A stretch of 64,000 nucleotides of DNA from NCBI GenBank assembly GCA_937870635.1, contig CALMZP010000083.1, positions 5,100-69,099 on the forward strand. Reading direction: 5' to 3'. Source of the DNA: an uncultured Acidobacteriota bacterium (GTDB lineage: Bacteria > Acidobacteriota > Thermoanaerobaculia > Gp7-AA8). Both the position numbers and the translations under genes were made by a program. The notes below the pieces were generated by a model. The model saw nothing but the letters and a program-made list of their open reading frames with translations, did no database searches and was not told the origin of the DNA. Shown in pieces: positions 1-64,000 of the stretch (positions are counted from its first letter, which is position 1; each line of letters starts with the position of its first letter).

Positions 1-485
1 ACGATGATCGTCGTCAGAGCGATGGCGATCGCCAGAACCAGGGACATGTCGGCGCGCCCGAGGGTGCGCGTACGGTAATTCGTGAAGAGATGCGCGAAGC
101 CGCGTGCTACGAGCGGAATCGCCTTGCCCCAGTTCTGCTGGTCCGCGGCGCGATCCGCCAGCGCGAACGTGACGGCAGAGTTTCTGGAATCCAGCGCGGC
201 CGCGGCATCCGTTGCCCACTTCGCGAGATCAGCGTTTCCTTCGCGCGAGGCGCGATTTCCCATCGACGCCGCTGCCGATGCGTACACGGGAAACGTCTTC
301 AGGCCGTAGGCGCGTCCAGCCGTCACGAGCTCGCCAACTTTGGTCGCACCGCTCTCGAGATCACCGTCGCGGGCCGAGTTCGTGGCCTGTGGCCAGATGT
401 CCCGCGGAGGCAGCTCTTCGGCGTTCACCGCGGAAGCGGCGAGCGCGAGGATTGTGAGCACTGTCGCGATGAGGCGCGCTCTCAT
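1..485 (-). CDS. hypothetical secreted protein, partial (continues past window start)
   Basis: Reverse-strand ATG at 483-485 opens an ORF to the window edge with no stop, so it is missing from the ORF track. It begins MRARLIATVLTILALAASAVNA (signal peptide). The start abuts the DUF1844 stop, suggesting translational coupling. Confidence 0.5.
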   Translation of the reverse strand, partial: MRARLIATVLTILALAASAVNAEELPPRDIWPQATNSARDGDLESGATKVGELVTAGRAYGLKTFPVYASAAASMGNRASREGNADLAKWATDAAAALDSRNSAVTFALADRAADQQNWGKAIPLVARGFAHLFTNYRTRTLGRADMSLVLAIAIALTTII

Positions 486-965
486 CTAGATGCTCTTCGT
501 CCGTTTCACGAACGCCAACTTCAGTTCTCCGATGTGCGTGTTCAAGAAATCGTCTTCGTCGGGTGTGAGGTTGCCGGCCGTCTTCTCCTGAAGCAGTGTG
601 AGGATGTCGATCATCTGCCGCGCCGCTGCCACGTCGGGCTTGGCCTGCGGCGCGTAAGGGTTCGAGAGCATCCCGAGACTCATGTAGGCCTGGGCGATCA
701 ATGGCTCGACAAAATTGGCGAACGGAGTTCCAGGACTCGCCGCTTTCTCCGCCACGGATCGACGGCGATCATGCTGCCCCTCGGGCTGTGGCCGCTGCTC
801 GGTCCGCCGCTCCACCGGCGGAGCAGGGGCTGCCGCGGGCGCCGGGCCCGGAGCTGACGCCTTGATCTGTTCACGGAACTCCTCCCGGATCTCCCCTTCG
901 GAAGTGAAGATGCGTTTGTCCGTGACCTTGATGTGTTCCCTCTGCGGTTGCGATTCCTTGGGCAA
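486..965 (-). CDS. DUF1844 domain-containing protein
   Basis: N-terminus (VTDKRIFTSEGE) and C-terminal block (FANFVEPLIAQAYMSLG...IDILTLLQEKTAGNL) match the DUF1844 family pattern from memory. Confidence 0.7.
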   Translation of the reverse strand: MPKESQPQREHIKVTDKRIFTSEGEIREEFREQIKASAPGPAPAAAPAPPVERRTEQRPQPEGQHDRRRSVAEKAASPGTPFANFVEPLIAQAYMSLGMLSNPYAPQAKPDVAAARQMIDILTLLQEKTAGNLTPDEDDFLNTHIGELKLAFVKRTKSI

Positions 966-1145
966 ACCAGCCTCCGCCCATCCCGATGTCGTGTGTAATC
1001 AAGGATTTGGGATATTACCACGCAACTAAGCAATCTTCGAAATGACCAAACGACGCCGTCGGCCCGCCGAATCCGGCAGTCGCGATGTTCCCGTGGGGCG
1101 GAACGATACTGCAACGCGGAAGAGTTTGGCTACCGGCCTCTGAGC

Positions 1146-1177
1146 CTGGACCTTGGACTTTGGACCTTGGACCTTGG
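1146..1177. repeat. tandem GGACCTTG octamer repeat (4 units)
   Basis: Visible in sequence. The same unit forms inverted arms at 42476-42603 and occurs at 34234-34257. Confidence 0.7.
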
Positions 1178-1233
1178 GATCGGGGACGCATGGACCTGAG
1201 GTTAGGCATCGCATCAGGCTAAGATCGCGCGCC

Positions 1234-2355
1234 GTGCGCATTTTCCAGGTCCTCGAGTTCAACCAGTTCACCACCGGTTCGGTCCACCAGATGTTCCAGG
1301 CTGCCGCCGGCCTTCGCGAGCACGGCCATGACGTGACGATCATTACGAGGCCCGGCAAAGTCATGGAGGAGAAGGCTGCGTTGCATGGTGTGGGATTTCG
1401 CGCGCTTCCGATGCGGCATCAATTCGACCTGGCAAGCATTGGCGGCCTGCGGCGCCTCATCGGCGATCTGCGGCCCGACGTCATCCACGTCCACAAGGGG
1501 ATCGCCCATGCGCTGGCACTCGCGGCGACGCTGCGCGATCCGGAGCCCGCATTCGTGGTGAACCGGGGCGTCTCGTTTCCGCTCGACATCTGGAATCGCG
1601 GGAAGTACCGGACGTCGCGGGTCGATCGGATCGTTGCCGTCTGCAGGCAGGTGAAGGACGTCGTTGTGGCCAGCGGCAGGCTGCCCCCGGAGAAGGTGGA
1701 AGTCATCTACGCAGGGACCGACGTCACGCTGTTCGATCCTGCGCGTCACGACCGCCGCGCGTTCCGCCGGGAGAAATCGATTGCCGAGGACAGGTTTCTC
1801 ATCGCGCAGGTGGGCATTCGCGACTGGAAGGGATGGCGGGAAGTGATCGACGCGGTCGCCGAGATCGCGCCGGTCCACGATCGAGTGCACGTCGCACTCA
1901 TCGGCAATCTCACGCGCGTTGCAGAGCTGAGACAGTACGCGGAAGAACGCGGCGTCGCCGGCCGCGTGACGCCCGTGGAATATCGAATGGACATGCCGAA
2001 TGTCTTCGCGTCGTGCGATCTGGTCGTCGACGCCTCGTGGGCAGGCACAGGCGTGACGGGGACGATTCGCGAGGCGATGGCAATGCAAAAGCCCGTCATC
2101 GCGACGAACGCCGGCGGAAACGACGAGCTGCTGTCCACTCCCGAAGTCGGATGGCTCGTGCCGGTGCGCGATCACGCCGCGCTGACGCGCGCGATTACAG
2201 AGGTCATCGAAAATCCCGACCGCGCTGCCGCAGTGGGGAAGAACGCGCGCAAGCACGTCGTGGAAGGCTTCTCGAAGGAGCGCCGGATCACGCGCCTGCA
2301 GGATCTGTACGGGGAGATTCTGGAGGCGAAACGCCGGGCTCGAGCAGATCGATAG
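1234..2355 (+). CDS. glycosyltransferase family 4 (GT1/GT4 fold)
   Basis: N-terminal MRIFQVLEF...GG motif region and C-terminal EX7E-type region (GTIREAMAMQKPVIAT, GGNDELL). A GTG at 1234 is the likely start, because the upstream part of the ORF runs through the octamer repeat. Confidence 0.8.
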   Translation: MRIFQVLEFNQFTTGSVHQMFQAAAGLREHGHDVTIITRPGKVMEEKAALHGVGFRALPMRHQFDLASIGGLRRLIGDLRPDVIHVHKGIAHALALAATLRDPEPAFVVNRGVSFPLDIWNRGKYRTSRVDRIVAVCRQVKDVVVASGRLPPEKVEVIYAGTDVTLFDPARHDRRAFRREKSIAEDRFLIAQVGIRDWKGWREVIDAVAEIAPVHDRVHVALIGNLTRVAELRQYAEERGVAGRVTPVEYRMDMPNVFASCDLVVDASWAGTGVTGTIREAMAMQKPVIATNAGGNDELLSTPEVGWLVPVRDHAALTRAITEVIENPDRAAAVGKNARKHVVEGFSKERRITRLQDLYGEILEAKRRARADR

Positions 2356-2781
2356 GATCGCCGCTCCCGGTCTCGACTGACATGCGCGTGTAGGTCCAGC
2401 GGCCTTCCTTCGCTGAACCTTCGACGGCGATGAATCCGTCGCCTTTCGGTCCCGAGATCGGGATCTTGAAGTCCGCTGCACCCTCGTTGCTCAGGTCGAC
2501 GCTTCCGGTAAGCCACCATCGCGGTTGGATGGGCGTTCCCAGACGCTCGACGACAGCCGGATTGGCTCGTGCGCGTTCGAGCGCTTCGCTGTATGGCTCG
2601 CTGGACCGGATCGCCGAGACGGCAAACCAGGCGATGCCGGCCACACAGCCGCCGAAAAGGATGATGGGCAGGAGACATCCCACCGGTACAACCCACTTCC
2701 AGTTGCGCGACCACCAGCCGCCGCGAGGAGGCGGAGGGGGAGGCGACATCGGGGACTGAGGTTTCGTGTAGTCGATCGTCA
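2288..2781 (-). CDS. membrane-anchored Coa1/DUF1783-like protein (Pro-rich N-term, single TM)
   Basis: Pattern WWSRNWKWVVPVGCLLPIILFGGCV then ...PISGPKGDGFIAVEGSAKEGRWTY resembles cytochrome oxidase assembly Coa1-like proteins. Start taken at the internal Met MTIDYTK, because the upstream extension overlaps the palindromic element. Confidence 0.5.
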
Positions 2782-2808
2782 TGATGTTTCCCGGTGAATT
2801 CGCAACTG

Positions 2809-2907
2809 TGTCATCTCGAGCGTGAGCGAGGGACCTGGGGGTGGGAGGTACGAACGTCGTGCCTCGTGCCACCCGTTCCCCCAGGTCCCTCGCTCACGTC
2901 GGGATGA
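2809..2907. repeat. palindromic element (gtcatctcgagcgtgagcgagggacctggggg ... cccccaggtccctcgctcacgtcgggatgac)
   Basis: Near-perfect inverted repeat with about 30-nt arms. A half-copy of the right arm recurs at 61277-61327. Confidence 0.7.
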
Positions 2908-2922
2908 CGGGCTTTCTAAGCG

Positions 2923-3871
2923 TTATGCGCCCTCTGCCAGGGCCACCACATGTTCCGCCACACTGGAGGCCAGACCTTCCATATCGTAACCCCCTTCCAG
3001 CAGAGAGAGGACGCGCCCGTCGCAATGACGCTCGGCCGCCTCGACGATGCGGCGCGTGATCTCTCCGTAGGCGTGCTCGGTGACTTTCATGCCGCCGAGC
3101 GGATCGCGGCGGTGGGCGTCGAAGCCGGAAGAAAGAAGGATCGCGTTCGGACGGAAATGGTCGATGACGCGCACGATGCGATCCTCTACGGCGCGCATGT
3201 ATGCCGTGTCACCTTCGCCTTCCTCCATTGGAAGGTTCAGCGTGAAACCCCGTCCCGATCCGGTTCCGATCTCATCGGCACCTCCCGTTCCGGGATAGAA
3301 CGGGTAGCGGTGCATCGAAGCGTAAAACACGTCCTGGCGCTCTTCGAACAGCGACTGAGTGCCGTTGCCGTGGTGAACGTCGAAGTCGAAGACGAACACG
3401 CGCTCGATCCCTTCGATCTCGCGCAGCCATTCCGCGACGCAGGCCACGGTGTTGAAGAAACAGAATCCCATCGCCCGCGAGCGCTCCGCGTGGTGTCCGG
3501 GCGGACGCGCAACGATGAACGCTCGTTTCGACGCCTTCCTCTCCCAGATGTCTTCGGCCGCTGCAATCGAGGTGGCGACCGCCGCGCGCGCCGCGGCGAA
3601 CGTCGCCGAGGAGATGGGATTGTCGAGCGAATGGAAGAGGCGCATGCCGCCGCGGCACGCCTCGTCGAGTTCGCGCTCGTAATCGCGTGAATGGGTCTTC
3701 GCGATGATCCGGCCGCTGTCGGGGTGAATGTCGATGTCGCGGATCAGGGTTCCGGTCTGCCCCGCTCGGCCGACGCCGCTCAGTGCCGCGTCGAGGCGGG
3801 TCGCCGACTCGGGATGTCCGATTCCGGTATCGTGTCGATAGAACACGCTGTTGGTGTAGGTCTTGAGCATC
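2923..3871 (-). CDS. histone deacetylase-family protein (AcuC/HDAC-like)
   Basis: Motifs ARPPGHHA, FCFFN, FDFDVHHGNG, FYPGTGG, SSGFDAHRRDPLG. Start at MLKTYTNS (cat at 3869-3871). Confidence 0.85.
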
Positions 3872-3885
3872 ACTGATCGCTGATC

Positions 3886-4938
3886 GTGAAGAAAACAAAA
3901 CAACCCTGGAAGCGCTTCCTGCAGATTAGCGCGATCGCGGCTCTGACGATTTTTTTCCTGTGGCTGTTCCTGCGGAACGCGAACCTGCGGGAGGTCTGGC
4001 AGATCATCCGGAAAACGAGCGTGTTCTGGCTGTCGGTCGCCCTCGTCACGAATCTCGCGGCGCTTTTCTTCCGTACGTTCCGGTGGCGGATCATCCTCGA
4101 TCCGGATGACCCTCCGCCGTTCTATCCGACGTTCTTTGCGAACACCGTCGGGTACATGCTCTCCACGATTCTTCCCATCCGTGCCGCCGATGTGGCGCGT
4201 CCCGCGCTTCTGGCGCGGCGCACCACGCATCGATTCTCGGGCGCACTGGGCACGGTGCTGACCGAGCGGGTCCTCGATCTCTGTACGATCCTCCTTCTCT
4301 TCGTCTATTTCGCGGCGAGGCGGTGGAACGAGTTCTCGCACGATCCGGAGACTGCCCGGTGGTTCTTCGTCGTCAAGGCCGGCGCAATTGCGTCGGGCGT
4401 GCTTCTCACCGCGATGACTGTGCTGCTGGTCGGGGTGTTCTTCTTCCGGGAAAACATCCGGCGCGTGCACGCGATCCTCGGCCGCCTGATTCCGCATCGG
4501 TTTCGCGAATCGTGGATGCACTTCTTCGATTCCTTTGCGGCGACGTTGACGATCGCCAGCCACCGGTCGGCATTCGTCAAAGTGCTGTTGTGCACGGCAG
4601 GTATCTGGGGTTGTCTCACCGGACAGTTCTATTTCACCGTGCGGGCGCTCGACAGGCCGCTGCCGTGGGACGCGAGCATCTTCGTGACCGGCGTGACGAC
4701 CGTCGGTCTGGCCATCCCGACACCGGGCGGTGTCGGAGGGTTTCACAAGGCCTGTCAGCTCGTTCTGACGCGCTTCTATGCGTTCGACATCGACCTGTCC
4801 GTCGCCACGGCGGTGCTGTTCCACGTCGTCGGCACGGCGCCGGTCATCATCACCGGCCTCCTGCTTTTTGCCAGGGAAGGTCTCCGCTGGAGGGATGTGA
4901 CGCGCAGCGTGGAGACGACCGCCGAAACCGACGTGTGA
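3886..4938 (+). CDS. flippase-like / lysylphosphatidylglycerol-synthase TM-domain (UPF0104) membrane protein
   Basis: Polytopic membrane protein with the family-typical GG...PTPGGVGG block near the C-terminus. GTG start at 3886. Confidence 0.7.
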   Translation: MKKTKQPWKRFLQISAIAALTIFFLWLFLRNANLREVWQIIRKTSVFWLSVALVTNLAALFFRTFRWRIILDPDDPPPFYPTFFANTVGYMLSTILPIRAADVARPALLARRTTHRFSGALGTVLTERVLDLCTILLLFVYFAARRWNEFSHDPETARWFFVVKAGAIASGVLLTAMTVLLVGVFFFRENIRRVHAILGRLIPHRFRESWMHFFDSFAATLTIASHRSAFVKVLLCTAGIWGCLTGQFYFTVRALDRPLPWDASIFVTGVTTVGLAIPTPGGVGGFHKACQLVLTRFYAFDIDLSVATAVLFHVVGTAPVIITGLLLFAREGLRWRDVTRSVETTAETDV

Positions 4939-4973
4939 GCGGCGCGCACACGAGGCTGTGATATACGGGCGCC

Positions 4974-5420
4974 ATGCGTTGCCCGTTCTGCGGGACTACG
5001 GAGGATCGGGTGGTCGACTCGCGGGAGAGCCGCGAGGGCGACGTCATTCGCCGTCGGCGGGAGTGCACGTCGTGCGGGCGCCGTTTCACCAGCTACGAGA
5101 AGATCGAGCAGCTGCCGTTTCAGGTCATCAAGCGCGACCAGCGCCGCGAGCCGTACGATCGGGACAAGCTGATGCGCGGACTGCAGGTTGCGTGTCGAAA
5201 ACGAGCCATCTCGCAGGCGGATCTGGACCGGATCGCCGACGCCATCGAGGCAGGCATGCAGGAGTCGGGAGAGCGGGAGATCGCCAGCCAGAACATCGGC
5301 CGCAGCGTGATGGAGAAGCTGAAGGATCTCGATCCGGTCGCGTATGTCAGGTTTGCCTCCGTTTACCGCGGGTTCGAGGATGTCGACGCGTTCGTGAAAG
5401 AGTTGCATCAACTGAAATGA
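4974..5420 (+). CDS. nrdR: transcriptional repressor NrdR
   Basis: MRCPFCG...Zn ribbon followed by an ATP-cone; classic NrdR N-terminus. Confidence 0.95.
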   Translation: MRCPFCGTTEDRVVDSRESREGDVIRRRRECTSCGRRFTSYEKIEQLPFQVIKRDQRREPYDRDKLMRGLQVACRKRAISQADLDRIADAIEAGMQESGEREIASQNIGRSVMEKLKDLDPVAYVRFASVYRGFEDVDAFVKELHQLK

Positions 5421-5484
5421 GAGCCAATCCCGGGAACAGCCGTTGCAGGGATTGCCACATGGTCCCTTTCCTTGTGAGGTCGAA

Positions 5485-7950
5485 ATGACTGACGCGAACG
5501 AAACCGCGAAAGAAGAGGCAATCAAGATCCCCGACGTGCTTCCGGTCCTTCCGCTGAAGGACCTGGTGATCTTTCCGTTCATCATCGTGCCGCTGTCCGT
5601 GTCGCGGGAGAAGTCGATCAACGCCGTGGACCAGGCGCTCGCCGAAAACCGCGTGATCATGCTGACCGCGCAGAAGGACTTCCAGAACGAGGATCCGGGA
5701 GAGGAGGATCTCTATCGGGTCGGAACCGTCGCCATCATCATGCGGATGCTCAAGCTGCCCGACGGGCGCATTCGCATCCTCGTCCAGGGTCTGTCGCGCG
5801 CACGCATCGATTACTTCATCCAGACCGCGCCGTTCTTCAAGGCGAAGATCACCCGGATCGAGGAGCCGATCACCAAGGATCGTCCGCTGGAAGTGGAAGC
5901 TCTGATCCGCTCCGTGAAGCAGAACCTCGATCGTGCCGTCTCTCTCGGCAAGAACATCTCGCCGGAAGTGATGGTCATCGCCGCGAATCTCGACGATCCG
6001 GCGCGCCTCACCGACCTCGCTGCATCGAATCTCGATCTCAAGCTCGAAGAGGCGCAATCGATCCTCGAGACCATCGATCCGATCGAGCGCCTCAAGCGCG
6101 TGAACGAAATGCTGACGCGTGAGATCAACCTCCTCACGATGCAGCAGGAGATCTCCACCGCCGCCCAGGGCGAGATGAACAAGAGTCAGCGCGAATACTT
6201 CCTGCGCCAGCAGCTCAAAGCCATCCAGTCCGAGCTGGGCGAAGGCGAAGAGCTGGCCGAAGAGGTCGAGAACTATCGCAAGAAGATCGAGGAAAAGCAG
6301 ATCCCGCAGGAAGCGCGCGAGGAAGTCGAGAAGCAGATCAAGCGTCTGGAGCGCTCGCATCCCGATTCAGCAGAGACGTCGATCATCCGCACGTACCTCG
6401 ACTGGATGACCGGTCTGCCGTGGGGAGTTCATTCGCAGGACAACCACGATCTGGCCCGCGCCCGCGAGATCCTCGACGAAGACCACTACGACCTCGAGAA
6501 GATCAAGGAGCGCATCCTCGAGTATCTCGCCGTGCGCAAGCTCAAAGGCACGAAGATGAAGGGGCCCATCCTCTGCTTCGTCGGCCCCCCTGGTGTCGGA
6601 AAGACGTCGCTGGGACGCTCCATCGCCCGCGCCCTCGACCGCAAATTCGTCCGCATCTCCCTCGGTGGCGTGCGTGACGAAGCGGAAGTGCGCGGACACC
6701 GCCGCACCTACGTCGGCGCCCTGCCCGGCCGCATCATCCAGGGCATCAATCAGGCGCAGACCGGAAACCCCGTCTTCATGCTGGACGAGGTGGACAAGAT
6801 CGGCGCGGACTATCGCGGCGATCCTTCATCGGCTCTGCTCGAAGTCCTCGATCCCGAGCAGAACTTCTCATTCCGCGACCACTATCTCGGCGTTCCGTAC
6901 GACCTGTCGAACGTCATGTTCATCGTCACGGCGAACGTGCTCGACACCATTCAGCCGGCGTTTCTCGACCGCATGGAAGTCATCCGCCTCTCCGGCTACA
7001 CCGATGAAGAGAAGCTGATGATCGCCAAGCAGCACATCATCCCGAAGCAGATGGAAGAGAACGGCATCAGCAAGGTCGATGTGGTGTGGACCGACTCCGG
7101 AATCATGCGCATCACCACCGGCTATACGAAGGAAGCCGGGCTGCGAAACCTCGAGCGCGAGATCGGCACCGTCTGCCGCAAGATCGCCGTTCGCGTTGCA
7201 GAGGGGAAGGACGACAAGACCTACAAGATCACCGACGCCAACGTCGACCAGTTCCTCGGCCCCATGAAGCATTTCGCCGAAGAGCTGCTCGAGCGCGATC
7301 AGGTCGGCGTGGCCACGGGCCTCGCCTGGACGGCCGTCGGCGGCGACATCCTCTTCATCGAAGTCACGGCCGTGCGCGGCAAGGGCAAGTTGTCACTGAC
7401 CGGCCAGCTCGGCGACGTGATGAAAGAGTCGGCGCAGGCCGCACTGACCTACGCGCGCGCTCATGCCGACGAGAACGGAATTCCGCCGGACTATTTCGAG
7501 ACGCACGACATCCACATTCACGTGCCCGCGGGCGCCATTCCGAAGGATGGCCCCTCCGCCGGCATCACGATCACGACGGCCATCATCTCCGTTCTGACGG
7601 GACACCCGGTCCGGCGCAACGTGGCCATGACCGGCGAGGTCACGTTGCGCGGCGATGTTCTCCCGATCGGCGGGGTGAAGGAAAAGGTCCTCGCCGCTCG
7701 CGCGGCGAAGATCGCCACCGTCATCCTGCCGAAGCTCAACGAGCGCGATCTCGTCGACGTTCCAGAGCCGATCAAACGCGACATGACGTTCTACTTCGTC
7801 GAGCACGTCGAGGACGTACTGAAGATCGCGTTGCTAGAGCCGACGGCCGCCGAACAGAAGACGACCGAGCGTCAGGGACGAGAGTCGAAACCGCTCGCCA
7901 CGCCGGAAGCTCCGTCCGAGCACCCGGTGCCGGTCGGTCAGCCCGGATAG
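5485..7950 (+). CDS. lon: ATP-dependent Lon protease
   Basis: Lon N-domain, Walker A GPPGVGKTS, and protease active site PKDGPSAGIT. Start at the MTDANE Met. Confidence 0.95.
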   Translation: MTDANETAKEEAIKIPDVLPVLPLKDLVIFPFIIVPLSVSREKSINAVDQALAENRVIMLTAQKDFQNEDPGEEDLYRVGTVAIIMRMLKLPDGRIRILVQGLSRARIDYFIQTAPFFKAKITRIEEPITKDRPLEVEALIRSVKQNLDRAVSLGKNISPEVMVIAANLDDPARLTDLAASNLDLKLEEAQSILETIDPIERLKRVNEMLTREINLLTMQQEISTAAQGEMNKSQREYFLRQQLKAIQSELGEGEELAEEVENYRKKIEEKQIPQEAREEVEKQIKRLERSHPDSAETSIIRTYLDWMTGLPWGVHSQDNHDLARAREILDEDHYDLEKIKERILEYLAVRKLKGTKMKGPILCFVGPPGVGKTSLGRSIARALDRKFVRISLGGVRDEAEVRGHRRTYVGALPGRIIQGINQAQTGNPVFMLDEVDKIGADYRGDPSSALLEVLDPEQNFSFRDHYLGVPYDLSNVMFIVTANVLDTIQPAFLDRMEVIRLSGYTDEEKLMIAKQHIIPKQMEENGISKVDVVWTDSGIMRITTGYTKEAGLRNLEREIGTVCRKIAVRVAEGKDDKTYKITDANVDQFLGPMKHFAEELLERDQVGVATGLAWTAVGGDILFIEVTAVRGKGKLSLTGQLGDVMKESAQAALTYARAHADENGIPPDYFETHDIHIHVPAGAIPKDGPSAGITITTAIISVLTGHPVRRNVAMTGEVTLRGDVLPIGGVKEKVLAARAAKIATVILPKLNERDLVDVPEPIKRDMTFYFVEHVEDVLKIALLEPTAAEQKTTERQGRESKPLATPEAPSEHPVPVGQPG

Positions 7951-8046
7951 TGGAGAGCGGGCGATCCCGCCCCCGTTCCTGATAAGGAAAGTGGAGCGCG
8001 GGCGGCCTCGCCCGCGTTCCTATCCGCGCGGGGAGATCGCTCGCTG
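7951..8046. terminator. pair of GC-rich hairpins between convergent lon and bioY
   Basis: Two imperfect about 38-nt units, each with the stem gcgggcg(a/g)(t/c)c(c/t)cgccc(gc), followed by gttcct. No clean U-tract, so this is weak. Confidence 0.35.
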
Positions 8047-8601
8047 TGCGAACGGCAGCATCGCCGCTGCCAGCGCAATCTTCACCACGTCCGCGAGAAT
8101 GAACGGCGCGACGCCGGCGACGAATGCGGTGCGCCCGTCGGTGAGTGCCGCGAACCAGCTCCACCCGCCGGCATAGACCACGGCCAGCGCGATCAGCATT
8201 CCCGTCACCGCGCGCATTGCCGAGCTTCCCCATCCGCGCTCCGAGAACCACCCGGCGATGAAGGCCGCGAAGGGATAGGAGAAGAGATATCCGGCCGTCG
8301 GTCCGGCCAGCCACATCGCTCCGCCGCGTCCCATCGCGAACACAGGCAAGCCGCTCGCGCCCTCCAGAAGATAGAGGACCGCCGCGGCCGCTCCGCGGCT
8401 GGCTCCCAGAACCACACCGACCAGGAGGACGGCGATGGGCTGCAGAGTGAGCGGAACCGGTGAGAACGGCACCGGTATTGAAACCTGTGCGGCGATGGCG
8501 ATCAGCGCAGATCCTGCGAGGACGAAGAGGGCGTCGAAAGCGACGCGTCCGCGAACCAGGCGCTCATTCAGTGTGTACGGGATCGTCAGTGCTCGATTCA
8601 T
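8020..8601 (-). CDS. bioY: biotin transporter BioY
   Basis: BioY-like membrane protein (LVGVVLGASRGAAAAVLYLLEGASGLPVFA). Start at MNRALTIPY. Confidence 0.8.
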   Translation of the reverse strand: MNRALTIPYTLNERLVRGRVAFDALFVLAGSALIAIAAQVSIPVPFSPVPLTLQPIAVLLVGVVLGASRGAAAAVLYLLEGASGLPVFAMGRGGAMWLAGPTAGYLFSYPFAAFIAGWFSERGWGSSAMRAVTGMLIALAVVYAGGWSWFAALTDGRTAFVAGVAPFILADVVKIALAAAMLPFAQRAISPRG

Positions 8602-8640
8602 GGAGCAAAGCATAACCTCTTTGGTTCGTCGCGAGGTAGA

Positions 8641-9249
8641 GTGACCGTGATGACGAGAAGCCCCCTGCTTTCTGGCCTTTGCCTGCTGCTGACGGCGGTC
8701 GTCCTCGCTTCGTGCGACCCCGGAACGCTGACCGCTGAGAAGGCGGAAAGCATCCTCCGCGTCAAGGAGCTCCGCCCCGAGCCCGTCTACGCCGAGGTGC
8801 CGCAACGCGTCTGGTGGAATGCGAAGGCGCCGAGGGACGACTACGACGGGAAGGCACTCAAGACTCTGCGGAATCTCGAGGCAGCCGGCCTGCTCACCGT
8901 CACCGGCGGCGAAAACCCCGATGGCTCAGCTGAGTATCGCGCGAAGGTCACGGAGAAGGGTTTCCGCATTCTCGGTACGTCGCCGAGCAATCGCGGCCCC
9001 GCTTTCCGGGCGCAGGTTGCGCTGAAGGTATACGACGGCATCCGGAACTTTCAGCGTCATCCCAACGAGAAGACCACCGGCAGCGCGGAGCTGATCTGGC
9101 ACTACGAGAAGCCGACTGCTCTCTATCCTCTCTTCGAGACGAAGATCAACAAGCCGCTCAACAAGCCGTTCATCTCCCAGGTCTCGTTCTTCTTCAAGGA
9201 CAACGCCTGGCGGTTTGACGTGACGGTGCCGAAGCTGGAAGCGGAGTAG
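8641..9249 (+). CDS. hypothetical lipoprotein
   Basis: Signal peptide and lipobox (LLLTAVVLASC). No recognisable domain. Confidence 0.55.
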   Translation: MTVMTRSPLLSGLCLLLTAVVLASCDPGTLTAEKAESILRVKELRPEPVYAEVPQRVWWNAKAPRDDYDGKALKTLRNLEAAGLLTVTGGENPDGSAEYRAKVTEKGFRILGTSPSNRGPAFRAQVALKVYDGIRNFQRHPNEKTTGSAELIWHYEKPTALYPLFETKINKPLNKPFISQVSFFFKDNAWRFDVTVPKLEAE

Positions 9250-9280
9250 CAGTCCAGCAGGCTTCGCTCAGGATAAACTT

Positions 9281-9955
9281 CTACCGTCGCATCCAGCGGA
9301 TGCCGCCGGCTCCCGCGATGACCGCTTCGGTCGCTTCGGTCGGAAAGAAGCCGGTCTCGACGACACCGGCGAGTGCGCGCATTTCGTCGACGACCTGGGC
9401 GATGTCCTTTGACGCCGGCACACGCACATCGAGGATGACGTTGCCTTCGTCTGTGATCCGCATCGAGCCGTCGCGCATCCGCAGGACGGGATCGAGTCCC
9501 ATCTCAGCGAAACGTTTCGTCAGCACTTCGCGGGCGAACGGCGTAACTTCCACCGGAAGAAGTCCCGCCCCCAGCCGCTCGACGATTTTCGATTCGTCGG
9601 CGATGACGATGAACCGCCGCGCCTGCTGCTCGACGATCTTCTCGCGCAGCAGAGCGCCGCCCCGCCCCTTGATGAGCCGCAGCTTCGCGTCGATCTCATC
9701 GGCACCGTCGACCGCGAGATCGAGCGGCGCCACATCGGCGAGCGCAAACATCGGAATGCCGGCTTCGCTCGCGACCTTTTCCGTCTGCTCGGATGTGGAT
9801 GTGCAGCGGATGTCCTTCAGCACCCCGTTCCGCATCGATTCACCGAGCAGCTTCACGAACTCCGACGCCGTCGTCCCCGTACCGAGGCCGAGGCGCATTC
9901 CGCTGCGGACTTGATCGAGCGCGGCGCGTGCCGCTGCCACTTTGAGATCGGACAT
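9281..9955 (-). CDS. rpiA: ribose-5-phosphate isomerase A
   Basis: GLGTGTT, DGADE and KGRGGALLREK motifs. Confidence 0.9.
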   Translation of the reverse strand: MSDLKVAAARAALDQVRSGMRLGLGTGTTASEFVKLLGESMRNGVLKDIRCTSTSEQTEKVASEAGIPMFALADVAPLDLAVDGADEIDAKLRLIKGRGGALLREKIVEQQARRFIVIADESKIVERLGAGLLPVEVTPFAREVLTKRFAEMGLDPVLRMRDGSMRITDEGNVILDVRVPASKDIAQVVDEMRALAGVVETGFFPTEATEAVIAGAGGIRWMRR

Positions 9956-11754
9956 CAGTATCCTCCAGCCGATCCGCCGCGGCGCGGATCCGCCACGGCG
10001 ATGAGTCTGCCTTCCTCGAACGCAATGGCGTGAACGTCGCCGATCGGGCCGCGCGGATGAGTGCCGTGTCCCATCGCGTTCAGCGCCTCCAGGAGAGTTT
10101 CCGGCGGCCGCCCGCGCTCGACGTCGATCCTCTCGGGTAATCCCTGATGGTGATACCGCGGTGCGGCGACGGCGTCGGCCAGCGTCTTGCCGTGAACGAC
10201 CATGTGAAGGAAGACCTGCAGGATCGTGGTTGGGATGGTGGGGCCGCCGCGTGTCCCGATCGCGAGAAATGGACGGGAATCTCTGAAGATGATCGTCGGG
10301 GTCATCGAGGAGGCCATCCGTTTGCCCGGCTCGATCGCGTTCGGCGCATCCTGAACGAGGCCCGCTGCGTTCGGACGGCCGGGTGCGGAGGCGAAGTCGT
10401 CCATCTCGTTGTTCAGAAAGAAACCCGTGCCCGGTACGACGAAGCCGCTGCCGAACGTGCCATTGATCGTGGTGGTCAGCGATGCGATGTTTCCGCGATC
10501 GTCGACGATTGTGAAATGCGTCGTCTCACTCCGCTCCCTGAGCGTCACCTCCGGCGCGCCGAGGCTGACCGTGGGTGTGGCGCGATCCACGTCGATCGAC
10601 TTTCGCCACATCTCGGCGCGTGCGGCGGACAGCAGATCAGCGAGCGGAATGCGCGTCGACGCCGGATCGCCGATGTAGCGATTTCGATCGATGTATGCGC
10701 GGCGCCATGCTTCCGCGTAGACGTGGATTGCTTTTGCCGTTTGAAATCCCGCCGACCGCAGATCGAAGCCCGCCAGGATGTTCAATGCCTCGGCCATCGC
10801 CAGGCCACCACCGGAAGGCGGTGCCATCGTGTAGATCTCAAAGTCGCGGAACCTGATTTTCAGCGGCGCGCGCCAGATCGCGCGGTACTCCCGCAGATCG
10901 CGGTCACCGAGGATTCCTCCGCCGGCGCGGACGCCGTCGACGAGACGTTTCGCGGTCTCACCGCGATAGAAGTCGTCAGCGCCGCCTTCGGCGATCCGCT
11001 CGAGCGTCGCTGCGAGATCGCTCTGCACGATCGTGGAGCCGCGGGCTGCCGGTTTCCCGTCGGGAAAGAAGATCGCCGCCGTGGATGGGAACTGATCGAT
11101 CTTGCGATCGTCGCGCTGTGCGGCGAGCTCAGATTCGAGCTCGGCATCGACGACGATTCCTGCGCGCGCAGCGGCGATCGCGGGCGTCAGCAGATCCTTC
11201 CACGGCTGCGTTCCGAACCGTTCGTGTGCGGCGGCGAGGCCTGCCACGGTGCCGGGAACTCCACCGGCGCGCGGGCCTGTCCGGCTGCCGGCAGGCACTT
11301 CCACGTACATGTCACGTGTCGCTGCGCCGGGTGCGGTCTCGCGATAGTCGAGAGTCCAGAAGCCTTTGGTGGCCGCATCGTAGTAGACGAGGAATCCCCC
11401 TCCGCCGATGTTGCCAGCCTGCGGGTGAACGGCGGCGAGCGCGAACGACACGGCGACCGCGGCGTCGATGGCGTTCCCGCCGCGGCGAAGCACGTCGAGC
11501 CCGACCTTGGTCGCGTACGGAGAAGCAGTCGAGAGCGCGGCTTTGGACGCGATGACGGTGGAGCCGGCGTGGAGGGGGAGGGAGAAGAGCGCAAGGAGAA
11601 GAGGGATGAACCTCGTGGCAATCGATCGCAGCCTTCGGTGTCCGATTTTGGATTTTCGATTTTGGATTTTGGATTTTGAGGTCAATCCAAAATCCAAAAT
11701 CCAAAATCCAAAATGGGCCCGACTGGCGACAGGCCGTAAGCCGGGGGTGGTCAC
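9955..11754 (-). CDS. ggt: gamma-glutamyltransferase
   Basis: GGT signature including the autocatalytic Thr region (TTHFTIVDDRGNIASLTTTINGTFGSG). The ORF start (GTG at 11754) overlaps the coaX stop by GTGA. The N-terminal region contains the TTTTGGA palindrome in frame, so the true start is uncertain. Confidence 0.8.
   Translation of the reverse strand: MTTPGLRPVASRAHFGFWILDFGLTSKSKIQNRKSKIGHRRLRSIATRFIPLLLALFSLPLHAGSTVIASKAALSTASPYATKVGLDVLRRGGNAIDAAVAVSFALAAVHPQAGNIGGGGFLVYYDAATKGFWTLDYRETAPGAATRDMYVEVPAGSRTGPRAGGVPGTVAGLAAAHERFGTQPWKDLLTPAIAAARAGIVVDAELESELAAQRDDRKIDQFPSTAAIFFPDGKPAARGSTIVQSDLAATLERIAEGGADDFYRGETAKRLVDGVRAGGGILGDRDLREYRAIWRAPLKIRFRDFEIYTMAPPSGGGLAMAEALNILAGFDLRSAGFQTAKAIHVYAEAWRRAYIDRNRYIGDPASTRIPLADLLSAARAEMWRKSIDVDRATPTVSLGAPEVTLRERSETTHFTIVDDRGNIASLTTTINGTFGSGFVVPGTGFFLNNEMDDFASAPGRPNAAGLVQDAPNAIEPGKRMASSMTPTIIFRDSRPFLAIGTRGGPTIPTTILQVFLHMVVHGKTLADAVAAPRYHHQGLPERIDVERGRPPETLLEALNAMGHGTHPRGPIGDVHAIAFEEGRLIAVADPRRGGSAGGY
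11645..11714. repeat. TTTTGGA x4 / TCCAAAA x4 inverted-arm palindrome
   Basis: Visible in sequence. Same family at 40246-40312, 48861-48928 and 50699-50810. Confidence 0.75.
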
Positions 11755-12542
11755 TTCTTTCCCCGCCGCGGGCTGAGGTTGCGGTCGTGGATGATCTTGA
11801 GCCCTTTGAGCGTGAGCTCGGGATCGACGAGGTCGATGTGCTCGCTGTCATCCTTGAAAAGCACGGCGAGGCCGCCGGTGGCGATCACCCGTTTCACGTC
11901 GCCGATCTCCCGCTTCATGCGGGTAAGCAGCCCATCCACGAGGCTCAGGTATCCGAAGAAGATACCGGACTGCATGTTGACGACCGTGTTCGTTCCGATG
12001 ACGGTGGGCGGCCGACGGATGTCGACTCGCGGCAGACGCGCCGCTCGCGCGAACAGCGCCTCGGATGAAATCGTCAGGCCCGGGGCGATGACGCCGCCAA
12101 CGTATTCGCCGTTCGCGGTTACGACGTCAAACGTCGTCGCCGTTCCGAAGTCGACGATGATGGTCGGTCCGCCAAACTCGTCGAACGCGGCGACACAGTT
12201 GATGATGCGGTCTGCGCCGACCTCCTGGGGGTTGTCCACGTGGATCGCGATTCCGGTCTTGATGCCGGGCTCGACGAACACCGGCTCGACCCCGAAGTAC
12301 TGCCGGACCATCTGGGCCATCGGTCCGTTGAGCGGGGGAACCACCGATCCGATGATGGCCCCGTCGAGAGGACCGAGAATCACGCCGTTGAGAAGCTGGC
12401 GGGCGAGGATGCCGTATTCATCGGCCGTTCGATCGCGAGCCGTCGCCAGCCGCCACGAGCTGACGAGTTTGTCGTCCTGATAGATACCGAGGACGACGTT
12501 GGTGTTCCCGACGTCGAGGACGAGGAGGGTGGACGCCATCAC
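11751..12542 (-). CDS. coaX: type III pantothenate kinase
   Basis: LVLDVGNTN start, and CoaX family motifs GGPTIIVDFGTATTFD and GGL. Confidence 0.9.
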   Translation of the reverse strand: MMASTLLVLDVGNTNVVLGIYQDDKLVSSWRLATARDRTADEYGILARQLLNGVILGPLDGAIIGSVVPPLNGPMAQMVRQYFGVEPVFVEPGIKTGIAIHVDNPQEVGADRIINCVAAFDEFGGPTIIVDFGTATTFDVVTANGEYVGGVIAPGLTISSEALFARAARLPRVDIRRPPTVIGTNTVVNMQSGIFFGYLSLVDGLLTRMKREIGDVKRVIATGGLAVLFKDDSEHIDLVDPELTLKGLKIIHDRNLSPRRGKK

Positions 12543-12553
12543 GGGAAAGATTA

Positions 12554-13318
12554 CTACGACGTGATGAGGTCTCCGGCGGAGATCGCGACCTCGCCGCCGG
12601 GAGTGGAGATCACGGCCCGGCCGTGGTCATCGATCCGCGACCATGCTCCGGCCACGGTTCTCTCGCCGATTGTCGAACTGATCGCGTCGCCCGGTTTGTG
12701 AACCGTGAGCTCCCGCCAGTCCGCGAGAACCTTCTGTTTCGAATCATGCCGCGCCAGCCCGGCGTCGACGTGTTCGATGAAGGCGACGATGGCGTCGTCC
12801 ACTCCGGAGTATCTTTGCGAGGCGACCTCGCTCACCGTCGTGGCATTCGGCCGGTTGTCATCGTGAACGGGTTCCAGGTTCACGCCGGTTCCAATGGCCA
12901 GGTAGGCGCGGCCTTCCTGCACTCTGCCTTCGATGAGAATTCCGGCGAGCTTTCTGCCGCCGGCGAGTATGTCGTTCGGCCACTTGATCTGCGCCGCCAC
13001 GCCGAAGACGTCGATCAGGTACCGCGCGATGATCGTCGCCATGTTCAGCGGCATGAGTCCCATCTCGTCCGCGGTGCGGGTGACGAGAGTGGTTGCGTAG
13101 ATGCCTTTGCCCGGAGGCGACGACCACGAGCGCTGATTGCGCCCGTGGCCGGCGAGCTGCTCGCGAGCCACGATCATGGCCTGGGGAAGCGACAGCTCGT
13201 TCTCGATGCACTCGTTGACGATCCTGCGCGCGACGAGATTGGTCGAGGCCACGCGCGGGATGATCGCGAGCGACTCGATGGCCTTCAGCCGTGGAATGAT
13301 GTCTCGCGTGCGGATCAC
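12554..13318 (-). CDS. birA: biotin--[acetyl-CoA-carboxylase] ligase
   Basis: GRGRNQRSWSSPPGKG and KWPNDIL motifs. No N-terminal HTH (group I BirA). Confidence 0.85.
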   Translation of the reverse strand: MIRTRDIIPRLKAIESLAIIPRVASTNLVARRIVNECIENELSLPQAMIVAREQLAGHGRNQRSWSSPPGKGIYATTLVTRTADEMGLMPLNMATIIARYLIDVFGVAAQIKWPNDILAGGRKLAGILIEGRVQEGRAYLAIGTGVNLEPVHDDNRPNATTVSEVASQRYSGVDDAIVAFIEHVDAGLARHDSKQKVLADWRELTVHKPGDAISSTIGERTVAGAWSRIDDHGRAVISTPGGEVAISAGDLITS

Positions 13319-15951
13319 TGGTTCTGTTGAAGCTTTTCCAGCCGGGCCTCGAGTTCGGCGCGGCGCGTTTCTGCTCCCTGCACGATCGCGGCCGGAGCGT
13401 TCGACGTGAACTGCTCGTTGGAGAGGCGGGCAACCACCGCGGCGAGTTCGCTCTGTGTCTTCTCGATCTCGCGTCTGGTCCGCTCGGCCTGTTCCGGGGT
13501 GATGACCTTTTCCGGGAACTCGATGGCGATGTGGAACCCTTCCACGACATCCTGATGCGCGCCCGCCGGCGGCTGACCGTCGATGACGACCTCGTTCAGC
13601 CGGGCCAGCTCGATCAATAGATATGCATACGCACGAAAGAAGTTCGCGTCGCGGGCTCCGTCACCCTGAACGAACAGGCGGAAGCGGTCCTTCGGGGTGA
13701 ATCCGCGCTCGGCCCGGACATTTCTGACCGTGGTGATCATCGCCTTCATCGCCGCCATCATCCTCTCCGCTTCGGGATCTTCGAGGACGTCCTCTGCAAT
13801 CGGATACGGCGAGATCATGATCGACGGTTCGACGCCGCCCAGTTTCAGCCAGATCTCCTCGGTCACGAACGGCATGAAGGGGTGAAGGAGCCGCAGCGAG
13901 CGATCGAGAACCTCCAGGAGGACGCGTCGGGCCTTTTTCTGTTCGGCTTCATCGCCCTGCCGGCCCAGAAGGACCGGCTTCGCCATTTCGATGTACCAGT
14001 CACAGAATTCGTGCCAGAAAAACTGATACAGCGCCTTGGCTGCCTCATCGAATCGGAAGATCGAGAGCGACCTGTTGACGGTCTTCGTGGTCTCGTTGAG
14101 GCGCGAGAGGATCCAGCGCTCCACGGTCCGCAGGCTGTCGCGATCGATCGGCTTCGCGTTCTTCAGGTCGACGTCGACGTGCATCATCGCGAACCGCGCC
14201 GCGTTCCAGATCTTGTTCACGAACGCGGAGTAACCCTGGATGCTGTTGCGGCCCAGGGGGATATCGCGGCCGCTGGTGTTGATGGCGAGCGTGAAGCGGA
14301 GCGCGTCGGCGCCGACTTCGTCGACGACGTCGAGCGGATCGATGACGTTGCCCTTCGTCTTCGACATTTTCTGGCCCTGCTCGTCTCGGACCAGACCATT
14401 GAGGAAGACTCGGGTGAATGGAACCTTTCCCGTGAAGCGAAGGCCCATCATGATCATCCGCGCCACCCAGAAGAAAAGGATGTCGAATCCGGTGATCAGC
14501 GTATCGGTGGGATAGAAGCTGCGATAGTCGGGCGTGTCGTCCGGCCATCCCATCGTGGAAAACGGCCAGAGTCCCGAGGAGAACCACGTGTCGAGAACGT
14601 CGGTCTCCTGGCGCATCGGCGACGCCCCGCAGTCGCCGCACTTCGACGGTTCATCCATCGTGACGGTGATGTGGTTGTTTGGACAGTAGAACGCCGGAAT
14701 GCGATGGCCCCACCACAGCTGCCGGGAGATCGTCCAGTCATGGATGTTCTCCATCCAGTTGAAGTACGTCGCTTCCCAGCTCGGGGGGGTGATGGAAATG
14801 CTTCCATTGCGTACCGCTTCGATGGCCGGCGTGGCCAGCGGTTCGATTCGTACGAACCACTGCGTGGAGACCATCGGCTCGATGTCCGTGTCGCATTTCC
14901 CATGGACGCCGACTGAGTGCGTATACGGTTTCGTCTCGCCGAGTGCACCGAGCGACTCGAGCCGCGCGAGAACTTCCTGCCGTGCCTCGAATCGATCCTT
15001 TCCTTCGAAGCCGGATCCGGCCGCCGCGGTCATCCGGCCGTCTTCCCCGATCACCTGGATCTGTGGGAGTCCGTTCCGTATGCCCGCTTCGTAGTCGTTC
15101 TTGTCGTGTGATGGAGTCACCTTCACCACGCCTGTTCCGAACTCTCGATCGACGAGGATCGGATCGGCCACGACCGGGATGCGCCGGTTCATGATCGGCA
15201 GCACGACGTGGCCGCCGATCAGATCGCGATAACGATCGTCTTCGGGGTGCACGGCCACCGCGGTATCGCCGAGCATCGTCTCCGGGCGCGTCGTCGCCAC
15301 CGTCAGCTTCTTGTCCGAGCCTTCCACCGGATAGTCGATGTGATACAGCTTCGAAGCGCGTTCGCGGAACTCGACCTCGATGTCGCTGATGGCGGTACGG
15401 CAGTTCGGGCACCAGTTGACCATCGCCACGCCGCGATAGATCAGACCGTCCTCGTACAGCTTCACGAACACGTAGCGAACCGCGCGCGACAGTCCCTCGT
15501 CGAGCGTGAATCGTTCACGCGACCAGTCGGCGGAGGCGCCGAGGCGTGTGAGCTGATCCTTGATCTCGGTGCTGTGCTGTTCTTTCCATTCCCAGATCTT
15601 CTCGACGAACTTCTCCCGGCCGAGCTCGAAGCGCGAGATGCCCTGCTTCTGCAGGTGCCGCTCGACGATCATCTGCGTGGCGATGCCGGCGTGGTCGGTC
15701 CCGGGAACCCAGAGCGTGTTGAATCCGCTCATCCGTTTCCACCGGACGACGATGTCCTGCAGCGTGTTGACCAGGGCGTGGCCGATGTGGAGGCGCCCGG
15801 TGACGTTAGGGGGCGGGATGACGATCGAGAACGTCGGCCGCTCCGGGTCGGATTCGGGCGTGAAGTACCCGGCGCTCTCCCACATCTGATAGAGACGCTG
15901 TTCGAAGGCCTTCGGGTCGTACCGCTTGTCGAGTTCTTCCTTCATGGGCAA
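13315..15951 (-). CDS. valS: valine--tRNA ligase
   Basis: HIGH (PNVTGRLHIGHA) and KMSKS (KMSKTKGN) motifs, plus a C-terminal coiled coil. Overlaps the birA start by 4 nt. Confidence 0.95.
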   Translation of the reverse strand: MPMKEELDKRYDPKAFEQRLYQMWESAGYFTPESDPERPTFSIVIPPPNVTGRLHIGHALVNTLQDIVVRWKRMSGFNTLWVPGTDHAGIATQMIVERHLQKQGISRFELGREKFVEKIWEWKEQHSTEIKDQLTRLGASADWSRERFTLDEGLSRAVRYVFVKLYEDGLIYRGVAMVNWCPNCRTAISDIEVEFRERASKLYHIDYPVEGSDKKLTVATTRPETMLGDTAVAVHPEDDRYRDLIGGHVVLPIMNRRIPVVADPILVDREFGTGVVKVTPSHDKNDYEAGIRNGLPQIQVIGEDGRMTAAAGSGFEGKDRFEARQEVLARLESLGALGETKPYTHSVGVHGKCDTDIEPMVSTQWFVRIEPLATPAIEAVRNGSISITPPSWEATYFNWMENIHDWTISRQLWWGHRIPAFYCPNNHITVTMDEPSKCGDCGASPMRQETDVLDTWFSSGLWPFSTMGWPDDTPDYRSFYPTDTLITGFDILFFWVARMIMMGLRFTGKVPFTRVFLNGLVRDEQGQKMSKTKGNVIDPLDVVDEVGADALRFTLAINTSGRDIPLGRNSIQGYSAFVNKIWNAARFAMMHVDVDLKNAKPIDRDSLRTVERWILSRLNETTKTVNRSLSIFRFDEAAKALYQFFWHEFCDWYIEMAKPVLLGRQGDEAEQKKARRVLLEVLDRSLRLLHPFMPFVTEEIWLKLGGVEPSIMISPYPIAEDVLEDPEAERMMAAMKAMITTVRNVRAERGFTPKDRFRLFVQGDGARDANFFRAYAYLLIELARLNEVVIDGQPPAGAHQDVVEGFHIAIEFPEKVITPEQAERTRREIEKTQSELAAVVARLSNEQFTSNAPAAIVQGAETRRAELEARLEKLQQNQ

Positions 15952-16026
15952 GGGGGGCGATTATAGAGGGCCGGGGGCGGGGGAGAAGAAAAGGGGGGCC
16001 GGGCGCGTTACCCGACAGACGAACGA

Positions 16027-17049
16027 ATGCTCCTCGCGATCGAAACCTCCTGCGATGAAACGTCAGTCGCGCTCCTCGAGCGCAACGGGACGGTTCGCGC
16101 CAACCTGATCGCATCGCAGATCGAAAGGCATCAGCCGTTCGGCGGCGTCGTTCCGGAGATCGCTTCCCGCGAGCACCTGCAGCATCTCTTTCCCCTGCTC
16201 ACGCGCGCGCTCGGCCATGCCGGTGCGAAATGGAGCGATGTCGAGGGCATCGCCGTGACCGCCGGGCCGGGCCTCATCGGCGCGCTCCTCGTCGGCGTGG
16301 CTGGCGCCCAGGGACTCGCCTACGGACTCGGCGTGCCGCTGATTCCGGTCAATCACCTCGAGGGTCACCTCTTCTCCGCCTATCTTCAGAAGGAAGGCGC
16401 GGCGATTCCGATGCCCGCTCGCTTTCTGAGCATGGTCATATCGGGTGGCCATTCTTCGATCTACGACGTCAAAGCGGGTGTCTCGACGATGCTGAACCGC
16501 ACGCGCGACGACGCCATCGGCGAAACGTTCGACAAGGTTGCGAAGTTCATCGGTCTGCCCTATCCCGGCGGACCGCAGATCGAGAAATTTGGACGCGAAG
16601 GATCCGCTGATCCGAAGCGGTTTCCCTTTCCGGTTCCTCAGTTCAAGGAAGAGTCGCTCGACTTCTCGTACTCCGGGATCAAAGCCGGTGCAATCCGCCT
16701 CGCGCGGGAGCACGGCATCACAGCGACCGGTGATGCGAAGAGCCTCGCAGACTTCTGCGCTACCTTCCAGGACGCGCTCATCGCCCAGCTCATCGACCGC
16801 CTCGACGCGGTGTGGCGCCGCATCGATGAGCCGAAGCCGACCGAGATCGCCATTGCCGGAGGCGTCGCGGCCAACGGAGTTCTCCGCGATCGCGTCGCGC
16901 GGTGGGGCGGCGAGCGGGGATTGATCGTGCGGCTCCCGGAGAAGCGTTACTGCACCGACAACGCGGCGATGATCGGGTTCGCAGCATTGCAGCGCGAGGG
17001 CAGTGCCACCGATCCGCGTCGTGTGATTGCGCGGTCCCGTGTTCACTGA
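16027..17049 (+). CDS. tsaD: tRNA N6-adenosine threonylcarbamoyltransferase TsaD
   Basis: LAIETSCDETSVAL start and Kae1/TsaD fold motifs. Confidence 0.95.
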   Translation: MLLAIETSCDETSVALLERNGTVRANLIASQIERHQPFGGVVPEIASREHLQHLFPLLTRALGHAGAKWSDVEGIAVTAGPGLIGALLVGVAGAQGLAYGLGVPLIPVNHLEGHLFSAYLQKEGAAIPMPARFLSMVISGGHSSIYDVKAGVSTMLNRTRDDAIGETFDKVAKFIGLPYPGGPQIEKFGREGSADPKRFPFPVPQFKEESLDFSYSGIKAGAIRLAREHGITATGDAKSLADFCATFQDALIAQLIDRLDAVWRRIDEPKPTEIAIAGGVAANGVLRDRVARWGGERGLIVRLPEKRYCTDNAAMIGFAALQREGSATDPRRVIARSRVH

Positions 17050-17295
17050 GCGGTTTTCGCCGAGATCCCTCCACCGCGCTGATGGCCGCGGGTATTGCTG
17101 AGGCTGTCGGCGAGGACCGACTCGCAACCGCCTGGCGGGGCCGCGCCGGGTCCCGAAACCTTTCCGCTTCACCTCCGTCCAAACAATGAGCGCTGCGAGA
17201 ACCCTAGAGAAGAACCTGAGATCTCCTACCTCTCCTTACTTCTCGGCCGCCGTCCTCGCTCAGACGGCGGCCTTTTTCGTGCAGGTCGAGTCCTC

Positions 17296-18195
17296 ATGAG
17301 AGTGACGATCGCCGGGGGTTCGGGCTTCATCGGCGAAGCCGTGGTGCGTGAGCTCCTGTCGCGGGGCCATGATGTAGCAGTCCTCACGCGGAATCCACAG
17401 AAGACAGACGCGGGGCGGCCGCTCGTCTGGGACGGAAAAACGCAGGGTTCATGGTCGAAGGATGTCGCCGCGGCCGACGTCGTCGTCAATCTTGCGGGCG
17501 AGAACATCGGCCAGCGATGGACCAAGACGCGAAAGGTCCGGCTGATTGAAAGCCGCGTCGGTGCGACGCGAGCGCTCGTGGCGGCGATCGCCGCCGAGCC
17601 GCGGCGCAAGCGTACCTTCATCAATGCATCGGCCATCGGCTTCTATGGGCCGCGCGGAGACGAGATTCTCGACGAGACCGCGGCGCGCGGAGATGGCTTC
17701 CTCGCCGATCTGGCCGCGAGGTGGGAAGAGGAAGCCCGCGCAGCGGAGACCTGCGCGCGACTCGTGATTTTCCGCTTCGGAGTCGTTCTCGGAAGCGGAG
17801 GCGGTGCGCTCGGGAAGATGCTCCTCCCATTCAAGCTCGGTGTTGGCGGACGGATCGGAAGCGGGCGCCAGTGGTTCTCATGGGTGGCCCTCGACGACGT
17901 GACACGCGCGATTCTCTGGGCGATCGGCGACGAGAGCGTGCGCGGAGTCTTCAACGTCACCGCGCCGAATCCTGTGACGAACGCGGATTTCACCCGAGCG
18001 CTCGGCCGCGCGCTGCACCGGCCGACGGTGATCCCCATTCCGTCGTCCGGGTTGAAGATTCTGTTCGGACAGATGGCCGGCGAAACCTTGCTCCGAGGTC
18101 AGCGGGTGATCCCGTCACGGATGAGCGAGAGGGGTTTCCGATTCGTTCACGATAAGGTAGAGTCCGCGCTGCGACGAGCCCTCACGCGTTCGTGA
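17296..18195 (+). CDS. TIGR01777-family epimerase (YfcH-like, DUF1731 C-term)
   Basis: MRVTIAGGSGFIG Rossmann motif, C-terminal DUF1731-like region. Start at the internal ATG, because the upstream ORF portion is not protein-like. Confidence 0.75.
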   Translation: MRVTIAGGSGFIGEAVVRELLSRGHDVAVLTRNPQKTDAGRPLVWDGKTQGSWSKDVAAADVVVNLAGENIGQRWTKTRKVRLIESRVGATRALVAAIAAEPRRKRTFINASAIGFYGPRGDEILDETAARGDGFLADLAARWEEEARAAETCARLVIFRFGVVLGSGGGALGKMLLPFKLGVGGRIGSGRQWFSWVALDDVTRAILWAIGDESVRGVFNVTAPNPVTNADFTRALGRALHRPTVIPIPSSGLKILFGQMAGETLLRGQRVIPSRMSERGFRFVHDKVESALRRALTRS

Positions 18196-18397
18196 TTTGT
18201 AACCGCCCGGCCTGCTAGGCGTTCAATCGGCGGGATGCGTAAATTCAATCCATTGAACATCACGTGTCGGGAGAGAAGCGTCGTTGTTGATCCGTAACGA
18301 CTTACGGGCTGGCACTTGTGGCCGTCCCTTCGCACAACGTAACCGTTGTACGGAGTGTCGTGTTTCGTTTCTGTCACAGAATTCATAGGAGGTAAGG

Positions 18398-21307
18398 ATG
18401 AAGTTGAATCGCTTCTGGGCATTACTCGCCGTCGCGTTGCTCATCAGCACAAGCGCCTTCGCCCAGGTCAGCTCGAATCTGACTGGCCGCGTGTTGATGG
18501 ACGGCAACCCGCTCCCTGGTGTCACGGTGACAATCTCGTCGCCGGCGCTGCAGGGAACGCGCACAGCCGTCACCGACGTGAACGGCAACTACAACTTTGC
18601 AGCTCTTCCGCCGGGGGACTACACGGTCCGGTTCGAGATGGAGAGCATGCAGACGGTGACCCGCACGCAGCGTGTCGGCCTTGGTCAGACCGGCCGCGTC
18701 GATGCGGAGATGCGGCTGACCGCGGTGGCGGAAGCCATCACCGTCACGGCGAGCGCTCCGGCCGTCCTCGAGACGACCGAAGTGCAGACCAACATCACCG
18801 GCGAGCTGATCGACGATCTGCCGATCGCGCGGACTCTGATCGCCACCTCGACGCTCGCACCGGGCGTCAACAGCAACGGCCCGAACCCGGGAGCCATCAC
18901 GATCTCCGGCGCTCTGGCCGCCGACAACCTCTTCCTCGTGAACGGCGCCGTCACGAACGAGAACCTGCGCGGGCAGCCGCACAATCTCTTCATCGAAGAC
19001 GCCATTCAGGAGACGACGGTCCAGACGGCCGGCATCTCGGCCGAGTACGGCCGTTTCCTCGGCGGCGTGGTCAGCGCGATCACGAAGTCGGGTGGCAACG
19101 AGTTCAGCGGATCGCTTCGCGATTCCATCGTCAACGACGCCTGGACGGAAGAGAGCCCGAAGCAGACCTTCGAGAACAAAGACGAGATGCTTCATACGTA
19201 TGAAGGAACGCTCGGCGGCCGCATCATCCGCGACCGCCTGTGGTTCTTCGGCGCCGGCCGCTTTTTCGAGCAGCAGCAGCAGCGCACCTTCACCGAAAGC
19301 AGTATCCCTTTCGTGGCCGGTAACGAAGAGCTGCGCCTCGAAGGCAAGCTCACCGGACAGATCACCCCGCGTCATAACCTGATGGGGTCATACCTGACTC
19401 TGGAGACGAAGCAGACCAACAACTGCTTCATTTCCTGCTTTGAAGAGTCGAACCTCGACCTGGCGCGTGCGCTGCCGAATGACTTCACCGTCATTCGCTA
19501 CAACGGCATTCTCACCGACCAGTTCCTGCTCGAGGCGAGCTACACCCAGAAGAACTTCGCATTCGAGGGCAGCGGCGGCGACGCCGTCGGCGATCGCGTT
19601 CGCGGTACCTGGGCCTACGACGTGAATACGGGCGGCTTCTATGGTGCGCCGGTGTTCTGCGGTGTCTGCGATCCTGAAGAGCGCAACAACAGCACGTATG
19701 GGCTGAAGGCCACGTACTACCTCGCCACCGGTGCCACCGGTACGCACAACCTCGTGGCCGGTTATGAGAACTGGGCGGAGACCCGCCTTTCGAACAACTA
19801 TCAATCGGCCAGCAACTACGGCCTGATCACCTATCAGGAAGTGACGCGCAACGCGCAGGGTGTGATCACGCCGACCATCGCCGCCGGCGACCTGATCGGC
19901 TACTTCCCGATCGATGTCCTTTCGAAGGGTTCCGACTTCGTCACCGACTCCTTCTTTATCAACGACAAGTGGGACCTCAACCGCCACTTCCAGTTCAACA
20001 TCGGCCTCCGCTATGACATGAACAACGGCAAGGACAGCCTTGGTGTCAAGCGCGCCGACGACAGCCTGTTCAGCCCTCGCCTCGGTGTCATGTATGACAT
20101 CGGAGGCAACGGCCGTGCGCGCCTGAATGCGAGCTACAGCAAGTACGTCAACCGCATTGCCGAGACGATCGGCGGCTCCGCGTCCCCGGCGGGCAATCCC
20201 GCGTCGTTCTACTACTACTACGACGGCCCGACGATCTCCGGTCTTCCCACGTTCCAGGCATTCGAGCAGGTCTTTGCATGGTTTGATTCCGTGGGTGGTC
20301 TCAATGCCGACGACTACCTGATCTTCGCCAGCGTGCCGGGTGTGAACGCGCAGATCCGCAAGTCACTCATCTCGCCGAGCGTCGACGAGATGACGGTCGG
20401 CGCCGGTTTCCAGCTGGGCCCCACCGGCTTCTTCCGCGCGGATTACATCCATCGCAAGTGGAACGATTTCTTCGTCACTGTGGCCAATCGTGAGATCGGA
20501 ACGATCACCGCTCCGACGGGAACGTTCCAGCTCAAGCTCACGGAAAATACCGACGCCCTCACCCGCGAGTACGATGCGCTCCAGTTCCAGCTGGCTTATC
20601 GCATCTTCCAGCGGCTGAACCTCGGCGCCAATTACACCTGGTCCGAGACGGTCGGCAACCAGGTCGGCCAGACCGGCGGCAGCGGGCCGATCGCCGACGA
20701 GACGTCCGCACCGTTCGCGTATCCGGAGCTGAAGCAGTTCGCTCAGTTCAACCCCACCGGCTTCCTGCCGCAGGACCAGACGCACAAGGTCCGGGCATGG
20801 CTGTCGTGGGATCAGCCGACTCCCATCGGCAACTTCAACTTCAGCGTCCTGCAGCGCTTCGATTCCGGTACGCCGTATTCGGCGGTCGGAACCATCAACG
20901 TGCGGCCGTACGTTGATCCGGCCATCCTCGCCGAGTACCGGCAGGTGCCCTCCGGGATCAACTACTACTTCAGCGAGCGTGGCGAGTTCCGTTGGGACGA
21001 CGTCATGGCCACGGATCTGGCGCTCAACTACCAGCTCCCGATCCAGCGGCTCGGCCTTTTCGTGGCGGCCGATCTGATCAACGCGTTCAACACTGACGCC
21101 GTGACTGGCGGGAACACGGCCGTCCTCACGGCTTCGCAGGATGCGTCGCTCAAGCCGTTCAACCCCTTCACCGAGACGCCCGTCGAAGGCGTTCACTGGC
21201 GGCGCGGCTCGAACTTCGGCAAGGCCACGAATCCGACGACGCCCGGCGCGGCGGGTCACTATGCGCTGCCGCGCACGTTCCGTGTGTCCCTCGGCCTGCG
21301 GTTCTAA
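18398..21307 (+). CDS. TonB-dependent receptor-like outer-membrane protein with N-terminal carboxypeptidase-regulatory-like domain
   Basis: Signal peptide, CarbopepD_reg motif (GRVLMDGNPLPGVTVTI...DVNGNYNF), plug and long beta-barrel ending in an aromatic residue (LGLRF). RBS ggaggtaagg lies upstream. Confidence 0.8.
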   Translation: MKLNRFWALLAVALLISTSAFAQVSSNLTGRVLMDGNPLPGVTVTISSPALQGTRTAVTDVNGNYNFAALPPGDYTVRFEMESMQTVTRTQRVGLGQTGRVDAEMRLTAVAEAITVTASAPAVLETTEVQTNITGELIDDLPIARTLIATSTLAPGVNSNGPNPGAITISGALAADNLFLVNGAVTNENLRGQPHNLFIEDAIQETTVQTAGISAEYGRFLGGVVSAITKSGGNEFSGSLRDSIVNDAWTEESPKQTFENKDEMLHTYEGTLGGRIIRDRLWFFGAGRFFEQQQQRTFTESSIPFVAGNEELRLEGKLTGQITPRHNLMGSYLTLETKQTNNCFISCFEESNLDLARALPNDFTVIRYNGILTDQFLLEASYTQKNFAFEGSGGDAVGDRVRGTWAYDVNTGGFYGAPVFCGVCDPEERNNSTYGLKATYYLATGATGTHNLVAGYENWAETRLSNNYQSASNYGLITYQEVTRNAQGVITPTIAAGDLIGYFPIDVLSKGSDFVTDSFFINDKWDLNRHFQFNIGLRYDMNNGKDSLGVKRADDSLFSPRLGVMYDIGGNGRARLNASYSKYVNRIAETIGGSASPAGNPASFYYYYDGPTISGLPTFQAFEQVFAWFDSVGGLNADDYLIFASVPGVNAQIRKSLISPSVDEMTVGAGFQLGPTGFFRADYIHRKWNDFFVTVANREIGTITAPTGTFQLKLTENTDALTREYDALQFQLAYRIFQRLNLGANYTWSETVGNQVGQTGGSGPIADETSAPFAYPELKQFAQFNPTGFLPQDQTHKVRAWLSWDQPTPIGNFNFSVLQRFDSGTPYSAVGTINVRPYVDPAILAEYRQVPSGINYYFSERGEFRWDDVMATDLALNYQLPIQRLGLFVAADLINAFNTDAVTGGNTAVLTASQDASLKPFNPFTETPVEGVHWRRGSNFGKATNPTTPGAAGHYALPRTFRVSLGLRF

Positions 21308-21333
21308 GTCGTTTTCTTAAGCTGTATCCTTGA

Positions 21334-21365
21334 AAGCCCCGGCGACGAGCCGGGGCTTTCGTTTT
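21334..21365 (+). terminator. rho-independent terminator
   Basis: aaagccccggcgacgagccggggctttcgtttt immediately after the receptor stop. Confidence 0.65.
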
Positions 21366-21378
21366 ACCGGTCGTTACC

Positions 21379-23430
21379 TTGCGAACCTTTCTCGTCCTCT
21401 CATGCGTTCTGGTTCTGGCGTGCGGCAGCGAACGCGCCGAGCGCGAGCGGCGCGACGTCCCTGTCTTCATCATCTCGATCGACACGCTCCGCGCCGACCG
21501 TCTGCCGGCGTACGGTTACGACAAAGGATCCACGCCAGCCATCGATGCGCTCCGGCAGGATTCAATCCTCTACCGCTGGGCCTTCAGTCACTGCCCGCAG
21601 ACTCTTCCATCGCATGCGTCGATCTTCACCGGCACGCTGCCGCCCACGCACGGAGTGCGTGATAACGTCGGCTACCAGCTGGACGCGAAGATTCCCACCC
21701 TGGCGACGCGGTTGCGCCAGCTTGGCTACGCCACCGGCGCGGCTGTCTCGACGTACGTCCTCCGGCGCGCCACCGGAATTCACGAAGGTTTCGACTTCTA
21801 CGATGACCGGGTCCGAAGCTCGGGCGCGCGCCCGACAGCCGCGGAGCGCGACGGCGAGGAATCGCGGATCGTCCTGACGTCGTGGTTGGAGACCATCGCC
21901 GAACCAAGGGTCTTCGGCTTTCTGCATCTTTATGAGCCACATGCGCCGTACGAGGCACCGCGGCAGTTCCGGCGGGTGGCCGACGAGTACGACAACGAAG
22001 TCTCGTATGCAGACGCGGTCGTCGGCCGTTTCGTCAGTACGCTCAAGGAACGGCAGCTCTACGACGATGCCCTGATCATCGTCCTGTCCGACCACGGCGA
22101 GGGCCTCGGCGACCACGGCGAGGACGAGCATGGCCTGTTTGTCTACCGGGAATCGATTCAGGTCCCTCTGCTCATCAAGCTGCCTGGAAACGACCGTGCC
22201 GGTGAGACGGTCACGCCCCCCGTCGGCCTCAACCAGGTTTTCGCCACCGTGCTCAACGTAGTCGGGGCGGGGGACGGTAAGCCGGATCTTCTCGACCGCG
22301 AAGCGGCGCCGCGACCCGTCTACAGTGAAAGCTACTACCCGCGACTGCACTTCGGCTGGAGCGAGCTCCGGTCCCTCGTCAAGGGGCAGCGCCATTTCAT
22401 CGACGCGCCGTCGCGTGAGCTGTACGACTACATTCGCGATCCGGCCGAGTTGCGGAACCTTGCCGGAGCCGAGCGCCGCGAGCTCCACGCGCTGACGAAG
22501 ACAGTCCGCGACATCGACGCCGCTTTTCAACCACCTTCGCAGCTCGACCTGGAGGACCGCCGTAAGCTCGCCGCTCTCGGATATATCGGCTCCGCCGCCG
22601 GCGGGGCGAAAAACATGGCAGATCCGAAAGACAAAGTGCAGACGGTCCGCGATCTCCGCCGTGCGTTTCTGTTCTACGAAGCAAAGCGCTATCGCGACGC
22701 GATTCCGCTGGCAGAGCGCGTCGTGTTTGCGGAACCGGAAATCGTAGACGGCTGGGCGCTGCTTGGCCGCAGCAGGTCGGCAGCGGGCCAGCGCGGCCTC
22801 GCACTCGAATCGTATCGGGAGGGCCTGCGGAGGTTCCCTGAGAGCACCGACCTCGCCTTGCTGGCCGCGGACGAATACGCGAACGCCGGAAACTGGCCGC
22901 AGGCTGAGCAGCACGCCGCGCTCGTCTTGCGTCAGGATCCTGTCCTGGCCCACGAGACCCTGGCCCGGTTCGCGGCCCGGCGAGGCAACGACGAAGTGGC
23001 TCGGCGCCACGCCGAGGAGGCCGTGAAACTCGTGCCGGGAAGGATACCGACGCTGATGTTGCTGGCCGACCTGGCCCGCCGCGCGAATCATCCGGCGGAA
23101 CAATTGATGTGGCTCGATCGGGCCGAGCAGGAAGTCAGCGTGCGCGCGGTGCCTCCAGTGGAGAACCTCTCCTTCCTCCGGGGCCAGGCCCTTCTCTCGC
23201 TCCGCCGGGTCGCTGAGGCGGAGACGGCGTTTCGCACGGAAATCCGGCTCTTCCCCAATAACATGCGCGCCTGGAGCAGCCTGGCTGTCGTCGTCAGCGC
23301 CCAGGGACGTCGCGACGAAGCGCGATCGATCCTGAACGACGCGGTGAGAGCCAACGACAACGACACGATGCGTGCTCTCGTGCGCGAAGCGCTCGAGGTC
23401 ACCGGCGACCGAAATGCGCCGGCTCCGTGA
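21379..23430 (+). CDS. sulfatase-like (alkaline-phosphatase superfamily) lipoprotein with C-terminal TPR repeats
   Basis: Lipobox LACGS. IISIDTLRADRL and FSHCPQTLPSHASIFTG form an AP-superfamily active-site region with non-canonical spacing. C-terminal half carries TPR repeats. TTG start. Confidence 0.75.
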   Translation: MRTFLVLSCVLVLACGSERAERERRDVPVFIISIDTLRADRLPAYGYDKGSTPAIDALRQDSILYRWAFSHCPQTLPSHASIFTGTLPPTHGVRDNVGYQLDAKIPTLATRLRQLGYATGAAVSTYVLRRATGIHEGFDFYDDRVRSSGARPTAAERDGEESRIVLTSWLETIAEPRVFGFLHLYEPHAPYEAPRQFRRVADEYDNEVSYADAVVGRFVSTLKERQLYDDALIIVLSDHGEGLGDHGEDEHGLFVYRESIQVPLLIKLPGNDRAGETVTPPVGLNQVFATVLNVVGAGDGKPDLLDREAAPRPVYSESYYPRLHFGWSELRSLVKGQRHFIDAPSRELYDYIRDPAELRNLAGAERRELHALTKTVRDIDAAFQPPSQLDLEDRRKLAALGYIGSAAGGAKNMADPKDKVQTVRDLRRAFLFYEAKRYRDAIPLAERVVFAEPEIVDGWALLGRSRSAAGQRGLALESYREGLRRFPESTDLALLAADEYANAGNWPQAEQHAALVLRQDPVLAHETLARFAARRGNDEVARRHAEEAVKLVPGRIPTLMLLADLARRANHPAEQLMWLDRAEQEVSVRAVPPVENLSFLRGQALLSLRRVAEAETAFRTEIRLFPNNMRAWSSLAVVVSAQGRRDEARSILNDAVRANDNDTMRALVREALEVTGDRNAPAP

Positions 23431-23656
23431 CGTTGCCGGATGGTGACACTGCTGGACCCTCGCTCTCCGGTTCTAAGTTTCCCATTGAGCGTGGACCGTT
23501 CATGCCGCCCGCGATGGTTGGGACGCCGCGTGGAGGGGCGGGCGATCCGCCCGCCTGGCGATCACGAAATGCGCGGGCGAGATCGCCCGCGGCTCCACCG
23601 AGCCTTGCCATCGCTACGTTAACGGTTTTAACCGCAGACGGTAAACTCCCTCCCCG

Positions 23657-25771
23657 ATGCGTCTGCCCCTGTTCGCGGTCCTTTCGGTGCTCCTTCTCTT
23701 CGCGTGCAGCCAGCCGGCGGAGACGCCGGTGGCCGTTTACACGAATGCTCCGGTCATCATCGTATCGATCGACACGCTCCGGGCTGATCGCCTTCCGATG
23801 TTCGGCTATGGCCGCGTCGAGACGCCGCATCTCGACCGGTTCCGTGCCGACGGCATTCTGTTCCGCAATGCCTATACGCATGCGCCGCTCACGTTGCCGG
23901 CGCACACGTCACTGCTGACCGGACTCCTTCCGCACGAGCACAAGGTGCGCAACAACATCGGATACGTGCTTTCCGAGGCGATCCCGACTCTTCCACGGAT
24001 CCTCAAGGCCAGGGGATACGCGACCGGAGCCGCGGTTTCGGCGTATGTCCTGCGCGGGTCGAGCGGTCTGGCGCGTGACTTCGACGAGTATGAAGATCGG
24101 ATCGCCGGGACCGGCAGCAGCGCGGTCGGCCAGCTTCAGCGGCCGGGCGCAGTGACGACCGCGATCGCCGCGCGATGGATTGAAACGCACTCCGCGCAGC
24201 CGTTCTTCTACTTTCTCCATCTCTTCGAGCCCCACTCGCCGTATGAGCCGCCGGAGCCGTTTCGGTCGAAGTACCGCGACCGCTACGATGGGGAGATCGC
24301 CGCCGTGGATGCCATCGTCGGCGAGTTTTTCGACGGATTGCGCCGGAGCGGCGTCTACGACAAAGCGATGATCATCGTTCTGTCGGATCACGGTGAAGGG
24401 CTCGGCGATCATGGTGAGCCGGAGCACGGAATCTTCGTCTATCGGGAGACGATCCACGTTCCGCTCCTGGTGAAGCTCCCCGGGAACGAGCGCAGGGGCG
24501 AAACGCTCGACGGCCCCGTCGGATTGATCGATATCGCTCCCACCGTTGCCACGTTTTCAGGTGTTGCCGCGCCGACCGCGATGAGCGGGAAACCGCTTCT
24601 GCAGCCCGATCCGAGTGGCCGTCGCATTTACAGCGAATCGCTCTATCCGCGCATCCATCTCGGATGGAGTGAACTGAGGTCGCTCGTCGACTCGCGCTAT
24701 CACTACATAGAGGCGCCGCGCGCCGAGCTGTATGACATCACCACCGACGCTCACGAAAAAGCGAACGTCATCAGTGATCAGAGGCGTGTTGCGTCGCGGA
24801 TGCGCGACGACCTCGCCCGCTACGGAACGGAGATCGAGAACCCTCAGAACATCGATCCGGAAGAGGCAAAGAAGCTCGCCGCGCTCGGTTATCTGTCGTC
24901 TCCCGCCGGAGCGGCGGCGGGGCCGCTTCCCGATCCCAAGGACAGGATCGGAGAGATCGCGGAGATGGTGCGGGCGAGCGACCTGCTGAGGAAACGGCGC
25001 TGGGATGCGGCCATCGAAGCCTTTCAGAAGATCGTCGAGAAGAATCCACGTCTCGCCGACGCATGGAACCAGCTCGGCGACGCCTTCGAAGGAGCGGGAC
25101 GTTACGAGGAAGCCTCGAACACCTATCAGCGGGCCATCGAGATGACTCCACAGCTTGCAGGCGAGTTTGGATTGCGCCGAGGATCCGTTTTCCTCAAGCT
25201 GGAAAAGTATGAAGAGGCGGTGGAGCATGCCCGGCTGGCGGAAGCGACGAACCCAGGCGCCATGCACGTGCTTCTGGCGCGGGTCGAAATGGCTCGAAAG
25301 AACTTTGGGGCGGCGGAAGCGCAGGCTCGCGCAGCCGCAAATGACCCCAACTATCGCATTGCCGGCGAGCTTCTTCTGGCTCAGATCCTGGCGCAGCAGG
25401 AGAAGGCCGCGGAGGCTCTGCCGATCGTCGATCGTATCGGTGCGGAGATCGAGAAGGACGGTCTCGGCCCGGTCGAAGCGTACGAGTTTATCCGGGGGGA
25501 CATCCTGGCGCGGCTCGAGCGGTACGACGAAGCGATTGCGGCGTTCCAGCGGGAGATCACGCACTTCCCGGGTAACCAGCAGGCGTATGCGAATCTCTAT
25601 CTGGTCTACATGGTGACCGATCGTCCGCGTGAAGCGCAGCGGACCATTGAGGCGATGGTGCGGGCGAATCCGGGGAAGCGCACGATGATGTTCGCGGCGC
25701 GGACCGTGGAGGCGCTCGGCGATACGCGCGGCGCCGAACAGTGGCGCCGACGCGCCGGACAGACGAAGTGA
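23657..25771 (+). CDS. sulfatase-like lipoprotein with C-terminal TPR repeats (paralog of 21379-23430)
   Basis: Lipobox FACSQ. IIVSIDTLRADRL and YTHAPLTLPAHTSLLTG. Roughly 45-50% identity to the upstream paralog by eye, with the same domain order. Confidence 0.75.
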   Translation: MRLPLFAVLSVLLLFACSQPAETPVAVYTNAPVIIVSIDTLRADRLPMFGYGRVETPHLDRFRADGILFRNAYTHAPLTLPAHTSLLTGLLPHEHKVRNNIGYVLSEAIPTLPRILKARGYATGAAVSAYVLRGSSGLARDFDEYEDRIAGTGSSAVGQLQRPGAVTTAIAARWIETHSAQPFFYFLHLFEPHSPYEPPEPFRSKYRDRYDGEIAAVDAIVGEFFDGLRRSGVYDKAMIIVLSDHGEGLGDHGEPEHGIFVYRETIHVPLLVKLPGNERRGETLDGPVGLIDIAPTVATFSGVAAPTAMSGKPLLQPDPSGRRIYSESLYPRIHLGWSELRSLVDSRYHYIEAPRAELYDITTDAHEKANVISDQRRVASRMRDDLARYGTEIENPQNIDPEEAKKLAALGYLSSPAGAAAGPLPDPKDRIGEIAEMVRASDLLRKRRWDAAIEAFQKIVEKNPRLADAWNQLGDAFEGAGRYEEASNTYQRAIEMTPQLAGEFGLRRGSVFLKLEKYEEAVEHARLAEATNPGAMHVLLARVEMARKNFGAAEAQARAAANDPNYRIAGELLLAQILAQQEKAAEALPIVDRIGAEIEKDGLGPVEAYEFIRGDILARLERYDEAIAAFQREITHFPGNQQAYANLYLVYMVTDRPREAQRTIEAMVRANPGKRTMMFAARTVEALGDTRGAEQWRRRAGQTK

Positions 25772-25806
25772 GGGAGCGCGGGCCGTACGCCCGCGCTCCG
25801 TATTGA

Positions 25807-26229
25807 TCAGTTCCTGGCGTTCAGCATGTGCCACTCCGGGTTGTCGCGGACATAGGCGGGCCGCTTGTCCCGGAACTGGTTGACTTCCGATGCCGTCTCC
25901 AGCATGAGCTGGAACTTTGCGATCATGGAACGCTGCAGGGGCTTGGGAAGATTTTTCAGATCGTCAACGAGGCGCGAGGTAGCGAATTCGTCCTCGCCGA
26001 GCTCCCACGGCGCGATCTGCTTCTCGACCGAGCCGCCGAAGAACTGCGCCTCGGTCAGCCCGTAGACACTGAGCAGGCGCTTGAGCTGAGACAGCTTCAG
26101 CGCTCCGATCCTCTGTCCGGTTTCGAACGAGCTGATCGTCTTCTCACCGACGCCGGAAAGCTTCGCAACATCTTTCTGACTGAGGCCGCGCATGCGGCGG
26201 ATTTCACGTAGTTTCAGAACGAGATCCAT
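25807..26229 (-). CDS. XRE-family helix-turn-helix transcriptional regulator
   Basis: LREIRRMRGLSQKDVAKLSGVGEKTISSFETG is a classic HTH_XRE motif. Immediately downstream of lexA on the same strand. The ATG at 26229 is preceded by gaggaag. Confidence 0.7.
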   Translation of the reverse strand: MDLVLKLREIRRMRGLSQKDVAKLSGVGEKTISSFETGQRIGALKLSQLKRLLSVYGLTEAQFFGGSVEKQIAPWELGEDEFATSRLVDDLKNLPKPLQRSMIAKFQLMLETASEVNQFRDKRPAYVRDNPEWHMLNARN

Positions 26230-26246
26230 CTGCTTCCTCACATTTC

Positions 26247-26858
26247 TCAGAAACGCCGCATCAATCCGACGACCACCCCCTGCACCGCCACATCGCGGGC
26301 AGAGGCGAAGATCGGGCTCATCATCGAGTTCGCCGGTTGCAGACGTACACGTTCGCCCTCCCGATAAATCCGCTTGAGGGTCACTTCGCCATTCACGTTG
26401 GCCACGACCATCTCGCCGTTGTCGGCGCGCTCGCGCCGCGCGATGATCACCAGATCCCCGTCCAGGATCCCGTCGTCGATCATCGAGTCGCCGCGAACCT
26501 TCAGGACGTAGTTCTCGCCGCGCGTGGTCATGTGCTCCGGCACGGCGATGGTCTCATCCTGAACGTCGACATCGAGTGGCCGCCCGGCAGCGATGTAGCC
26601 GAACAACGGAAGCTCGCGGATTCCGGAATCACGCGCCTCTTCCTTCTGATCGACTACCTCCACCCCGCGCTTCTGGTTCCAGTCGCGCCGGATCAACCCC
26701 TTCTTCTCCAGGAGCGACAGGTGCTTGTAGACCGTCCCGTACGACGAGAACCCGAAGTGGTCGCAGATCTCGCGGTGTGTGGGAGCGACTCCTCGCTCCT
26801 GCTGGAACTCCTGGATGAACCTCAGGATGTCTCGCTGCCGTTCCGTCACGTACTTCAT
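26247..26858 (-). CDS. lexA: LexA repressor
   Basis: N-terminal winged HTH, the Ala-Gly cleavage site (YIAAGRP) and S24 peptidase Ser/Lys (GDSM...KRI). Confidence 0.9.
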   Translation of the reverse strand: MKYVTERQRDILRFIQEFQQERGVAPTHREICDHFGFSSYGTVYKHLSLLEKKGLIRRDWNQKRGVEVVDQKEEARDSGIRELPLFGYIAAGRPLDVDVQDETIAVPEHMTTRGENYVLKVRGDSMIDDGILDGDLVIIARRERADNGEMVVANVNGEVTLKRIYREGERVRLQPANSMMSPIFASARDVAVQGVVVGLMRRF

Positions 26859-26882
26859 TCGACCCTCGTATCGCCAACATAG

Positions 26883-26920
26883 GCGGTAATGGGGCGAAAG
26901 TCAAGCGGTAGTGGGGCGAA
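26883..26920. promoter_or_regulatory. 16-bp direct repeat (gcggtaatggggcgaa / gcggtagtggggcgaa, spacing 22 bp) in the lexA upstream region
   Basis: Seen in sequence, about 25-60 bp upstream of the lexA start. Candidate operator pair; function is inferred only. Confidence 0.3.
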
Positions 26921-27039
26921 TACCCTGATCTCGGGATAGTGGTAGCGTTTGGTGGCCGGGCTGTAACAGCACCGCTATGCCGTGTTAGGAATGCCATCAT
27001 TCCGGCATCGAATGGACGTTTCTCATATCTCCGTCATTA

Positions 27040-27252
27040 TTGCGGCAGCCGTCCTTTATCAACTACGTTGGCGGTCAAATGGCCGTGTTCGCCACCAGCA
27101 GCGTCTTAGGCGTTGACCTGATCTTTTCATTCCTTATTTTGCTGATGATGAAGAACAAAAACTTCACCGCACGATATGGCACGGCAGCCGTAAGTCTCGG
27201 TATGCTTGCCGTATCGGTACCCTGCGGTTTACTCATGTGGAGATGGTTATGA
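27040..27252 (+). CDS. small hydrophobic protein (2 predicted TM), hypothetical
   Basis: ORF in a low-GC islet. Its stop overlaps the next ATG (ATGA). Confidence 0.3.
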   Translation: MRQPSFINYVGGQMAVFATSSVLGVDLIFSFLILLMMKNKNFTARYGTAAVSLGMLAVSVPCGLLMWRWL

Positions 27253-27380
27253 ACCCGATCCTGGCAGTGCTGCTGATTTCACTCATTCCGACGATTCTCG
27301 GCGCGGTCGGGTTTAATTTGGCTGCCAAATACTTTTCCCACGGCGAAGATACCGGAAAGTTTCACCGGCACGCGCTCTGA
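27249..27380 (+). CDS. 43-aa hydrophobic micro-protein, hypothetical
   Basis: MNPILAVLLISLIPTILGAVGFNLAAKYF... Translationally coupled to the upstream ORF and followed by a strong terminator. Confidence 0.3.
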   Translation: MNPILAVLLISLIPTILGAVGFNLAAKYFSHGEDTGKFHRHAL

Positions 27381-27410
27381 GAACAATCAACCAGAAAGCA
27401 ACAACGCAAC

Positions 27411-27439
27411 AGGGGCCGCGCAAGCGGCCCTGTTCTTTT
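27411..27439 (+). terminator. rho-independent terminator
   Basis: aggggccgcgcaagcggccctgttctttt. Confidence 0.65.
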
Positions 27440-28240
27440 AGGCAGCTTTGGCATCTGTCCAAAGGTCGAGCGCCAGCAAGTCACTTGCCGTCCACACGTA
27501 CTCCGTCAGACCGGCCACCATCGCCGGAGTCTTGCCACCGAGTGATTTGTGCTTGCGGCAGAAGTTGTAGAAAACCACGTTGAGCGCGAGCATGTGTCGG
27601 TGATTCTCGAACTTCTTCGAGAATCCATTTGTGAGGCGCGTGAAACGCCGATTCTGCATACGAAGGGTCAGGTTCCAACGCTCCATGTATGCGGTCGAGA
27701 TGTTCTTGTCGCGGCTGCCGGTATTCGTGCTCGATGATGGAACCCGCGTTCTGAGAGATCCCGCGTCGTTGATGCAACTTGGTTTCCATGGGGAAGAATC
27801 GGTACTCCGTCGATCGGATGGTCGCGGGTCCGAACCCCGTGCTGACGTGGCGGACTCCGATGAACGCGATAAGTCATCAGCACGACGAAGAGTCGGTAAG
27901 AACTCGATCCGACGCGCAGAACGCACGCGAAGCCGTCACGCGTGGTCCGCATTTCAGCTTGCGCCGCGTTCTTGTTTGGCACCACGGTCGCCACCGGCAT
28001 CGCGACGGGTGGCCTCTTGATTGGCCTGGGTCTGGCCGCCGCGACCATCGTCGGCGCCGTTGCTGGAACCGGCACCATTGCCGCCATGACGGTGCGGCAT
28101 GACGTTAAGTCGCTACGCTGCCTCCCTCTCGGCCCACATGTCCAGCGCGAGCATGTTACTCGCGGTCCAGACGTAATCAGTCAGACCAGTGACCATCGCC
28201 GGAAGTCTTGCCTGCGAGTGACTTGTAGTTACCCGTCACT
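27438..28240 (-). pseudogene. decayed IS transposase remnants (IS1/IS1595-like DDE transposase 3' end, two copies, frameshifted)
   Basis: 27438-27700 encodes ...ERWNLTLRMQNRRFTRLTNGFSKKFENHRHMLALNVVFYNFCRKHKSLGGKTPAMVAGLTEYVWTASDLL*. A second, 1-nt-frameshifted copy of the same C-terminus (KSLAGKT..PAMVTGLTDYVWTASNMLALDMW) lies at 28118-28232. Upstream portions are broken into three frames. Confidence 0.6.
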
Positions 28241-28268
28241 CGTCACTCCCAAGGTCAGGTTCCAGAGG

Positions 28269-28643
28269 CTACGAGGACGACTTCCGAATGACCTGGGCCA
28301 TCGTGGCCGCCATCGTCTTCGCCGAGAACGGCTTCGGCGCGACCAGGCGCACTTCCGGGAAGTAGTCGACCAGTTCCGACTGGTAATCCTTCAGGAAGCG
28401 GGTCATGACGATGACAGGCACCTTGTGGCTGTTCGCGCGAAGGACGTCGAGAATCTGCAGGCCATGTCCGTCGGGGAGAAGAAGATCGAGGAGGATGCCG
28501 TCGAACTTGCCATGCTCGAGAGCCATCACGGCTGCAGTCGCCGTAGGCGCGAACTCGGTGTCCAGCGACTGAGCGCGAAACGCGTCGTCGATTTCGGCTA
28601 CGAGCGTGGAATCGTCTTCCACGACGAGAACATGCGGGCTCAT
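28269..28643 (-). CDS. single-domain response regulator (CheY-like receiver)
   Basis: VLVVEDD...DGILLDLLLPDGHG...K: phospho-acceptor Asp and conserved Lys present. Confidence 0.8.
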   Translation of the reverse strand: MSPHVLVVEDDSTLVAEIDDAFRAQSLDTEFAPTATAAVMALEHGKFDGILLDLLLPDGHGLQILDVLRANSHKVPVIVMTRFLKDYQSELVDYFPEVRLVAPKPFSAKTMAATMAQVIRKSSS

Positions 28644-28661
28644 CCGGAGTCCCCTTATAGC

Positions 28662-28690
28662 AAAAAAAAGCGCCCGCGGGGCGGGCGCTT
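28662..28690 (-). terminator. rho-independent terminator (A-tract/T-tract on both sides, possibly bidirectional)
   Basis: aaaaaaaagcgcccgcggggcgggcgctt, downstream of the CsgG-like gene on the minus strand. Confidence 0.55.
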
Positions 28691-28714
28691 GTCGAAGTTC
28701 ATTGCTGGTGCGGA

Positions 28715-29419
28715 TCAGTCGAGTTTGATCGACTTCTTGGTCTTCTCGCGGCGGGAGGTGTCCTTCTGGTCGAACTCCTCCATGCAGTCGTCCTGGTCGA
28801 CCATGGCGCAGGTGAGGTAATCCGCGATCTCGATGATCACGCCGCGGATCGCCTTGCCGGCCGGCGTCTTCTCGTGCTTCGCGAGGTTGCCGCCGAATCC
28901 ACCGCGATAGAGGCCAAGGTTAATGCCCTTCCCGGTGGAGCGCGCTTCGACGCTACGCGAATACTCGATGTCGCCGGTGGTCGTGTCGACGACGCGCAGG
29001 TCGACTGCGATGTAGGCGTCCTGCTTCTTGCCGCCGACGTTGATGCCGCGGAAGCTGATTCCGCCGCCCGTGCCCGCGGTGTTTTCCTCGAACGAGGAGA
29101 CCGTTGCGAAGATGAGGTATTTCGCGCCGGTGACTTTGCCGGCCTTCACTCGCGTGGCTTTGTTGACCCGGCCGGACTCGGAGAGGTCCTGCTCGGCGAG
29201 GATCTTGTCGAGTTTCTCGCGCTCGACGACACGGAACTTGCCCGTGGCCGCGAGCTCGTTGCTCAGCATGCCCGCCAGTTCCCGACCCACGCCGCCATAC
29301 CACCAGCCGGCGCTCGTCTCGTTGGTGAATTCCGCGACGCCTACCGCAGGATCAGCGGCAAACGCAGAAAAAGACATCAGAAGAAGAAGCAGGGACACAG
29401 AAAGCACGGACGTACGCAT
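28715..29419 (-). CDS. CsgG-family lipoprotein (curli-type secretion channel fold)
   Basis: Signal peptide, then VAEFTNETS...LSNELAATGKFRVVEREKLDKILAEQDLSESG matches the CsgG family pattern. GAGGAG RBS before the MRTSVL start. Confidence 0.75.
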   Translation of the reverse strand: MRTSVLSVSLLLLLMSFSAFAADPAVGVAEFTNETSAGWWYGGVGRELAGMLSNELAATGKFRVVEREKLDKILAEQDLSESGRVNKATRVKAGKVTGAKYLIFATVSSFEENTAGTGGGISFRGINVGGKKQDAYIAVDLRVVDTTTGDIEYSRSVEARSTGKGINLGLYRGGFGGNLAKHEKTPAGKAIRGVIIEIADYLTCAMVDQDDCMEEFDQKDTSRREKTKKSIKLD

Positions 29420-29535
29420 TTGATCTCCTCGGTTGTAAATGGATGGACCCCGAAATTGGAAATAACAGTATAACCCGACCCCCGGCCCGGCCGTGAGCCC
29501 CCTCACGGTCTGTGGTCAGCTTCAGTGATCAGCGG

Positions 29536-30402
29536 TCAGTGATCCGTGGTCTGCCCACGGCCCAGTCCGCTCATGGCGTCGTCCCAGAACTCGACCCGGT
29601 TCCGACCATGCTCCTTGGCGATGTACAGCGCCTTGTCGGCGCGGTCGATGAGCCCCGCGCCCGTGATGACGGTGTCGCTCGATTCGATGCCGGCCACGCC
29701 GATCGACGCCGTGACGACGACGGACGCGCCCGGCACGTCGACGCCCGTCATCTCGAGCCGTTCACGGATCCGGTTTGCGACGACGGACGTGTTGTCGAGC
29801 TTCGTCTCCGGCAGAAGGATGCAGAATTCCTCGCCGCCGTATCGCCCCGGCACGTCGTAGACACGGCAGCTTTCCCGAAGCAGCTTTCCGACCGATTGCA
29901 GGACCTGGTCGCCGGCCATGTGTCCGTACGTGTCGTTCACGTTCTTGAAATGATCGATGTCCAGCATCATCAGGGAGAGCGGTGCGCCATGGCGCAGCGA
30001 CCGGTTGATCTCGGCCTCGATCTTGTCCATCACGTACCAGCGGTTGTACAGACCGGTGAGCGAGTCGCGCGACGAGTTTTCGGAAAGAATCCGGTGCTTG
30101 ACGATCAGGTCGAGATTCTCGCGCTCGAGCCGGTTGACCCGGACCTGGAGCTCCTGCACGCGCACGGTGTTCTCTTCGGCGTGCCGGATCAGGTCGAAAA
30201 TCTCGTAGATGAGGTGGCGTTCGGCTTCGCTGAATGGCGCCCCACCCGCGGAGACCACGCTCAGATGGGGCAGCGGAAGGTGAACGGTGAATGCATCGGT
30301 TCGTTCCGCGCTCTGGCTGTCCACCACACGGAGCGGTTTCCTGAGCAGCGACGAAAGGGGGGCGAGGATGCGCGCGCCTGCCACATCGATGTCACGGGAC
30401 AT
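29536..30402 (-). CDS. diguanylate cyclase (GGDEF domain)
   Basis: GGDEF active site RYGGEEF, with DxLTGLYNR and HxxGD upstream motifs. Confidence 0.9.
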   Translation of the reverse strand: MSRDIDVAGARILAPLSSLLRKPLRVVDSQSAERTDAFTVHLPLPHLSVVSAGGAPFSEAERHLIYEIFDLIRHAEENTVRVQELQVRVNRLERENLDLIVKHRILSENSSRDSLTGLYNRWYVMDKIEAEINRSLRHGAPLSLMMLDIDHFKNVNDTYGHMAGDQVLQSVGKLLRESCRVYDVPGRYGGEEFCILLPETKLDNTSVVANRIRERLEMTGVDVPGASVVVTASIGVAGIESSDTVITGAGLIDRADKALYIAKEHGRNRVEFWDDAMSGLGRGQTTDH

Positions 30403-30478
30403 TGTTTGTCTCCTGGGAGGCCGCGAAGTATATGCGACGCTCGAGGCCGCCGCCAGCCTTCGATTTTGGTGAAAGGAA

Positions 30479-31432
30479 TCAGGCCCGCTGCTCGATGCGA
30501 AACCGGTTCACGCCCGCGCGGATCTCGTCCCCGCGCTGCACCTTCGTGTTCCGTGCAGGAAGTGTGTTGAGAAAGGTCCCGTTGCGGCTGCCGAGGTCGC
30601 GGACGCGAACCGTGCCGTCGGGATCGGCGATCACTTCGAAATGCTTGCGCGAGAGGAATTCGTCAGGAACCTGTACGTGACCTTCGCGGCCTACGATGAG
30701 GCCCGTCGCCGGAATCTCGAACTCCTGTCCGACGAGAGGCCCGTCGACGCAGACGAGCATGTTGCGTTTGCCGGCCCCCCCCTCGCGGGCCTTGCGCTCC
30801 AGCACGCGAAGGACCGAATCGTCGAACACATCGCTGTCGGCCAGCGCGATCGGCTCGACGGCCTTTCCGGGTTCCTCCGTGGGCTCGATGCTCACCAGAG
30901 CCGATCCGCAGCGCAGGAGATGCACTCCTTCGGCGAGGGTCGCTTCGGTGATCCGCTCGCCATCGAGGAACGTGCCCATGTGCGAGTCGGCATCGCGCAC
31001 GACGATCTCTCCGTTGCGGAGTGAGATCGAGCAGTGACGGATGTCGAGCTCTGCTTCCTCCAGCTCGATGTGCGATCCCTTCCGGCCGATCCACAGCGGA
31101 TGCTGACCGAGCGTGAACACGGTACTCATCGATTCGTTGACACCGCGCGCGACGATGCGCACCGAGCGGCTCACCATCTCGGCAGCGCTCATCGCCTCGG
31201 GCTCGTCGGAGATCTCCTCGAACGGCGAGGACTTCTGTTCGTCGACGCGGTAACCCTGCAGATCGACTTCCTTGATCTTGCCGGGATCGAGCATGCGCGC
31301 CAGGAGGGCCGCCTTGTTGCCGGCGATCCATTCGCCGCAATGACAGGTGGCGATGGAGTTGGGCAGCCGGACTGCGACCACGCCCGGAACGTCGTAGGCC
31401 TGGCCGCATTTCGGACAGCGGATGAGCGGCAT
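30479..31432 (-). CDS. Zn-ribbon plus tandem FHA-domain protein
   Basis: MPLIRCPKCG...C.C zinc ribbon. Two FHA cores (LWIGRKG...SISLRNGEIVVRDADSHMGTFLDGERI and IVGREG...SRKHFEV...VRVRDLGSRNGTFLN). ATG at 31432 preferred over the GTG that lies inside the repeat arm. Confidence 0.8.
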   Translation of the reverse strand: MPLIRCPKCGQAYDVPGVVAVRLPNSIATCHCGEWIAGNKAALLARMLDPGKIKEVDLQGYRVDEQKSSPFEEISDEPEAMSAAEMVSRSVRIVARGVNESMSTVFTLGQHPLWIGRKGSHIELEEAELDIRHCSISLRNGEIVVRDADSHMGTFLDGERITEATLAEGVHLLRCGSALVSIEPTEEPGKAVEPIALADSDVFDDSVLRVLERKAREGGAGKRNMLVCVDGPLVGQEFEIPATGLIVGREGHVQVPDEFLSRKHFEVIADPDGTVRVRDLGSRNGTFLNTLPARNTKVQRGDEIRAGVNRFRIEQRA

Positions 31433-31452
31433 GGGCGAATGATAGAACACCG

Positions 31453-31620
31453 GGTGCTTGGTGCTTGGTGCTTGGTGCTGCGATGCGGGTCAGCCACGTC
31501 ATCCCGAGGCGCGAAGACGCCGAAGGACCCCCAGGATGCGAAGATCGCGTCGATCGAGGCCCTTCTCTGTCTACGCGGCTCAGGGTGACGTGATCACCAA
31601 GCACCAAGCACAAAGCACCG
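31453..31620. repeat. composite palindrome: GGTGCTT x4 arms flanking a cacgtcatcc...gaaggacc core
   Basis: Left arm 31453-31481, right arm 31594-31620 (inverted). The core is related to the 56569-56668 palindrome. Confidence 0.7.
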
Positions 31621-31655
31621 AGACTCAGCACCTGCGCTACACTCCCGGTGGTCTC

Positions 31656-33743
31656 ATGCTGGTACCGGAAGAACAGGGGCAGGGGGCGGTTGGCGCCGGG
31701 ATGCGCACGAAGTTCATCGTGGCCTTCGCGGTGCAAACGATCTTCATCGCGGTCGCCATCGTTGTCCTTCAGCAGTGGCTCGTCAGGCGCGCGATGCAGC
31801 GGCAGACGGTCGACCAGGGGCGGGCCATCGCCAACACGGTCGACTCCACCGCTTCGTACTACGTTCTTTTCGGTCTCACCGACGATCTGAAGAACATCAC
31901 CACGGAACTGAAACGGAACACATCGATCGAGTATGCCGACTTCATCGGCGCCGACCGCTCGATCTTCGCCGCGACGCATCCCGAGGTTCCCGAGAGCGTG
32001 AAGACCGCGCCGGTCCGGAGGACCGACGGCCTGCCCGTCGGTGGCGGCCTTCATTACTTCATCGTCCCTTTCTACGAATCGCGTGCTGATGCCGCGAATC
32101 CGGCGACGCTGCCGCGCGGCTACTTCAGGCTTCTCACCAATGACAGCCACGCGACCGCGGCGATCGCCGATCTGCAGAAGTGGACGATCGGCACGGTGGT
32201 TGGCGCACTGGCGCTTTCCATCGCCCTGGCCTACTTCGCCGCGACGTTTTTCATCCGCCCCATTCTCAGCCTGGCCGGAACCGCGCAGCAGATCGCCCAG
32301 GGCGATCTGACGCAGCGCGCGGCCGTGCCTTCGACCGACGAAGTCGGAATTCTGGCCGAGGCGTTCAACTCGATGTCGGCGAATCTCGAACGGACCGTGC
32401 GGAGCGTCCTTCAGTCGCAGGCTAAGCTGAAATCGGTCGTCGAGACGGTCGACAGCCGTTCGCGCACGATGATCGATCGTGTCGACGAGCAGCGTTCCAT
32501 CATCGACGAGACGTCTCACTCGATCGACCGCCTCAACAGCGGTGTCCGCAAGATCACGGACAACGTCGAGGCGCTTTCTGCATCTTCGGAGGAGACATCG
32601 TCCTCGATGCTGGAGATGGTTGCTTCGATGGAAGAAGTCAGCCGGCATACGGACACGCTCTGGAGCTCCGTCGAGGAGACGGCCTCCGCCACTCACGAAA
32701 TGGTGTCGAGCATCAACGAGGTCGATCAGAACGTGGTCTACCTCCGCAACTTCGTCACCGAGACCTCGTCGTCGATGGTCGAGATGAGCGCGTCGATCGC
32801 CGAGGTGGAGTCGAACGCGGCGACGTCGTACGATCTGGCGCTCGCCGTTGCCGACGCGGCCGAATCGGGAATGAAGGCCGTTCGCGAGACCATCGAAGGG
32901 ATGGAGCAGATCCGCCGCTCCGTCGCTGAATCCAACGCGGTCGTCTCCCGCCTCGGCGACCGCTCCCTCGCCATCGGCAGGATCCTCAACGTCATAGAAG
33001 ACATCGCCGAGCAGACGAACCTGCTGGCACTGAACGCGGCGATCCTCGCTGCCCAGGCCGGCGAGTACGGCAAAGGGTTCTCGGTGGTGGCCGCGGAGAT
33101 TCGCGAGCTCTCCGAACGGACCGCGTCATCGACGCGCGACATCGGCGCGCTGATCAAGTCCGTGCAGGAAGAAGTCGGCAACGCGTCGAAGACGATGACC
33201 TCCGGATCGGGCCTCGTCGAAGAAGGCGTGAAGCTCTCCCACGAGGCGGGCCGCGCCCTCACACGCATCCTCGACTCCGCATCCAAAGCTTCGGGCATGG
33301 GCAAGGAGATCGCCAACGCGACGCGCGAGCAGGCCGTCGGAAGCGAGACCGTGACCCGCTCGGTCGAGCGGCTGCAGGAAATGGTGCGGCAGATCAGCGC
33401 CGCCACGGCGCAGCAGGCCGCCGGCTCGGACCATATCCTCAAGGCCGTCGAATCGATGCGCGAGGTGACGAAGTACGTGCGCCAGGCGATGGTCGAGCAG
33501 AAATCGGGTTCGACGATGATCTCGACAGCGACCGAGCGGATGATCGAGATGATCCACGAGATCTTCCAGGTCGCCGCCAATCAGGCCGGTGAGAGCGAGA
33601 AGATCGTCTCGATCATGGAGCAGGTGAAGATGATCGCCGAGGGGAATCGGACTTCGGCAGGCGACATGAGCGAGGCCATCTCGCTGCTCAACGAGGCCAT
33701 TCGCAGCCTCGACGACGAAGTGCGCAAGTTCCGGGTGCACTGA
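31656..33743 (+). CDS. methyl-accepting chemotaxis protein (TM-HAMP-MCP signal domain)
   Basis: HAMP (IAQGDLTQRAAVPSTDEVGILAEAFNSM) and the highly conserved MCP hairpin (EQTNLLALNAAILAAQAGEYGKGFSVVAAEIRELSERT). Confidence 0.85.
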   Translation: MLVPEEQGQGAVGAGMRTKFIVAFAVQTIFIAVAIVVLQQWLVRRAMQRQTVDQGRAIANTVDSTASYYVLFGLTDDLKNITTELKRNTSIEYADFIGADRSIFAATHPEVPESVKTAPVRRTDGLPVGGGLHYFIVPFYESRADAANPATLPRGYFRLLTNDSHATAAIADLQKWTIGTVVGALALSIALAYFAATFFIRPILSLAGTAQQIAQGDLTQRAAVPSTDEVGILAEAFNSMSANLERTVRSVLQSQAKLKSVVETVDSRSRTMIDRVDEQRSIIDETSHSIDRLNSGVRKITDNVEALSASSEETSSSMLEMVASMEEVSRHTDTLWSSVEETASATHEMVSSINEVDQNVVYLRNFVTETSSSMVEMSASIAEVESNAATSYDLALAVADAAESGMKAVRETIEGMEQIRRSVAESNAVVSRLGDRSLAIGRILNVIEDIAEQTNLLALNAAILAAQAGEYGKGFSVVAAEIRELSERTASSTRDIGALIKSVQEEVGNASKTMTSGSGLVEEGVKLSHEAGRALTRILDSASKASGMGKEIANATREQAVGSETVTRSVERLQEMVRQISAATAQQAAGSDHILKAVESMREVTKYVRQAMVEQKSGSTMISTATERMIEMIHEIFQVAANQAGESEKIVSIMEQVKMIAEGNRTSAGDMSEAISLLNEAIRSLDDEVRKFRVH

Positions 33744-34225
33744 TGGCCGACGGAGCGAACGGGCTTCGCCTCATCACGTTCAGGGTCGGGCCGGAGACCT
33801 TCGTCGTGGACATCATGGCCGTCCGCCAGATCATTCCTTACAGTGGATCGACCTCCGTCCCCACTGCACCGTCGTTCGTGGAGGGAGTGATCATCGTGAG
33901 GAACGACGTCATCCCCGTCGTCGACCTCCGCCGTCGTCTCTATCCGGATCTCGGCACAACCGACCGGGAGCCGCTTGTGCTCATCACGCATTCGACCGCC
34001 GGCACGATCGGCCTGAAGGTCGATGCGGTGCGGCGCATCATCAACGTCTCTCGCGACAAGCTGCTGCCGCCGCCGCCGCTGATCCGCGGTATCCGCGGAG
34101 AGCTGCTCATCGCGCTCATTCCGCACGGCGAAGAGGTCTACCTGCTCATCGATCTCGAAAGCGTGCTGACGGGCGACGAGCGCAGGGAGCTGGCCGATGC
34201 GCGGCTGCAGGGGAAGGCGGACTAG
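33743..34225 (+). CDS. cheW: chemotaxis coupling protein CheW
   Basis: CheW fold (FRVGPETFVVDIMAVRQII...VIPVVDLRRRL...GLKVDAV). The ATG overlaps the MCP stop (TGATG). Confidence 0.9.
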   Translation: MADGANGLRLITFRVGPETFVVDIMAVRQIIPYSGSTSVPTAPSFVEGVIIVRNDVIPVVDLRRRLYPDLGTTDREPLVLITHSTAGTIGLKVDAVRRIINVSRDKLLPPPPLIRGIRGELLIALIPHGEEVYLLIDLESVLTGDERRELADARLQGKAD

Positions 34226-34233
34226 GCCGTTTG

Positions 34234-34316
34234 GATCCTGGACCCTGGACCTTGGAATTGAGAGTCGAATGAGTACTCACGTCATCCTCGGCCGCGAAGA
34301 CGGTCGAAGGACCTCC
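34234..34316. repeat. GGACCTTG-like units plus a half copy of the cacgtcatcc...gaaggacc core
   Basis: gatcctggaccctggaccttgg, then cacgtcatcctcggccgcgaagacggtcgaaggacctcc. Confidence 0.45.
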
Positions 34317-34384
34317 GGTTCCGCTCTGGATTGTTTCACAGCCTCTCAGTGTGGCGCCGGCGCCCTCGCCGGCGCCCGAGAAGC

Positions 34385-35254
34385 TCACTCGCGAATGGCC
34401 TGAACGATCCACCCGTCGCCGGTCAGGTTGTCAACAGTGGCGCCGTAGGCACTCCACATGCCGGGCGTTCCCTGCGGAATCACGCTGGCCAGGAGTGGTC
34501 CCCAATTTCCAGCGGGAACGCCCACCTGGGCCATCGAGCAGCTCGGAACATCGAATGTCGCCGTTCCCGGCCCCTGCGTTGTGAGACCGTAGATTTCAGC
34601 TACAAATCTCTGCGGCACGCCTGAGCTGTCGAGGTTCACGACCCCGACATTCGTTCGATATTGCGCGTCGTGGCGGAGACCGATGATGTAGGTGCGAACC
34701 GCGCCGGAGAGGTCGCTCGCCGATACACCGGGGAAAGGCATGGAAACGGATCCGGAGGCGTTCGGCTGCAGCGTCCAGATTCGGGAAACAGCATCGATCC
34801 GAGCGTTCGGATCGACGGCGCCGGCGGCCGTAACTCCGACGATGAGCAGCGCTCCAAGCCCGCTGGCATTCAGCGTCTTGCCGACGAAGTCATCGTAATA
34901 CCGCCAACCCGAACCGAGGTCGATGATCCTCGTCGGATTATTGCAGTTGTTCGCGCCGCTCGGCATCCAGGCGACTTCGACTCGTTGAGACGTCCGGTAA
35001 TTGATCAGCGAAAGGTCCGTTCGGAAGTGTGTCCCGCCCGCGCCGGGCGTGTTGCCGGCCGCCGGAATCAGGACGGCCCCGGCGGGACGATTCGTCGAAA
35101 CGACCGCCGCTCGGAACGAGGCGTCGAAATCGCGGAGCTCGTCGACGAGTTCTCCGACGGTTCTGCCACTGTGAGCGAATTGCGCCTCCGATGGGAACGC
35201 CCAGCCGGCGATGAAGACGAAAACAACGTAGAGCGATGCGCGTTTTGAGGTCAT
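34385..35254 (-). CDS. secreted hypothetical protein (no recognisable domain)
   Basis: Signal peptide MTSKRASLYVVFVFIAGWAFPSEAQ. Gly/Thr/Asn-rich mature part. Divergent from the ECF sigma operon. Confidence 0.5.
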   Translation of the reverse strand: MTSKRASLYVVFVFIAGWAFPSEAQFAHSGRTVGELVDELRDFDASFRAAVVSTNRPAGAVLIPAAGNTPGAGGTHFRTDLSLINYRTSQRVEVAWMPSGANNCNNPTRIIDLGSGWRYYDDFVGKTLNASGLGALLIVGVTAAGAVDPNARIDAVSRIWTLQPNASGSVSMPFPGVSASDLSGAVRTYIIGLRHDAQYRTNVGVVNLDSSGVPQRFVAEIYGLTTQGPGTATFDVPSCSMAQVGVPAGNWGPLLASVIPQGTPGMWSAYGATVDNLTGDGWIVQAIRE

Positions 35255-35387
35255 TCCTGTTCTCCTCGCTGCGAATTTGGGCAGCTATCAACAACTCCCA
35301 TGCAGCGAATACGTGCGGCATGGCATTTCGGAATAACTTGACGTCATCGCTTCATGAGCATACTTTTTCGGAAACCACAATCAATCA

Positions 35388-35885
35388 ATGTTGTTCCGTG
35401 CCGCCGCCTCGCACGTATCCGCCATGGGAGACTTTGAAGATCTCTACGAACAGCACGTGAATGCCGTCTTCCGGTTCAGCCTGAGCTGCGTCGGTCGCCG
35501 GGACGTCGCCGAAGACATCACCAGCGAAGCCTTTCTCGCTCTTTATCGAAAGCTGGACGAGATCGATCGGAATCAATTGCCGGCATGGCTGCTCACGGTG
35601 GCGAAGAATCGGGCCCGCGACTACTGGCGGCATCGCCAGGTGGAGGAGCGGCACACCCAGCAGCCGGCGACGACGCAGGAGCCTTCCATCACATCTCTGG
35701 AGAAGCTGTTGGCCGATGCGACTGTGCTCAAACCGGTTCACCGGCTTTGCCTCAAGCTTCGCTATGTCTACGGCATGTCGCTGTCCGAGATTACAGTGCA
35801 GACGGGCTTGTCCGAAACACAGGTGAAGGGTCACCTCCAGTACGGACGCCGGCTGCTGCGAGAGCAGTATCGGAAGGTGTCGTGA
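35388..35885 (+). CDS. ECF-type RNA polymerase sigma factor
   Basis: Sigma-70 region 2 (DLYEQHVNAVFRF...EDITSEAFLALYRK...AWLLTVAKNRARDYWR) and region 4 (MSLSEITVQTGLSETQVKGHLQYGRRLLRE). The alternative start is ATG 35424. Confidence 0.85.
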   Translation: MLFRAAASHVSAMGDFEDLYEQHVNAVFRFSLSCVGRRDVAEDITSEAFLALYRKLDEIDRNQLPAWLLTVAKNRARDYWRHRQVEERHTQQPATTQEPSITSLEKLLADATVLKPVHRLCLKLRYVYGMSLSEITVQTGLSETQVKGHLQYGRRLLREQYRKVS

Positions 35886-36649
35886 TGGTGAACCGCGCAC
35901 CGGTCTTCGATCCTGACGAGCAGCAATTCATGGAGGAGTTCGGCTTGAGGCCGCGTGAGGGCAGTTGTCCTCCGCTCGACCAGCTGCTCGCTGCGAACGC
36001 CGGCGCGATGTCCGGCGCTCATCTCGAGACCTGCGCCTCGTGCGCTGCGCTGGTCCGCGATTTCACGTCGAGCGAAGCGGCTGATCTGCAACCGCCGGAG
36101 AAGGAGCGAATTCGCACTCGCGTCCGCGACCGCATCAGGACCGACCGCCGCCGCGCCCTCGCCATACCGCTCGCCATCGCCGCGGCCGTGGCGATCGTCG
36201 TCATCGGTCTCTCGCTCTGGTCGCCGCCTCGCCCCGCGGATGCCCCGCCCCGATCGACACCCGTCGCGGCAACGGCCGGCGAGGGCGCCGTCGCCACACG
36301 GAGAACGCCGCCGTCCGTGCCCGCTCGAGCGCTCGAGCCCGCGCCGGTGCGATTGCCGGCGGCGATGCTCACCTGGCGCAACGATGCCGATCGCCAGTTC
36401 GCCGGCGACTTCGGCCCCGCCATCGCGCTCTACCGCGACGCAAAATACGCCGAGGCGGCGGAGCAATTCGAGCAGGTCTCCAGACGCCATCCCTCCTCCG
36501 CTGAGGCCTTCTTCTACCTTGGCGTCTCACAACTGTTCCTGCGACGTCACGCCGATGCGATCGCAAACCTGCAGCGCGCGAGACAGCTCGATCGCGGTGC
36601 ACTGTCGGATCTCATCGACCGGTATCTCGCATTTGCGCACCAAAGGTGA
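35885..36649 (+). CDS. anti-sigma factor (ZAS-like HxxxCxxC, single TM, periplasmic TPR-like domain)
   Basis: The start overlaps the sigma stop (TGATG). Motif HLETCASCAAL, TM segment ALAIPLAIAAAVAIVVIGLSLW, C-terminal TPR-like helices. Confidence 0.65.
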   Translation: MVNRAPVFDPDEQQFMEEFGLRPREGSCPPLDQLLAANAGAMSGAHLETCASCAALVRDFTSSEAADLQPPEKERIRTRVRDRIRTDRRRALAIPLAIAAAVAIVVIGLSLWSPPRPADAPPRSTPVAATAGEGAVATRRTPPSVPARALEPAPVRLPAAMLTWRNDADRQFAGDFGPAIALYRDAKYAEAAEQFEQVSRRHPSSAEAFFYLGVSQLFLRRHADAIANLQRARQLDRGALSDLIDRYLAFAHQR

Positions 36650-36655
36650 AACCCC

Positions 36656-39043
36656 ATGTCGATACCCCTGATCCTCGCGGCCGTTCTGATCAGTGGCAGT
36701 GAACCCGATTGTCTGATGGCTGCGCGCGCTCAGTACAAGGAAGCAACGGCGGCATTCAAGGCCAGTGATACGGATCGCGCGCGGAAGCTCTATCGCGAGG
36801 CGATCATGGCCTTCACAGAGTTGGAAGCATGGCCCGACTTGCTCAGGTCGTATCACGCCTATCTGTTCGTCGTACCTCATTCCGAGGAACACGACACGTT
36901 CACACGAGGCCTCGATCTCGCCCGCCGCCTGGGCAGTGAGCTTTTCGAAGGCCAGATCCTCCACGCGCACGCTGACAAAGTCTTCGGTCGCGGTGACTAT
37001 GCGCAATCAGCCGAGATCCTCGAAACGGCGATCGTTCTGCTCGAACGATCCGATGGCTCGATGTACCTCGCAGACGCTCTCACGAGTCTGGGACGTCTCC
37101 ACCGCGCTCACGGCCGGCCGGACCTTGCGTTGCCGATCTACGACCGAGCGTTGCGCATCCAGGAAGGGCTCGGCGCAGACCTGGCTGCGATCCAGACGAT
37201 CAACGCCATCGGCATCGCGTATCTGCATCTGGACCAACCGGAAAAGGCGCTCGAACAGTCCGAGCTCGGCTTGCGTAAAGCGCTTGAAACGAACTCCGCA
37301 CGCCACATCAACTTCATGCGCGGATCCGTAGCCGCCGCTCACATTTCGCTCCAGCAATACGAGAAGGCCATTCCGCTGCTGCAGCAGGTTCTCGCGGAAC
37401 CGATCACTCCGTATCTCGCCGCGTACCGCAACTTGAGTCTCGCGCAGGCGTACCTCGGTCTGGGCAGGTACACCGAAGCGATCGACGCGGCGGACAAAGC
37501 CATCGAGCTGTCAAAGGCTGCCGGAGTTGGAGTGGAACCGAAGCTCCCAGCGCTGTTTGCCCGCGCGAGGGCGAAGGCGAGGCTCGGGCGCCAGGCCGAG
37601 GCCATGGCCGACGTCGAGGAGAGTCTCCTCTCCATCGAGAACATACAGGCCAGGCTCGTCCCCGAGGATTTCATGAAGCGAGGATTCATCGATACGTATC
37701 AGACGGTCTTCGGACTCGCGATCGAGCTGCAGAGCGATCGCGGTGCGCATGCCGAGGCATTGCAGACGGCCGAGCAGGCGCGGGCGCGATCGTTTCTCGA
37801 CCTCCTGGCGACGCGCCAGATCGACCCTTCCCCTCTGGTCATGCGGAGCAGTTCCTCGCAGCCGGTGCTGCCGAGCTTCGTGTCCGCCGAGGCTCTGTCC
37901 GGCGAGGAGATCGCCGTCACCGCGCGCGATCTGCGATCCACATTGCTCATCTACTGGGTCAATGAAGACAAGACCTTCATCTGGGTCGTCGACCCCGATG
38001 GAACCATCCACGGCCGAACCGTGCGCATACGTGCGCAGCGTCTCGCCAGTCTGGTGCGACAGAGCTGGGAACAGACCGCTTCCACGCCGACACGCGGGCT
38101 TCTTCTCCGCGGCGGAGAGACGATGACGATCGCGAGGATGGAGCGAACGGCGTGGGCCGAGCTCTATCGCCATCTGATCCTGCCGGTGCGGGACCTCCTT
38201 CCGTCGCAGCGCGGAAGCCTGCTGACCGTCATTCCACATGGGCCATTGTTTCGCCTCTCCTTCGCCGGTCTTCTGGATGAGAAGGACCGCTACCTGGTCG
38301 AGTCGTACGCGATTCACTCCGCGCCGGCGGTCTCGGTTCTGCGATTCATCGCCTCGCGAACGGACGATCGGGACGCGGATGGATACCTGCTTCTCTCGAA
38401 TCCTCGCTTCGGCGCGCCGCCCGACACGAAGGCGCTACCGGCGCTCCCCGGATCAGAGCGCGAAGTGAAATCGATCGCACGACTCCTTAGCAACGAAACA
38501 CGGACGATCCTCAACGGCGGCAACGCCTCGGAGAAAGAGCTTCGAAAGTCGATCGAGGGAAAAGCGGTCCTTCATTTCGCCACACATGGGATCGTGCGGG
38601 ACGATCAGACGCTCGATTCCTTTCTGGCGCTTGCCGCCGGCGACGGTGACAAGAGCAATGACGGCCGCCTCACCGCTGAAGAGATCTACACGCTGAACCT
38701 CGACGCTGATCTCGTCGTCCTCAGCGCCTGCCGGAGCGCGCTCGGAAAAGTATCGGGTGACGGCGTAGCCGGCTTCACCCGGGCGTTCTTCTACGCCGGA
38801 GCGGCGTCGGTGGTGGCAACGCTGGGGGACGTGGCCGACGAGCCGACGTCCTCGCTGCTGCGCGACTTCTATCAGGCGCTGCGCAACGGTTGGTCAAAGA
38901 GCCGCGCCCTTCGCAGCGCGCAACTGGCCATGCTGCGGCGCCTGCGCGCGGGCGAGGTGACCGTCCAGACCATGGCCGGCCCGGCCACACTTCCCGAACA
39001 CCCGATTTTCTGGGCGAGTTTTGTCCTGCAGGGGAGGCCTTGA
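36656..39043 (+). CDS. TPR-repeat plus CHAT-domain (caspase-like) protein
   Basis: N-terminal about 450 aa of TPR repeats. The C-terminal CHAT domain has a His (HFATHGI) and Cys (LVVLSACRSALG) dyad. RBS aaggtga before the ATG. Confidence 0.85.
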   Translation: MSIPLILAAVLISGSEPDCLMAARAQYKEATAAFKASDTDRARKLYREAIMAFTELEAWPDLLRSYHAYLFVVPHSEEHDTFTRGLDLARRLGSELFEGQILHAHADKVFGRGDYAQSAEILETAIVLLERSDGSMYLADALTSLGRLHRAHGRPDLALPIYDRALRIQEGLGADLAAIQTINAIGIAYLHLDQPEKALEQSELGLRKALETNSARHINFMRGSVAAAHISLQQYEKAIPLLQQVLAEPITPYLAAYRNLSLAQAYLGLGRYTEAIDAADKAIELSKAAGVGVEPKLPALFARARAKARLGRQAEAMADVEESLLSIENIQARLVPEDFMKRGFIDTYQTVFGLAIELQSDRGAHAEALQTAEQARARSFLDLLATRQIDPSPLVMRSSSSQPVLPSFVSAEALSGEEIAVTARDLRSTLLIYWVNEDKTFIWVVDPDGTIHGRTVRIRAQRLASLVRQSWEQTASTPTRGLLLRGGETMTIARMERTAWAELYRHLILPVRDLLPSQRGSLLTVIPHGPLFRLSFAGLLDEKDRYLVESYAIHSAPAVSVLRFIASRTDDRDADGYLLLSNPRFGAPPDTKALPALPGSEREVKSIARLLSNETRTILNGGNASEKELRKSIEGKAVLHFATHGIVRDDQTLDSFLALAAGDGDKSNDGRLTAEEIYTLNLDADLVVLSACRSALGKVSGDGVAGFTRAFFYAGAASVVATLGDVADEPTSSLLRDFYQALRNGWSKSRALRSAQLAMLRRLRAGEVTVQTMAGPATLPEHPIFWASFVLQGRP

Positions 39044-39044
39044 G

Positions 39045-39191
39045 GATTCACCACAGAGGCACAGAGGACACAGAGTTCGTTCCGAAAGGCCATGCGTTTT
39101 ACGAAGGGATCCGTCACTCGTCACTCGTCACTCGTCACTCGTCACTCGTCACTCGTCACTCGTCACCCAAAGGTCCAAGGTCCGAGGTCAC
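39045..39191. repeat. mixed tandem repeats: CACAGAGG x3, CGTCACT x7, then (C)AAGGTCC units
   Basis: Visible in sequence immediately after the CHAT gene stop. The CGTCACT-AAGGTC combination also occurs at 28226-28250. Confidence 0.6.
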
Positions 39192-39231
39192 GGGGTCCAG
39201 CCGAGAGGTGAAAGCCGGTTAAGATGCGCCC

Positions 39232-40245
39232 GTGTTCTCGCGCGACCGCCTTCTCCAGCTCACTGAAGCCATGCAGGGGAAGCTCGTGGTCGTCTACGGC
39301 GACATCGTGGCGGACCGCTTCATCTACGGAACACCGAAGCGGATCTCTCGCGAAGCGCCGGTGCTCATCCTCCGTCAGTATCGCGACGACGTGCTTCTGG
39401 GCGGTGCGGGCAACGCGATGAACAACATCCTCGCGCTCGGCGGACTCCCGATCCCGGTCTCCGTGGTCGGCGCCGACGCGGAAGGCGATGCGCTGATCGA
39501 GCGCCTGACCGCGCAAGGCATCGACTGCAGCGGCGTCCTGCGGGTCGAGCGCTACAAAACTCCCACGAAAGTGCGCATCCTCGGCGGCATGCCTCACGCG
39601 GCGCGGCAGCAGATCGTGCGCTATGACATCGAGGATTCACTCACGATCACCGAACAGGAAGCCGATCGCTTCGCGTGGCTGCTGCGCGATCAGATCTCGA
39701 TCTGTCACGCGGGACTCATCAGCGACTACGGTTATGGGGTCGTCACGCCGTCGCTCGCCTCGAACCTCACCGGATACTCGAGGGGAAAACCGGTGACGCT
39801 CGATTCGCGGTATGACCTGTTGCGGTATCCCGATGTCACCGCCGCCACGCCAAACGAAGAGGAGGCGGCGGCCGCGGCTGGAATGTCCCTCGCGGAGGAT
39901 GACGGCGGCGAGAATGCGGAGTTCGTGGGACAGACGCTGCAGCAGAGCCTCGATTGCGAAGCGATTCTGATCACGCGCGGAAGCCGCGGGTCAATGCTGC
40001 TCGAGCGCGGCGGGAGGCCGGTGTTCCTTCCCGTTCACGGCACCGACCAGGTGGCGGATGTCACCGGCGCCGGGGACACGGTCATTGCCTCGTTTACGCT
40101 CGCACTCGCCGCCGGTGGCTCGTACCTCGAGGCCGCGAAGCTGGCCAATTACGCCGGCGGCATCGTGGTCATGAAGATGGGAACGGCCACCGCATCGAAC
40201 GAAGAGCTTCGCCACGCGATCGAGCGCGACGAGGGGCTGGAGTAA
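39232..40245 (+). CDS. hldA: D-glycero-beta-D-manno-heptose-7-phosphate kinase (RfaE domain I / HldA-like, PfkB family)
   Basis: PfkB ribokinase-like signature (GGAGNAMNN; DVTGAGDTVIASFTLALAAG). GTG start. Confidence 0.85.
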   Translation: MFSRDRLLQLTEAMQGKLVVVYGDIVADRFIYGTPKRISREAPVLILRQYRDDVLLGGAGNAMNNILALGGLPIPVSVVGADAEGDALIERLTAQGIDCSGVLRVERYKTPTKVRILGGMPHAARQQIVRYDIEDSLTITEQEADRFAWLLRDQISICHAGLISDYGYGVVTPSLASNLTGYSRGKPVTLDSRYDLLRYPDVTAATPNEEEAAAAAGMSLAEDDGGENAEFVGQTLQQSLDCEAILITRGSRGSMLLERGGRPVFLPVHGTDQVADVTGAGDTVIASFTLALAAGGSYLEAAKLANYAGGIVVMKMGTATASNEELRHAIERDEGLE

Positions 40246-40312
40246 TTTTGGATTTGCGATTTTGGATTTTGGATTGAACCCCAAATCCAAAATCCAAAAT
40301 CCAAAATCGAAA
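40246..40312. repeat. TTTTGGA/TCCAAAA inverted-arm palindrome between hldA and hldC
   Basis: ttttggatttgcgattttggattttggattg aacccc aaatccaaaatccaaaatccaaaatcgaaaa. Confidence 0.75.
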
Positions 40313-40801
40313 ATGACAACAAACGCTCCTATCGTCGAAGAAGCTGAGTTGACCCGAATCGTCGAAGAAGAACGCCGGGCCGGACGCACGATTGCATTCG
40401 CCAACGGCGTCTTCGACATCCTCCACGTCGGCCATGTGCGTTATCTCCAGGGAGCGGCCGCGGTCGCGGACCGGCTGATCGTGGCGGTCAACAGCGACGA
40501 ATCGGTCCGCGAGCTCAAGGGCGCGGGCCGCCCGGTGACGGGTGAGCGGGAACGCGCCGAGATCATCTCCGCGATCCGCGGTATCTCCTGGGTCACCATC
40601 TTCCGGGAGAAGAGTCCGGCGCGCCTTCTCGCCGTGCTGCGCCCCGACTTTCAGGCGAAGGGGACTGATTACACGCCCGACACCGTGCCGGAGGCCTCCA
40701 TCGTGCGAGGGTACGGCGGGAAGGTCGTGATCGTGGGCGATCCGAAGGATCACTCGACGACCGATCTCCTCCATCGGATGAAGAAGAGCCCGGGGAACTG
40801 A
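40313..40801 (+). CDS. hldC: D-glycero-beta-D-manno-heptose-1-phosphate adenylyltransferase (RfaE domain II / HldC-like)
   Basis: Cytidylyltransferase-like motif (FANGVFDILHVGHVRYLQ...ISW). Start at MTTNAP, because the upstream ORF part lies in the palindrome. Confidence 0.85.
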   Translation: MTTNAPIVEEAELTRIVEEERRAGRTIAFANGVFDILHVGHVRYLQGAAAVADRLIVAVNSDESVRELKGAGRPVTGERERAEIISAIRGISWVTIFREKSPARLLAVLRPDFQAKGTDYTPDTVPEASIVRGYGGKVVIVGDPKDHSTTDLLHRMKKSPGN

Positions 40802-40805
40802 CGCG

Positions 40806-41726
40806 GTGCGTATTCTCGTCACGCGCCTCTCAGCTCTCGGCGACGTCATTCACACGATTCCGGCAGTCTCGCTTCTCACGCCGGTTGCAGAGGTGTCATG
40901 GGTCATCGAGGAGCCATACGCGGAGCTCGTCGAGCTCGTGACCGGCGTCAAGCCCATTCCCGTCCGGCTGCGCCGCTGGTCACGGGCACCGCTCGCGTCG
41001 CGCGAGGCGGCGAGCCATGCGCTGCGGAGCATGCGCGGCTTCGACGTGGCTGTCGATTTTCAGGGATTGATCAAGTCGGCCGGGCTCGCATGGCTTTCGC
41101 GCGCACCGGTCCGTTACGGGTTCGATGCGGAGGCAGTTCGTGAGAAAGCGGCTCTGGCATTCACGAACCGCAGGATCTCCGTCGATCGAACCCGGCACGT
41201 CGTCGACTGGAACCGCCAGCTCGCCGAGGCCGTGACGGCGAATCGCGAAGCGTCGCCGGAGCGATGGACGTCGTTCGCGTCCGACCCTCACGGCAAAACA
41301 GATCGGTACGCGGGGCGCATCGTCCTCCTTCCCGGCGCCGGAAAGCCGAACAAGCTGTGGTCATCAGCGGGCTTCCGCGCGATCGTCGACCGTTATCCGG
41401 GACGGACCGTCGTCGCCTGGGGTCCCGGCGAACGGCATCTTGCAGACGCGATCGGAGGCGACATCGCCCCCGACACCAGCCTGCGCGAGCTGGCCGCACT
41501 CCTGGGCAAGGCTGTCGCGGTCGTGGGCGCCGACACGGGACCGATTCATCTCGCGGCGGCGATGGGTGTGAAGGTCATAGGACTTTATGCGCCGACCGAC
41601 CCGCGGAGGAATGGACCGTATGGGCAGATTGATTCAACTATCGACCACTACCGCATCGATCAGCGTGCGATGGACACGATCCGGGTGGAAGAAGTGCTGG
41701 CGAAGCTCGAGGAGGTGCTGGGATGA
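40806..41726 (+). CDS. ADP-heptose:LPS heptosyltransferase (GT9, WaaC/WaaF family)
   Basis: MRILVTRLSALGDVIHTIPA N-terminus and C-terminal TGPIHLAAAMGVKVIGLYAPT are typical GT9 motifs. Confidence 0.85.
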   Translation: MRILVTRLSALGDVIHTIPAVSLLTPVAEVSWVIEEPYAELVELVTGVKPIPVRLRRWSRAPLASREAASHALRSMRGFDVAVDFQGLIKSAGLAWLSRAPVRYGFDAEAVREKAALAFTNRRISVDRTRHVVDWNRQLAEAVTANREASPERWTSFASDPHGKTDRYAGRIVLLPGAGKPNKLWSSAGFRAIVDRYPGRTVVAWGPGERHLADAIGGDIAPDTSLRELAALLGKAVAVVGADTGPIHLAAAMGVKVIGLYAPTDPRRNGPYGQIDSTIDHYRIDQRAMDTIRVEEVLAKLEEVLG

Positions 41727-42475
41727 GGGGAACGTTCGCTGCGATGCTCGTGGTGCTCATCGCCACCGCTGCCACGGCCGGGGTCGATGACATCTTCCGC
41801 GAAGGGGAAACCCTTGATTACACCCTTCAGTGGACGCGGATCTCCGGTGGCTCGGCGCGGATGACCATCTCCCCCCTGAACGGCGACCGCTATCGCATCA
41901 CCTCGGTCGGAAAGTCCGGTGCCTTCTTCTCGCGCTTCTTCAAGGTCCGCGACGAGATCGAAGCCATCGTCACCCGCGACACGTTCTCCACCCTTCAGTA
42001 CCACAAGGTGCTCGACGAGCGCGGCAGGAAGAAGGACGAGCTGACCGTCATCGACCGTCAGAAAAACGCCGCCACGCGCCAGGGGAAGATCATCGAGGTC
42101 CCCGAGCGTGTTTACGATCCGCTCTCGCTGATCTACCACCTCCGTACGCTGGACCTGAAGCCCGGGACGAGCCATGAGTTCACGATCATCGCGGACGGAA
42201 AGATCTACGTCGTGCACGCCAACGTGACAGGGCGCGAGACCATCACGACACCGGCCGGCAAATACGACTGTGTCATCGTCGAGCCGAAGATGGCGTCGAC
42301 GGCCGGCGTGTTCCGGGACGACCAGAATCGCATGCTCATCTGGTACACGAACGATGACCGCCGGATCCCGGTCCGGATCCGGTCGGATGTCAACATCGGG
42401 TCGATCACAGCCACGCTCCGAGCGATCACGCCCGGCGTCACGTCGACGGAACCGGTGACCCAGAGGGGACAGTGA
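41723..42475 (+). CDS. DUF3108-like secreted protein
   Basis: Signal peptide and all-beta pattern resembling DUF3108. This is a weak assignment from memory. Confidence 0.5.
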   Translation: MRGTFAAMLVVLIATAATAGVDDIFREGETLDYTLQWTRISGGSARMTISPLNGDRYRITSVGKSGAFFSRFFKVRDEIEAIVTRDTFSTLQYHKVLDERGRKKDELTVIDRQKNAATRQGKIIEVPERVYDPLSLIYHLRTLDLKPGTSHEFTIIADGKIYVVHANVTGRETITTPAGKYDCVIVEPKMASTAGVFRDDQNRMLIWYTNDDRRIPVRIRSDVNIGSITATLRAITPGVTSTEPVTQRGQ

Positions 42476-42603
42476 CTGGACCTTGGACCTTGGATCTTCG
42501 ATCTTGGGAGAGGCGGCCGCACGGGGTGGTGTCGCTGGCTCGATCGCGCGAATCACGTTCTGCAGATTTCCAAGGTCCAAGGTCCAGGGTCCAAGGTCCA
42601 CCA
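42476..42603. repeat. GGACCTTG inverted-arm palindrome with about 55-nt spacer
   Basis: tggaccttggaccttggatcttcgatcttgg ... ccaaggtccaaggtccagggtccaaggtcca. Confidence 0.7.
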
Positions 42604-42817
42604 CGATAGAACCCGGATTTCCCGGAGTGGCGAACCGCGCCTAGGCATCCCCCTCTGAATGTGTCAAAATAACTCCCAAAGGGCTTCGTGCGTCACTTTG
42701 CGGGTGCTACACTCGCCGGACTCGACGTTCCAGAAACTACGGTTAGTCAGAGCGTTCCGACTGAATGCACCCCGAGGCACGAATTCCGTCTGGTCCAATC
42801 GGAGTAGGTGACAGCGT

Positions 42818-44533
42818 ATGAGCGTACGCCTCGGCGAACTGCTGACTAAAGCCGGGCTGATCAATCAGGATCAGCTCAAAGATGCACTCAAGGTGCAGAA
42901 GGAAACGGGCAGCAAGCTCGGTGAGACCCTCATCAAGCTGGCCTTCGTGACCGAAGAAGACATCACCGAATGCCTTTCCCAGCAGTTCGGCGTTCCTTCG
43001 ATCAACCTCTCTCACTTCGAGATCGATCCCAGCGTCATCAAGCTGATCCCGGCTGACGTCGCGCGTAAGTACAACATCCTTCCGGTCAACAAGCCGGGGG
43101 CGACGATCACCATCGCCATGGCCGATCCGACGAACGTGTTCGCCATGGACGACATCAAGTTCATGACCGGCTACAACGTCGAGCCGGTCGTGGCCTCGGA
43201 ACTGGGGATCAAGGCCGCCATCGACAACTACTACGGGTCGACGTCATCGCTCGAGCTGAAGAAGGTCATGGAAGACCTTCAGCAGACCGAGGCCGCGGAC
43301 CTCGAGGTTCTCGAAGAGGAAGAAGAGCTGGATGTAGCGGCTCTGGCGGAAGGCGCGGAAGAGGCGCCGGTCGTCAAGCTCTGCAACCTGATCCTGACCG
43401 ACGCCATCAAGCGCGGCGCGTCGGACATTCACATCGAGCCTTACGAGAAGGAGTACCGCGTCCGGTTCCGCGTCGACGGCACGCTGTACGAGATCATGAA
43501 CCCGCCGCTCAAGCTGCGCGACGCCATCACCTCGCGCATGAAGATTCTGGCGAAGCTCGACATCTCGGAGAAGCGCCTCCCGCAGGACGGGCGCATCAAG
43601 CTGAAGATGAAGCTCAACGACAAGAACAAAGAGCTCGACTTCCGCGTGTCGGTGCTGCCGACGCTCTTCGGCGAAAAGATCGTCATGCGTCTTCTCGACA
43701 AGGACAACCTTCGTCTGGACATGACCAAGCTCGGCTTCGAGCCGGAGTCGCTGGCGGTTTTCGAAGAGGCGATTTTCAAGCCGTGGGGCATGGTGCTCGT
43801 GACCGGGCCGACAGGATCGGGCAAGACCAATACGCTCTATTCGGCGCTGTCGAAGGTGAACTCGCCCGAAGTGAACATCATGACCGCCGAGGATCCGGTG
43901 GAGTTCAACCTTCCGGGGATCAATCAGGTGCAGATGAAGGAGTCGATCGGGCTGAATTTCGCCGCGACGCTCCGGTCGTTCCTCCGGCAGGATCCGAACA
44001 TCATCCTGGTGGGCGAGATCCGCGACTTCGAAACGGCGGAGATCGCGATCAAGGCCGCACTCACGGGGCACCTCGTGCTCTCCACGCTTCACACGAACGA
44101 CGCCCCCTCGACGATCAACCGTCTGATGAACATGGGGATCGAGCCGTTCCTGGTGGCTACGTCCGTGCAGCTGATCGCCGCGCAGCGCCTGGCGCGGCGC
44201 ATCTGCGGCGCCTGCAAAGAGGTGGTGGACGTGTCGCCGCAGGCGCTCATCAACCTCGGATACAAGAAGGATGAGGTGGGGACGTTCACCGTCTACAAGG
44301 GGCGGGGCTGCGACAAGTGCAACAACACCGGTTACAAGGGGCGGGTGGGCCTGATCGAGGTCATGAAGATCGACGACGACCTCCGGGAGCTCATTCTCTC
44401 GGGCGGGACGGCCATCGACATCAAAAAGAAAGCGGCGGAAAACGGCATGATCAGCCTTCGCCGTTCGGGTTTGGTTAAAATCAAGGACGGTGTCACGACG
44501 ATTGAAGAAGTCGTCCGGGAGACCGTGCTGTAG
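42818..44533 (+). CDS. pilB: type IV pilus assembly ATPase PilB (GspE family)
   Basis: N-terminal GSPII domain, Walker A GPTGSGKT, and the tetracysteine motif C..C...C..C. Confidence 0.9.
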   Translation: MSVRLGELLTKAGLINQDQLKDALKVQKETGSKLGETLIKLAFVTEEDITECLSQQFGVPSINLSHFEIDPSVIKLIPADVARKYNILPVNKPGATITIAMADPTNVFAMDDIKFMTGYNVEPVVASELGIKAAIDNYYGSTSSLELKKVMEDLQQTEAADLEVLEEEEELDVAALAEGAEEAPVVKLCNLILTDAIKRGASDIHIEPYEKEYRVRFRVDGTLYEIMNPPLKLRDAITSRMKILAKLDISEKRLPQDGRIKLKMKLNDKNKELDFRVSVLPTLFGEKIVMRLLDKDNLRLDMTKLGFEPESLAVFEEAIFKPWGMVLVTGPTGSGKTNTLYSALSKVNSPEVNIMTAEDPVEFNLPGINQVQMKESIGLNFAATLRSFLRQDPNIILVGEIRDFETAEIAIKAALTGHLVLSTLHTNDAPSTINRLMNMGIEPFLVATSVQLIAAQRLARRICGACKEVVDVSPQALINLGYKKDEVGTFTVYKGRGCDKCNNTGYKGRVGLIEVMKIDDDLRELILSGGTAIDIKKKAAENGMISLRRSGLVKIKDGVTTIEEVVRETVL

Positions 44534-44551
44534 GGCTCTGGGAGAAGATCA

Positions 44552-45679
44552 ATGGCAGTCACACTGCATCAGTTGCTGAAGACCATGGTCGAGCGTGGAG
44601 GAAGCGATCTTCACGTGACGACCAATTCCGCGCCGCAGATCCGCATCGACGGCAAGCTCGTTCCGCTGGACATGCCGGCGCTGACGGCTCCGGAGACCAA
44701 GCAGCTGGCGTATTCGGTGCTCACGGACGCGCAGAAGCACCGCTTTGAAGAGAACCTCGAGCTCGATCTTTCGTTCGGCATCAAGGGACTGGCGCGGTTC
44801 CGGGCCAACATTTTCAACCAGCGCGGCGCGACCGCCGCTGTCTATCGTCAGATTCCCTACGAGATCCTCAGCTTCAAAGATCTGGGACTTCCCGCCGTCG
44901 TCGAGGAGATCTGCGCGAAGCCGCGCGGGCTCGTCCTCGTGACGGGGCCGACCGGCTCCGGCAAATCGACGACGCTCGCCGCGATGATCGACAAGATCAA
45001 CCGAGAGACGCATCAGCACATCATCACGATCGAGGATCCGGTGGAGTTTCTCCACTCGCACAAGAACTGCGTGGTGAACCAGCGCGAGCTGCACGCCGAC
45101 ACGCATTCGTTCGGCAACTCGCTCAAGTCCGCGCTGCGCCAGGATCCGGACGTGGTGCTCATCGGTGAGATGCGCGACCTCGAGACCATCGAGTCCGCGC
45201 TGCGCATCGCCGAGACGGGCCACCTGACCTTCGGCACGCTCCACACGAACTCCGCCGCACAGACGATCAACCGCGTCGTCGACGTTTTTCCCGCTCACCA
45301 GCAGCCGCAGATTCGCGCGCAGCTGTCGTTTGTTCTGGAAGGGATCATGTGCCAGGCCCTTCTTCCGAAGGCGAACGGCAAGGGCCGCGTGATGGCCATG
45401 GAGATCCTGGTTCCGAACGCCGCCATCCGCAATCTCATCCGCGAGGACAAGGTCCACCAGATCTACTCGATGATGCAGACCGGCCAGGCGAAGTACGGGA
45501 TGCAGACCTTCAATCAGTCTTTGGCCACGCTGTACTTCAAGAAGCACATCTCGCTACAGACGGCGCTCAGCCGTTCATCGAATCCCGACGAGTTGCAGGA
45601 AATGATCTCGCGCGGGGCAGGAGCCATTCAGCAACAGCAGCCGGGCGGCGGTCCCGCGCGGCCGCAGCGGCCAGCGTAA
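44552..45679 (+). CDS. pilT: twitching-motility retraction ATPase PilT
   Basis: GSDLHV N-terminus, Walker A GPTGSGKST, and the PilT C-terminal region. Confidence 0.9.
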   Translation: MAVTLHQLLKTMVERGGSDLHVTTNSAPQIRIDGKLVPLDMPALTAPETKQLAYSVLTDAQKHRFEENLELDLSFGIKGLARFRANIFNQRGATAAVYRQIPYEILSFKDLGLPAVVEEICAKPRGLVLVTGPTGSGKSTTLAAMIDKINRETHQHIITIEDPVEFLHSHKNCVVNQRELHADTHSFGNSLKSALRQDPDVVLIGEMRDLETIESALRIAETGHLTFGTLHTNSAAQTINRVVDVFPAHQQPQIRAQLSFVLEGIMCQALLPKANGKGRVMAMEILVPNAAIRNLIREDKVHQIYSMMQTGQAKYGMQTFNQSLATLYFKKHISLQTALSRSSNPDELQEMISRGAGAIQQQQPGGGPARPQRPA

Positions 45680-45693
45680 CGCCGGCCGGAAGC

Positions 45694-45897
45694 GAGTAGG
45701 AGGAAGCAATGCCGACATTCGAGTGGAAGGTCGGCAAGTTCATGCCGAGCGTAGCGAGGCATCAGCGGTACCGGGCGGAGCAGGCGCGACCTGCTGGAAG
45801 GTAATGAGTCAGGGCTTCGGGTTCCGGAGATCCCTCGCTTCGCTCGGGATACAGTCGTTGGAGTAGGAGGAAGCAATGCCGACATTCGAGTGGAAGG
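45694..45897. repeat. 37-bp perfect direct duplication of the pilC RBS, start and first 7 codons, flanking a 130-bp insert with a ccctcgcttcgctcggga hairpin
   Basis: gagtaggaggaagcaatgccgacattcgagtggaagg at 45694-45730 and again at 45861-45897. The upstream copy opens a 31-codon decoy ORF. Confidence 0.7.
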
Positions 45898-47078
45898 GCA
45901 GAGGGCGGAACGGGCAGGACCAGACGGGTATGCTGGTCGCCGACTCGAAGGAAGCCGTGATCGCGATGATGCGGCGGCAGCAGGTCGTCGTCACCGCGGT
46001 CAAAGAGAAAGGGAAGGAGATCGCGCTGCCGAAGTTCGGCGGCAAGGTTCCACCCCAGCTCATCGCAATCTTCACCCGCCAGTTCTCGGTCATGATCGAC
46101 GCGGGCCTGCCGCTCGTGCAGTGCCTGGAGATTCTCGGCTCGCAGCAGGAACACAAGAATTTCAAGCGCTCGCTCATCCAGATCCGGCAGGACGTCGAAG
46201 CGGGTTCGAGCCTCGCCGACGCGATGCGCAAGCATCCCAAGACGTTCAACGATCTCTACACGAACATGGTGGCCGCCGGCGAGGCGGGCGGTATTCTCGA
46301 CACGATCCTGCAGCGCCTCGCGGCCTACATCGAAAAGGCCGTGAAGCTGAATTCGCAGGTCAAGTCGGCCATGATCTACCCGGTGGCCGTCATCTCGATC
46401 GCGGTCATCGTCGTGGCAGTCATTCTCTGGAAGGTCATCCCGGTGTTCGCCTCTCTCTTCGCCGGCCTCGGTGCAGAGCTGCCCACGCCGACCCTGATCG
46501 TCATCGCTCTCTCGAATTTCATCGGTGACTGGTGGTGGGCAATCGGCCTTGGCGGCATCATCACGACGTTCTCGCTGCGGCGGTATCACGATACTTACAA
46601 GGGCAAGCGCGTCCTCGACGGTCTCCTGCTGAAAGCGCCGGTCTTCGGCCTGCTTCTCCGCAAGATTGCCGTGGCCCGGTTCTGCCGCACGCTCTCGACG
46701 CTGACGTCCTCCGGTGTTCCCATCCTCGACGGCCTGCAGATCACGGCGAAGACCGCCGGCAACTCCGTCGTCGAAGACGCGATCATGTCCACCCGCAAGT
46801 CGGTCGAAGAAGGCAAGACGATCAGTGAGCCTCTCGGCGACACCGAAGTGTTCCCGTCGATGGTCATCCAGATGATCGCCGTCGGTGAGCAGACCGGTGC
46901 TCTCGACACGATGCTCTCCAAGATCGCCGACTTTTACGAAGACGAAGTCGACCTCGCGGTCGCCGGCCTGATGAAACTCCTAGAGCCGATTCTCATCGCC
47001 TTCCTCGGCGTGGCGATCGGCGGCATCGTCATCGCCATGTACATGCCGATGTTCTCGCTCATCGGTCAGATGGGATAA
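45876..47078 (+). CDS. pilC: type IV pilus inner-membrane platform protein PilC (GspF family)
   Basis: Two GspF repeats and 3 TM segments. A GGAGG RBS is present in the duplicated leader. Confidence 0.9.
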   Translation: MPTFEWKGRGRNGQDQTGMLVADSKEAVIAMMRRQQVVVTAVKEKGKEIALPKFGGKVPPQLIAIFTRQFSVMIDAGLPLVQCLEILGSQQEHKNFKRSLIQIRQDVEAGSSLADAMRKHPKTFNDLYTNMVAAGEAGGILDTILQRLAAYIEKAVKLNSQVKSAMIYPVAVISIAVIVVAVILWKVIPVFASLFAGLGAELPTPTLIVIALSNFIGDWWWAIGLGGIITTFSLRRYHDTYKGKRVLDGLLLKAPVFGLLLRKIAVARFCRTLSTLTSSGVPILDGLQITAKTAGNSVVEDAIMSTRKSVEEGKTISEPLGDTEVFPSMVIQMIAVGEQTGALDTMLSKIADFYEDEVDLAVAGLMKLLEPILIAFLGVAIGGIVIAMYMPMFSLIGQMG

Positions 47079-47107
47079 CACCCGGCGACAGAAGCATGCA
47101 TTCGGAA

Positions 47108-47138
47108 GGGGCGACGGAAACGTCGCCCCGATTTTTTG
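47108..47138 (+). terminator. rho-independent terminator after pilC
   Basis: ggggcgacggaaacgtcgccccgatttttt, followed by a second small hairpin catccctcgcttcgctcgggatg. Confidence 0.65.
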
Positions 47139-47206
47139 CATCCCTCGCTTCGCTCGGGATGTGCGTATGCTTAATACGAGCAGCACCAGGCACCAGGCAC
47201 ACGATC

Positions 47207-48868
47207 ATGAACACCATGCCCACAGATGCCCGGATGATGATGGCCATCCGGGTCATCGTCGTGACGACGCTCCTCCTCGTCACGCTGATCATTCAGTACA
47301 CCGTCACCGAGATCCTGCCCATCAACTATCTCTATCTCGTCGCAGGTCTCACTTACCTTCTCACGCTCACTTACATCGCTCTCGGGCGGCTCATCCGGTC
47401 GCGCGAGATCAACCTGCTGATCCAGATCGGCGGCGATCTCCTGGTGGAGACGCTCCTGGTGTACTTCACGGGCGGCCTCGATTCGCCCTTCTCCTTTCTC
47501 TATCTCGTCTCGATCATCGCCGCGTCGATGCTTCTCTATCGCCGTGGCGGCCTTCTGGCTGCTTCCGGGGCGGTCATCCTCTACGGCCTGCTCGGAGACC
47601 TGATGTACTACGGGATTCTTCCTCTTCCGGAGCAGACCTGGTTCATCCCCACGCCGTGGACGTCGTCTCGTCTCTACTTCAACATGGCCACGAACTTCGC
47701 GGGCTTTTACGCCACGGCGCTGCTGACGTCGCTCATCTCGGAAAAACTTCAGAAGACCTTCAAGGAGCTCGACGCCAACCGTCAGAACCTGGCCGAACTC
47801 CGCGCGCTCAACCAGAACGTCATCGAGTCGATCCCCTCCGGCCTCATCACGATCTCGACTTACGGGTCGGCGTCGTTCATCAATCCCGCCGGCTGTCAGA
47901 TCCTTCAGACCCAGGCGCACGAAGTCCTCGGCCGTCACGTCACCGAGCTGGCGTTCTTCACGGTCGAAGAGTGGAGTGAGGTCCGCGAGGCGCTCGACGG
48001 CGGCGCGCTCGTGCGCCGCGAGAAGGAGGTCGATGTTCCTGGCGGCCGCCGCACGATTGGATTCGCTCTGACGCCGTTGCGGACGCTCGACGGGAAGGCG
48101 TCCGGGTACACGCTCATCTTTCAGGACCTCACCGAGATGAAGAAACTGGAAGGGGAGATTCGACTCAAGGACCGCATGGCCGCGGTGGGCGAGCTGTCGG
48201 CCGGCATCGCCCACGAGATCCGGAATCCGCTCGCCGCGATCGCGGGATCCGTCCAGGTTCTCAAGAACTCGAAAGCGCTCACGCCACAGGAAGAGCGTCT
48301 GATGTCGATCGTGCTCAAGGAGTCGGAGCGGCTCAACAAGACCATCGCCGACTTCCTCCGCTTCGTCCGTCCCCAGGAAAAGCGCGCGGCGGAATTCGAC
48401 GTCGCTGCGTCGCTCTCCGAAACGCTCGATCTCCTGGCGAACTCTCCCGAACTGCAGAAGCACGAGATCCGGCGCGAGATCGAGCCGCCTTCGTTCCATA
48501 TCGTCGGCGATGCCGATCAGATCCGTCAGGTGTTCTGGAATCTCGTCCGCAATGCCGTGCAGGCGATGCCTGAGGGCGGCGTCATGACGGTGAGGACCGA
48601 GGTGGAGGCCGAGACGTATCGGATCGTGTTTGCGGACAGCGGACGCGGGATGTCGCGTGGCGAGCTGCAGCGCCTCTTTCAACCGTTCCGAACTTCGTTC
48701 CCTTCGGGCACCGGTCTCGGCATGGCAATCTGCTATCGCATCGTGCAGGAGCACGGCGGCTCGATCGAAGTGCAATCGTGGCAGGGCGGGGGGACGGCGG
48801 TGACCGTCGTTCTGCCAGCGACGGTGTCGGAGCAGGGAGCCCGTCCCCTGCCTGCAGCTAGATTTTAG
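47207..48868 (+). CDS. PilS-like sensor histidine kinase (polytopic membrane N-term, PAS, HisKA, HATPase_c)
   Basis: Six-TM N-terminal domain like PilS, H-box GIAHEIRNPL, and N/G1/G2 boxes. Start at MNTMPTD. Confidence 0.8.
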   Translation: MNTMPTDARMMMAIRVIVVTTLLLVTLIIQYTVTEILPINYLYLVAGLTYLLTLTYIALGRLIRSREINLLIQIGGDLLVETLLVYFTGGLDSPFSFLYLVSIIAASMLLYRRGGLLAASGAVILYGLLGDLMYYGILPLPEQTWFIPTPWTSSRLYFNMATNFAGFYATALLTSLISEKLQKTFKELDANRQNLAELRALNQNVIESIPSGLITISTYGSASFINPAGCQILQTQAHEVLGRHVTELAFFTVEEWSEVREALDGGALVRREKEVDVPGGRRTIGFALTPLRTLDGKASGYTLIFQDLTEMKKLEGEIRLKDRMAAVGELSAGIAHEIRNPLAAIAGSVQVLKNSKALTPQEERLMSIVLKESERLNKTIADFLRFVRPQEKRAAEFDVAASLSETLDLLANSPELQKHEIRREIEPPSFHIVGDADQIRQVFWNLVRNAVQAMPEGGVMTVRTEVEAETYRIVFADSGRGMSRGELQRLFQPFRTSFPSGTGLGMAICYRIVQEHGGSIEVQSWQGGGTAVTVVLPATVSEQGARPLPAARF

Positions 48869-48928
48869 ATTTTGGATTTTGGATTTTGAGACGAATCCAA
48901 AATCCAAAATCCAAAATCTAAAATCCAA
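48861..48928. repeat. TTTT(A/G)GA inverted-arm palindrome
   Basis: gattttagattttggattttggattttgag acg aatccaaaatccaaaatccaaaatctaaaatcc. Confidence 0.75.
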
Positions 48929-48958
48929 TCGAGTCGCCAAGAGCTAGACTAACTCCCA

Positions 48959-49981
48959 GTGACCGACCGCATCCTGACTCCCACCGCCGATCCCGAAGAG
49001 CTCCAGACCGAACTTTCCCTCCGCCCCAAGAAGCTCCGCGAGTACATCGGGCAGCAGAAGGTGAAAGCCAATCTGGAGATCTCGATCGCGGCCGCGCGGA
49101 AACGGGGTGAGGCGCTCGACCACGTCCTTCTCTTCGGCCCGCCCGGACTCGGCAAGACCACGCTCGGAAACATCATCGCCAACGAGATGGACGCGAATAT
49201 CCGGACGACTTCCGGCCCGGCGCTCGAGCGTCCGGGAGATCTGGTCGCCATCGTCACGAATCTGGAGGCCGGCGAAGTGCTCTTCATCGACGAGATCCAC
49301 CGTCTGCCGGCTCAGGTTGAAGAAGTCCTGTACTCGGCGATGGAAGACTTCTACGTCGATGTGGTGATCGGTCAGGGCCCGGCTGCGCGCACGCTCAAGG
49401 TCGAGGTTCCGCGGTTCACGCTGATCGGTGCGACGACCCGGGCCGGACTTCTCACCGCCCCGCTGCGCGCGCGCTTCGGGATCGTTCACCGTCTCGACTT
49501 CTATGACGTCGATTCGCTGGAGGTCATCGTCCGGCGGTCCGCGGAGATCCTGAACATCCCCATTACGCTCGAAGGTTCGAAGGAGATCGCCCGCCGGTCG
49601 CGCGGTACGCCGCGAATCGCGAACCGCCTGCTGCGCCGCGTCCGTGATTACGCCGAAGTGAAGCGCGAAGGTCGCATCGACGTGGAGATCGCGCGCGAAG
49701 CGCTGCACATGCTCGAAGTCGATGACTACGGCCTCGATGACGTCGATCGCAAGCTGCTGACCGCAATCATCGAGCGCTTCAGTGGCGGCCCCGTCGGCCT
49801 CAACGCCCTAGGATCATCCGTCGCCGAAGATCGGGGAACGATCGAAGATCTCTATGAGCCCTACCTGATCCAGATCGGCTTCCTGCAGCGAACCCCCCGA
49901 GGCCGCGTCGCGACGAAGCTCGCCTACGATCACCTCGGTTACAAACTGGGGGCGACGAGAAAGCAGGAGGAGTTGTTTTGA
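48959..49981 (+). CDS. ruvB: Holliday junction branch-migration helicase RuvB
   Basis: LRP..L..YIGQ, Walker [10 protein letters not shown], and the RuvB C-terminal winged helix. Confidence 0.95.
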
Positions 49982-50092
49982 AGTTTGTTCCCCAGTTCAT
50001 GCTGAGCGAAGCGAAGCATCTCCGGTGCACCTGCTGCCATGAACTTTGTTCCGCGTCAGTGCACCGGAGATCCTTCGCTTCGCTCAGGATAG
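49981..50092. repeat. nested palindrome (catgctgagcgaagcgaagcatctccggtgcac ... gtgcaccggagatccttcgcttcgctcaggata)
   Basis: Visible in sequence between ruvB and the convergent methyltransferase. Confidence 0.65.
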
Positions 50093-50677
50093 ACTCGTGT
50101 CCCTCAAGTACCACTCGAGCGGTTCGGCAAGGTAACCCGGTGCCGTGCCCCCGCGGCCCCATGCTTCGACGATGAGGATGTGCGAGAGGCTGTCGAAGTC
50201 GGGATTCTGCTCGTGGCTCTCCAGACCCCGCAGTTCCGGATGCTCGCTCTCGCCGTAGCTGCACCGCACCACTTCGGCGAAACCGGCGGCGCGCAGCGTT
50301 GCTGACAGCGTTCCCCAGTTGTAGAGGAACTGGTGTCCCCATCCACGAAAGGCCCGGTTGATGCCGAACGCGCCGAGGACCTGCTGCTCCTCGGTGAGGA
50401 CGCGACGGTAGTGGGACGCCCAGACCCAGTCGAGATTCGGCGTGGAGAGGCGCAGAACACCGTCATCGCGCAGAGCGCGCCGGCATTCGCGGAACAGCGA
50501 GGCCGCATCCGCGTAGTGCAGATGCTCGATGAAGTGCTCGGCGAAGATGAACGCAACGTTCTCGAAGGGAAAGCCTGTCGTGACGTCCAGAACCTGGTCG
50601 ACCCCGGGGTGAGGGTCACGGTCGATGTTGACCCAGCCGTCGAGGTGATGGGGTCCCGATCCGATGTGAAGGCGCAT
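50084..50677 (-). CDS. class I SAM-dependent methyltransferase
   Basis: Motif I near the N-terminus (LHIGSGPHHLDGWVNID), RDDGVLRLSTPN. The ATG at 50677 is preferred; the longer ORF runs through the TTTTGGA palindrome. Confidence 0.7.
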   Translation of the reverse strand: MRLHIGSGPHHLDGWVNIDRDPHPGVDQVLDVTTGFPFENVAFIFAEHFIEHLHYADAASLFRECRRALRDDGVLRLSTPNLDWVWASHYRRVLTEEQQVLGAFGINRAFRGWGHQFLYNWGTLSATLRAAGFAEVVRCSYGESEHPELRGLESHEQNPDFDSLSHILIVEAWGRGGTAPGYLAEPLEWYLRDTSLS

Positions 50678-50698
50678 GTGGGGCGGTATGATGGCAGT

Positions 50699-50810
50699 GA
50701 TTTTAGATTTTGGATTTTGGATTTTGGATTTTGGATTGGTATTTCTTCGATCCATCATGCGGAATCCAGGTCGAAGAGAAATCCAAAATCCAAAATCCAA
50801 AATCCAAAAT
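50699..50810. repeat. TTTTGGA inverted-arm palindrome with 40-nt spacer
   Basis: gattttagattttggattttggattttggattttggattgg ... gaaatccaaaatccaaaatccaaaatccaaaa. Confidence 0.75.
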
Positions 50811-52173
50811 GATTCTCCTGGTCGTCGTGTTGCTCGCAGTGGGTGTGCCGGTCGCAGCGCAGGCGGCCCAGGATCCCTATCAACTTCCTGAGACACTTGC
50901 CGCCGCTCGGCGGTTCGACGAGGCGGAGGCCGCGTACAGGCGGGGGCTTCGTGAGCGTCCGAACGACTGGCGCCTTCGGCTCGGCCTGGCGCGAGTTATC
51001 CTGTGGGACGGCCGTTACCGGGAGGCGGACAAGGCATTCGCAGCTCTCGTCGCCGAGCGGCCTGCTGACGACGATGCGCTACTTGGATATGCCCAGGCGG
51101 CCTACTGGAGCGGCGATTTTCGCCGTGCGCGCCGGAGGTACGAGCGTCTTCTCGAAGTCGATCCCGCGCATGCGGAAGCGAAGAAAGCACTCTCCGATAT
51201 CGCGCTGCTGAGCGCTCCCGGGTATGAGGTCGGCGCAACCTTTCGCGACGATTCGCAGCCCTATCGGGTATCGATGATGCGTGCGAAGGTCTCATACTTC
51301 TCCGACCCGCTCGTGAGATGGGACGTGATCGGCGGAGTGGGCCAGGTTCCCGACGGCGGGAGCTCGATGGCCAGCGTGGGAGCGGGAGTCTCCGCCACCT
51401 TCCCGCGGGTGCGATCGAGGGTCGAGGCGAGTGGCGAGCGATTCCGATTCCCCGACGGATTCAGCGCGACCCTCGGCGAAGTCACGCTCACCCGCACCCT
51501 GCCGGCCCAGAGCGCGCTGGTCCTGTCGGCCCGACGCACGCCATTGCTCGGAACGGTTTTTTCCGTCGACGACCACGAGACGGTGTCCCAGTACTCGCTT
51601 TCGTGGCGGCGCGATCCCGCGGCGCGCTGGCTGGCCGCGGTGGGCGCGCACTCGCTCGATTACTCCGACGGCAACAGAGGCTCGGGTGCCGATGCCTGGT
51701 TCGTGGCTCCGGTCTTCGAGCGCGACTCGCTGATGCTTCGCGCGGGCGTATCCGCCGCATGGCGCGACACGGAGCTCGACCGCTTCCGCTTCACGACGTT
51801 CCGCTCGGAACAGGCGAGTCCCGGCGTCTGGCGGTACACGTACACCGGTGTGTACGATCCGTACTGGACGCCACACGAGCTGAAGGAGGGGAGGGTAGTG
51901 GTGGTGGCCGAGATACCGCGTCTGAAGATCCACGCGGATGCCGGCTACGCACGAGACCGCGCCCTCGGGTTCGGGCCGCGCACGGGAGCGGCACCCAACC
52001 CGCTCTTCATCCATCCGAGCATGCAGGAGCGGTCGTTCCGGCCCTGGCGTGCCGGTGCCGAAATCACGTGGCCCCTCGCGACCGGGATCGAGTTACGCGC
52101 GCGGTATGCGCACGAAGTGACCGCCTTCTACAACGCGAATGAGTTCGAAGCGAGCCTGGTCGGACGACTCTGA
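50809..52173 (+). CDS. TPR-repeat protein with predicted C-terminal beta-barrel (PgaA/BcsC-like exopolysaccharide export candidate)
   Basis: Signal peptide MILLVVVLLAVGVPVAAQA, about 150 aa of TPR helices, then alternating-hydrophobic beta-rich region ending in an aromatic residue. The functional call is inferred from domain order and the downstream GT2. Confidence 0.5.
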   Translation: MILLVVVLLAVGVPVAAQAAQDPYQLPETLAAARRFDEAEAAYRRGLRERPNDWRLRLGLARVILWDGRYREADKAFAALVAERPADDDALLGYAQAAYWSGDFRRARRRYERLLEVDPAHAEAKKALSDIALLSAPGYEVGATFRDDSQPYRVSMMRAKVSYFSDPLVRWDVIGGVGQVPDGGSSMASVGAGVSATFPRVRSRVEASGERFRFPDGFSATLGEVTLTRTLPAQSALVLSARRTPLLGTVFSVDDHETVSQYSLSWRRDPAARWLAAVGAHSLDYSDGNRGSGADAWFVAPVFERDSLMLRAGVSAAWRDTELDRFRFTTFRSEQASPGVWRYTYTGVYDPYWTPHELKEGRVVVVAEIPRLKIHADAGYARDRALGFGPRTGAAPNPLFIHPSMQERSFRPWRAGAEITWPLATGIELRARYAHEVTAFYNANEFEASLVGRL

Positions 52174-52207
52174 GATCTTCCGGCATCGGCGCGCTGCGCC
52201 GATCCGG

Positions 52208-53710
52208 ATGTGGGAGCGGGTGCTCATCGCCGTGCTCATTTTTCTCGCGCTGCAGAGCGTCGTCTTTTTCGGCGCGTGGTGGTTCCAGCTCCGCAACGTC
52301 AGCAACGTCGCGCTGTTTGTTCTCCTGTCGATCGCCACGTGGTACGGCATCTTCCGGATGTTCGTCGGCTGGTACAACCTCTTCCATCTTGAACACCCGC
52401 CGGAAAAGGCCGCGCCCGAAGGTCTGTCGGTTGCAATCTTCACGACCTCCTCTCCCGGTGAGCCGTACGACATGTTCGTGCGCACACTCGATGCCGCGCG
52501 GCGGATCCGCTATCCGCACACCACGTATCTTCTCGACGACACGCGCGACCCGCGCTTTGCGGCGCTTGCCGCCGAGATGGGCGCGGTCCATCTCGAGCTG
52601 GTCGGCTTTCCCGGCGCGAAGGCGGGAAAAATCAACGAAGCGCTCAAGATGACGAAAGAGGATTTCATCCTGGTCCTCGATCCTGACCACATCCCCTTCC
52701 CCGAGTTCCTCGACCGCGTCCTCGGTTACTTCGAAAACGAATCGGTCGGCTTCGTCCAGGTCTCGCAGGCGTACTACAACCCGCCGGAATCATTCGTTGC
52801 GCGTGGTGCCGCGGAGCAGACGTTCACTTTCTACGGTCCGATCATGCAGGGCATGCACGGAACCGGAACGGCAGTGGCGATCGGTGCGAACTGCACGTTC
52901 CGCCGGACGGCGCTCGAGTCCATCGGCGGCCATGGCATCGGCCTGGCCGAGGATCTGGTGACGTCGATTCGCCTGCATGCGGGTGGGTGGGAGTCTGTGT
53001 ACGTCCCCGAGATCGTGTCGCGCGGGCTCGTTCCGTCCGACCTCGGATCGTTTCTCAAACAGCAGCTCAAATGGTCGCGCGGAGTGCATGAGGTTCTCTT
53101 CCATGAGTACCCGCGCGCGTTTCGCCGGCTGTCGTTCCACCAGAAGATCTCCTACTTCATGATCGGCAGTTATTACCTGGTCGGTCTCACTTCGCTCATC
53201 TACTTCACCATTCCGCTCCTTTACCTGTGGGTCGGGGCCCAGCCGGCAGCGATGATCCTGGCCGAGTATCTGGAGCATGCCATTCCGCTGGCCCTGCTGG
53301 GTCTGGCGATCTATCGTCTGTCTCAGCGCTGGCTCTGCGATCCTGTGCGCGAGCGCGGGTGGCACTGGCGGGGTACTCTGCTCAAGATCGGCGCCTGGAA
53401 CGTCTTCCTGCGCGGACTCTGGTTCGCGATCCGGGGAATTGACGTTCCTTACATTCCGACGGCCAAGGAGCGCAAGTTTGGCGAATTCTGGCGGCTGGCC
53501 AGACTTCCGCTCGGAGTGATAGCAATCTCTGCCGCGACGGTTGGGATCGTGGTATATCAACGGTTATTCGTACTGGACGAGACCCACGTTCGCATCACCA
53601 CGGAAGCAACCTGGGCGATGGCTGGTTTCCTGATCATCAACTCGATTTTCATGAGCGGGAGACTGTGGGCGGCCTGGCAGGACCGGGTGCGCAGGGAACC
53701 TGAAGATTGA
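52208..53710 (+). CDS. GT2-family processive polysaccharide synthase (cellulose-synthase/PgaC-like)
   Basis: DDT(RD) and DPDH acidic motifs, QQLKWSRG (QxxRW), and TM helices on both sides of the catalytic domain. Confidence 0.8.
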   Translation: MWERVLIAVLIFLALQSVVFFGAWWFQLRNVSNVALFVLLSIATWYGIFRMFVGWYNLFHLEHPPEKAAPEGLSVAIFTTSSPGEPYDMFVRTLDAARRIRYPHTTYLLDDTRDPRFAALAAEMGAVHLELVGFPGAKAGKINEALKMTKEDFILVLDPDHIPFPEFLDRVLGYFENESVGFVQVSQAYYNPPESFVARGAAEQTFTFYGPIMQGMHGTGTAVAIGANCTFRRTALESIGGHGIGLAEDLVTSIRLHAGGWESVYVPEIVSRGLVPSDLGSFLKQQLKWSRGVHEVLFHEYPRAFRRLSFHQKISYFMIGSYYLVGLTSLIYFTIPLLYLWVGAQPAAMILAEYLEHAIPLALLGLAIYRLSQRWLCDPVRERGWHWRGTLLKIGAWNVFLRGLWFAIRGIDVPYIPTAKERKFGEFWRLARLPLGVIAISAATVGIVVYQRLFVLDETHVRITTEATWAMAGFLIINSIFMSGRLWAAWQDRVRREPED

Positions 53711-54873
53711 CGCCGAAACGACTCTATCTGACCGTGTTTTTTGCGCTTGGCTGGCTGCTGGCCATCGGCGTCGCATTTCAGTTCGGCCTTGCCAGTGCAG
53801 TCGGGGCTGCCTACCGGAAAGCGGCTTCGAGGCTCGACTGGATCAGCCAGAAGGCATCCGACGCCGAAGGGGCCGCTCTCACGAGCGTCCGTCAGAACGC
53901 GCGGCGGGATTATCTCGAGCCGCTGAAACCGACTCTCACGTCGGTGGCCGCGCTGAAGAACCCCCCGAAGATGCTGTTCGGCGCGTACGACGGCGGGTTT
54001 CCTCACGACACCTCCGGATTCGCGAAGCTCGAGAGCGATGTCCGCTATCGGTTTCCCATCATCTCCTTCTACTCCGCCTGGGGCGATCAACCGGACCAGC
54101 AGTTTCCCGTGAGGATGGTCGAGACAATCGACCGGCTCGGCTCGGTGCCGATGATCACGTGGGAGCCGTGGGTGACGGACTTCGACCCCCGCCTTCGCCC
54201 GAATCTGCCATCGAAGTCGGATCGCGAGTACGCCAGTCTCGCCGCGATCGGGAAGGGTGAGTACGACTTCTACATCTCACCGTGGGCCGAAGCGGCGGCG
54301 CGGTTCGGCAAGCCGATCTTCCTGCGCTTCGCTCACGAGATGAACGATCCTTATCGCTATCCGTGGGGACCGCAGAACGGGAACCGCCCCGACGACTTCA
54401 TCGCCGCGTGGCGCCGCGTTCACGACATTTTCCAGAAGAGAGGCGCCACCAACGTCATCTGGGTTTGGTCGCCTCACATCTCGATGCCATGGTTCGAGTA
54501 CTACTATCCCGGCGACCACGTCGTCGACTGGGTCGGTATGGGCATTCTCAATTACGGAACGGTGGCGTCCTGGTCTCGGTGGTGGAGCCTTCACCAGATC
54601 CTGGACAAGGCGTATCCGACGCTCGCCAAGTTCAACAAACCAATGATGATCGCGGAAATGGGCACGCTGGCCCAGGGTGGAGACGTCCTCGTCTGGTATC
54701 AGCAGGCGTTCTACCAGCTCGAGCACACGTACGGCCGCGTCCGCTCGATCATCTTCTTCAACCAGGCCAACGATGTCACAATGTCCACTTATCCGTTGAA
54801 CTGGACGGTCGGCCAGGATCCCCGCGCTGCAGAATTCATCGCGAAAGAACTGGCCAGGCTGTCAGCTCAGTGA
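53707..54873 (+). CDS. glycoside hydrolase, GH26-like (clan GH-A)
   Basis: FLRFAHEMN (acid/base region) and MMIAEMG (nucleophile region). TTG start overlaps the GT2 stop. Confidence 0.55.
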   Translation: MTPKRLYLTVFFALGWLLAIGVAFQFGLASAVGAAYRKAASRLDWISQKASDAEGAALTSVRQNARRDYLEPLKPTLTSVAALKNPPKMLFGAYDGGFPHDTSGFAKLESDVRYRFPIISFYSAWGDQPDQQFPVRMVETIDRLGSVPMITWEPWVTDFDPRLRPNLPSKSDREYASLAAIGKGEYDFYISPWAEAAARFGKPIFLRFAHEMNDPYRYPWGPQNGNRPDDFIAAWRRVHDIFQKRGATNVIWVWSPHISMPWFEYYYPGDHVVDWVGMGILNYGTVASWSRWWSLHQILDKAYPTLAKFNKPMMIAEMGTLAQGGDVLVWYQQAFYQLEHTYGRVRSIIFFNQANDVTMSTYPLNWTVGQDPRAAEFIAKELARLSAQ

Positions 54874-54887
54874 AAGGTCCCGGTCCC

Positions 54888-56504
54888 ATGTCCCGTCGGC
54901 TCGTAGCCATAGCTCTCTTCGCAGCAATTCTTCCCCTCACCGCGGCAGCTCAGACCGCGTACATATCGGGCGTGGTTCGCAACACTGCTGGTGCTGCGCT
55001 CGGAGATGTGACTGTGCAGGCTTACAGTCCTGCGGGCTTCGCGGTCAACACTGCGACAACAACGCCGCAAGGCGACTACACGCTGGTGGTCCCGAGCGGG
55101 TCTTATCGCGTGCTCGCCTACGATAACAGCGGTACGTGGGCCGTCAGCTATTACGGCAACGCTCTGTCTTACGAAGCATCTGAGGCGATCAACGTCACCG
55201 ATGGTCAGCGAATCACGGTGAATTTCGTTCTGAGTCCCGGTCGGAGCATCTCCGGGTTCGTCGGGAACGCCGCAACGGGTGCTCCTCTGGCCGGCGCGGT
55301 CGTCGCCGCCTATAACCTCGATGGATCGCGTCGCACGTTCGTCCGTACGAACAACGACGGGTCCTTCAACCTCACGGTTCCCGCTGGTTCGTACAAGATC
55401 GCCGCATACCACGAGGTCGCGCCCTACATTCCGACGTTCTTCCGGAATGAGCGTCTTTTCGGTCTCGCGGACACGGTGACGCCGCCCGCCAACAACATCA
55501 ATTTCGGCCTCGGGCCGGGCACGAAGCTCCTCGGATCGGTGAAGGAAAAAGTCACGGGGCTTGCACTTCCGTCCATGCAGGTGGTTGCCTACGACCTTCA
55601 AGGGAACGTGCAGTTCCGCACGGAGACGAATCCGGCGGGGAACTTCGCGTTCGTCCTTCCTCCGGGATCATTCAAATTTGCGGTCGAGGATCGCGGTGGT
55701 AACTATCAGACGACGTTCTTCCGCGACTCGACGTCGTTCGCATCCGCGGCCAGCGTCGTCGCCGATGCGTCGGCTCCGCTGCTGAATTTCACGGTTGCGC
55801 GCGTGCCGGATGCGACCCCGCTCACGACGTTGTTCATCCCCGGGATCATCCACGCAGAGAACAGCGCCGCGGGAACCTTCTTCAAGACCGACGTCTGGAT
55901 CCAGAACCCCGGCGACGCACCGCTGACGGTCACGGCCGTTTACCTTCCAGGCGGTCAGGACAATTCCGCCGCGACCGGCCTGCCGGTCATCGTTCCAGCC
56001 CGTGGTCAGCTGGCTCTCACCGATATCGTGCCGAGCTTGTTCGGCACGACCGGCGCGGGTGCCCTCCGTCTAGAAGCCGAAAGAGCGTTCCGCGCGACGA
56101 GCCGCACTTACAACGTCCCCTCGAACTCGGCACAGATCGGTACCTTCGGCCTCTCGATTCCGGGGCAGTCGCTCGGTGCATCGCTCGGCCGGGCAACGCT
56201 GGCCGGTCTCGCGTACAACTCCGCCAGCCGGACCAATATCGGACTCATGAACCCTCAGCCGATATCGCTTGACATCAAAGTGGAGGTTTTCTCGTCCACT
56301 GGCGCGCTCCTCGGATCGCGGACCTTCACGCTGAAGCCCGGTCAGTGGGATCAGCCCAACGTCACCGCCGTGGTTGGTGAAGGCGCGAACTTCAATCAGG
56401 CCTACGCGGTCATCAGCTCATCGCAGGGATCGTTCTTCTCGTACGCCGCCGTGGTCGACTCGAAGAGCGGCGACGGAACGTTCATCCTGCCGAGCGGAGA
56501 CTGA
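54888..56504 (+). CDS. secreted protein with repeated carboxypeptidase-regulatory-like (CarbopepD_reg) domains
   Basis: Signal peptide, then at least 4 repeats of the G.V....G.PL.GA.V.A...G motif. Confidence 0.6.
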   Translation: MSRRLVAIALFAAILPLTAAAQTAYISGVVRNTAGAALGDVTVQAYSPAGFAVNTATTTPQGDYTLVVPSGSYRVLAYDNSGTWAVSYYGNALSYEASEAINVTDGQRITVNFVLSPGRSISGFVGNAATGAPLAGAVVAAYNLDGSRRTFVRTNNDGSFNLTVPAGSYKIAAYHEVAPYIPTFFRNERLFGLADTVTPPANNINFGLGPGTKLLGSVKEKVTGLALPSMQVVAYDLQGNVQFRTETNPAGNFAFVLPPGSFKFAVEDRGGNYQTTFFRDSTSFASAASVVADASAPLLNFTVARVPDATPLTTLFIPGIIHAENSAAGTFFKTDVWIQNPGDAPLTVTAVYLPGGQDNSAATGLPVIVPARGQLALTDIVPSLFGTTGAGALRLEAERAFRATSRTYNVPSNSAQIGTFGLSIPGQSLGASLGRATLAGLAYNSASRTNIGLMNPQPISLDIKVEVFSSTGALLGSRTFTLKPGQWDQPNVTAVVGEGANFNQAYAVISSSQGSFFSYAAVVDSKSGDGTFILPSGD

Positions 56505-56509
56505 CTTTT

Positions 56510-56775
56510 GAAGGATGAAGGATGAAGGATGAAGGATGAAGGATGAAGGATGAAGTGGAAACGACGAGCCACGTCATCCTGAGCCGCGCAGACGGCGAAG
56601 GACCTCAGAGTACGTAACTTGAGGTCCTTCGCTGTCTGCGCAGCCCAGGATGACGTGGTGAACTTCCTTCATCCTTCGTCCTTCATCCTTCATCCTTCAT
56701 CCTTCATCCTTCATCCTTCATCCTTCATCCTTCATCCTTCATCCTTCATCCTTCGTCCTTCATCCTTCATCCTTC
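56510..56775. repeat. composite palindrome: GAAGGAT x8 / ATCCTTC x13 arms around a cacgtcatcctgagccgcgcagacggcgaaggacctcaga ... tgaggtccttcgctgtctgcgcagcccaggatgacgtg core
   Basis: Visible in sequence; the largest element in the window (about 265 bp). Confidence 0.8.
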
Positions 56776-59293
56776 ATCCTTTCTTGTGCACCTTGTTCTG
56801 CGCTACGAACGCTGCCAGCGCTTCGGCTTTCAGGGGGCGGCTGACGTAGTAGCCCTGCATTTCCGAGCAGCCGCGCGACGCCAGGAACTCCCACTGCTCG
56901 GCGGTCTCGATGCCTTCGGCCACGGTGCGCAGTTTCAGGCTCGCTGCCAGATGGAGGACCGCTTCGACAATCGGCGGATCGATGACGGCTTTCGTTGCGC
57001 CGGACACGAATGAACGGTCTATCTTGACCGTGCTGATCGGAAACCTCTTCAGGTACGTCAACGAGGACTGGCCGGTCCCGAAGTCGTCGAGGGCAATCCC
57101 GATCCCGCGGTCCCGCAGGCGCTGCAGCGTGGCGATCGTCCATTCCGATTTCTGCATCGCCATCGTCTCGGTGATCTCCAGTTCGAGTGATTCCGGAGGA
57201 AGACCGGTCTCTTCGAGCGCGCGGTCGATCATGCCGAGGAAGTCGCGCTGGTGGAACTGGCGGGCGGAGACGTTGACGCCTACACGCAGCGGGATCATCC
57301 CCATCTGATGCCACTCCCGGGTCTGTCGCGCCGCTTCGCGCAGAACCCATTCGCCGATCGGAACGATGAGTCCGGTGTATTCAGCGAGGGAGATGAAACC
57401 GGAGGGCTCGATCAGGCCGGCATCGGGATGATTCCAGCGCACGAGAGCTTCCACGGCCACGACCTGGCGCGTTTTCGAGTCGACCTGCGGCTGGTAGTAG
57501 ACGACGAACTCTTCGCGCTCGATGGCGTGCTTGAGGCTTTCTTCCATCGACATGCGGCCGAGCGCCTTGCGCGTGATCGCGCCGCTGCTGAAGAACTGGT
57601 ACGACGCGCCGCCACGCTCCTTGACGCGGTACATCGTTCCGTCGGCGTTCTCGAGCAGGGTTTCCGGATCTTCGCCGTCGGCGGGATACATGGCCACGCC
57701 GATACTCGTCGTGACGCGCACTTCATCCTCACCGATGACGAACGGCTGCTGAATCTGCTCGATCACCTTCGCCGCAACAGCCTCGGCATCCTCGGGCGTG
57801 TTGATGTCCGGAATGAGGATCGTGAATTCGTCGCCGCCGATGCGACCCAGTGTGTCTTCCTGACGCAGGCAGCCTCCGAGGCGCTCGGCAACCATCTGCA
57901 GGAGCTGGTCGCCGGCGGCATGTCCCAGGGTGTCGTTGACGACCTTCAGATCATCGAGATCGAGGAACATGACGGCCAGCGTCTGCTGCCGCCGCCGCGC
58001 GTGCGCGACCGCCACGGTCAGGCGGTCGAGGAACAGCATCCGGTTCGGCAGTCCGGTCAGGGCATCGTGATACGCCTGATACTCGACTTCCTGCTCCGTG
58101 CGCTTTCGATCGGTGATGTCGAGGACGATCCCTTCGATGACAGGGTTCTCGTCGTGTTCCGTGGTCGAAGCGGTGAGGGTTTCCAGCACCCAGATCACGT
58201 CGCCGTCGCGGCGGAGCAATCGCGCTTCGTGGTTGACCGCGGCGCCCTTCTCGAGGAGCTGATCCATGACCTGCTGCCGTTCGGCAGGGTCGAAGTACTG
58301 GATCGACCCGTTGTCGTCCATCAGCTCATCCGCCGATTCGTAGCCGAGCATCCGCGCGGCTGAGTCATTGCAGCTGATGATCCGTCCGTCGACGCTGGAG
58401 ATGTAGACCCCGGAGAGGTTGCGCTCGAAGAGCATCCGGTAGCGCCGCTCGGCGCGCCGCCGCTCCGTCATCTCCTCGCGGAGCTCACGCGTGCGCACTT
58501 CCACCCGTTCTTCGAGCGTCTTGTTCCATGAGGCCAGCTCGTCCTGGGCCTGTTCGAGCCGGCCGATCATCGTGTTGAATGCGCGCGCGAGCTGAGAGAC
58601 TTCGTCGCGGCCGGACACGTGGGCGCGCTCGCTGAGGTTCCCGCCGGCGATGCGCTTGGCGGTCTCGGCGATATGCCGCAACGGCCTGATGATCGCGCCG
58701 CTGATGGCGATGGCGAACAGCATCCCGATCGCGAAGATCCCGATTGCGACCGTCGTCACCGTGCGGCGGTTGGCGGCGACCTCCTGCTGCAGGCGATCCG
58801 TGGTGAGGCCGAGGTACATGACGCCGATGTTTCCGCCCTCGATGCGGAGCGGCACGCGCATCTGGTAGATCCGGCCATCCTGCGTCAGGCCGCCGCGAGG
58901 CCGTTCGCCAATGGCTTGATATCGCCGGCCCACGACCTCGCGGGGGATCATCGTGATCTGCCTGTAGTTCACCGCATCGGCGAGCTGGACGTTGTAGACG
59001 GCGAATGGTTGATCGCCGGTGCGCTCGAACACGACGATGTATGCGACATCGGGATTTTCCCGAAGGGCATTCAAAGCGCGATAGACGCCGCTGGAATCGC
59101 CCGTGGCCAGCGTGGGTGCGATGTTCAGCGCGGCCATCTGGGAGACCGCCCAGGCTTCGTCCGTCGTGATTCGCGCGGCCTGCTCGCGCAGGCGTGCCGG
59201 AAAGTAGATATAGATGAAGACCGAGATGAGGCCGATGAGTAGAGTGGTCGCCAGCGCGACCTTCGTCTGGATCGAGGAGCCGGGGATTCTCAT
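56774..59293 (-). CDS. sensor diguanylate cyclase/phosphodiesterase (periplasmic sensor, HAMP, PAS, GGDEF, EAL)
   Basis: TM-HAMP, PAS, GGDEF (RIGGDEF) and EAL (EALVRW, DDFGTG) motifs. Confidence 0.9.
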   Translation of the reverse strand: MRIPGSSIQTKVALATTLLIGLISVFIYIYFPARLREQAARITTDEAWAVSQMAALNIAPTLATGDSSGVYRALNALRENPDVAYIVVFERTGDQPFAVYNVQLADAVNYRQITMIPREVVGRRYQAIGERPRGGLTQDGRIYQMRVPLRIEGGNIGVMYLGLTTDRLQQEVAANRRTVTTVAIGIFAIGMLFAIAISGAIIRPLRHIAETAKRIAGGNLSERAHVSGRDEVSQLARAFNTMIGRLEQAQDELASWNKTLEERVEVRTRELREEMTERRRAERRYRMLFERNLSGVYISSVDGRIISCNDSAARMLGYESADELMDDNGSIQYFDPAERQQVMDQLLEKGAAVNHEARLLRRDGDVIWVLETLTASTTEHDENPVIEGIVLDITDRKRTEQEVEYQAYHDALTGLPNRMLFLDRLTVAVAHARRRQQTLAVMFLDLDDLKVVNDTLGHAAGDQLLQMVAERLGGCLRQEDTLGRIGGDEFTILIPDINTPEDAEAVAAKVIEQIQQPFVIGEDEVRVTTSIGVAMYPADGEDPETLLENADGTMYRVKERGGASYQFFSSGAITRKALGRMSMEESLKHAIEREEFVVYYQPQVDSKTRQVVAVEALVRWNHPDAGLIEPSGFISLAEYTGLIVPIGEWVLREAARQTREWHQMGMIPLRVGVNVSARQFHQRDFLGMIDRALEETGLPPESLELEITETMAMQKSEWTIATLQRLRDRGIGIALDDFGTGQSSLTYLKRFPISTVKIDRSFVSGATKAVIDPPIVEAVLHLAASLKLRTVAEGIETAEQWEFLASRGCSEMQGYYVSRPLKAEALAAFVAQNKVHKKG

Positions 59294-59328
59294 TGGTGAG
59301 AGGCCGATTCTACGCCCGGACGGAAGTG

Positions 59329-60984
59329 TCAGTCTTTCCGGAAGTGAGCGCCGCGCGACGTTGGGTTTCGGATGGCGGCGGAAGCAACGATCGCGGCCAT
59401 GCGCTGCCCGTGAAACAGCTCAACGATCGATTTGCTGATCGAGGCCTCGTGGTAGAACTTTTCGAGGCGATAGCCGAGCTGGCTCATGTCCGCCGCGGCC
59501 CGTTTGAGGCGCTCATAGGTTCGGACGATGCCAACGTAGTTCCACATCGTGTTCTGGATTGCAGTCCAGTCCTGGAGGATCAGGGCCGGGTCCTCGAGAT
59601 TGGCCGAGCCGGAGGGCTGCCAGTCGGGAATGGTTGCCACCGTCGACGGGGCGACGGCCCCGATTCCGGCAGGACGCGACGAGAGTGCGCGCCGTATGCC
59701 TGGCTCGGCCACGGGCGCCGCGCTCTGCAGCTTCTCGCGAATCGAATGAGCGGCGTAGTACCCCCAGGTCAGGCCCTCGAGAAGGGACGTCGAAGCGAGG
59801 CGATTCGCGCCGTGCAGCCCGGAGCACGAGGTTTCCCCGACAGAGAAGAGCCGGCTCAGGGTCGTTTCGCCCGCCGTGTTCACCAGCACGCCGCCGCAGA
59901 AGTAGTGCGCCGCGGGGACGACGGGAATGGGATCGCGCTCGATGTCGACGCCGATCTCCGCACAGGCCTTGCGGATGTTCGGGAAGCGATCAGCGATCGG
60001 CTCGTGTCCGTTGTAGAAATTCGCCAGGTCGAGATAGACGAACTCATCCTTGTTCGTCGTCATCTCCTCGACGATCGCGCGCGCGACCACGTCGCGAGGT
60101 GCGAGGTCCTTCAGCTCCGGCGCGTACTTCTCCATGAAGTACTCGCCCTTCTGGTTCCTGAGGCGCGCGCCTTCGCCACGCAGCGCTTCCGAGATCAGAA
60201 AGTGATTCGCCTTTTTGTCGGCAAGTGCGGTCGGGTGAAACTGCACGTACTCGGCGTTCATGATCCGCGCGCCCGCGCGATGCGCCATGACGATGCCGTC
60301 GCCGATGGCGTGACGCGTGTTCGTGCTGTGCAGGTAGATCTGGCCGATTCCGCCGGTGGCGAGGACCGTATAGTCGGCGAAGATCGTGTAGACCTCTTTG
60401 GTCTGGTTGTCGAGGATGTATGCACCGACACACTCGTTGGCCAGCCGGTAGCGGATCTGAATGTCACCCGGATGATGGTGCGTCGTCAGAAGGTCGATCG
60501 CCGTCACTTCCGTTGCCAGCGTGACGTTGGGCTCCTCCTTCACGCGATTGAGCAGCGAGACTTCGATCGCGCGGCCCGTGGCGTCGCCGGCGTGGATGAT
60601 CCTCGGCAGCGAGTGCGCGCCCTCCTGCGTCAGGTCGAGCTCTCCCTCTTCCGTCGTCGAGAAGGGGACGTCGATCTCATCGAGGAGCAGCTCCTTGACC
60701 ACCCGCGGCCCTTCCGAAGCGAGAAACCGGACGGCTTCTTCGTTCGAGATTCCGGCGCCGGCGCGCAGGATGTCCGCGATGAGCGAGTCGGGGCTGTCGC
60801 CTTCCCCCTCATAGATGATTCCGCCCTGCGCCCAGAAGGTGTTGCAATCGCGCGGGTCGGCCGCTTTCGTGACCAGGAGTACGCGAACGCCGGCGCTCGC
60901 GAGGACAAATGCCGTGGTCAGTCCAGCGATGCCGGTTCCGATCACGAGGACCGGGAAGTGCTCGCGGTTCTTGAGTCTGGTCAC
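59329..60984 (-). CDS. nadB: L-aspartate oxidase
   Basis: FAD-binding GTGIAGL, HYFCGG and the succinate-dehydrogenase-flavoprotein-like fold. GTG start at 60984 (VTRLKNREHFPVLVIGTG). The longer ORF continues through the repeat region. Confidence 0.85.
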   Translation of the reverse strand: MTRLKNREHFPVLVIGTGIAGLTTAFVLASAGVRVLLVTKAADPRDCNTFWAQGGIIYEGEGDSPDSLIADILRAGAGISNEEAVRFLASEGPRVVKELLLDEIDVPFSTTEEGELDLTQEGAHSLPRIIHAGDATGRAIEVSLLNRVKEEPNVTLATEVTAIDLLTTHHHPGDIQIRYRLANECVGAYILDNQTKEVYTIFADYTVLATGGIGQIYLHSTNTRHAIGDGIVMAHRAGARIMNAEYVQFHPTALADKKANHFLISEALRGEGARLRNQKGEYFMEKYAPELKDLAPRDVVARAIVEEMTTNKDEFVYLDLANFYNGHEPIADRFPNIRKACAEIGVDIERDPIPVVPAAHYFCGGVLVNTAGETTLSRLFSVGETSCSGLHGANRLASTSLLEGLTWGYYAAHSIREKLQSAAPVAEPGIRRALSSRPAGIGAVAPSTVATIPDWQPSGSANLEDPALILQDWTAIQNTMWNYVGIVRTYERLKRAAADMSQLGYRLEKFYHEASISKSIVELFHGQRMAAIVASAAIRNPTSRGAHFRKD

Positions 60985-61124
60985 CCGAGCGTATGGTAAT
61001 GGAGAAACTTTGGATCGGACCGGAATGACGTGGCGCGTCGGCTCGTGCGGCAAATTGCTGCCGCTCCACTGTCGTCCCGAGCGTAGGAACGGCGCGGGCG
61101 ACGTGCCTGAGACGGAGAAACGAG

Positions 61125-61327
61125 CCACGTCACCCTGAGGCGCGAACACGCCGAAGGGCCGCAGGATGCGTGACATGAGGTCCTTCGCCCGCGCTTCGCC
61201 GGCAGGATGACGTGAACAGCGAGCGCCGCGACCTTCAGGTTTCTTAGAAGCGTAGGCTGGGTGGCGCCAAACATCATGCCTCGTGCCGCCCATCCCCCAG
61301 GTCCCTCGCTCACGCTCGGATGACAGG
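61125..61327. repeat. two palindromic-element copies (cacgtcaccctgagg...caggatgacgtg, and a half copy of the 2809-2907 element)
   Basis: Visible in sequence upstream of nadB. Confidence 0.55.
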
Positions 61328-61340
61328 TTTCGAGACAGAA

Positions 61341-62462
61341 TCATTTCCCCAGGAACTTCCTCACCGCGGCGCCGCATAGCCTCGCATCTCCCCTGATATT
61401 GAACAGGGCCCCCGTTGAGTCGTAGTTGTGTCCCACGAAAAACAGCCCGGGCTGGTCGGCACTGCAGATCCGGTCTGTGCGGTGAGCAAAACCACGGTCG
61501 TCAGCCGTGACCATCGAGCCGAGAAATCCCAGAGCGGCGCGATAGCCCGTCGCCAGGATGATCTCGTCGAAACGTTCTTCCTTGCCATCGGCGAACAGCA
61601 CCCCGTCCCTGGTCACGCGCTCGATCCGTCCGCGCAGTCGCACCTGCCCCGCTCGAATGGCGTCGCTCAGGTGAAACCCGATCATCGGTATGGCGTCGAG
61701 GGGGCTGTGCGGCGCCCGCGGAATCACAGGCGGCCCCTTCAGGAGGTTCACGACTCGATTCATAGCGGCGGTGATCGCTTCCTGGCCCTTTCGGGGAAGC
61801 TTTCGCACCGCCCAGGAAACGTACTGGATGGGAACTCCGAAAAGTCGCAGCGGCACGACGTTCGCGCCGGAACGGATGGAGATCGCGGTGTCGACGCCGG
61901 CGCGTCCCAGCTCGCTGGCGATCTCGCCGGCCGAGTTCCCGGCGCCTACAACGAGGACGCCGCGCCCACGGCATTCCTCGGGAGTCCGGTACGTACAGCT
62001 GTGCCGGATCTTTCCTTGAAAATCTCCTTGTCCCGGGAGTTGCGGCGCGACCGGATTCGGCACGATTCCGGTCGCGATGACGACCGCGGCCGCTTGGAAC
62101 GTCCCTTCGCTCGAGTCGATCACCCAGCCGCCGTCCTCTCGCCGGACCGCCGTCACGTTCACGCCAGCGCGGACCGGGAGTCTGAAGTGGCCGGCATATC
62201 GGCGCAGGTACTCGACGAGCTCATTGCGGGGAAGGAAAAGCGGCGCGCTCCAGCCGAAGCCCATGCCGGGCAGGCCGGACATGTGCTTGCCCGTGTGGAG
62301 AACCAGCGAGTCGTAGGCGCGGGACCAGCTCTCGCCCGGCTGGCCGCGCTCGAGGACGATGTGACGGATCCCGAGCCGTGAGAGCTCACGGGATGTTGCC
62401 AGGCCCGCGGCGCCGGCACCGATCACGGCTGCGTCGAGCTCTCGGCCTTCAGTGTCCAGCAT
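61341..62462 (-). CDS. flavin-containing monooxygenase-like FAD/NAD(P)-binding oxidoreductase
   Basis: Two dinucleotide-binding motifs (AAVIGAGAAGLA and VLVVGAGNSAGE), and the FMO-like ATGY motif. Confidence 0.75.
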   Translation of the reverse strand: MLDTEGRELDAAVIGAGAAGLATSRELSRLGIRHIVLERGQPGESWSRAYDSLVLHTGKHMSGLPGMGFGWSAPLFLPRNELVEYLRRYAGHFRLPVRAGVNVTAVRREDGGWVIDSSEGTFQAAAVVIATGIVPNPVAPQLPGQGDFQGKIRHSCTYRTPEECRGRGVLVVGAGNSAGEIASELGRAGVDTAISIRSGANVVPLRLFGVPIQYVSWAVRKLPRKGQEAITAAMNRVVNLLKGPPVIPRAPHSPLDAIPMIGFHLSDAIRAGQVRLRGRIERVTRDGVLFADGKEERFDEIILATGYRAALGFLGSMVTADDRGFAHRTDRICSADQPGLFFVGHNYDSTGALFNIRGDARLCGAAVRKFLGK

Positions 62463-62493
62463 CAGCGGAGCGTGGGCGGACTCGCCCGCCGGA

Positions 62494-63318
62494 TTACACC
62501 GCGGGAGCAGCGAAGCCGGTGATCACGTACGTTCCCGACTTCACATCTTTCTTGATCTTGATGATGTTGTTGGTCTGCGCGTCCTCGAGGAGATCGCTGA
62601 AGGTGTTGTAGCCGTAGTACTCCTCGTTGAAGGTCGGCTTCTTCCGCTGCATCGTCTGCTTGACCATCGATCCCCAGAGGATTTCCTTGTTCTCGCGCAT
62701 CAGCGCCTTGATGGAATCGATCAGGAGCTTGAACACCTCGGCCTGCTTCTTGTCCTTGAAAGCGACCGCGGGCACCTTCGTGCTCCGGACGAGGTCCTCG
62801 TAGAAGATGAACTCGTCGCAGTTGTCGATGAGCAGGTCGCTCGACGAATTCTTCACGCCCACGCCGATGACGTACTTGTCGTTCTCCTTCAGCTTGGACA
62901 CCAGAGGGGAGAAGTCGGAGTCGCCCGAGGCAACGACGAAGACGTCGATGTGCTCCTTGGACCAGCACATGTCCATCGCGTCGACGGCCATGCGGATGTC
63001 GGCCGAGTTCTTTCCCGAGTAGGCTCTGCCGGGGATCTCGATCAGCTCGATGGCCGACTCGTGCAATTCCCGTTTGTAGTCGGGGAACTTGTCCCAGTCG
63101 CAGTAGGCGCGCTTGACGACGATCTTGCCCTTCTCGAGGAGGCGTTCCAGGAGAAGCTCGATTTCAAACTTCTTGTACTTTGCGTCTTTGACGCCGATGG
63201 CGATGTTCTCGAAGTCGATGAACAGCGCGATTTTGCTTTCACTCATAGTCCGGCTCGATGACGGCGCGGCGGGCATATCGTCTTCGGATTCGTTGTCGAA
63301 GCGGGGTTTGCGCGTCAT
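62494..63318 (-). CDS. NYN-domain (LabA-like) protein with C-terminal OST-HTH-like region
   Basis: IALFIDFENI...VVASGDSDFSPLV is the NYN nuclease-fold signature. The start is uncertain: 63318, 63246 or 63432. Confidence 0.65.
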   Translation of the reverse strand: MTRKPRFDNESEDDMPAAPSSSRTMSESKIALFIDFENIAIGVKDAKYKKFEIELLLERLLEKGKIVVKRAYCDWDKFPDYKRELHESAIELIEIPGRAYSGKNSADIRMAVDAMDMCWSKEHIDVFVVASGDSDFSPLVSKLKENDKYVIGVGVKNSSSDLLIDNCDEFIFYEDLVRSTKVPAVAFKDKKQAEVFKLLIDSIKALMRENKEILWGSMVKQTMQRKKPTFNEEYYGYNTFSDLLEDAQTNNIIKIKKDVKSGTYVITGFAAPAV

Positions 63319-63445
63319 GGCGTCGCGGCGCAGTCTAGCAAACCCGGCCGGGAGGCAGTTTTCGGTGACTACCGGGCTCGACCGTTCATAATCTGTCCGG
63401 TACCCCAGCCGGAGTTGGCTGTAGTGCTGCAACCGGACAGGGCCG

Positions 63446-64000
63446 ATGCCGTCGGACTTACCGCACCTTCACCTCGAACAACAGCTTCGGGACACCGAGG
63501 AACGCTACAGGCTTCCGTTCGAGAACGCGCACGTGGGGATGGCCATCGCCGACCCCGGCGGACGCTTCGTCCGCGTGAACGCGCGGTTCAGCGAGATCGT
63601 CGGCTGGTCGAAGGAGGAACTGCTCGCGAGGTCGGTCTCCGACATCAGTCGTCCTGCCGACGACGCCGTCGCTCTTGCGGCGCACGGCCGCCTCCGCGCC
63701 GGGCAATCGGACTTCGAGGCTTACGAGCGCCGCTACATCAGGAAAGATTCATCGACCGTCTGGGCGAACGTCACGCTGTCGGCCGTTCGTGATGCCGATC
63801 AGAAGCTCGCCTACGTAGTCGGCGTCATCGAGGACATCACCGATCTTCGCGCCTCGCAGCAGAAGCACAGTGAGCTGGCGCGGCTCGGTTCGATCGCGCT
63901 GAGTACAGCGAGCCTTGGCTCGTTGTTCACCAGCGCCGCCGAAGTCATCCGGGATACCTTCGATGCGGATGTCGCCAAGGTCGTCAAATGGACCGATGGC
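63446..64000 (+). CDS. PAS-domain sensor protein, partial (continues past window end)
   Basis: No stop before the window end, so it is not in the ORF track. Classical PAS pattern (PFENAHVGMAIADPGGRFVRVNARFSEIVGWSKEELL...RYIRKDSSTVWANVTLSAVRD...IEDITD). Confidence 0.6.
   Translation, partial: MPSDLPHLHLEQQLRDTEERYRLPFENAHVGMAIADPGGRFVRVNARFSEIVGWSKEELLARSVSDISRPADDAVALAAHGRLRAGQSDFEAYERRYIRKDSSTVWANVTLSAVRDADQKLAYVVGVIEDITDLRASQQKHSELARLGSIALSTASLGSLFTSAAEVIRDTFDADVAKVVKWTDG

Follow-up and report, generated by a model that had tools for sequence, protein, structure and literature searches.

In this study we describe a divergent unit of five genes, in which cheW and the gene for a transmembrane chemoreceptor (MCP) face an operon encoding an FHA adaptor, a diguanylate cyclase and a CsgG-like protein. 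The unit is real and conserved class-wide in the Thermoanaerobaculia, an uncultured acidobacterial class to which the source organism belongs, and it represents a new arrangement of known, ordinary parts. Our preferred reading, to which we assign a probability of roughly 40%, is that it constitutes an envelope- or surface-sensing c-di-GMP module and not a curli-like secretion system. The features of the locus are collected in Table 1; the window denotes the whole 64-kb stretch of DNA that was analysed.

Table 1. Features of the locus, with positions counted from the first nucleotide of the window.
Feature	Position	Strand	Description
Variable stretch	26859-28714		Contains the receiver gene
Transposase (IS) remnant	27438-27926		Within the variable stretch
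Single-domain receiver	28269-28643	-	124 aa; Pfam Response_reg 1.9e-14
Intrinsic terminator	28668-28690	-	Hairpin and T-run closing the FHA-cyclase-CsgG-like operon
CsgG-family protein, exported and non-lipidated	28715-29419	-	234 aa; Pfam CsgG 1.2e-50
Soluble diguanylate cyclase	29536-30402	-	288 aa; Pfam GGDEF 1.8e-45
Zn-ribbon/double-FHA adaptor	30479-31432	-	317 aa; Pfam FHA, two stretches, 1.1e-22
Divergent control region	31433-31655		Two -10-like boxes, conserved in relatives
FHA-side -10-like box	31439-31444	-	TATCAT
Heptamer-repeat hairpin element	31453-31622		Between the -10-like boxes; the "composite palindrome"
Palindrome arms	31453-31477 and 31595-31619		96% complementary
MCP-side -10-like box	31638-31643	+	TACACT
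Transmembrane chemoreceptor (MCP)	31656-33743	+	695 aa; Pfam HAMP 1.8e-15, MCPsignal 2.1e-46
CheW	33743-34225	+	160 aa; Pfam CheW 1.8e-28

Conservation of the unit

The six genes proposed for this locus by an earlier, sequence-only reading are all borne out at their coordinates, each by a Pfam match and together by a strong coding signal (GC3 0.80-0.84). That reading also envisaged an uncharacterised control circuit that includes c-di-GMP synthesis, and synteny in related genomes supports a conserved, uncharacterised signalling unit involving c-di-GMP for five of the six genes, the exception being the response regulator. The order CheW<-MCP facing FHA->GGDEF->CsgG-like is kept in 31 GTDB species representatives (Thermoanaerobaculia, Acidobacteriota) and in three metagenome contigs, all from this one class, and the MCP is found at each syntenic locus whose contig extends that far.

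It is possible, though on balance we think it unlikely, that the locus holds two unrelated adjacent units, namely an ordinary MCP-CheW pair that signals into a distant chemosensory pathway, of the Che or the type IV pilus kind, and an independent FHA-cyclase-CsgG-like operon, with their adjacency being a product of slow genome rearrangement in the class. The restriction of the evidence to a single class is in keeping with this, as are the flanks of the unit, with PfkB, a heptosyltransferase, DUF3108 and PilB on one side and LexA, an HTH protein, sulfatases and ValS on the other remaining collinear in the same genomes. Since gene order is kept all the way from PilB to ValS within one class, adjacency of MCP and operon could reflect vertical inheritance alone. 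Nevertheless, gene-sized insertions have struck both flanks repeatedly: the CheW/PfkB junction varies between loci and roughly 13 of 28 loci have an enlarged offset at the CsgG-like/LexA junction, whereas the MCP/FHA junction carries such an insertion in none of the 29 informative loci. Likewise, none was seen in the FHA-cyclase-CsgG-like interior of the loci compared.

The receptor consists of a first transmembrane segment, a periplasmic domain of about 130 residues for which a Pfam search gave no family match, a second transmembrane segment, a HAMP domain and a signalling domain of 64 heptads, arranged 32 + 32 about the hairpin tip AGEYGKGF. Column identity in its cytoplasmic domain reaches 0.9-0.99 among 26 orthologues. 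A conserved CheA/CheW-binding tip together with methylation motifs, of which there are five matching the consensus, is typical of a standard receptor and as such accords with two independent units. The MCP most likely begins at 31656 and not further downstream, because the upstream ATG is conserved and the orthologues measure 694-695 residues. The start of cheW overlaps the MCP stop codon (ATGA) and relatives keep CheW beside the MCP, with 60-76% identity; in three species, unrelated inserted genes occupy the gap between the two, a further point in favour of separate units.

The divergent control region

Both -10-like boxes are kept in about 30 orthologous loci at fixed distances from the two start codons. 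The MCP-side box lies 12 nt before its ATG and the FHA-side box 6 nt before its own (7 by the count used in our scan, which returned 7-9 nt across loci). From this arrangement we infer back-to-back promoters giving leaderless transcripts. Such paired, conserved boxes, with no more than 45-90 nt between the start codons in most species, argue against two unrelated units. The distance between the boxes themselves ranges from 3 to 193 nt across orthologous loci.

In the window, a heptamer-repeat hairpin element is inserted between the boxes. It comprises (GGTGCTT)x3.9 and (CACCAAG)x3.6 flanking a nested imperfect inverted repeat of 35 nt, and the spacer that contains it folds as DNA at -58 kcal/mol (z = -6.5); same-strain short-read contigs break off inside it. 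The composite palindrome previously noted in the shared promoter region is therefore a real structure, but it is not specific to this locus: the source genome has many such hairpins of heptamer repeats between its genes. Different heptamer arrays occupy the same spot in other species. Relatives without the element have FHA-to-MCP intervals of mostly 77-115 nt, as measured to a shorter MCP start equivalent to 31701 in the window. The element is missing in most relatives, and a role as operator is not supported.

FHA adaptor and diguanylate cyclase

No transmembrane segment was found in the adaptor, which is predicted to be cytoplasmic. Its description as a double-FHA protein with an N-terminal zinc ribbon proved correct: Pfam recognizes two FHA stretches and the CxxC...CxC motif (C6, C9, C30 and C32) is invariant in 33 orthologues, with the ribbon itself yielding only a sub-threshold match to Zn_ribbon_4. 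Across the same orthologues FHA2 is canonical, keeping GR...SRxH...SRNGT, and FHA1 is degenerate, with (S/D)xRH and SHMGT.

The cyclase opens with a small alpha/beta module, which is followed by a long helix and then the GGDEF domain; its AF2 model (pLDDT 84.8) shows helix 2-20, three strands and helix 59-108. All 62 sequences compared share the GGEEF motif (189-193) and the RxxD I-site (180-183) without variation, and the enzyme is predicted to be catalytically intact and subject to product inhibition. For its N-terminus a Pfam search gave no match, fold matches cover GGDEF and stalk only, and orthologue alignments display no conserved threonine there. Two species lack the cyclase gene and retain those for the FHA and CsgG-like proteins; hence, c-di-GMP may not be the core output of the unit.

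The earlier observation that no CheA, CheY, CheB or CheR lies nearby agrees with our scan, in which the long ORFs of the window and of 5.5 kb to its left revealed no CheA, CheB, CheR or further CheY, and no Hanks kinase or PP2C. With no Ser/Thr kinase, phosphatase or CheA encoded in this span, both phosphorylation inputs are hypothetical.

The CsgG-like protein

Preceded by a Shine-Dalgarno sequence (GAGGAG) 6 nt upstream of its ATG at 29419, the CsgG-like gene encodes a true member of the CsgG family. The Pfam match (172 bits) spans profile positions 9-207 of 210, a profile search against the PDB retrieves CsgG chains alone (query 37-172 to CsgG 53-192), and the best Foldseek match is CsgG 4UV2 (E = 7e-9), albeit from a structure model of moderate confidence (pLDDT 70.7) in which hairpin 2 is unresolved. 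The protein possesses an SPase-I signal peptide, an invariant W39-W40, hairpins at 114-134 and 164-184, a conserved cysteine pair (C204/C212) and a basic tail, also conserved, with KTKKSIKLD as its last residues.

Alignment upholds one half of what had been proposed for this protein, the channel-forming hairpins and an equivalent of the constriction loop being present, and contradicts the other, the lipid anchor being absent in every member examined. The signal peptide terminates at SAFA/ADP without a cysteine; no lipobox occurs among 77 orthologues or in gammaproteobacterial members, and it is absent from 125 of the 146 nearest cluster representatives that start with Met. On these grounds the protein is not a lipoprotein. 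Nor did the locus or 90 related loci reveal a CsgA/B/E/F-like or other candidate substrate gene, and the designation of curli-type outer-membrane channel lipoprotein is not supported. Within Gammaproteobacteria this subfamily occurs as a single gene amid housekeeping genes and thus needs none of the unit's partners.

The protein could still be a curli- or holdfast-type outer-membrane channel, exporting matrix or adhesin under c-di-GMP and phospho-threonine control, a proposal that we consider doubtful. The full-length family match and the top fold match to CsgG would favour it, as would a hairpin 1 that equals that of E. coli CsgG in length, the presence of hairpin 2, the alignment of W39-W40 with the constriction residues N55-F56 and a cyclase with an intact active site in the same operon. 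However, E. coli CsgG reaches the outer membrane through lipidation, for which the lipobox is missing here. Non-lipidated CsgG is a soluble pre-pore, according to the title of PDB 4UV2. The lack of a substrate gene also weighs against export, and the fold is common to the non-channel ring proteins PelC, FlgT, GNA1162 and CT253.

Terminator and receiver

The terminator has a G+C-rich 10-bp stem, 8 pairs of which are G-C, and then TTTTTTTT; in 29 of 32 orthologous loci an equivalent hairpin and T-run lies no more than 110 nt from the CsgG-like stop codon. The CsgG-like gene does, then, have its own terminator as previously suggested, but the four-gene operon that was to include the receiver is not supported, the receiver lying beyond this terminator and being syntenic in no other species. 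It would be very surprising if the receiver were the CheY-like output of MCP and CheW, making the island a minimal chemosensory pathway. All its phospho-acceptor residues are present (D10, D11, D53, T81 and K104) and it follows the CsgG-like gene by 72 nt on the same strand; yet a strong terminator intervenes, the window encodes no CheA to phosphorylate it, and the gene is found here in same-strain contigs only, being absent from this position in all of the 30 or more other species with the unit. The receiver lies in an insertion hot spot beside a transposase remnant and is a species-specific accessory, outside the conserved unit.

Relation to known systems

Compared with E. coli CsgG (PDB 4UV3, 4UV2, 4Q79; PF03783), the CsgG-like protein falls in the same Pfam family, the match covering nearly its full length, and shares the alpha/beta core, a 21-residue hairpin 1, hairpin 2 and the aligned constriction loop, at an identity of only about 20-26%. 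It differs in lacking the N-terminal lipid-anchor cysteine and a linker of about 30 residues, in having W-W for N-F at the constriction, a Gly-rich hairpin 2 shorter by about five residues, and an extra cysteine pair and basic tail, and in having no CsgE/F/A/B genes beside it. PelC, FlgT, GNA1162, CT253 and LpoB have this core in common and tend to assemble into rings below the outer membrane, and LpoB and FlgT_M appear as Pfam side-matches; these proteins lack the two long hairpins, and their solved examples are mostly lipoproteins, unlike the CsgG-like protein.

Control of a GGDEF enzyme by an FHA domain has been demonstrated for Bdellovibrio bacteriovorus DgcB, which is activated by a phosphopeptide (PMC6733907) and is among the fold matches of our cyclase (PDB 6HBZ). 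A consensus phospho-threonine-reading FHA domain and a GGDEF domain with a helical stalk are common to both. Whereas DgcB is a fusion, FHA and GGDEF are here separate proteins with a putative interaction, the adaptor has two FHA domains and a zinc ribbon, and the cyclase has no visible conserved threonine tail.

The Wsp system of Pseudomonas, in which an MCP/CheW/CheA array drives the cyclase WspR, likewise encodes a membrane chemoreceptor and CheW beside a diguanylate cyclase, an arrangement that could plausibly sense the surface or envelope and feed into c-di-GMP. WspR structures are among the cyclase's fold matches. The present locus lacks CheA, CheR and CheB, its cyclase has no receiver domain, and it has instead an FHA adaptor and a CsgG-like protein. 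The SiaABCD system of Pseudomonas aeruginosa controls SiaD, also a soluble stalk-helix cyclase, by a Ser/Thr phospho-switch that acts through a partner protein whose state depends on threonine phosphorylation. SiaD is a top fold match of our cyclase and its best NCBIfam match, the latter at 179 bits far below the equivalog cut-off of 290; the window lacks a SiaA phosphatase, SiaB kinase and SiaC-like partner, with FHA as the reader module.

A model for the unit

Under the sensing-module reading, MCP and CheW would provide transmembrane input, with the kinase encoded elsewhere, and the FHA operon would be co-expressed with this 64-heptad chemoreceptor. The canonical FHA2 may read a phospho-threonine mark and so gate the soluble cyclase, the pair amounting to a counterpart of DgcB and other fused FHA-GGDEF enzymes that is split over two genes. 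In favour of this reading are the intact and conserved domains and functional residues, the synteny, the shared control region, the conserved terminator, the DgcB precedent and the CsgG-like features of the exported protein. Against it stand the missing kinase, phosphatase and CheA, the lack of a conserved threonine in the cyclase N-terminus, the two species without the cyclase, the collinear neighbourhood, the solitary gammaproteobacterial genes and the moderate confidence of the CsgG-like model. The receiver gene and the heptamer palindrome would be later, lineage-specific additions. The unit may control secretion or biofilm formation. The CsgG-like protein would assemble into a ring, in the periplasm or the outer membrane, as the envelope-side partner of the module; either the receptor would sense the state of this ring, or the ring would be a pore produced along with c-di-GMP.

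A divergent five-gene unit and its limits

The region centres on a divergent unit of five genes, in which a chemoreceptor (MCP) gene and cheW are read away from genes for a zinc-ribbon/double-FHA protein, a GGDEF protein (the cyclase) and a CsgG-like protein. The sequence-only reading had described a six-gene signalling island that also took in a single-domain receiver. All six open reading frames were borne out by their GC3 of 0.80-0.84 in sequence of 63% G+C, and Pfam upheld each of the domain calls. The names borne by close homologues put the organism in Thermoanaerobaculia (Acidobacteriota).

Features of the unit and its surroundings (window positions)
Feature	Position	Strand	Evidence or content
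Receiver	28269-28643	-	Pfam response regulator receiver, 54 bits
CsgG-like protein	28715-29419	-	Pfam CsgG (PF03783), 172 bits (cut-off 20.8), near-entire profile (positions 9-207 of 210)
Cyclase	29536-30402	-	Pfam GGDEF
FHA protein	30479-31432	-	Pfam FHA, two stretches
MCP	31656 (probable start), long ORF	+	Pfam HAMP and MCPsignal
CheW	33743-34225	+	Pfam CheW; start overlaps MCP stop
Terminator after CsgG-like gene	28690..28668	-	10-bp stem, 8 G-C pairs, T8 run
TATCAT box	31439-31444	-	6 intervening nt before FHA start codon
TACACT box	31638-31643	+	AGTGTA on the other strand
Variable insertion site	26859-28714		Receiver gene and transposase remnant
Transposase remnant	27438-27926		C-terminal part
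Heptamer arrays	1147-1177, 11644-11714, 28234-28248, 29522-29548, 31453-31619, 34232-34256, 39112-39189, 40247-40314, 42477-42600, 48861-48928, 50699-50810, 56509-56781
Block between cheW and PfkB-type kinase gene	34385-39043		Secreted 289-aa protein, ECF sigma factor, TPR anti-sigma-like protein, TPR-CHAT protease-like protein
Type IV pilus genes	42818-48868		PilB (MshEN), PilT, PilC, PilS-like 6TM-PAS histidine kinase
Possible exopolysaccharide locus	50710-59293		TPR protein, cellulose-synthase-like GT2, GH26-like protein, CarboxypepD_reg-repeat protein

Synteny was compared on long contigs carrying CsgG-like orthologues, with one genome per GTDB species and tblastn searches using all proteins of the window. 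The divergent order of the five genes is kept in relatives; the receiver gene is not syntenic. The unit is present in 31 species-representative genomes and 3 metagenome contigs, and the divergent order is class-wide, the 31 genomes all belonging to Thermoanaerobaculia or to unclassified Acidobacteriota. The MCP gene is found wherever a contig reaches upstream of the FHA gene, and the interval between MCP and cheW holds unrelated genes in 3 species. In two Thermoanaerobaculia species (loci L018 and L019) the cyclase gene is missing and the FHA gene lies directly upstream of the CsgG-like gene. The terminator proposed after the CsgG-like gene is real, and a hairpin with a T-run follows this stop codon in 29 of 32 distinct loci; the conserved transcription unit therefore ends after the CsgG-like gene. 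CsgG-like genes of the same subfamily also occur in unrelated contexts, free of FHA, MCP and cyclase genes, at other Thermoanaerobaculia loci (L037, L042, L043, L045, L046, L050, L052, L055, L058 and L075).

The lack of cheA, cheB or cheR nearby was confirmed by a scan of essentially every long open reading frame in the window and in 5.5 kb to its left. Across these 64 kb and 5.5 kb none of the further components of a Che, Wsp or Tfp pathway (CheA, CheY, CheR/CheB) accompanies the MCP and CheW of the unit, and essentially all the long reading frames of the window and the leftward 5.5 kb are free of Ser/Thr kinases and PP2C phosphatases. In relatives, too, the flanks of the CsgG-like gene lack these components for approximately 8-9 kb to either side. 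Rfam at gathering thresholds matched no family in the entire window; riboswitches (for c-di-GMP or other ligands) were considered for the operon gaps, and 28200-31800 yielded only a chance-level sraL match. An anti-phage defence system was also rejected, PADLOC returning no meaningful matches and only coiled-coil noise on the MCP.

The receiver gene occupies a variable insertion site

Residues D10, D11, D53, T81 and K104, read from the sequence, identify the receiver as a genuine member of its family. Its proposed place in the island was not sustained: the gene was seen solely in contigs from the same strain as the window. In every other species a LexA gene and an HTH gene follow the CsgG-like gene, either directly or beyond unrelated insertions. 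Since the receiver is strain-limited and LexA/HTH genes occupy this position elsewhere, the interval that holds the receiver gene and the transposase remnant is a variable insertion site. Between the CsgG-like terminator and lexA, other species have unrelated genes amounting to 0 to 7 kb, such as an endonuclease/phosphatase-family gene, CNNM transporters and a PemK toxin. The receiver is accessory and lies outside the conserved unit. That it should be the output of the pathway, a role its intact residues would permit, is scarcely credible for a gene confined to one strain.

A CsgG-family protein with neither lipid anchor nor neighbouring curli partners

The CsgG-like protein belongs to a recognisable structural family. 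In the PDB the protein matched CsgG and nothing else, by sequence and by profile, and a profile built from 77 orthologues matched CsgG chains alone in the PDB (E = 4e-12). Residues 37-172 align with residues 53-192 of mature CsgG in the PDB search. Of the two beta-hairpins with which each CsgG protomer contributes to the transmembrane barrel, hairpin 1 aligns ungapped (114-134 with CsgG 134-154), as does the first strand of hairpin 2 (164-172 with CsgG 184-192), of which the remainder is approximately 5 aa shorter. The AF2 monomer (pLDDT 70.7) has hairpin 1 extended and hairpin 2 at pLDDT <50; its best fold match is 4UV2, the non-lipidated pre-pore form of CsgG, and further matches are the ring proteins CT253, GNA1162, FlgT and PelC. 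The constriction loop of the nonameric CsgG channel (Y51, N55, F56) has an aligned counterpart, in which the invariant W39-W40 pair aligns exactly with N55-F56 in the profile alignment.

The earlier description of this protein as a lipoprotein calls for correction, the lipid anchor being missing. The signal peptide ends SAFA/ADP, and cysteine first appears at residue 204. All 77 orthologues in the alignment have signal peptides without cysteine and no cysteine at all ahead of residue 204, as do 45 orthologues in orphan contexts (mostly from Gammaproteobacteria, with a few Thermoanaerobaculia paralogues). Among the nearest CsgG-like representatives of 50%-identity clusters, counting those with an initial Met, 125 of 146 lack a lipobox-like motif. 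The window encodes none of the curli partners or substrates (CsgE, CsgF, CsgA/B), and across 90 related loci the surroundings of the CsgG-like gene hold no curli-type partner or substrate genes. On these grounds the protein is a member of the CsgG family that fits neither the lipoproteins nor the curli system. That it is a genuine secretion channel controlled by c-di-GMP would suit the aligned hairpins and the company of a cyclase, but is improbable with no anchor and no such partners nearby.

The conservation of the family is unusual. Thermoanaerobaculia sequences share 66-99% identity among those listed and 60-85% across the species-representative loci of the module, and the C-terminus carries a basic tail (…RREKTKKSIKLD) together with a conserved Cys pair. 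Orthologues at 54-63% identity occur in Rudaea, Dokdonella, Pseudomarimonas and other Lysobacterales, a very high figure for a protein that is exported and shared by two phyla; only 34 cluster representatives score <1e-30. The subfamily with the Trp-Trp pair and basic tail is found at loci L044, L047-L049, L051, L053, L054, L057 and L059-L090, which come from these Lysobacterales and from some Oceanospirillales/Alcanivoracaceae. The gammaproteobacterial genes stand singly, flanked by pgi or an aminotransferase gene on one side and by rluB-scpB-scpA on the other, and reading of the neighbouring sequences gave housekeeping genes only (pgi, rluB, scpA/B, aminotransferase, nitrilase) and no functional partners. 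Nothing relevant was found in the literature on non-lipidated CsgG/HfaB proteins or on CsgG-like proteins paired with diguanylate cyclases. Whatever the role of the cluster, this is a large clade, compact in sequence and non-lipidated, that spans Acidobacteriota and Gammaproteobacteria and poses the question of how, or whether, the outer membrane is reached. The Trp-Trp at the pore-constriction position could interest engineers of CsgG nanopores.

FHA protein, cyclase and chemoreceptor

The binding and catalytic residues of the FHA-cyclase arm are intact. In 33 orthologues of the FHA protein, FHA2 invariantly carries the consensus phospho-threonine-binding residues (GREG, SRKH, SRNGT), and FHA1 is degenerate ((S/D)xRH, SHMGT). 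The N-terminal CxxC...CxC ribbon is invariant in the orthologue alignment; in Pfam the sole match to this N-terminus was Zn_ribbon_4, below threshold.

The cyclase scores 177 bits against TIGR00254 (cut-off 37), and 62 sequences all keep G189-G190-E191-E192-F193 and R180-x-x-D183, the RxxD inhibitory site sitting 5 residues upstream of GGEEF. By its residues it is a predicted active diguanylate cyclase. The SiaD equivalog (NF038266) was rejected at 179 bits against a cut-off of 290, with an alignment confined to the GGDEF domain. The protein has no TM segment, and its N-terminal module consists of a helix, three strands and a 50-residue helix (model pLDDT 84.8). Pfam matched no family to this module, in which no conserved threonine is visible; identification by fold search was set aside, every match being driven by the GGDEF domain and stalk.

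Two TM segments, a HAMP domain and a signalling hairpin make up the MCP, together with a periplasmic domain of approximately 130 aa that matched no Pfam family. Its start is probably the ATG 12 nt past the conserved TACACT box, which would give 695 aa as in relatives. The cytoplasmic sequence is near-invariant and holds 5 matches to the methylation consensus. Arms of 224 and 225 residues around the tip correspond to 32 + 32 heptads, and it is by this arm length, rather than by class-specific profiles, that we place the protein in the 64H class, a chemoreceptor class recognised in the literature (PMC8235581). A 'YfiR-like-associated kinase' sensor (NCBIfam) was discounted at 41 bits against a cut-off of 194, the match probably being carried by TM and HAMP segments. 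It looks as though CheA and the methylation enzymes that partner this MCP are encoded elsewhere. We found no relevant literature on chemotaxis in Thermoanaerobaculia.

The control region and its heptamer arrays

Two short boxes flank the divergent junction. TATCAT recurs in approximately 30 orthologous loci at 7-9 nt from the FHA start as our script counts, and TACACT stands approximately 12 nt before the MCP start in these loci, which are numbered within L008-L041. The spacer between them varies from 3 to 193 nt and its sequence is not conserved between species. The FHA gene has no Shine-Dalgarno sequence. Because the boxes lie so close to the starts and the FHA gene lacks this motif, we infer putative back-to-back promoters giving leaderless or near-leaderless transcripts.

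The composite palindrome reported in the shared promoter region is real, a 170-nt element of (GGTGCTT)x3.9 ... (CACCAAG)x3.6 with a nested inverted repeat inside. As a regulatory site or conserved operator it did not hold up, spacer length and sequence differing between species. At the same spot, several species have different heptamer arrays and most have none; short-read contigs of the same strain end within the array. Perfect period-7 arrays reach 15.6 per 100 kb in the window, where periods 4-6 and 8-10 number zero, and 2.8 and 0.2 per 100 kb in related Thermoanaerobaculia and gammaproteobacterial loci, respectively. With such arrays found all over the intergenic parts of the window, the palindrome is a copy of a dispersed genomic element in a tolerant spot and no dedicated operator, and it is accessory to the unit. 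The arrays are intergenic and tandem, and most form inverted pairs, among them (GATTTTG)n/(AATCCAA)n, (TGGACCT)n/(TCCAAGG)n and (TGAAGGA)6.7/(TCCTTCA)16.7; such pairs are able to fold into long hairpins and often stand immediately behind a stop codon. The arrays could be terminator-like, REP-like or slippage-prone.

Neighbouring genes

The block following cheW, whose secreted 289-aa protein matched no Pfam family, is absent in relatives, which have a small DUF5522 gene and then PfkB behind cheW. The type IV pilus genes, 8.6 kb distant from cheW, occur in the same order relative to the unit in relatives; the MshEN domain type is known to bind c-di-GMP. After the possible exopolysaccharide locus, on the opposite strand, a HAMP-PAS-GGDEF-EAL protein is a second c-di-GMP element in the window. 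Just left of the window, a contig of the same strain (L091, 7885-9180) carries the gene for a PatA_N (PATAN) domain protein of 431 aa, which is adjoined by genes for a TPR protein, a diacylglycerol kinase and an HtrA-type protease.

Readings of the unit

Taken as a whole, the unit is real, well-delimited, conserved and uncharacterised, a new arrangement of familiar parts rather than a new kind of system. The sequence-only reading had suggested secretion or biofilm control; we tentatively favour an envelope-sensing c-di-GMP module, at a probability of roughly 40%. A functional link between the MCP and FHA arms is suggested by the very short conserved control region, by a junction that stays free of gene insertions while both flanks are repeatedly hit, and by the precedent of DgcB, in which FHA-gated GGDEF activity has been demonstrated (PMC6733907). 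Against a single functional module, the evidence comes wholly from a single lineage with collinear genes, neither a kinase nor a phosphatase lies near the unit, the cyclase N-terminus shows no conserved threonine as a target for the FHA protein, two species dispense with the cyclase, and the CsgG-like subfamily works elsewhere without these neighbours. That two units are merely adjacent is a less likely but by no means remote reading.

A further reading, which we hold to be very improbable, is a CheA-independent trans-envelope signalling device leading from CsgG-family ring to cyclase. A non-lipidated, Trp-lined ring in the periplasm or outer membrane would signal the state of the envelope or surface to the periplasmic domain of the MCP; the MCP array with CheW would recruit the zinc-ribbon/double-FHA protein in place of the CheA kinase, and the recruited protein would switch the soluble diguanylate cyclase. 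If this were true, the output of chemoreceptor arrays would have a new route open to it, and the role of the CsgG fold would be sensory, not secretory.

The functional significance of the unit is at present that of a well-delimited candidate and not of a demonstrated discovery. If the five genes cooperate, chemoreceptor arrays, phospho-threonine readers and c-di-GMP, usually studied apart, would be linked to one another and tied to a CsgG-fold envelope protein, in a widespread, uncultured lineage of soil and sediment.

Follow-up and report, generated by a model that had tools for sequence, protein, structure and literature searches.

In the E. coli sigma-E operon, rpoE-rseA-rseB, the periplasmic partner RseB is encoded by the third gene. 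A different arrangement is found in M. xanthus, where the ECF sigma factor DdvS is held by DdvA, an anti-sigma factor whose single chain runs from a ZAS domain through a TM helix to a periplasmic TPR-CHAT region (PMC11506125, PMC6061681). DdvA was proposed to cut its own linker before RseP acts, so that CHAT-mediated cleavage is a proposal in that system too (PMC11506125). The DdvS/DdvA pair controls an adjacent CBASS/CRISPR-Cas island and recognizes the promoter GTAAn16CGT (PMC6061681). Csx30, an inhibitor of an ECF-like sigma factor, is the cleavage target of the TPR-CHAT protease in the type III-E Craspase (PMC10028731).

The plus strand of the 64-kb stretch of DNA analysed here (the window) carries three closely packed genes for an ECF sigma factor, a zinc-type transmembrane anti-sigma factor and a TPR-CHAT protein (Table 1). 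This cassette resembles a form of the M. xanthus DdvS/DdvA switch in which the DdvA part is split into two proteins, and what is new is its split architecture and the large acidobacterial family that shares it. The literature, searched as far as possible, yielded no published description of the split two-protein form or of its spread in Acidobacteriota. The initial annotation had considered the module an undescribed system, which holds for these two aspects but not for the overall logic, already known from DdvS/DdvA and Craspase. A split cassette also offers a simpler test system for the question of whether caspase-like proteases switch sigma factors on.

Table 1. Features of the cassette and of the adjacent divergent gene (positions in the window)
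Feature	Position	Strand	Remarks
Secreted protein, 289 aa	34385..35254	-	Signal peptide MTSKRASLYVVFVFIAGWAFPSEAQ
Second, divergent promoter copy	35307..35337	-	PWM score 23.8, best in the window on both strands
Predicted sigma-dependent (autoregulatory) promoter	35390..35420	+	PWM score 19.5
ECF sigma factor	35424..35885	+	153 aa from MGDFEDLY; Sigma70_r2 and Sigma70_r4, promoter geometry
Single-pass anti-sigma factor, 254 aa	35885..36649	+	Cytoplasmic CHCC zinc domain, TM helix, Pro-rich linker, periplasmic TPR
Zinc-ligand motif C28 ... H46-x3-C50-x2-C53 (CHCC)	35966..36043	+	Codons verified
TM helix LAIPLAIAAAVAIVVIGLSLWS	36158..36223	+	Read from the sequence; Arg-rich stretch KERIRTRVRDRIRTDRRRA just before
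Periplasmic motif LEPAPVRLPAAMLTWR165-N	36332..36382	+	Just ahead of the TPR domain
Anti-sigma periplasmic TPR domain, helices 167-253	36383..36646	+	AF2 pLDDT >92
TPR-CHAT caspase-like protein, 795 aa	36656..39043	+	Pfam CHAT and several TPR families
Catalytic dyad H644 and C692	38585..38731	+	Codons 38585-38587 (LHFATHG) and 38729-38731 (LSACRS)

The three-gene signalling cassette is real and is conserved across Acidobacteriota. All three genes were found together in about 70 of the 75 evaluable loci, which come from different species, almost all of them Acidobacteriota; this recurrence places the arrangement far beyond chance, and the module thus withstood a refutation test named in the initial annotation, whether it is kept as a unit in related genomes. 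The linkage is preserved in three gene orders (sigma>anti>CHAT at about 61 loci, CHAT>sigma>anti at 5 and a convergent arrangement at 4), with flanks that are unrelated from locus to locus, and the triad was recovered each time (3 of 3) when the search began from anti-sigma homologues. Four orthologous CHAT genes (L030, L032, L051 and L070) have no sigma or anti-sigma gene within 5 kb. A Vicinamibacteria-type subset has lost the anti-sigma zinc ligands while retaining the triad. In the window the flanks are of the housekeeping kind (chemotaxis MCP/CheW and a pfkB-family sugar kinase), the PADLOC defence search returned zero matches, and no Cas, CBASS or other defence genes were seen in the window or in the gene neighbourhoods of the related loci examined, so that the defence or programmed-death role initially suggested finds no support. 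The same neighbourhoods contained no second protease gene travelling with the module.

Profile matches and reading of the sequence confirmed the identities first assigned to the three genes. The sigma factor matches Sigma70_r2 (E=1.5e-14) and Sigma70_r4 (E=5e-7) in Pfam and the NCBIfam sigma70-ECF model TIGR02937 (69 bits, cut-off 42.9), and its PDB profile matches are the ECF sigma factors SigE, SigL, SigW and CnrH. Its domains and size (153-165 aa) are those of an ECF (group IV) member of the sigma-70 family, and the coupled anti-sigma gene and the predicted autoregulatory promoter with a CGT-type -10 element are ECF traits seen computationally; no specific NCBIfam subfamily reached its cut-off that would name an ECF subgroup for the window protein, and CHAT does not appear in the main text of the paper on ECF classification 2.0. 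The ATG at 35388, chosen by gene callers and taken as the start in the initial annotation, gives a longer ORF of 165 aa (35388-35885). The true start is most likely the ATG at 35424, because the conserved promoter fills the intervening sequence and leaves 35388 just upstream of the -35 element; the closest sigma orthologue is likewise annotated with 153 aa.

This promoter comprises a -35 element TTCC (35394-35397), a 16-nt spacer and a -10 element CGTA (35414-35417), and it stops 6 nt short of the ATG at 35424, which implies a leaderless, autoregulated mRNA. The family consensus is TTCC-N16/17-CGTAT, and upstream of the sigma gene the motif scores at or above the PWM cut-off of 12 (background 1.4e-5 per position) in 40 of 65 orthologous loci, a partly circular count, since 18 of these loci had supplied the seed for the PWM. 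In 35 of those 40 loci the -10 element lies 3-7 nt, usually 6, from the sigma start codon. When the window was scanned, the sigma-gene site ranked second in the 64 kb, and the two top-scoring sites form a divergent pair inside a 170-bp intergenic region. Many orthologous loci carry an additional promoter of the same motif, either divergent from the sigma gene or directly after the CHAT gene, and such additional copies precede genes for diverse signal-peptide proteins. Computational evidence thus points to a switch that is conserved and an output that varies between species.

The ATG of the anti-sigma gene overlaps the sigma stop codon as TGATG, and the CHAT gene begins 6 nt past the anti-sigma stop (rather than the 7 bp first given), with AGGTGA ahead of its start; a single operon, as originally proposed, is likely. 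Among 150 family representatives, the zinc ligands of the anti-sigma factor are conserved in 144 (C28), 149 (H46), 147 (C50) and 147 (C53) cases, and the window protein has the ZAS ligand set, H-x3-C-x2-C with an upstream fourth ligand. It matches nothing in zf-HC2 (PF13490) at E<=0.01 and the NCBIfam 'antisigma' model only below threshold (1.7e-4), whereas other family members do match PF13490 (28.8 for P0247, cut-off 22.2). For the N-terminal family profile, the best PDB matches were the DdvA N-terminal domain (8rlz_A, a marginal E=0.006) and ChrR (E=0.007). By homology, the CHCC domain would be a sigma-binding, inhibiting ZAS domain. AF2 predicts a long helix over residues 70-110, and the Arg-rich stretch ahead of the TM helix indicates an N-in, C-out topology with a periplasmic C-terminus, where Pfam TPR_16 is matched at E=2e-8. 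Ahead of this TPR domain lies a nearly invariant juxtamembrane motif, ...L-[VT]-W-R-G in its family form, whose arginine (R165) is present in 69 of 69 locus-derived sequences and in 148 of 150 independent representatives; the following residue is Gly in 55/69 and 121/150, and Asn in the window copy. The R165 region has intermediate AF2 confidence (pLDDT ~76-80) and is situated two residues ahead of the first TPR helix. Its conservation makes it a candidate site of CHAT recognition or cleavage; going by the model, R165 could alternatively be a structural cap and not a scissile site.

The CHAT protein matches Pfam CHAT (PF12770) over residues 501-793 with E=6.9e-70 (236 bits, cut-off 24). In its AF2 model (pLDDT 84.5), residues 1-15 form a hydrophobic N-terminus and residues 18-382 about 19 TPR helices; a disordered loop (383-411) then leads to the CHAT domain (416-795). 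The dyad reported as intact, whose conservation had been named beforehand as a refutation test, proved invariant: H644 and C692 are present in 18 of 18 sequences of a first alignment and in 80 of 80 orthologues, as is an acidic residue at position 702 (80/80), and the protein is predicted to be a catalytically competent cysteine protease. Clear N-terminal signal peptides were seen in 8 of 10 orthologues inspected, while the hydrophobic, uncharged N-terminus of the window protein is atypical in that it has no basic n-region of the kind expected in a signal peptide. Because the orthologues bear signal peptides, export of the window protein to the periplasm, raised as a possibility at the outset, is plausible. 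A Foldseek search of the PDB ranked DdvA first by E-value (8rw5/8rot, 1e-16 and 1e-15), followed by Craspase Csx29 and then separase. The DdvA match is strong by E-value but has a global TM-score of only ~0.3 and 14-15% identity, so the similarity is one of domains; the CHAT profile itself matches DdvA at E=2e-9.

Compared with DdvS/DdvA (structures 8ROT, 8RW5 and 8RLZ), the cassette shares an ECF sigma factor translationally coupled to a single-pass anti-sigma factor, a cytoplasmic CHCC zinc domain, one TM helix, a TPR-CHAT region with an intact His/Cys dyad that would likewise lie on the periplasmic side, and predicted autoregulation through an ECF-type promoter whose -10 element is CGT. For both, CHAT is proposed to be the site-1 protease that precedes RseP. 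Unlike in DdvA, the anti-sigma factor (254 aa, with ~2.5 TPR repeats outside) and the TPR-CHAT protein (795 aa, with a probable export signal of its own) are encoded by two genes, so any cleavage must be intermolecular; a single polypeptide of the DdvA type is ruled out by the stop codon, the 6-nt gap and the export-like N-terminal segment of the CHAT protein. The -35 element is TTCC here and GTAA there, the predicted targets are variable secreted proteins with no CBASS/CRISPR nearby, and the range is Acidobacteriota as opposed to Myxococcota. In Craspase (Cas7-11-Csx29), too, control over an ECF-type sigma factor is exerted by a TPR-CHAT protease that cuts the inhibitor, as is proposed for the cassette, and Csx29 is the second-best structural match of the window CHAT protein. 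Craspase, however, is cytoplasmic, RNA-guided and bound to Cas7-11, and Csx30 is not a ZAS transmembrane anti-sigma factor; Cas7-11/gRAMP and Csx30/Csx31 are absent from every gene table of the window and of the related loci examined. The lack of Cas partners and the signal peptides of the CHAT family rule out membership in this cytoplasmic system. The operon order of sigma factor, single-pass anti-sigma factor and periplasmic partner is that of E. coli RpoE-RseA-RseB, which with DegS and RseP also combines autoregulation with sigma release by site-1 and then site-2 proteolysis (PMC10028731, PMC11506125), as proposed here. In E. coli, however, the site-1 step falls to DegS, a PDZ serine protease whose gene lies elsewhere, RseA is no zinc anti-sigma factor and RseB no protease, whereas the cassette encodes its dedicated periplasmic partner, a caspase-fold cysteine protease, within the operon.

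The reading that we favour, at about even confidence, is a DdvS/DdvA-type ECF unit in which anti-sigma factor and periplasmic TPR-CHAT protease are split and the protease cuts the anti-sigma factor in trans. At rest, as ZAS homology suggests, the CHCC zinc domain would keep the sigma factor at the membrane, with the small periplasmic TPR domain presented to its putative partner, the probably exported TPR-CHAT cysteine protease. A periplasmic signal, probably a protein, would be sensed via the long TPR array of the CHAT protein, and the activated protease would then cleave the juxtamembrane region of the anti-sigma factor, with the conserved Arg-Gly as the leading candidate for the cut. The CHAT protein would in this way serve as a dedicated site-1 protease, and release of the sigma factor would then be completed by a site-2 protease of the RseP type and by cytoplasmic proteases. 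Free sigma factor would transcribe its own leaderless operon from the TTCC-N16-CGTAT promoter, a positive feedback that would also lift anti-sigma and CHAT levels, and the divergent secreted-protein gene from the second promoter; in other species the same promoter would drive different neighbouring secreted or surface proteins. Anti-sigma-CHAT fusions were not found among the top 150 representatives, all of which are stand-alone proteins of 250-504 aa, so the fusion argument for this mechanism depends on the distantly related DdvA.

It is possible, if unlikely, that the CHAT protease is the output, with the sigma/anti-sigma pair sensing envelope or redox stress via the zinc domain and the protease as its main regulated product. 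In that case the exported protease would have other substrates in the periplasm or outside the cell, such as co-regulated secreted cargo or foreign proteins, which it would process or degrade; the defence or cell-death idea of the initial annotation falls under this explanation. Being part of the autoregulated operon, the CHAT gene would be expressed more strongly upon induction, and the predicted local regulon members are secreted proteins and possible substrates; yet this secreted cargo changes wholly from one species to the next, whereas CHAT and the periplasmic domain of the anti-sigma factor are almost invariably found together. Oxidant sensing by a ZAS-type zinc motif is conceivable in principle (compare DdvA, PMC11506125), but the Vicinamibacteria-type subset still has the triad without the ligands. 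Family-wide retention of the periplasmic TPR domain and the R-G motif implies a periplasmic partner, the closest structural relative has CHAT within the anti-sigma factor itself, and neither PADLOC nor the neighbourhoods point to defence. We consider it more likely that the CHAT protein belongs to the signal input and acts on the anti-sigma factor in the periplasm than that it is the sigma-controlled effector first envisaged.

Rather improbable, in our judgement, is that the TPR-CHAT protein partners the anti-sigma factor in the periplasm without cleaving it. As an RseB-like co-anti-sigma factor or ligand sensor, it would bind to the TPR domain or the R-G motif of the anti-sigma factor and so keep a different site-1 protease away, and its own proteolytic activity would be aimed elsewhere or serve autoprocessing only. 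The invariance of the dyad and its surrounding motifs would be hard to explain were catalysis irrelevant, and no other protease gene accompanies the module. This explanation does draw on the third-gene position, parallel to that of rseB, on the TPR arrays in both proteins, which suggest protein-protein binding, and on DdvA, where the TPR-CHAT bulk sterically blocks RseP and unstimulated dyad mutants resemble the wild type (PMC11506125). Chance adjacency of an ordinary ECF sigma/anti-sigma pair to one of many acidobacterial TPR-CHAT genes is effectively ruled out by the neighbourhood statistics and by the start/stop overlap and 6-nt gap in the window, despite the abundance of TPR-CHAT proteins and ECF sigma factors in these genomes (hundreds of CHAT homologues listed) and the four unaccompanied CHAT orthologues.

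The window carries a reduced variant of the cassette that could be impaired. Its anti-sigma domain has a 7-residue deletion in the C28-H46 interval relative to the family, and the protein lacks the final ~40 residues, including a C-terminal Cys pair present in 148 of 150 representatives, and has Arg in place of W246 (conserved in 147 of 150). The CHAT protein has a shorter N-terminal TPR array and the change W724G.

The divergent promoter (-35 TTCC at 35333-35330, 16-nt spacer, -10 CGTA at 35313-35310) faces the gene for the 289-aa secreted protein. This protein, which has no Pfam, NCBIfam or PADLOC match, was at first regarded as an orphan paired with the module; it has at least 95 homologues (38-60% identity) and does not travel with the cassette, its gene being absent at the other module loci examined. 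Two homologues lie in unrelated contexts that are devoid of the promoter motif. Because a strong sigma-type promoter copy precedes its gene in the window, the secreted protein is probably a lineage-specific regulon member, outside the conserved module.

The three genes of the module lie closely packed on the forward strand (table), and profile matches and gene layout bear out the initial annotation of an ECF sigma factor, an anti-sigma factor and a TPR-CHAT protein. The sigma ORF also scores above the cut-off of the NCBIfam ECF superfamily model TIGR02937. Its TGA overlaps the anti-sigma ATG (TGATG), and the CHAT gene, its start preceded by AGGTGA, begins 6 nt (not 7, as first counted) after the anti-sigma stop. 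No sigma-70 consensus promoter was found in a scan of 34200-39400, and candidate terminators in the same interval matched no better than shuffled level.

Coordinates of the module and of neighbouring features
Feature	Position	Strand	Evidence or remark
CGTCACT two-unit match	28234-28247		
MCP gene, then CheW	31458-34225	+	HAMP, MCPsignal (precomputed gene table)
Divergent ORF	34385-35254	-	289-aa secreted protein
16-codon ORF	35251-35301	-	MGVVDSCPNSQRGEQE
Second promoter copy	35307-35337	-	PWM 23.8, best in the 64-kb window
ECF sigma ORF	35388-35885	+	Sigma70_r2 E=1.5e-14, Sigma70_r4 E=5e-7
Predicted sigma-gene promoter	35390-35420	+	PWM motif
Anti-sigma gene	35885-36649	+	254 aa
CHAT gene	36656-39043	+	795 aa; TPR repeats and CHAT domain (PF12770, E=7e-70)
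~19 TPR helices	CHAT residues 18-382		AF2
ARARxFLDLLA[TS]R	37784-37816 (CHAT residues 377-387)		End of TPR array
Disordered loop	CHAT residues 383-411		AF2
CHAT fold	CHAT residues 416-795		AF2
CACAGAGGA array	39052-39075		x 2.8
CGTCACT array	39112-39166		x 7.9
AAGGTCC array	39170-39189		x 2.9
Third PWM match	55715-55745	+	Score 15.2; inside 740-aa ORF 54282-56504

In the window anti-sigma, the zinc motif (C28 and H46-x3-C50-x2-C53) is followed by an Arg-rich stretch, a single hydrophobic helix LAIPLAIAAAVAIVVIGLSLWS, a Pro-rich linker and a C-terminal TPR domain (TPR_16, E=2e-8); it is predicted to be a ZAS-type single-pass protein with its N terminus in and its C terminus out. The family, which comprises at least 546 clusters (50% identity) at E<=1e-30, was aligned as 69 locus-derived sequences and as 150 representatives taken independently from an exhaustive profile search. 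Each of the CHCC ligands is present in 144-149 of the 150 representatives. Against the PDB, the N-terminal-domain profile ranked first the corresponding domain of DdvA (8rlz_A, E=0.006), the fused ZAS-TM-TPR-CHAT anti-sigma of Myxococcus xanthus that acts with the ECF sigma DdvS, followed by ChrR, RslA and RsiW; several family members match Pfam zf-HC2. The stretch that links the TM helix to the TPR domain holds the conserved motif L-E-K-P-P-V-K-L-P-A-A-x-L-[VT]-W-R-G, whose Arg (R165 in the window) is kept in 69/69 locus-derived sequences and 148/150 representatives. In the AF2 model R165 borders on the TPR domain, two residues ahead of its first helix and with intermediate confidence (pLDDT ~76-80); it may be where cleavage or recognition takes place, or it may cap the domain structurally. 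The HxxxCxxC motif is lost in the anti-sigmas of loci L018, L031, L034, L046, L052-L054, L056-L058, L071, L079 and L086, mostly from Vicinamibacteria-labelled MAGs (an example of the replacement is H-L-x-x-S-A-W-S-R). These proteins still have their TM segment, R-G motif and TPR domain and still sit beside a CHAT gene, so the module cannot depend on zinc or redox sensing. No fusion to CHAT was seen among the 150 best matches of the exhaustive profile search or the 27 matches of a word-indexed search. Four members of 483-504 aa (P0244, P0247, P0268 and P0289) have an added C-terminal periplasmic extension of ~200 residues, which in the two scanned, P0244 and P0247, contains a CarboxypepD_reg-like beta-sandwich; in the sole context retrieved (P0244, locus L091) the TPR-CHAT gene still follows.

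Directly 5' of the sigma genes lies a bipartite motif, (T)TxTTCC(G)-N16/17-CGTAT(T/A)C. When a PWM was built on 18 seed loci, 40 of 65 loci scored >=12 (background 1.4e-5 per position), and in 35 of these 40 the end of the -10 element is 3-7 nt, usually 6, from the sigma start codon. This geometry implies that the sigma operon would be autoregulated and its mRNA leaderless. The position of the motif in the window also moves the sigma start from the originally annotated ATG 35388, which lies just upstream of the -35 element, to ATG 35424 (MGDFEDLY, 153 aa); the start of the closest orthologue is called in the same way. The second promoter copy faces the divergent 289-aa gene. The third match, with CGCA for CGTA, is the sole further one above 15 in the window and is probably due to chance. 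Eight nucleotides past the divergent -10 begins a 16-codon ORF, and its TGA shares bases with the start codon of the 289-aa gene (ATGA). The sequence CATGGGAG around the start of this ORF repeats the sigma start region (35423-35430) as an inverted duplicate. The ORF might be leaderless and coupled to the 289-aa gene behind it, or might simply have arisen when the promoter was duplicated. The locus of the closest relative (L006) has three further promoter copies, at 156 (-), 5656 (-) and 5757 (+), each with an ATG exactly 8 nt after CGTA, and one of them precedes a 170-aa signal-peptide protein (MKIILVAFLLL...), which suggests that in this lineage targets besides the sigma gene can be leaderless.

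Many other loci likewise have an extra promoter of the same motif, pointing away from the sigma gene in some and placed right after the CHAT gene in others. Most of the products that these promoters would express have an N-terminal signal peptide, but they belong to unrelated families (for example Ig-like ASH/Cep192, NHL/SBBP/FG-GAP propellers, PKD, Peptidase_C25, C1 and an esterase); several have no known domain. The 289-aa protein, which had no match in Pfam, NCBIfam or PADLOC searches, fits this pattern of variable secreted cargo. It had been taken for an orphan, yet it has at least 95 homologues. A fourth-member role was rejected, as phmmer matches beside the module came from same-species contigs only; two homologues lie in unrelated contexts that have neither the module nor the promoter motif. 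PADLOC gave no defence-system match for any of the four proteins, leaving the suggested link to defence unsupported.

The AF2 model of the window CHAT protein (pLDDT 84.5) retrieved from the PDB with Foldseek, by E-value, DdvA (8rw5, E=1e-16; 8rot, E=1e-15), then the Craspase protease Csx29 and then separase. The global TM-score against DdvA is only ~0.3, so the likeness is at domain level; the CHAT family profile also matches the DdvA CHAT domain by sequence (E=2e-9). A classical N-terminal signal peptide is found in 8 of 10 orthologues inspected, so the family is presumably exported. The prediction is less secure for the window copy, whose N terminus, like that of its closest relative, is an uncharged hydrophobic segment, MSIPLILAAVLISGS. 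The TPR array ends in the near-invariant ARARxFLDLLA[TS]R, which the variable disordered loop separates from the CHAT domain. Its L-x-x-R end bears a loose likeness to the anti-sigma L-[VT]-W-R; that this stretch might be an autoprocessing site is pure speculation.

DdvA is, to our knowledge, the sole characterised case of a CHAT/anti-sigma connection. DdvS/DdvA is the closest system by function and parts; there, however, the parts are fused in one anti-sigma chain, whereas in the window ZAS and TPR-CHAT are separate. Cleavage of the DdvA linker by CHAT ahead of RseP has been proposed, not demonstrated, and self-cleavage has so far been unobserved (PMC11506125). Craspase, the type III-E TPR-CHAT protease, cleaves an inhibitor of an ECF-like sigma (PMC10028731). 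Mainly on the DdvS/DdvA precedent, and also on that of Craspase, we give about an even chance to the CHAT protein being a dedicated site-1 protease that would release the sigma factor by periplasmic cleavage of the anti-sigma, the R-G motif being the candidate site. Site-2 cleavage would come next and set free the sigma factor, which would amplify its own operon and switch on variable secreted proteins. The operon has one promoter motif in common with neighbouring secreted-protein genes. The CHAT protein might instead be a regulated effector, which we regard as less likely, and a non-cleaving, RseB-like partner is a slightly weaker candidate still. H644 and C692, the dyad described as intact in the initial annotation, are invariant in all 80 orthologues. 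Extending the site-1 protease reading, we propose more tentatively, at somewhat short of even confidence, that across Acidobacteriota an ECF anti-sigma commonly has its own caspase-like site-1 protease, which works in trans in the periplasm and cuts at the conserved juxtamembrane Arg-Gly. The module would be a portable switch, and each lineage would have connected it, by way of the leaderless and autoregulated promoter, to a different set of secreted or surface proteins.

That the adjacency of the genes is meaningless is extremely improbable. CHAT homologues of 36-66% identity are present in metagenomes; four of five homologue contexts have a sigma factor, a ~300-aa TPR protein and CHAT in order amid unrelated flanks, and in the fifth the sigma/anti-sigma pair is convergent to CHAT. 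A species scan with one genome per species gave 80 loci, nearly all from Acidobacteriota MAGs (Terriglobia, Bryobacterales, Vicinamibacteria and Solibacter-type), whose six-frame ORFs were searched with HMMs of the sigma, anti-sigma and CHAT alignments, weak sigma-like ORFs being confirmed with Pfam. Five loci cut by a contig end were left out of the evaluation; the order is sigma, anti-sigma, CHAT in ~61, CHAT, sigma, anti-sigma in 5 and convergent in 4, with one degenerate copy (L025) and 4 orphan CHAT genes lacking the other two within 5 kb. Complete triads thus occur in ~70 of 75 evaluable loci and, in reverse, three of three independently picked anti-sigma homologues lie between sigma and TPR-CHAT genes, so the module does hold together as a unit. 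Neither of the outcomes that the initial annotation named as refuting it, a dyad that varies or a module that falls apart in related genomes, was observed. Typical triads also occur in MAGs labelled Acidimicrobiia (L034, L064), Betaproteobacteria (L057), Polyangia (L062) and Bifidobacteriaceae (L082), which may be due to mistakes in binning or labelling, or to the genes having been transferred horizontally on rare occasions.

The module falls outside the DdvA family definition: its chains are split, it controls no defence island, and its -35 is of the TTCC type, in contrast to the DdvS/DdvA promoter GTAA-n16-CGT (PMC6061681). The authors of the DdvA study found fused DdvA-like proteins in Myxococcota and one Comamonas only (PMC11506125). 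Our literature search found no paper on the split acidobacterial form; the main text of the ECF classification is silent on CHAT, and its group descriptions could still list a CHAT neighbour. The earlier view that this is not a described system therefore stands for the split form but not for the parts, which DdvS/DdvA has in fused form. What we describe is not a new category of biology. The split form occurs widely and brings with it a candidate cleavage motif and a promoter code. If the proposal is true, the module would count as the first signalling pathway in which CHAT and anti-sigma are two proteins, and would offer a tractable model for the DdvA mechanism. The enzyme is naturally apart from its putative substrate, with R165-G as candidate motif and hundreds of sequence variants, and CHAT-driven anti-sigma proteolysis is therefore directly testable in vitro. 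The CHAT/ECF connection, until now that of a narrow group of myxobacteria, comes to take in a major phylum of soil bacteria. A predicted promoter code becomes available for one ECF sigma family of the Acidobacteriota, and the findings suggest control of variable secreted-protein sets, not immunity genes.

The window copy departs from the family in several respects. Its anti-sigma domain has a 7-residue deletion, the last ~40 residues are missing, including a Cys pair kept in 148/150 representatives, and the near-invariant W246 is R. Its CHAT protein is short of roughly 100-180 N-terminal TPR residues and has G for W724, a change common to three other orthologues. Identical proteins occur on 26-33 contigs from different samples, so this is a real variant in circulation, but its activity may differ from that of a typical member.

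Immediately upstream of the module, across the secreted-protein gene, lies an MCP gene whose stop overlaps the ATG of CheW; the pair is not kept beside the module in other species. Downstream, ~70 nt past the CHAT stop, a perfect heptamer tandem array of CGTCACT is flanked by two shorter arrays, and a two-unit match to CGTCACT occurs once elsewhere in the window.

Follow-up and report, generated by a model that had tools for sequence, protein, structure and literature searches.

We found that the pilC gene in the 64-kb stretch of DNA analyzed here (hereafter the window) probably carries at its start an inserted repeat element of the SRM/CGTC-REP type, which would have been delimited by an Ssn-type nuclease and joined by host repair with a 37-bp duplication, and whose allele would have survived because the duplication restored the start of the gene. 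The repeat class as such has already been described and the only unusual feature of this locus is the long duplication that preserves pilC. The features of the locus are as follows (coordinates refer to the window).

42818-44533: pilB
44552-45679, plus strand: pilT (375 aa, T2SSE ATPase, from the ORF list), upstream of the insertion
45694-45730, plus strand: first copy of the 37-nt repeat, with RBS GGAGG, ATG at 45709, pilC codons 1-7 and base 1 of codon 8
45709-45804, plus strand: 31-codon ORF (MPTFEWKVGKFMPSVARHQRYRAEQARPAGR), which runs from seven pilC codons through the left arm to a TAA (45802-45804) in the spacer
45731-45860, no strand assigned: inserted element, a head-to-head dimer of two hairpin motifs of about 32 nt (from the empty site, the paralogue after ruvB and the fold)
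45737-45768, plus strand: left motif, with tag AGTTC, stem ATGCC, core GAGCGTAGCGA, stem GGCAT and tail CAGCGG
45769-45823, no strand assigned: spacer (loop) between the motifs, specific for this copy
45824-45855, minus strand (the motif reads forward on this strand): right motif, ACTGT ATCCC GAGCGAAGCGA GGGAT CTCCGG
45861-45897, plus strand: second copy of the 37-nt repeat, with the functional RBS and start of pilC
45876-47078, plus strand: intact pilC (400 aa, T2SSF, from the ORF list and the alignment of homologues)
47108-47137, plus strand: intrinsic terminator after pilC
47140-47160, minus strand: solo motif after the pilC terminator, ATCCCTCGCTTCGCTCGGGAT, 21 nt identical to 45830-45850
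48868: end of a gene for a PilS-like kinase
48959-49981: ruvB
49994-50095, no strand assigned: second full head-to-head dimer, after ruvB, without flanking duplication

An exact 37-bp duplication at the pilC start had been reported in the initial annotation, and both its coordinates and its description were right. The 37-mer GAGTAGGAGGAAGCAATGCCGACATTCGAGTGGAAGG occurs exactly twice in the window (45694-45730 and 45861-45897) and the distance between the two copies corresponds to the 130 bp of the insert (45731-45860). When 100 dinucleotide-preserving shuffles were analyzed in the same way, there was no match even with three mismatches tolerated, and the repeat at the pilC start is the sole close non-tandem direct repeat of at least 15 nt in the window. 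The second copy had been considered the real pilC start and this assignment holds, since it opens the 400-aa ORF of PilC. The protein encoded there can be aligned across its entire length (100%) to hundreds of homologues of 400 aa that carry the annotation PilC of Thermoanaerobaculia (Acidobacteriota). The first copy provides, as described before, an RBS and an ATG that open a 31-codon ORF with its stop inside the insert (45709-45804). This copy is now a leftover.

For comparison with related genomes, the pilT-pilC junctions of related contigs were gathered via PilC and PilT homologues and 11 junction contigs were obtained (L001, L076, L077, L083-L086, L088-L091; L001 is the same contig as L078 and L087). 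A PilT protein identical to that of the window is encoded on five related contigs. Here, we found that all 11 contigs carry one unbroken stretch of RBS, ATG and the following codons up to GGAAGG-GCAGAG (...GGAGGAAG..ATGCCGACATTCGAGTGGAAGGG(C/G)AGAGGGCGG), and that the insert and the duplication were present in none of them. These data indicate a lineage-specific insertion with a true target duplication, and the earlier proposal that a small hairpin element had inserted with an unusually long target duplication is thereby confirmed. The initial annotation had asked whether the spacer is 15 nt long at the site without the insert; in the closest relatives (98% identical in PilC and 100% in PilT) it is 17 nt long (taa-tggcgtaggaggaagca-ATG). 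The 20-kb relative L078 shares only about 90% DNA identity with the window while the two 37-mers are 100% identical, and thus the event is young, much younger than the split of these genomes. In other words, the repeat is a recent duplication rather than a pair of diverged ancient copies. Contig L076 starts near the left edge of the 37-mer, and the idea that this start represents an assembly bubble of the same insertion was dropped because L088-L091 cross the site cleanly.

Scans of metagenome contigs (metagenome_contigs) with a 22-mer of the insert spacer and with a 29-mer of the duplicated target gave no match, and neither a donor copy nor a second instance or an intermediate allele was found in these metagenome scans. 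An assembly artefact or strain chimera, in which two strain variants were joined or a repeat copy was misplaced so that no molecule carries both 37-mers, is improbable. The sequence does come from a metagenome-assembled genome of Thermoanaerobaculia (Acidobacteriota), in a lineage that is rich in polymorphic intergenic hairpins, and the insertion was seen in no other sample of the metagenome scans, but the assembler needs both junction sequences to be present in the reads, and the 37-nt repeats lie 167 nt apart, which is less than a typical read or a large k-mer. Moreover, for a chimera the same 130-bp copy would have had to insert twice, independently and in two strains, at positions 37 bp apart.

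The insert itself is an imperfect long palindrome, the arms of which (45742-45772 and 45820-45850) are 81% complementary, and when folded as DNA it reached -32.1 kcal/mol (z = -3.8). The two motifs face outward, head to head; their stems differ from each other but each is internally complementary. Over 72 arms outside the search pattern the stems covary (ATCCT/AGGAT, ATCCC/GGGAT, ATGCT/AGCAT, ATTCT/AGAAT): at the pair 5-17 we counted 30 TA, 25 CG and 7 GC in the 72 independent arms, and most arms have AT at the pair 1-21 and TA at the pair 2-20. This covariation indicates that the individual motif is conserved and not merely the long hairpin. The predicted fold of an arm consists of a 5-bp stem plus a mini-hairpin.

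Copies in the window are located after ruvB, after pilC and after pilT. The dimer after ruvB is a much better hairpin than the pilC insert (-37.3 kcal/mol, z = -8.3). At the site after pilC there is the solo motif, of which a longer form is present at the same site in L001, and this solo motif is older. The initial annotation had noticed that the insert and the site after pilC share a hairpin motif; the sharing was correct, but the common sequence comprises 21 nt and not 28 nt. A possible origin of the insert as remnant of a tandem duplication of the pilC 3′ end, to which weak matches (47032-47049, 47140-47160) had drawn attention, was rejected, as the alignment shares the solo repeat arm only. 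Similarly, a 19-nt likeness of the insert spacer to pilC codons 10-15 was judged a chance similarity of GC-rich sequence. An Rfam scan of 44000-51000 yielded only sub-threshold matches to microRNA hairpin models and none at 45694-45897.

Similarity at the level of the family ends 5 nt past each stem, at AGTTT...AAACT, and thus the pilC insert carries extra nucleotides at its ends, 6 nt (TCGGCA) on the left and 5 nt (CGTTG) on the right. Reverse complementation of the left-hand TCGGCA gives TGCCGA, a sequence contained both in codons 1-3 of pilC and in the stem of the arm itself (45710-45748), and for the left arm alone the predicted fold favours an alternative TCGGCA/TGCCGA hairpin. ATGCCGA is contained in both the pilC start and the left arm, and GGAAG is found just upstream of the first copy (45688-45692) and at the end of the repeat (45725-45729). 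These short identities may be joining microhomologies or may have arisen by chance.

Is the duplication a general property of the family? When the left flank was compared with the right flank in each of 23 other full-length dimers, the longest exact match was 4-11 nt, compared with 5-8 nt in mismatched-flank controls, and the two longest matches were situated far from the element ends or within adjacent copies. When 530 kb of fetched loci were searched for close direct repeats, none was found that flanks a dimer and the only candidates were tandem copies of the element. Thus, neither the 23 other full copies nor the 530 kb displayed a fixed target-site duplication as expected for a MITE. The 37-bp duplication, the evidence for which comes from one locus in one metagenome-assembled genome, is a one-off and not a hallmark of the family.

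These data bear on two other scenarios. One of them is a conventional MITE moved by a DDE-type transposase with long target duplications, as exemplified by the IS1634 group of elements. The insert shares with MITEs that carry target-site duplications a short non-coding sequence, inverted ends and a flanking direct repeat, and its ends nearly match the ends of the palindrome. In a MITE family a constant short duplication accompanies each copy, whereas here the duplication is long (37 bp) and was found at 1 of 24 copies, the other 23 having no flanking repeat above the control level. Moreover, the arms accompany GIY-YIG genes and not transposase genes (see below), and each arm is a conserved covarying hairpin as in REP-type repeats. 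Taken together, we consider a MITE origin very improbable.

The second scenario involves two steps. The element would have inserted without duplication, either just upstream of the RBS or inside pilC, and a later template switch or slippage across the hairpin would have copied 37 nt to the other side; if the element had landed in the gene and inactivated it, the later copy would represent a compensatory mutation. That the 23 other full copies lack a flanking duplication is consistent with this sequence of events, and so are the microhomologies at the junctions (GGAAG, TCGGCA versus TGCCGA). The same is true for the position of the right junction. In L077 and L086 the pilT-pilC spacer contains unrelated heptamer-repeat palindromes that end 14-15 nt upstream of the ATG, which is exactly where the insert has its right junction. 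However, two rare events would be needed where one suffices, no intermediate allele was detected in the 11 related contigs or in the metagenome scans, and slippage across a hairpin normally deletes sequence and does not duplicate a flank. We therefore regard a two-step origin as unlikely.

The spacer between pilT and pilC seems to be a favoured site for hairpins, and a small hairpin is also present there in L083-L085, the PilC of which is 96% identical to that of the window. The 14 nt between the pilT stop and the first copy of the repeat (45680-45693, cgccggccggaagc) resemble the 3′ part of this hairpin-bearing spacer (...gccgggagctgaagc), which suggests an earlier hairpin at the pilT-pilC site that was partly deleted.

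To which class of repeats does the element belong? The 27 nt of the right motif (45824-45850; pattern CCGGAGATCCYTCGCTTCGCTCRGGAT) were found without mismatch at 74 or more genome loci (genome_contigs), in MAGs assigned to Acidobacteriota, Planctomycetota, Chloroflexota, Gemmatimonadota, Burkholderiales, Legionella, Bacteroidia, Omnitrophota, Bacillota, Actinomycetes and Rhodothermales. The identical arm thus occurs in MAGs of more than 10 phyla, and all of the matches listed (at least 74) were MAGs. Most copies of the family take the form of short dimers, in which 40-110 nt separate the arms. Four cases (one each in L063 and L069, two in L072) have arms at a distance of about 370 nt, and their loop holds an ORF of about 100 aa, which matches the GIY-YIG family (Pfam PF01541, E = 6e-13 to 6.5e-16) and has arms on both sides. 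The GIY-YIG gene of L063 (Thermoanaerobaculia) is bordered by AGTTTATCCCGAGCGCAGCGAGGGATCTCCGG on one side and by the 27-mer of the pilC insert on the other, and its product is 42% identical to the Neisseria gonorrhoeae homologue of meningococcal ssnA. A fifth GIY-YIG ORF with arms on both sides is present in a Rhodothermales MAG (L062, 46-395); its arms have the opposite relative orientation to those of the four Acidobacteriota cases, with the tails pointing outward.

When one of these ORFs was compared by tblastn with PLSDB, it matched small genes of cultured bacteria annotated as "GIY-YIG nuclease family protein", among them genes of Novosphingobium, Sphingobium, Sinorhizobium, Azospirillum, Neisseria, Rhizobium and Shinella. 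At all four loci examined in cultured species (Neisseria, Sinorhizobium, Azospirillum, Novosphingobium) the gene is flanked by inverted CGTC-type palindromes of the respective species. The pairs of gene and repeat in these isolates are homologous and the arm sequences are species-specific. A repeat-ssn-repeat module of Sinorhizobium meliloti (L081, 345-719) is 79% identical to that of Shinella plasmids; the homology stops at the flanking repeats and the surrounding DNA is unrelated, which gives the impression of a module that is mobile as one unit. Among S. meliloti records no usable pairs of filled and empty sites were obtained for the presence or absence of SRM dimers. A BLAST search of the consensus element against the PLSDB plasmids gave no match, and a literature search by sequence string retrieved no matching paper.

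Two published descriptions are relevant here. In Neisseria, the motif NTS (CGTCATTCCCGCGMAVGCGGGAATCYRG) and "Ssn-related motifs" (SRM) flank ssnA, which encodes a 94-aa GIY-YIG protein with homologues across phyla; Ssn binds the motif as single-stranded DNA and cuts the variable flank a few nucleotides upstream (Chenal et al., 2025, Nat Commun, PMC11893778). Mobility of the motif-ssn-motif units is put forward there as a hypothesis only, and the idea of a domesticated mobile element is raised (PMC11893778). The CGTC-tagged REPs have stems that start with AT, mostly form head-to-head dimers near gene 3′ ends, are sometimes intragenic and "apparently lack a dedicated transposase" (Di Nocera et al., 2013, PMC3733652). 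Since the same motif flanks small GIY-YIG genes in relatives, as it does in cultured species, we place the element in the described Ssn/SRM class, which corresponds to the CGTC-tagged REPs.

The individual properties were compared with these descriptions. The same motif on both sides of an ssn gene (single-domain GIY-YIG of about 100 aa, cd10448 clade) was found in relatives but not in the window, and no ssn gene was detected in these 64 kb. The insert arms are semi-palindromes with an orienting 5′ flank and a conserved C (ATGCC...GGCAT-C, ATCCC...GGGAT-C). They start their stems with AT/TA, both full copies in the window are head-to-head dimers, and their location is intergenic near gene 3′ ends. 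An unpaired CGTC tag (or TGTC/CCTC) is absent from the insert, which carries AGTTC and CTGT; most Acidobacteriota copies have the tag AGTTT, and CGTCATCC versions of the same core occur at other loci, in the same genomes and at 56569-56658 of the window. The published SRM pattern (HGTCWYN(0-2)YYVSBRHN(0-5)WNVSBRGN(0-2)RNCYNB), which had been compiled manually on the basis of 29 genomes from 4 phyla (PMC11893778), does match the Neisseria, Sinorhizobium and Azospirillum loci, but gave no match in the window or in L063, L069 and L072. The Acidobacteriota arm type thus falls outside the published sequence definition, and its place in the class is assigned by association and architecture.

With the SRM (PMC11893778), the element has in common an oriented hairpin arm in which a 5′ tag is combined with a stem that begins with AT and in which a C directly follows the palindrome, as well as the many copies, most of them intergenic, and the occurrence of the motif on both sides of a single-domain GIY-YIG gene of about 100 aa (L063, L069, L072). 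The arm AGTTTATCCYGAGCGAAGCGARGGATCTCCGG differs from the SRM in its tag and in its stem-loop, which is longer and mismatched, and the published pattern misses this arm. Moreover, mobility was hypothesized in that paper, whereas at the pilC locus filled and empty sites and a 37-bp target duplication can be compared directly, although the window lacks ssn. With the CGTC REPs (PMC3733652), the arms share the short palindrome, the unpaired tag, the AT start of the stem, head-to-head dimers, the occurrence in several phyla and the lack of a known transposase. The CGTC REPs have stems of 8-9 bp and loops of 4-5 nt, whereas in the arms described here a stem of 5 bp is combined with G/A mismatches and a mini-hairpin (GCGAAGC). 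The subfamily carries the tag AGTT instead of CGTC, and no flanking duplication is reported in PMC3733652.

Other palindromic repeats resemble the element in part. REPINs and RAYT transposases (Bertels & Rainey, 2011, PMC3116915) have the same architecture, in which two inverted REP hairpins enclose a spacer, many copies are present and the repeats also lie on either side of a single-copy enzyme gene. The REPIN system differs in its enzyme, which is an HUH tyrosine transposase and not a GIY-YIG hydrolase, in its tag (GTAG) and in its sequences. Rickettsia palindromic elements and intragenic REPs (summarized in PMC3733652) are palindromic repeats of the same superfamily that insert within a gene or at its 5′ end and leave it functional. 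In those cases the element is translated in frame and contributes additional amino acids (PMC3733652), whereas pilC was rescued by a duplicated start.

For the event at pilC we propose the following scenario. In the lineage of the window only, a copy of the element integrated after the first base of pilC codon 8, and a 37-bp stretch of the target that extends from position -15 relative to the ATG into codon 8 was duplicated. The duplication places a complete RBS, the start and the first codons downstream of the insert and thus leaves pilC intact. An Ssn-type nuclease may have released or delimited the inserted piece. On either strand, the insert extends 5-6 nt beyond the conserved tag, on the side on which Ssn cuts. 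In a head-to-head dimer both strands have a forward motif at the element's 5′ end, and therefore the expected Ssn cuts would bracket the element a few nt outside its tags. The distance between junction and tag (5-6 nt) differs from that of the meningococcal enzyme of Neisseria (3 nt).

GIY-YIG nucleases hydrolyse DNA and have no joining activity. Host repair must therefore do the joining, and every integration step is something we infer. The 37-bp duplication would have arisen during this repair and not via a transposase with a fixed stagger, and two routes may be envisaged. Either the piece was joined into a break with 37-nt staggered ends and both gaps were filled in, or, at a replication fork, ligation placed hairpin DNA between the growing strand and a flap of 37 nt that had been displaced. 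If the flap length is usually zero, the second route would explain why most copies lack a duplication. A more far-reaching reading is that the locus represents a fresh footprint of the way in which SRM/CGTC-REP dimers spread, as Ssn-delimited units pasted as hairpin DNA into a gap or flap at the fork. The mobilized unit would then be bounded 5-6 nt outside each outward motif, at the cut of a nuclease for single-stranded DNA, and the length of the displaced flap (mostly 0, here 37 nt) would set the length of the target duplication. We put this reading forward as a tentative possibility. As to the survival of the allele, it would have persisted since the duplication restores the pilC start: an insertion after pilC codon 7 without a rebuilt start would destroy the gene, and this selection explains why the event is seen.

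What are the consequences for pilC? A scan for sigma-70-like promoters yielded none in or near the insert, and there is no terminator-like U-tract at its hairpin, which means that this hairpin does not represent a terminator. The second RBS is situated beyond the hairpin, at a distance of 10 nt. For these reasons pilC is probably still co-transcribed and translated. A stable hairpin is likely to be present in the pilT-pilC transcript and may alter mRNA stability. For pilus biology the insertion is probably close to neutral, since pilC retains an RBS and a start of its own. Direct repeats that flank a palindrome are prone to precise deletion, and thus the allele may revert by slippage between the 37-bp repeats.

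A selected regulatory device, with the 31-codon ORF as leader peptide or the hairpin as attenuator of pilC, is highly improbable in our opinion. Such a function would fit the perfect RBS and ATG of the first copy, the fact that ribosomes translating the ORF would open the left hairpin arm, and the recurrence of several kinds of hairpins in the pilT-pilC spacer of relatives. However, none of the 11 related contigs has the ORF or the duplication, the peptide past residue 7 is simply the repeat read in one frame, no U-tract follows the hairpin and the second RBS is located outside of it. The leader peptide suggested as an alternative in the initial annotation is not borne out by these data (ORF in 0 of 11 related contigs, reading into the repeat past codon 7), and judging from its sequence the 31-codon ORF is a meaningless by-product.

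The repeat class and its nuclease have been described only recently, and whether and how the repeats move is still a hypothesis. The pilC locus offers clean filled and empty sites with identical flanks, and the boundaries of the insert can be read to the base, from which testable predictions on the cut positions and on the integration step can be derived. In addition, the published SRM pattern misses a subfamily that is common in Acidobacteriota, and SRM counts of genomes obtained with this pattern will leave this subfamily out.

Hairpins of other kinds were also seen in the window. Palindromes with arms of tandem heptamers (such as GATTTTG, GGTGCTT, GAAGGAT, CGTCACT and GGCCTCG), which in many cases enclose an Ssn-motif hairpin at their centre, are located at 11658-11711, 31453-31600, 39112-39160, 40243-40322, 48858-48928, 50695-50821 and 56509-56781, and in relatives at 1410-1485 and 2705-2800 of L077 and at 14067-14361 and 20669-20899 of L078. 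When the window was compared with L078, which is about 90% identical, different heptamers or elements were found at nearly every orthologous intergenic site, which implies a very fast turnover. In L078 two genes overlap by GTGA (4643-4646), whereas in the window a 79-bp palindrome of the GATTTTG type lies between the same genes (40243-40322). Here, the downstream gene has a new ATG and two extra codons. This is a further example of a hairpin that inserted at a tight gene junction with re-creation of a start codon, in this case without a duplication. Finally, about 4.9 kb of the window (34256-39165) are without counterpart in the otherwise collinear L078, and the right border of this segment is formed by the CGTCACT array at 39112-39160.
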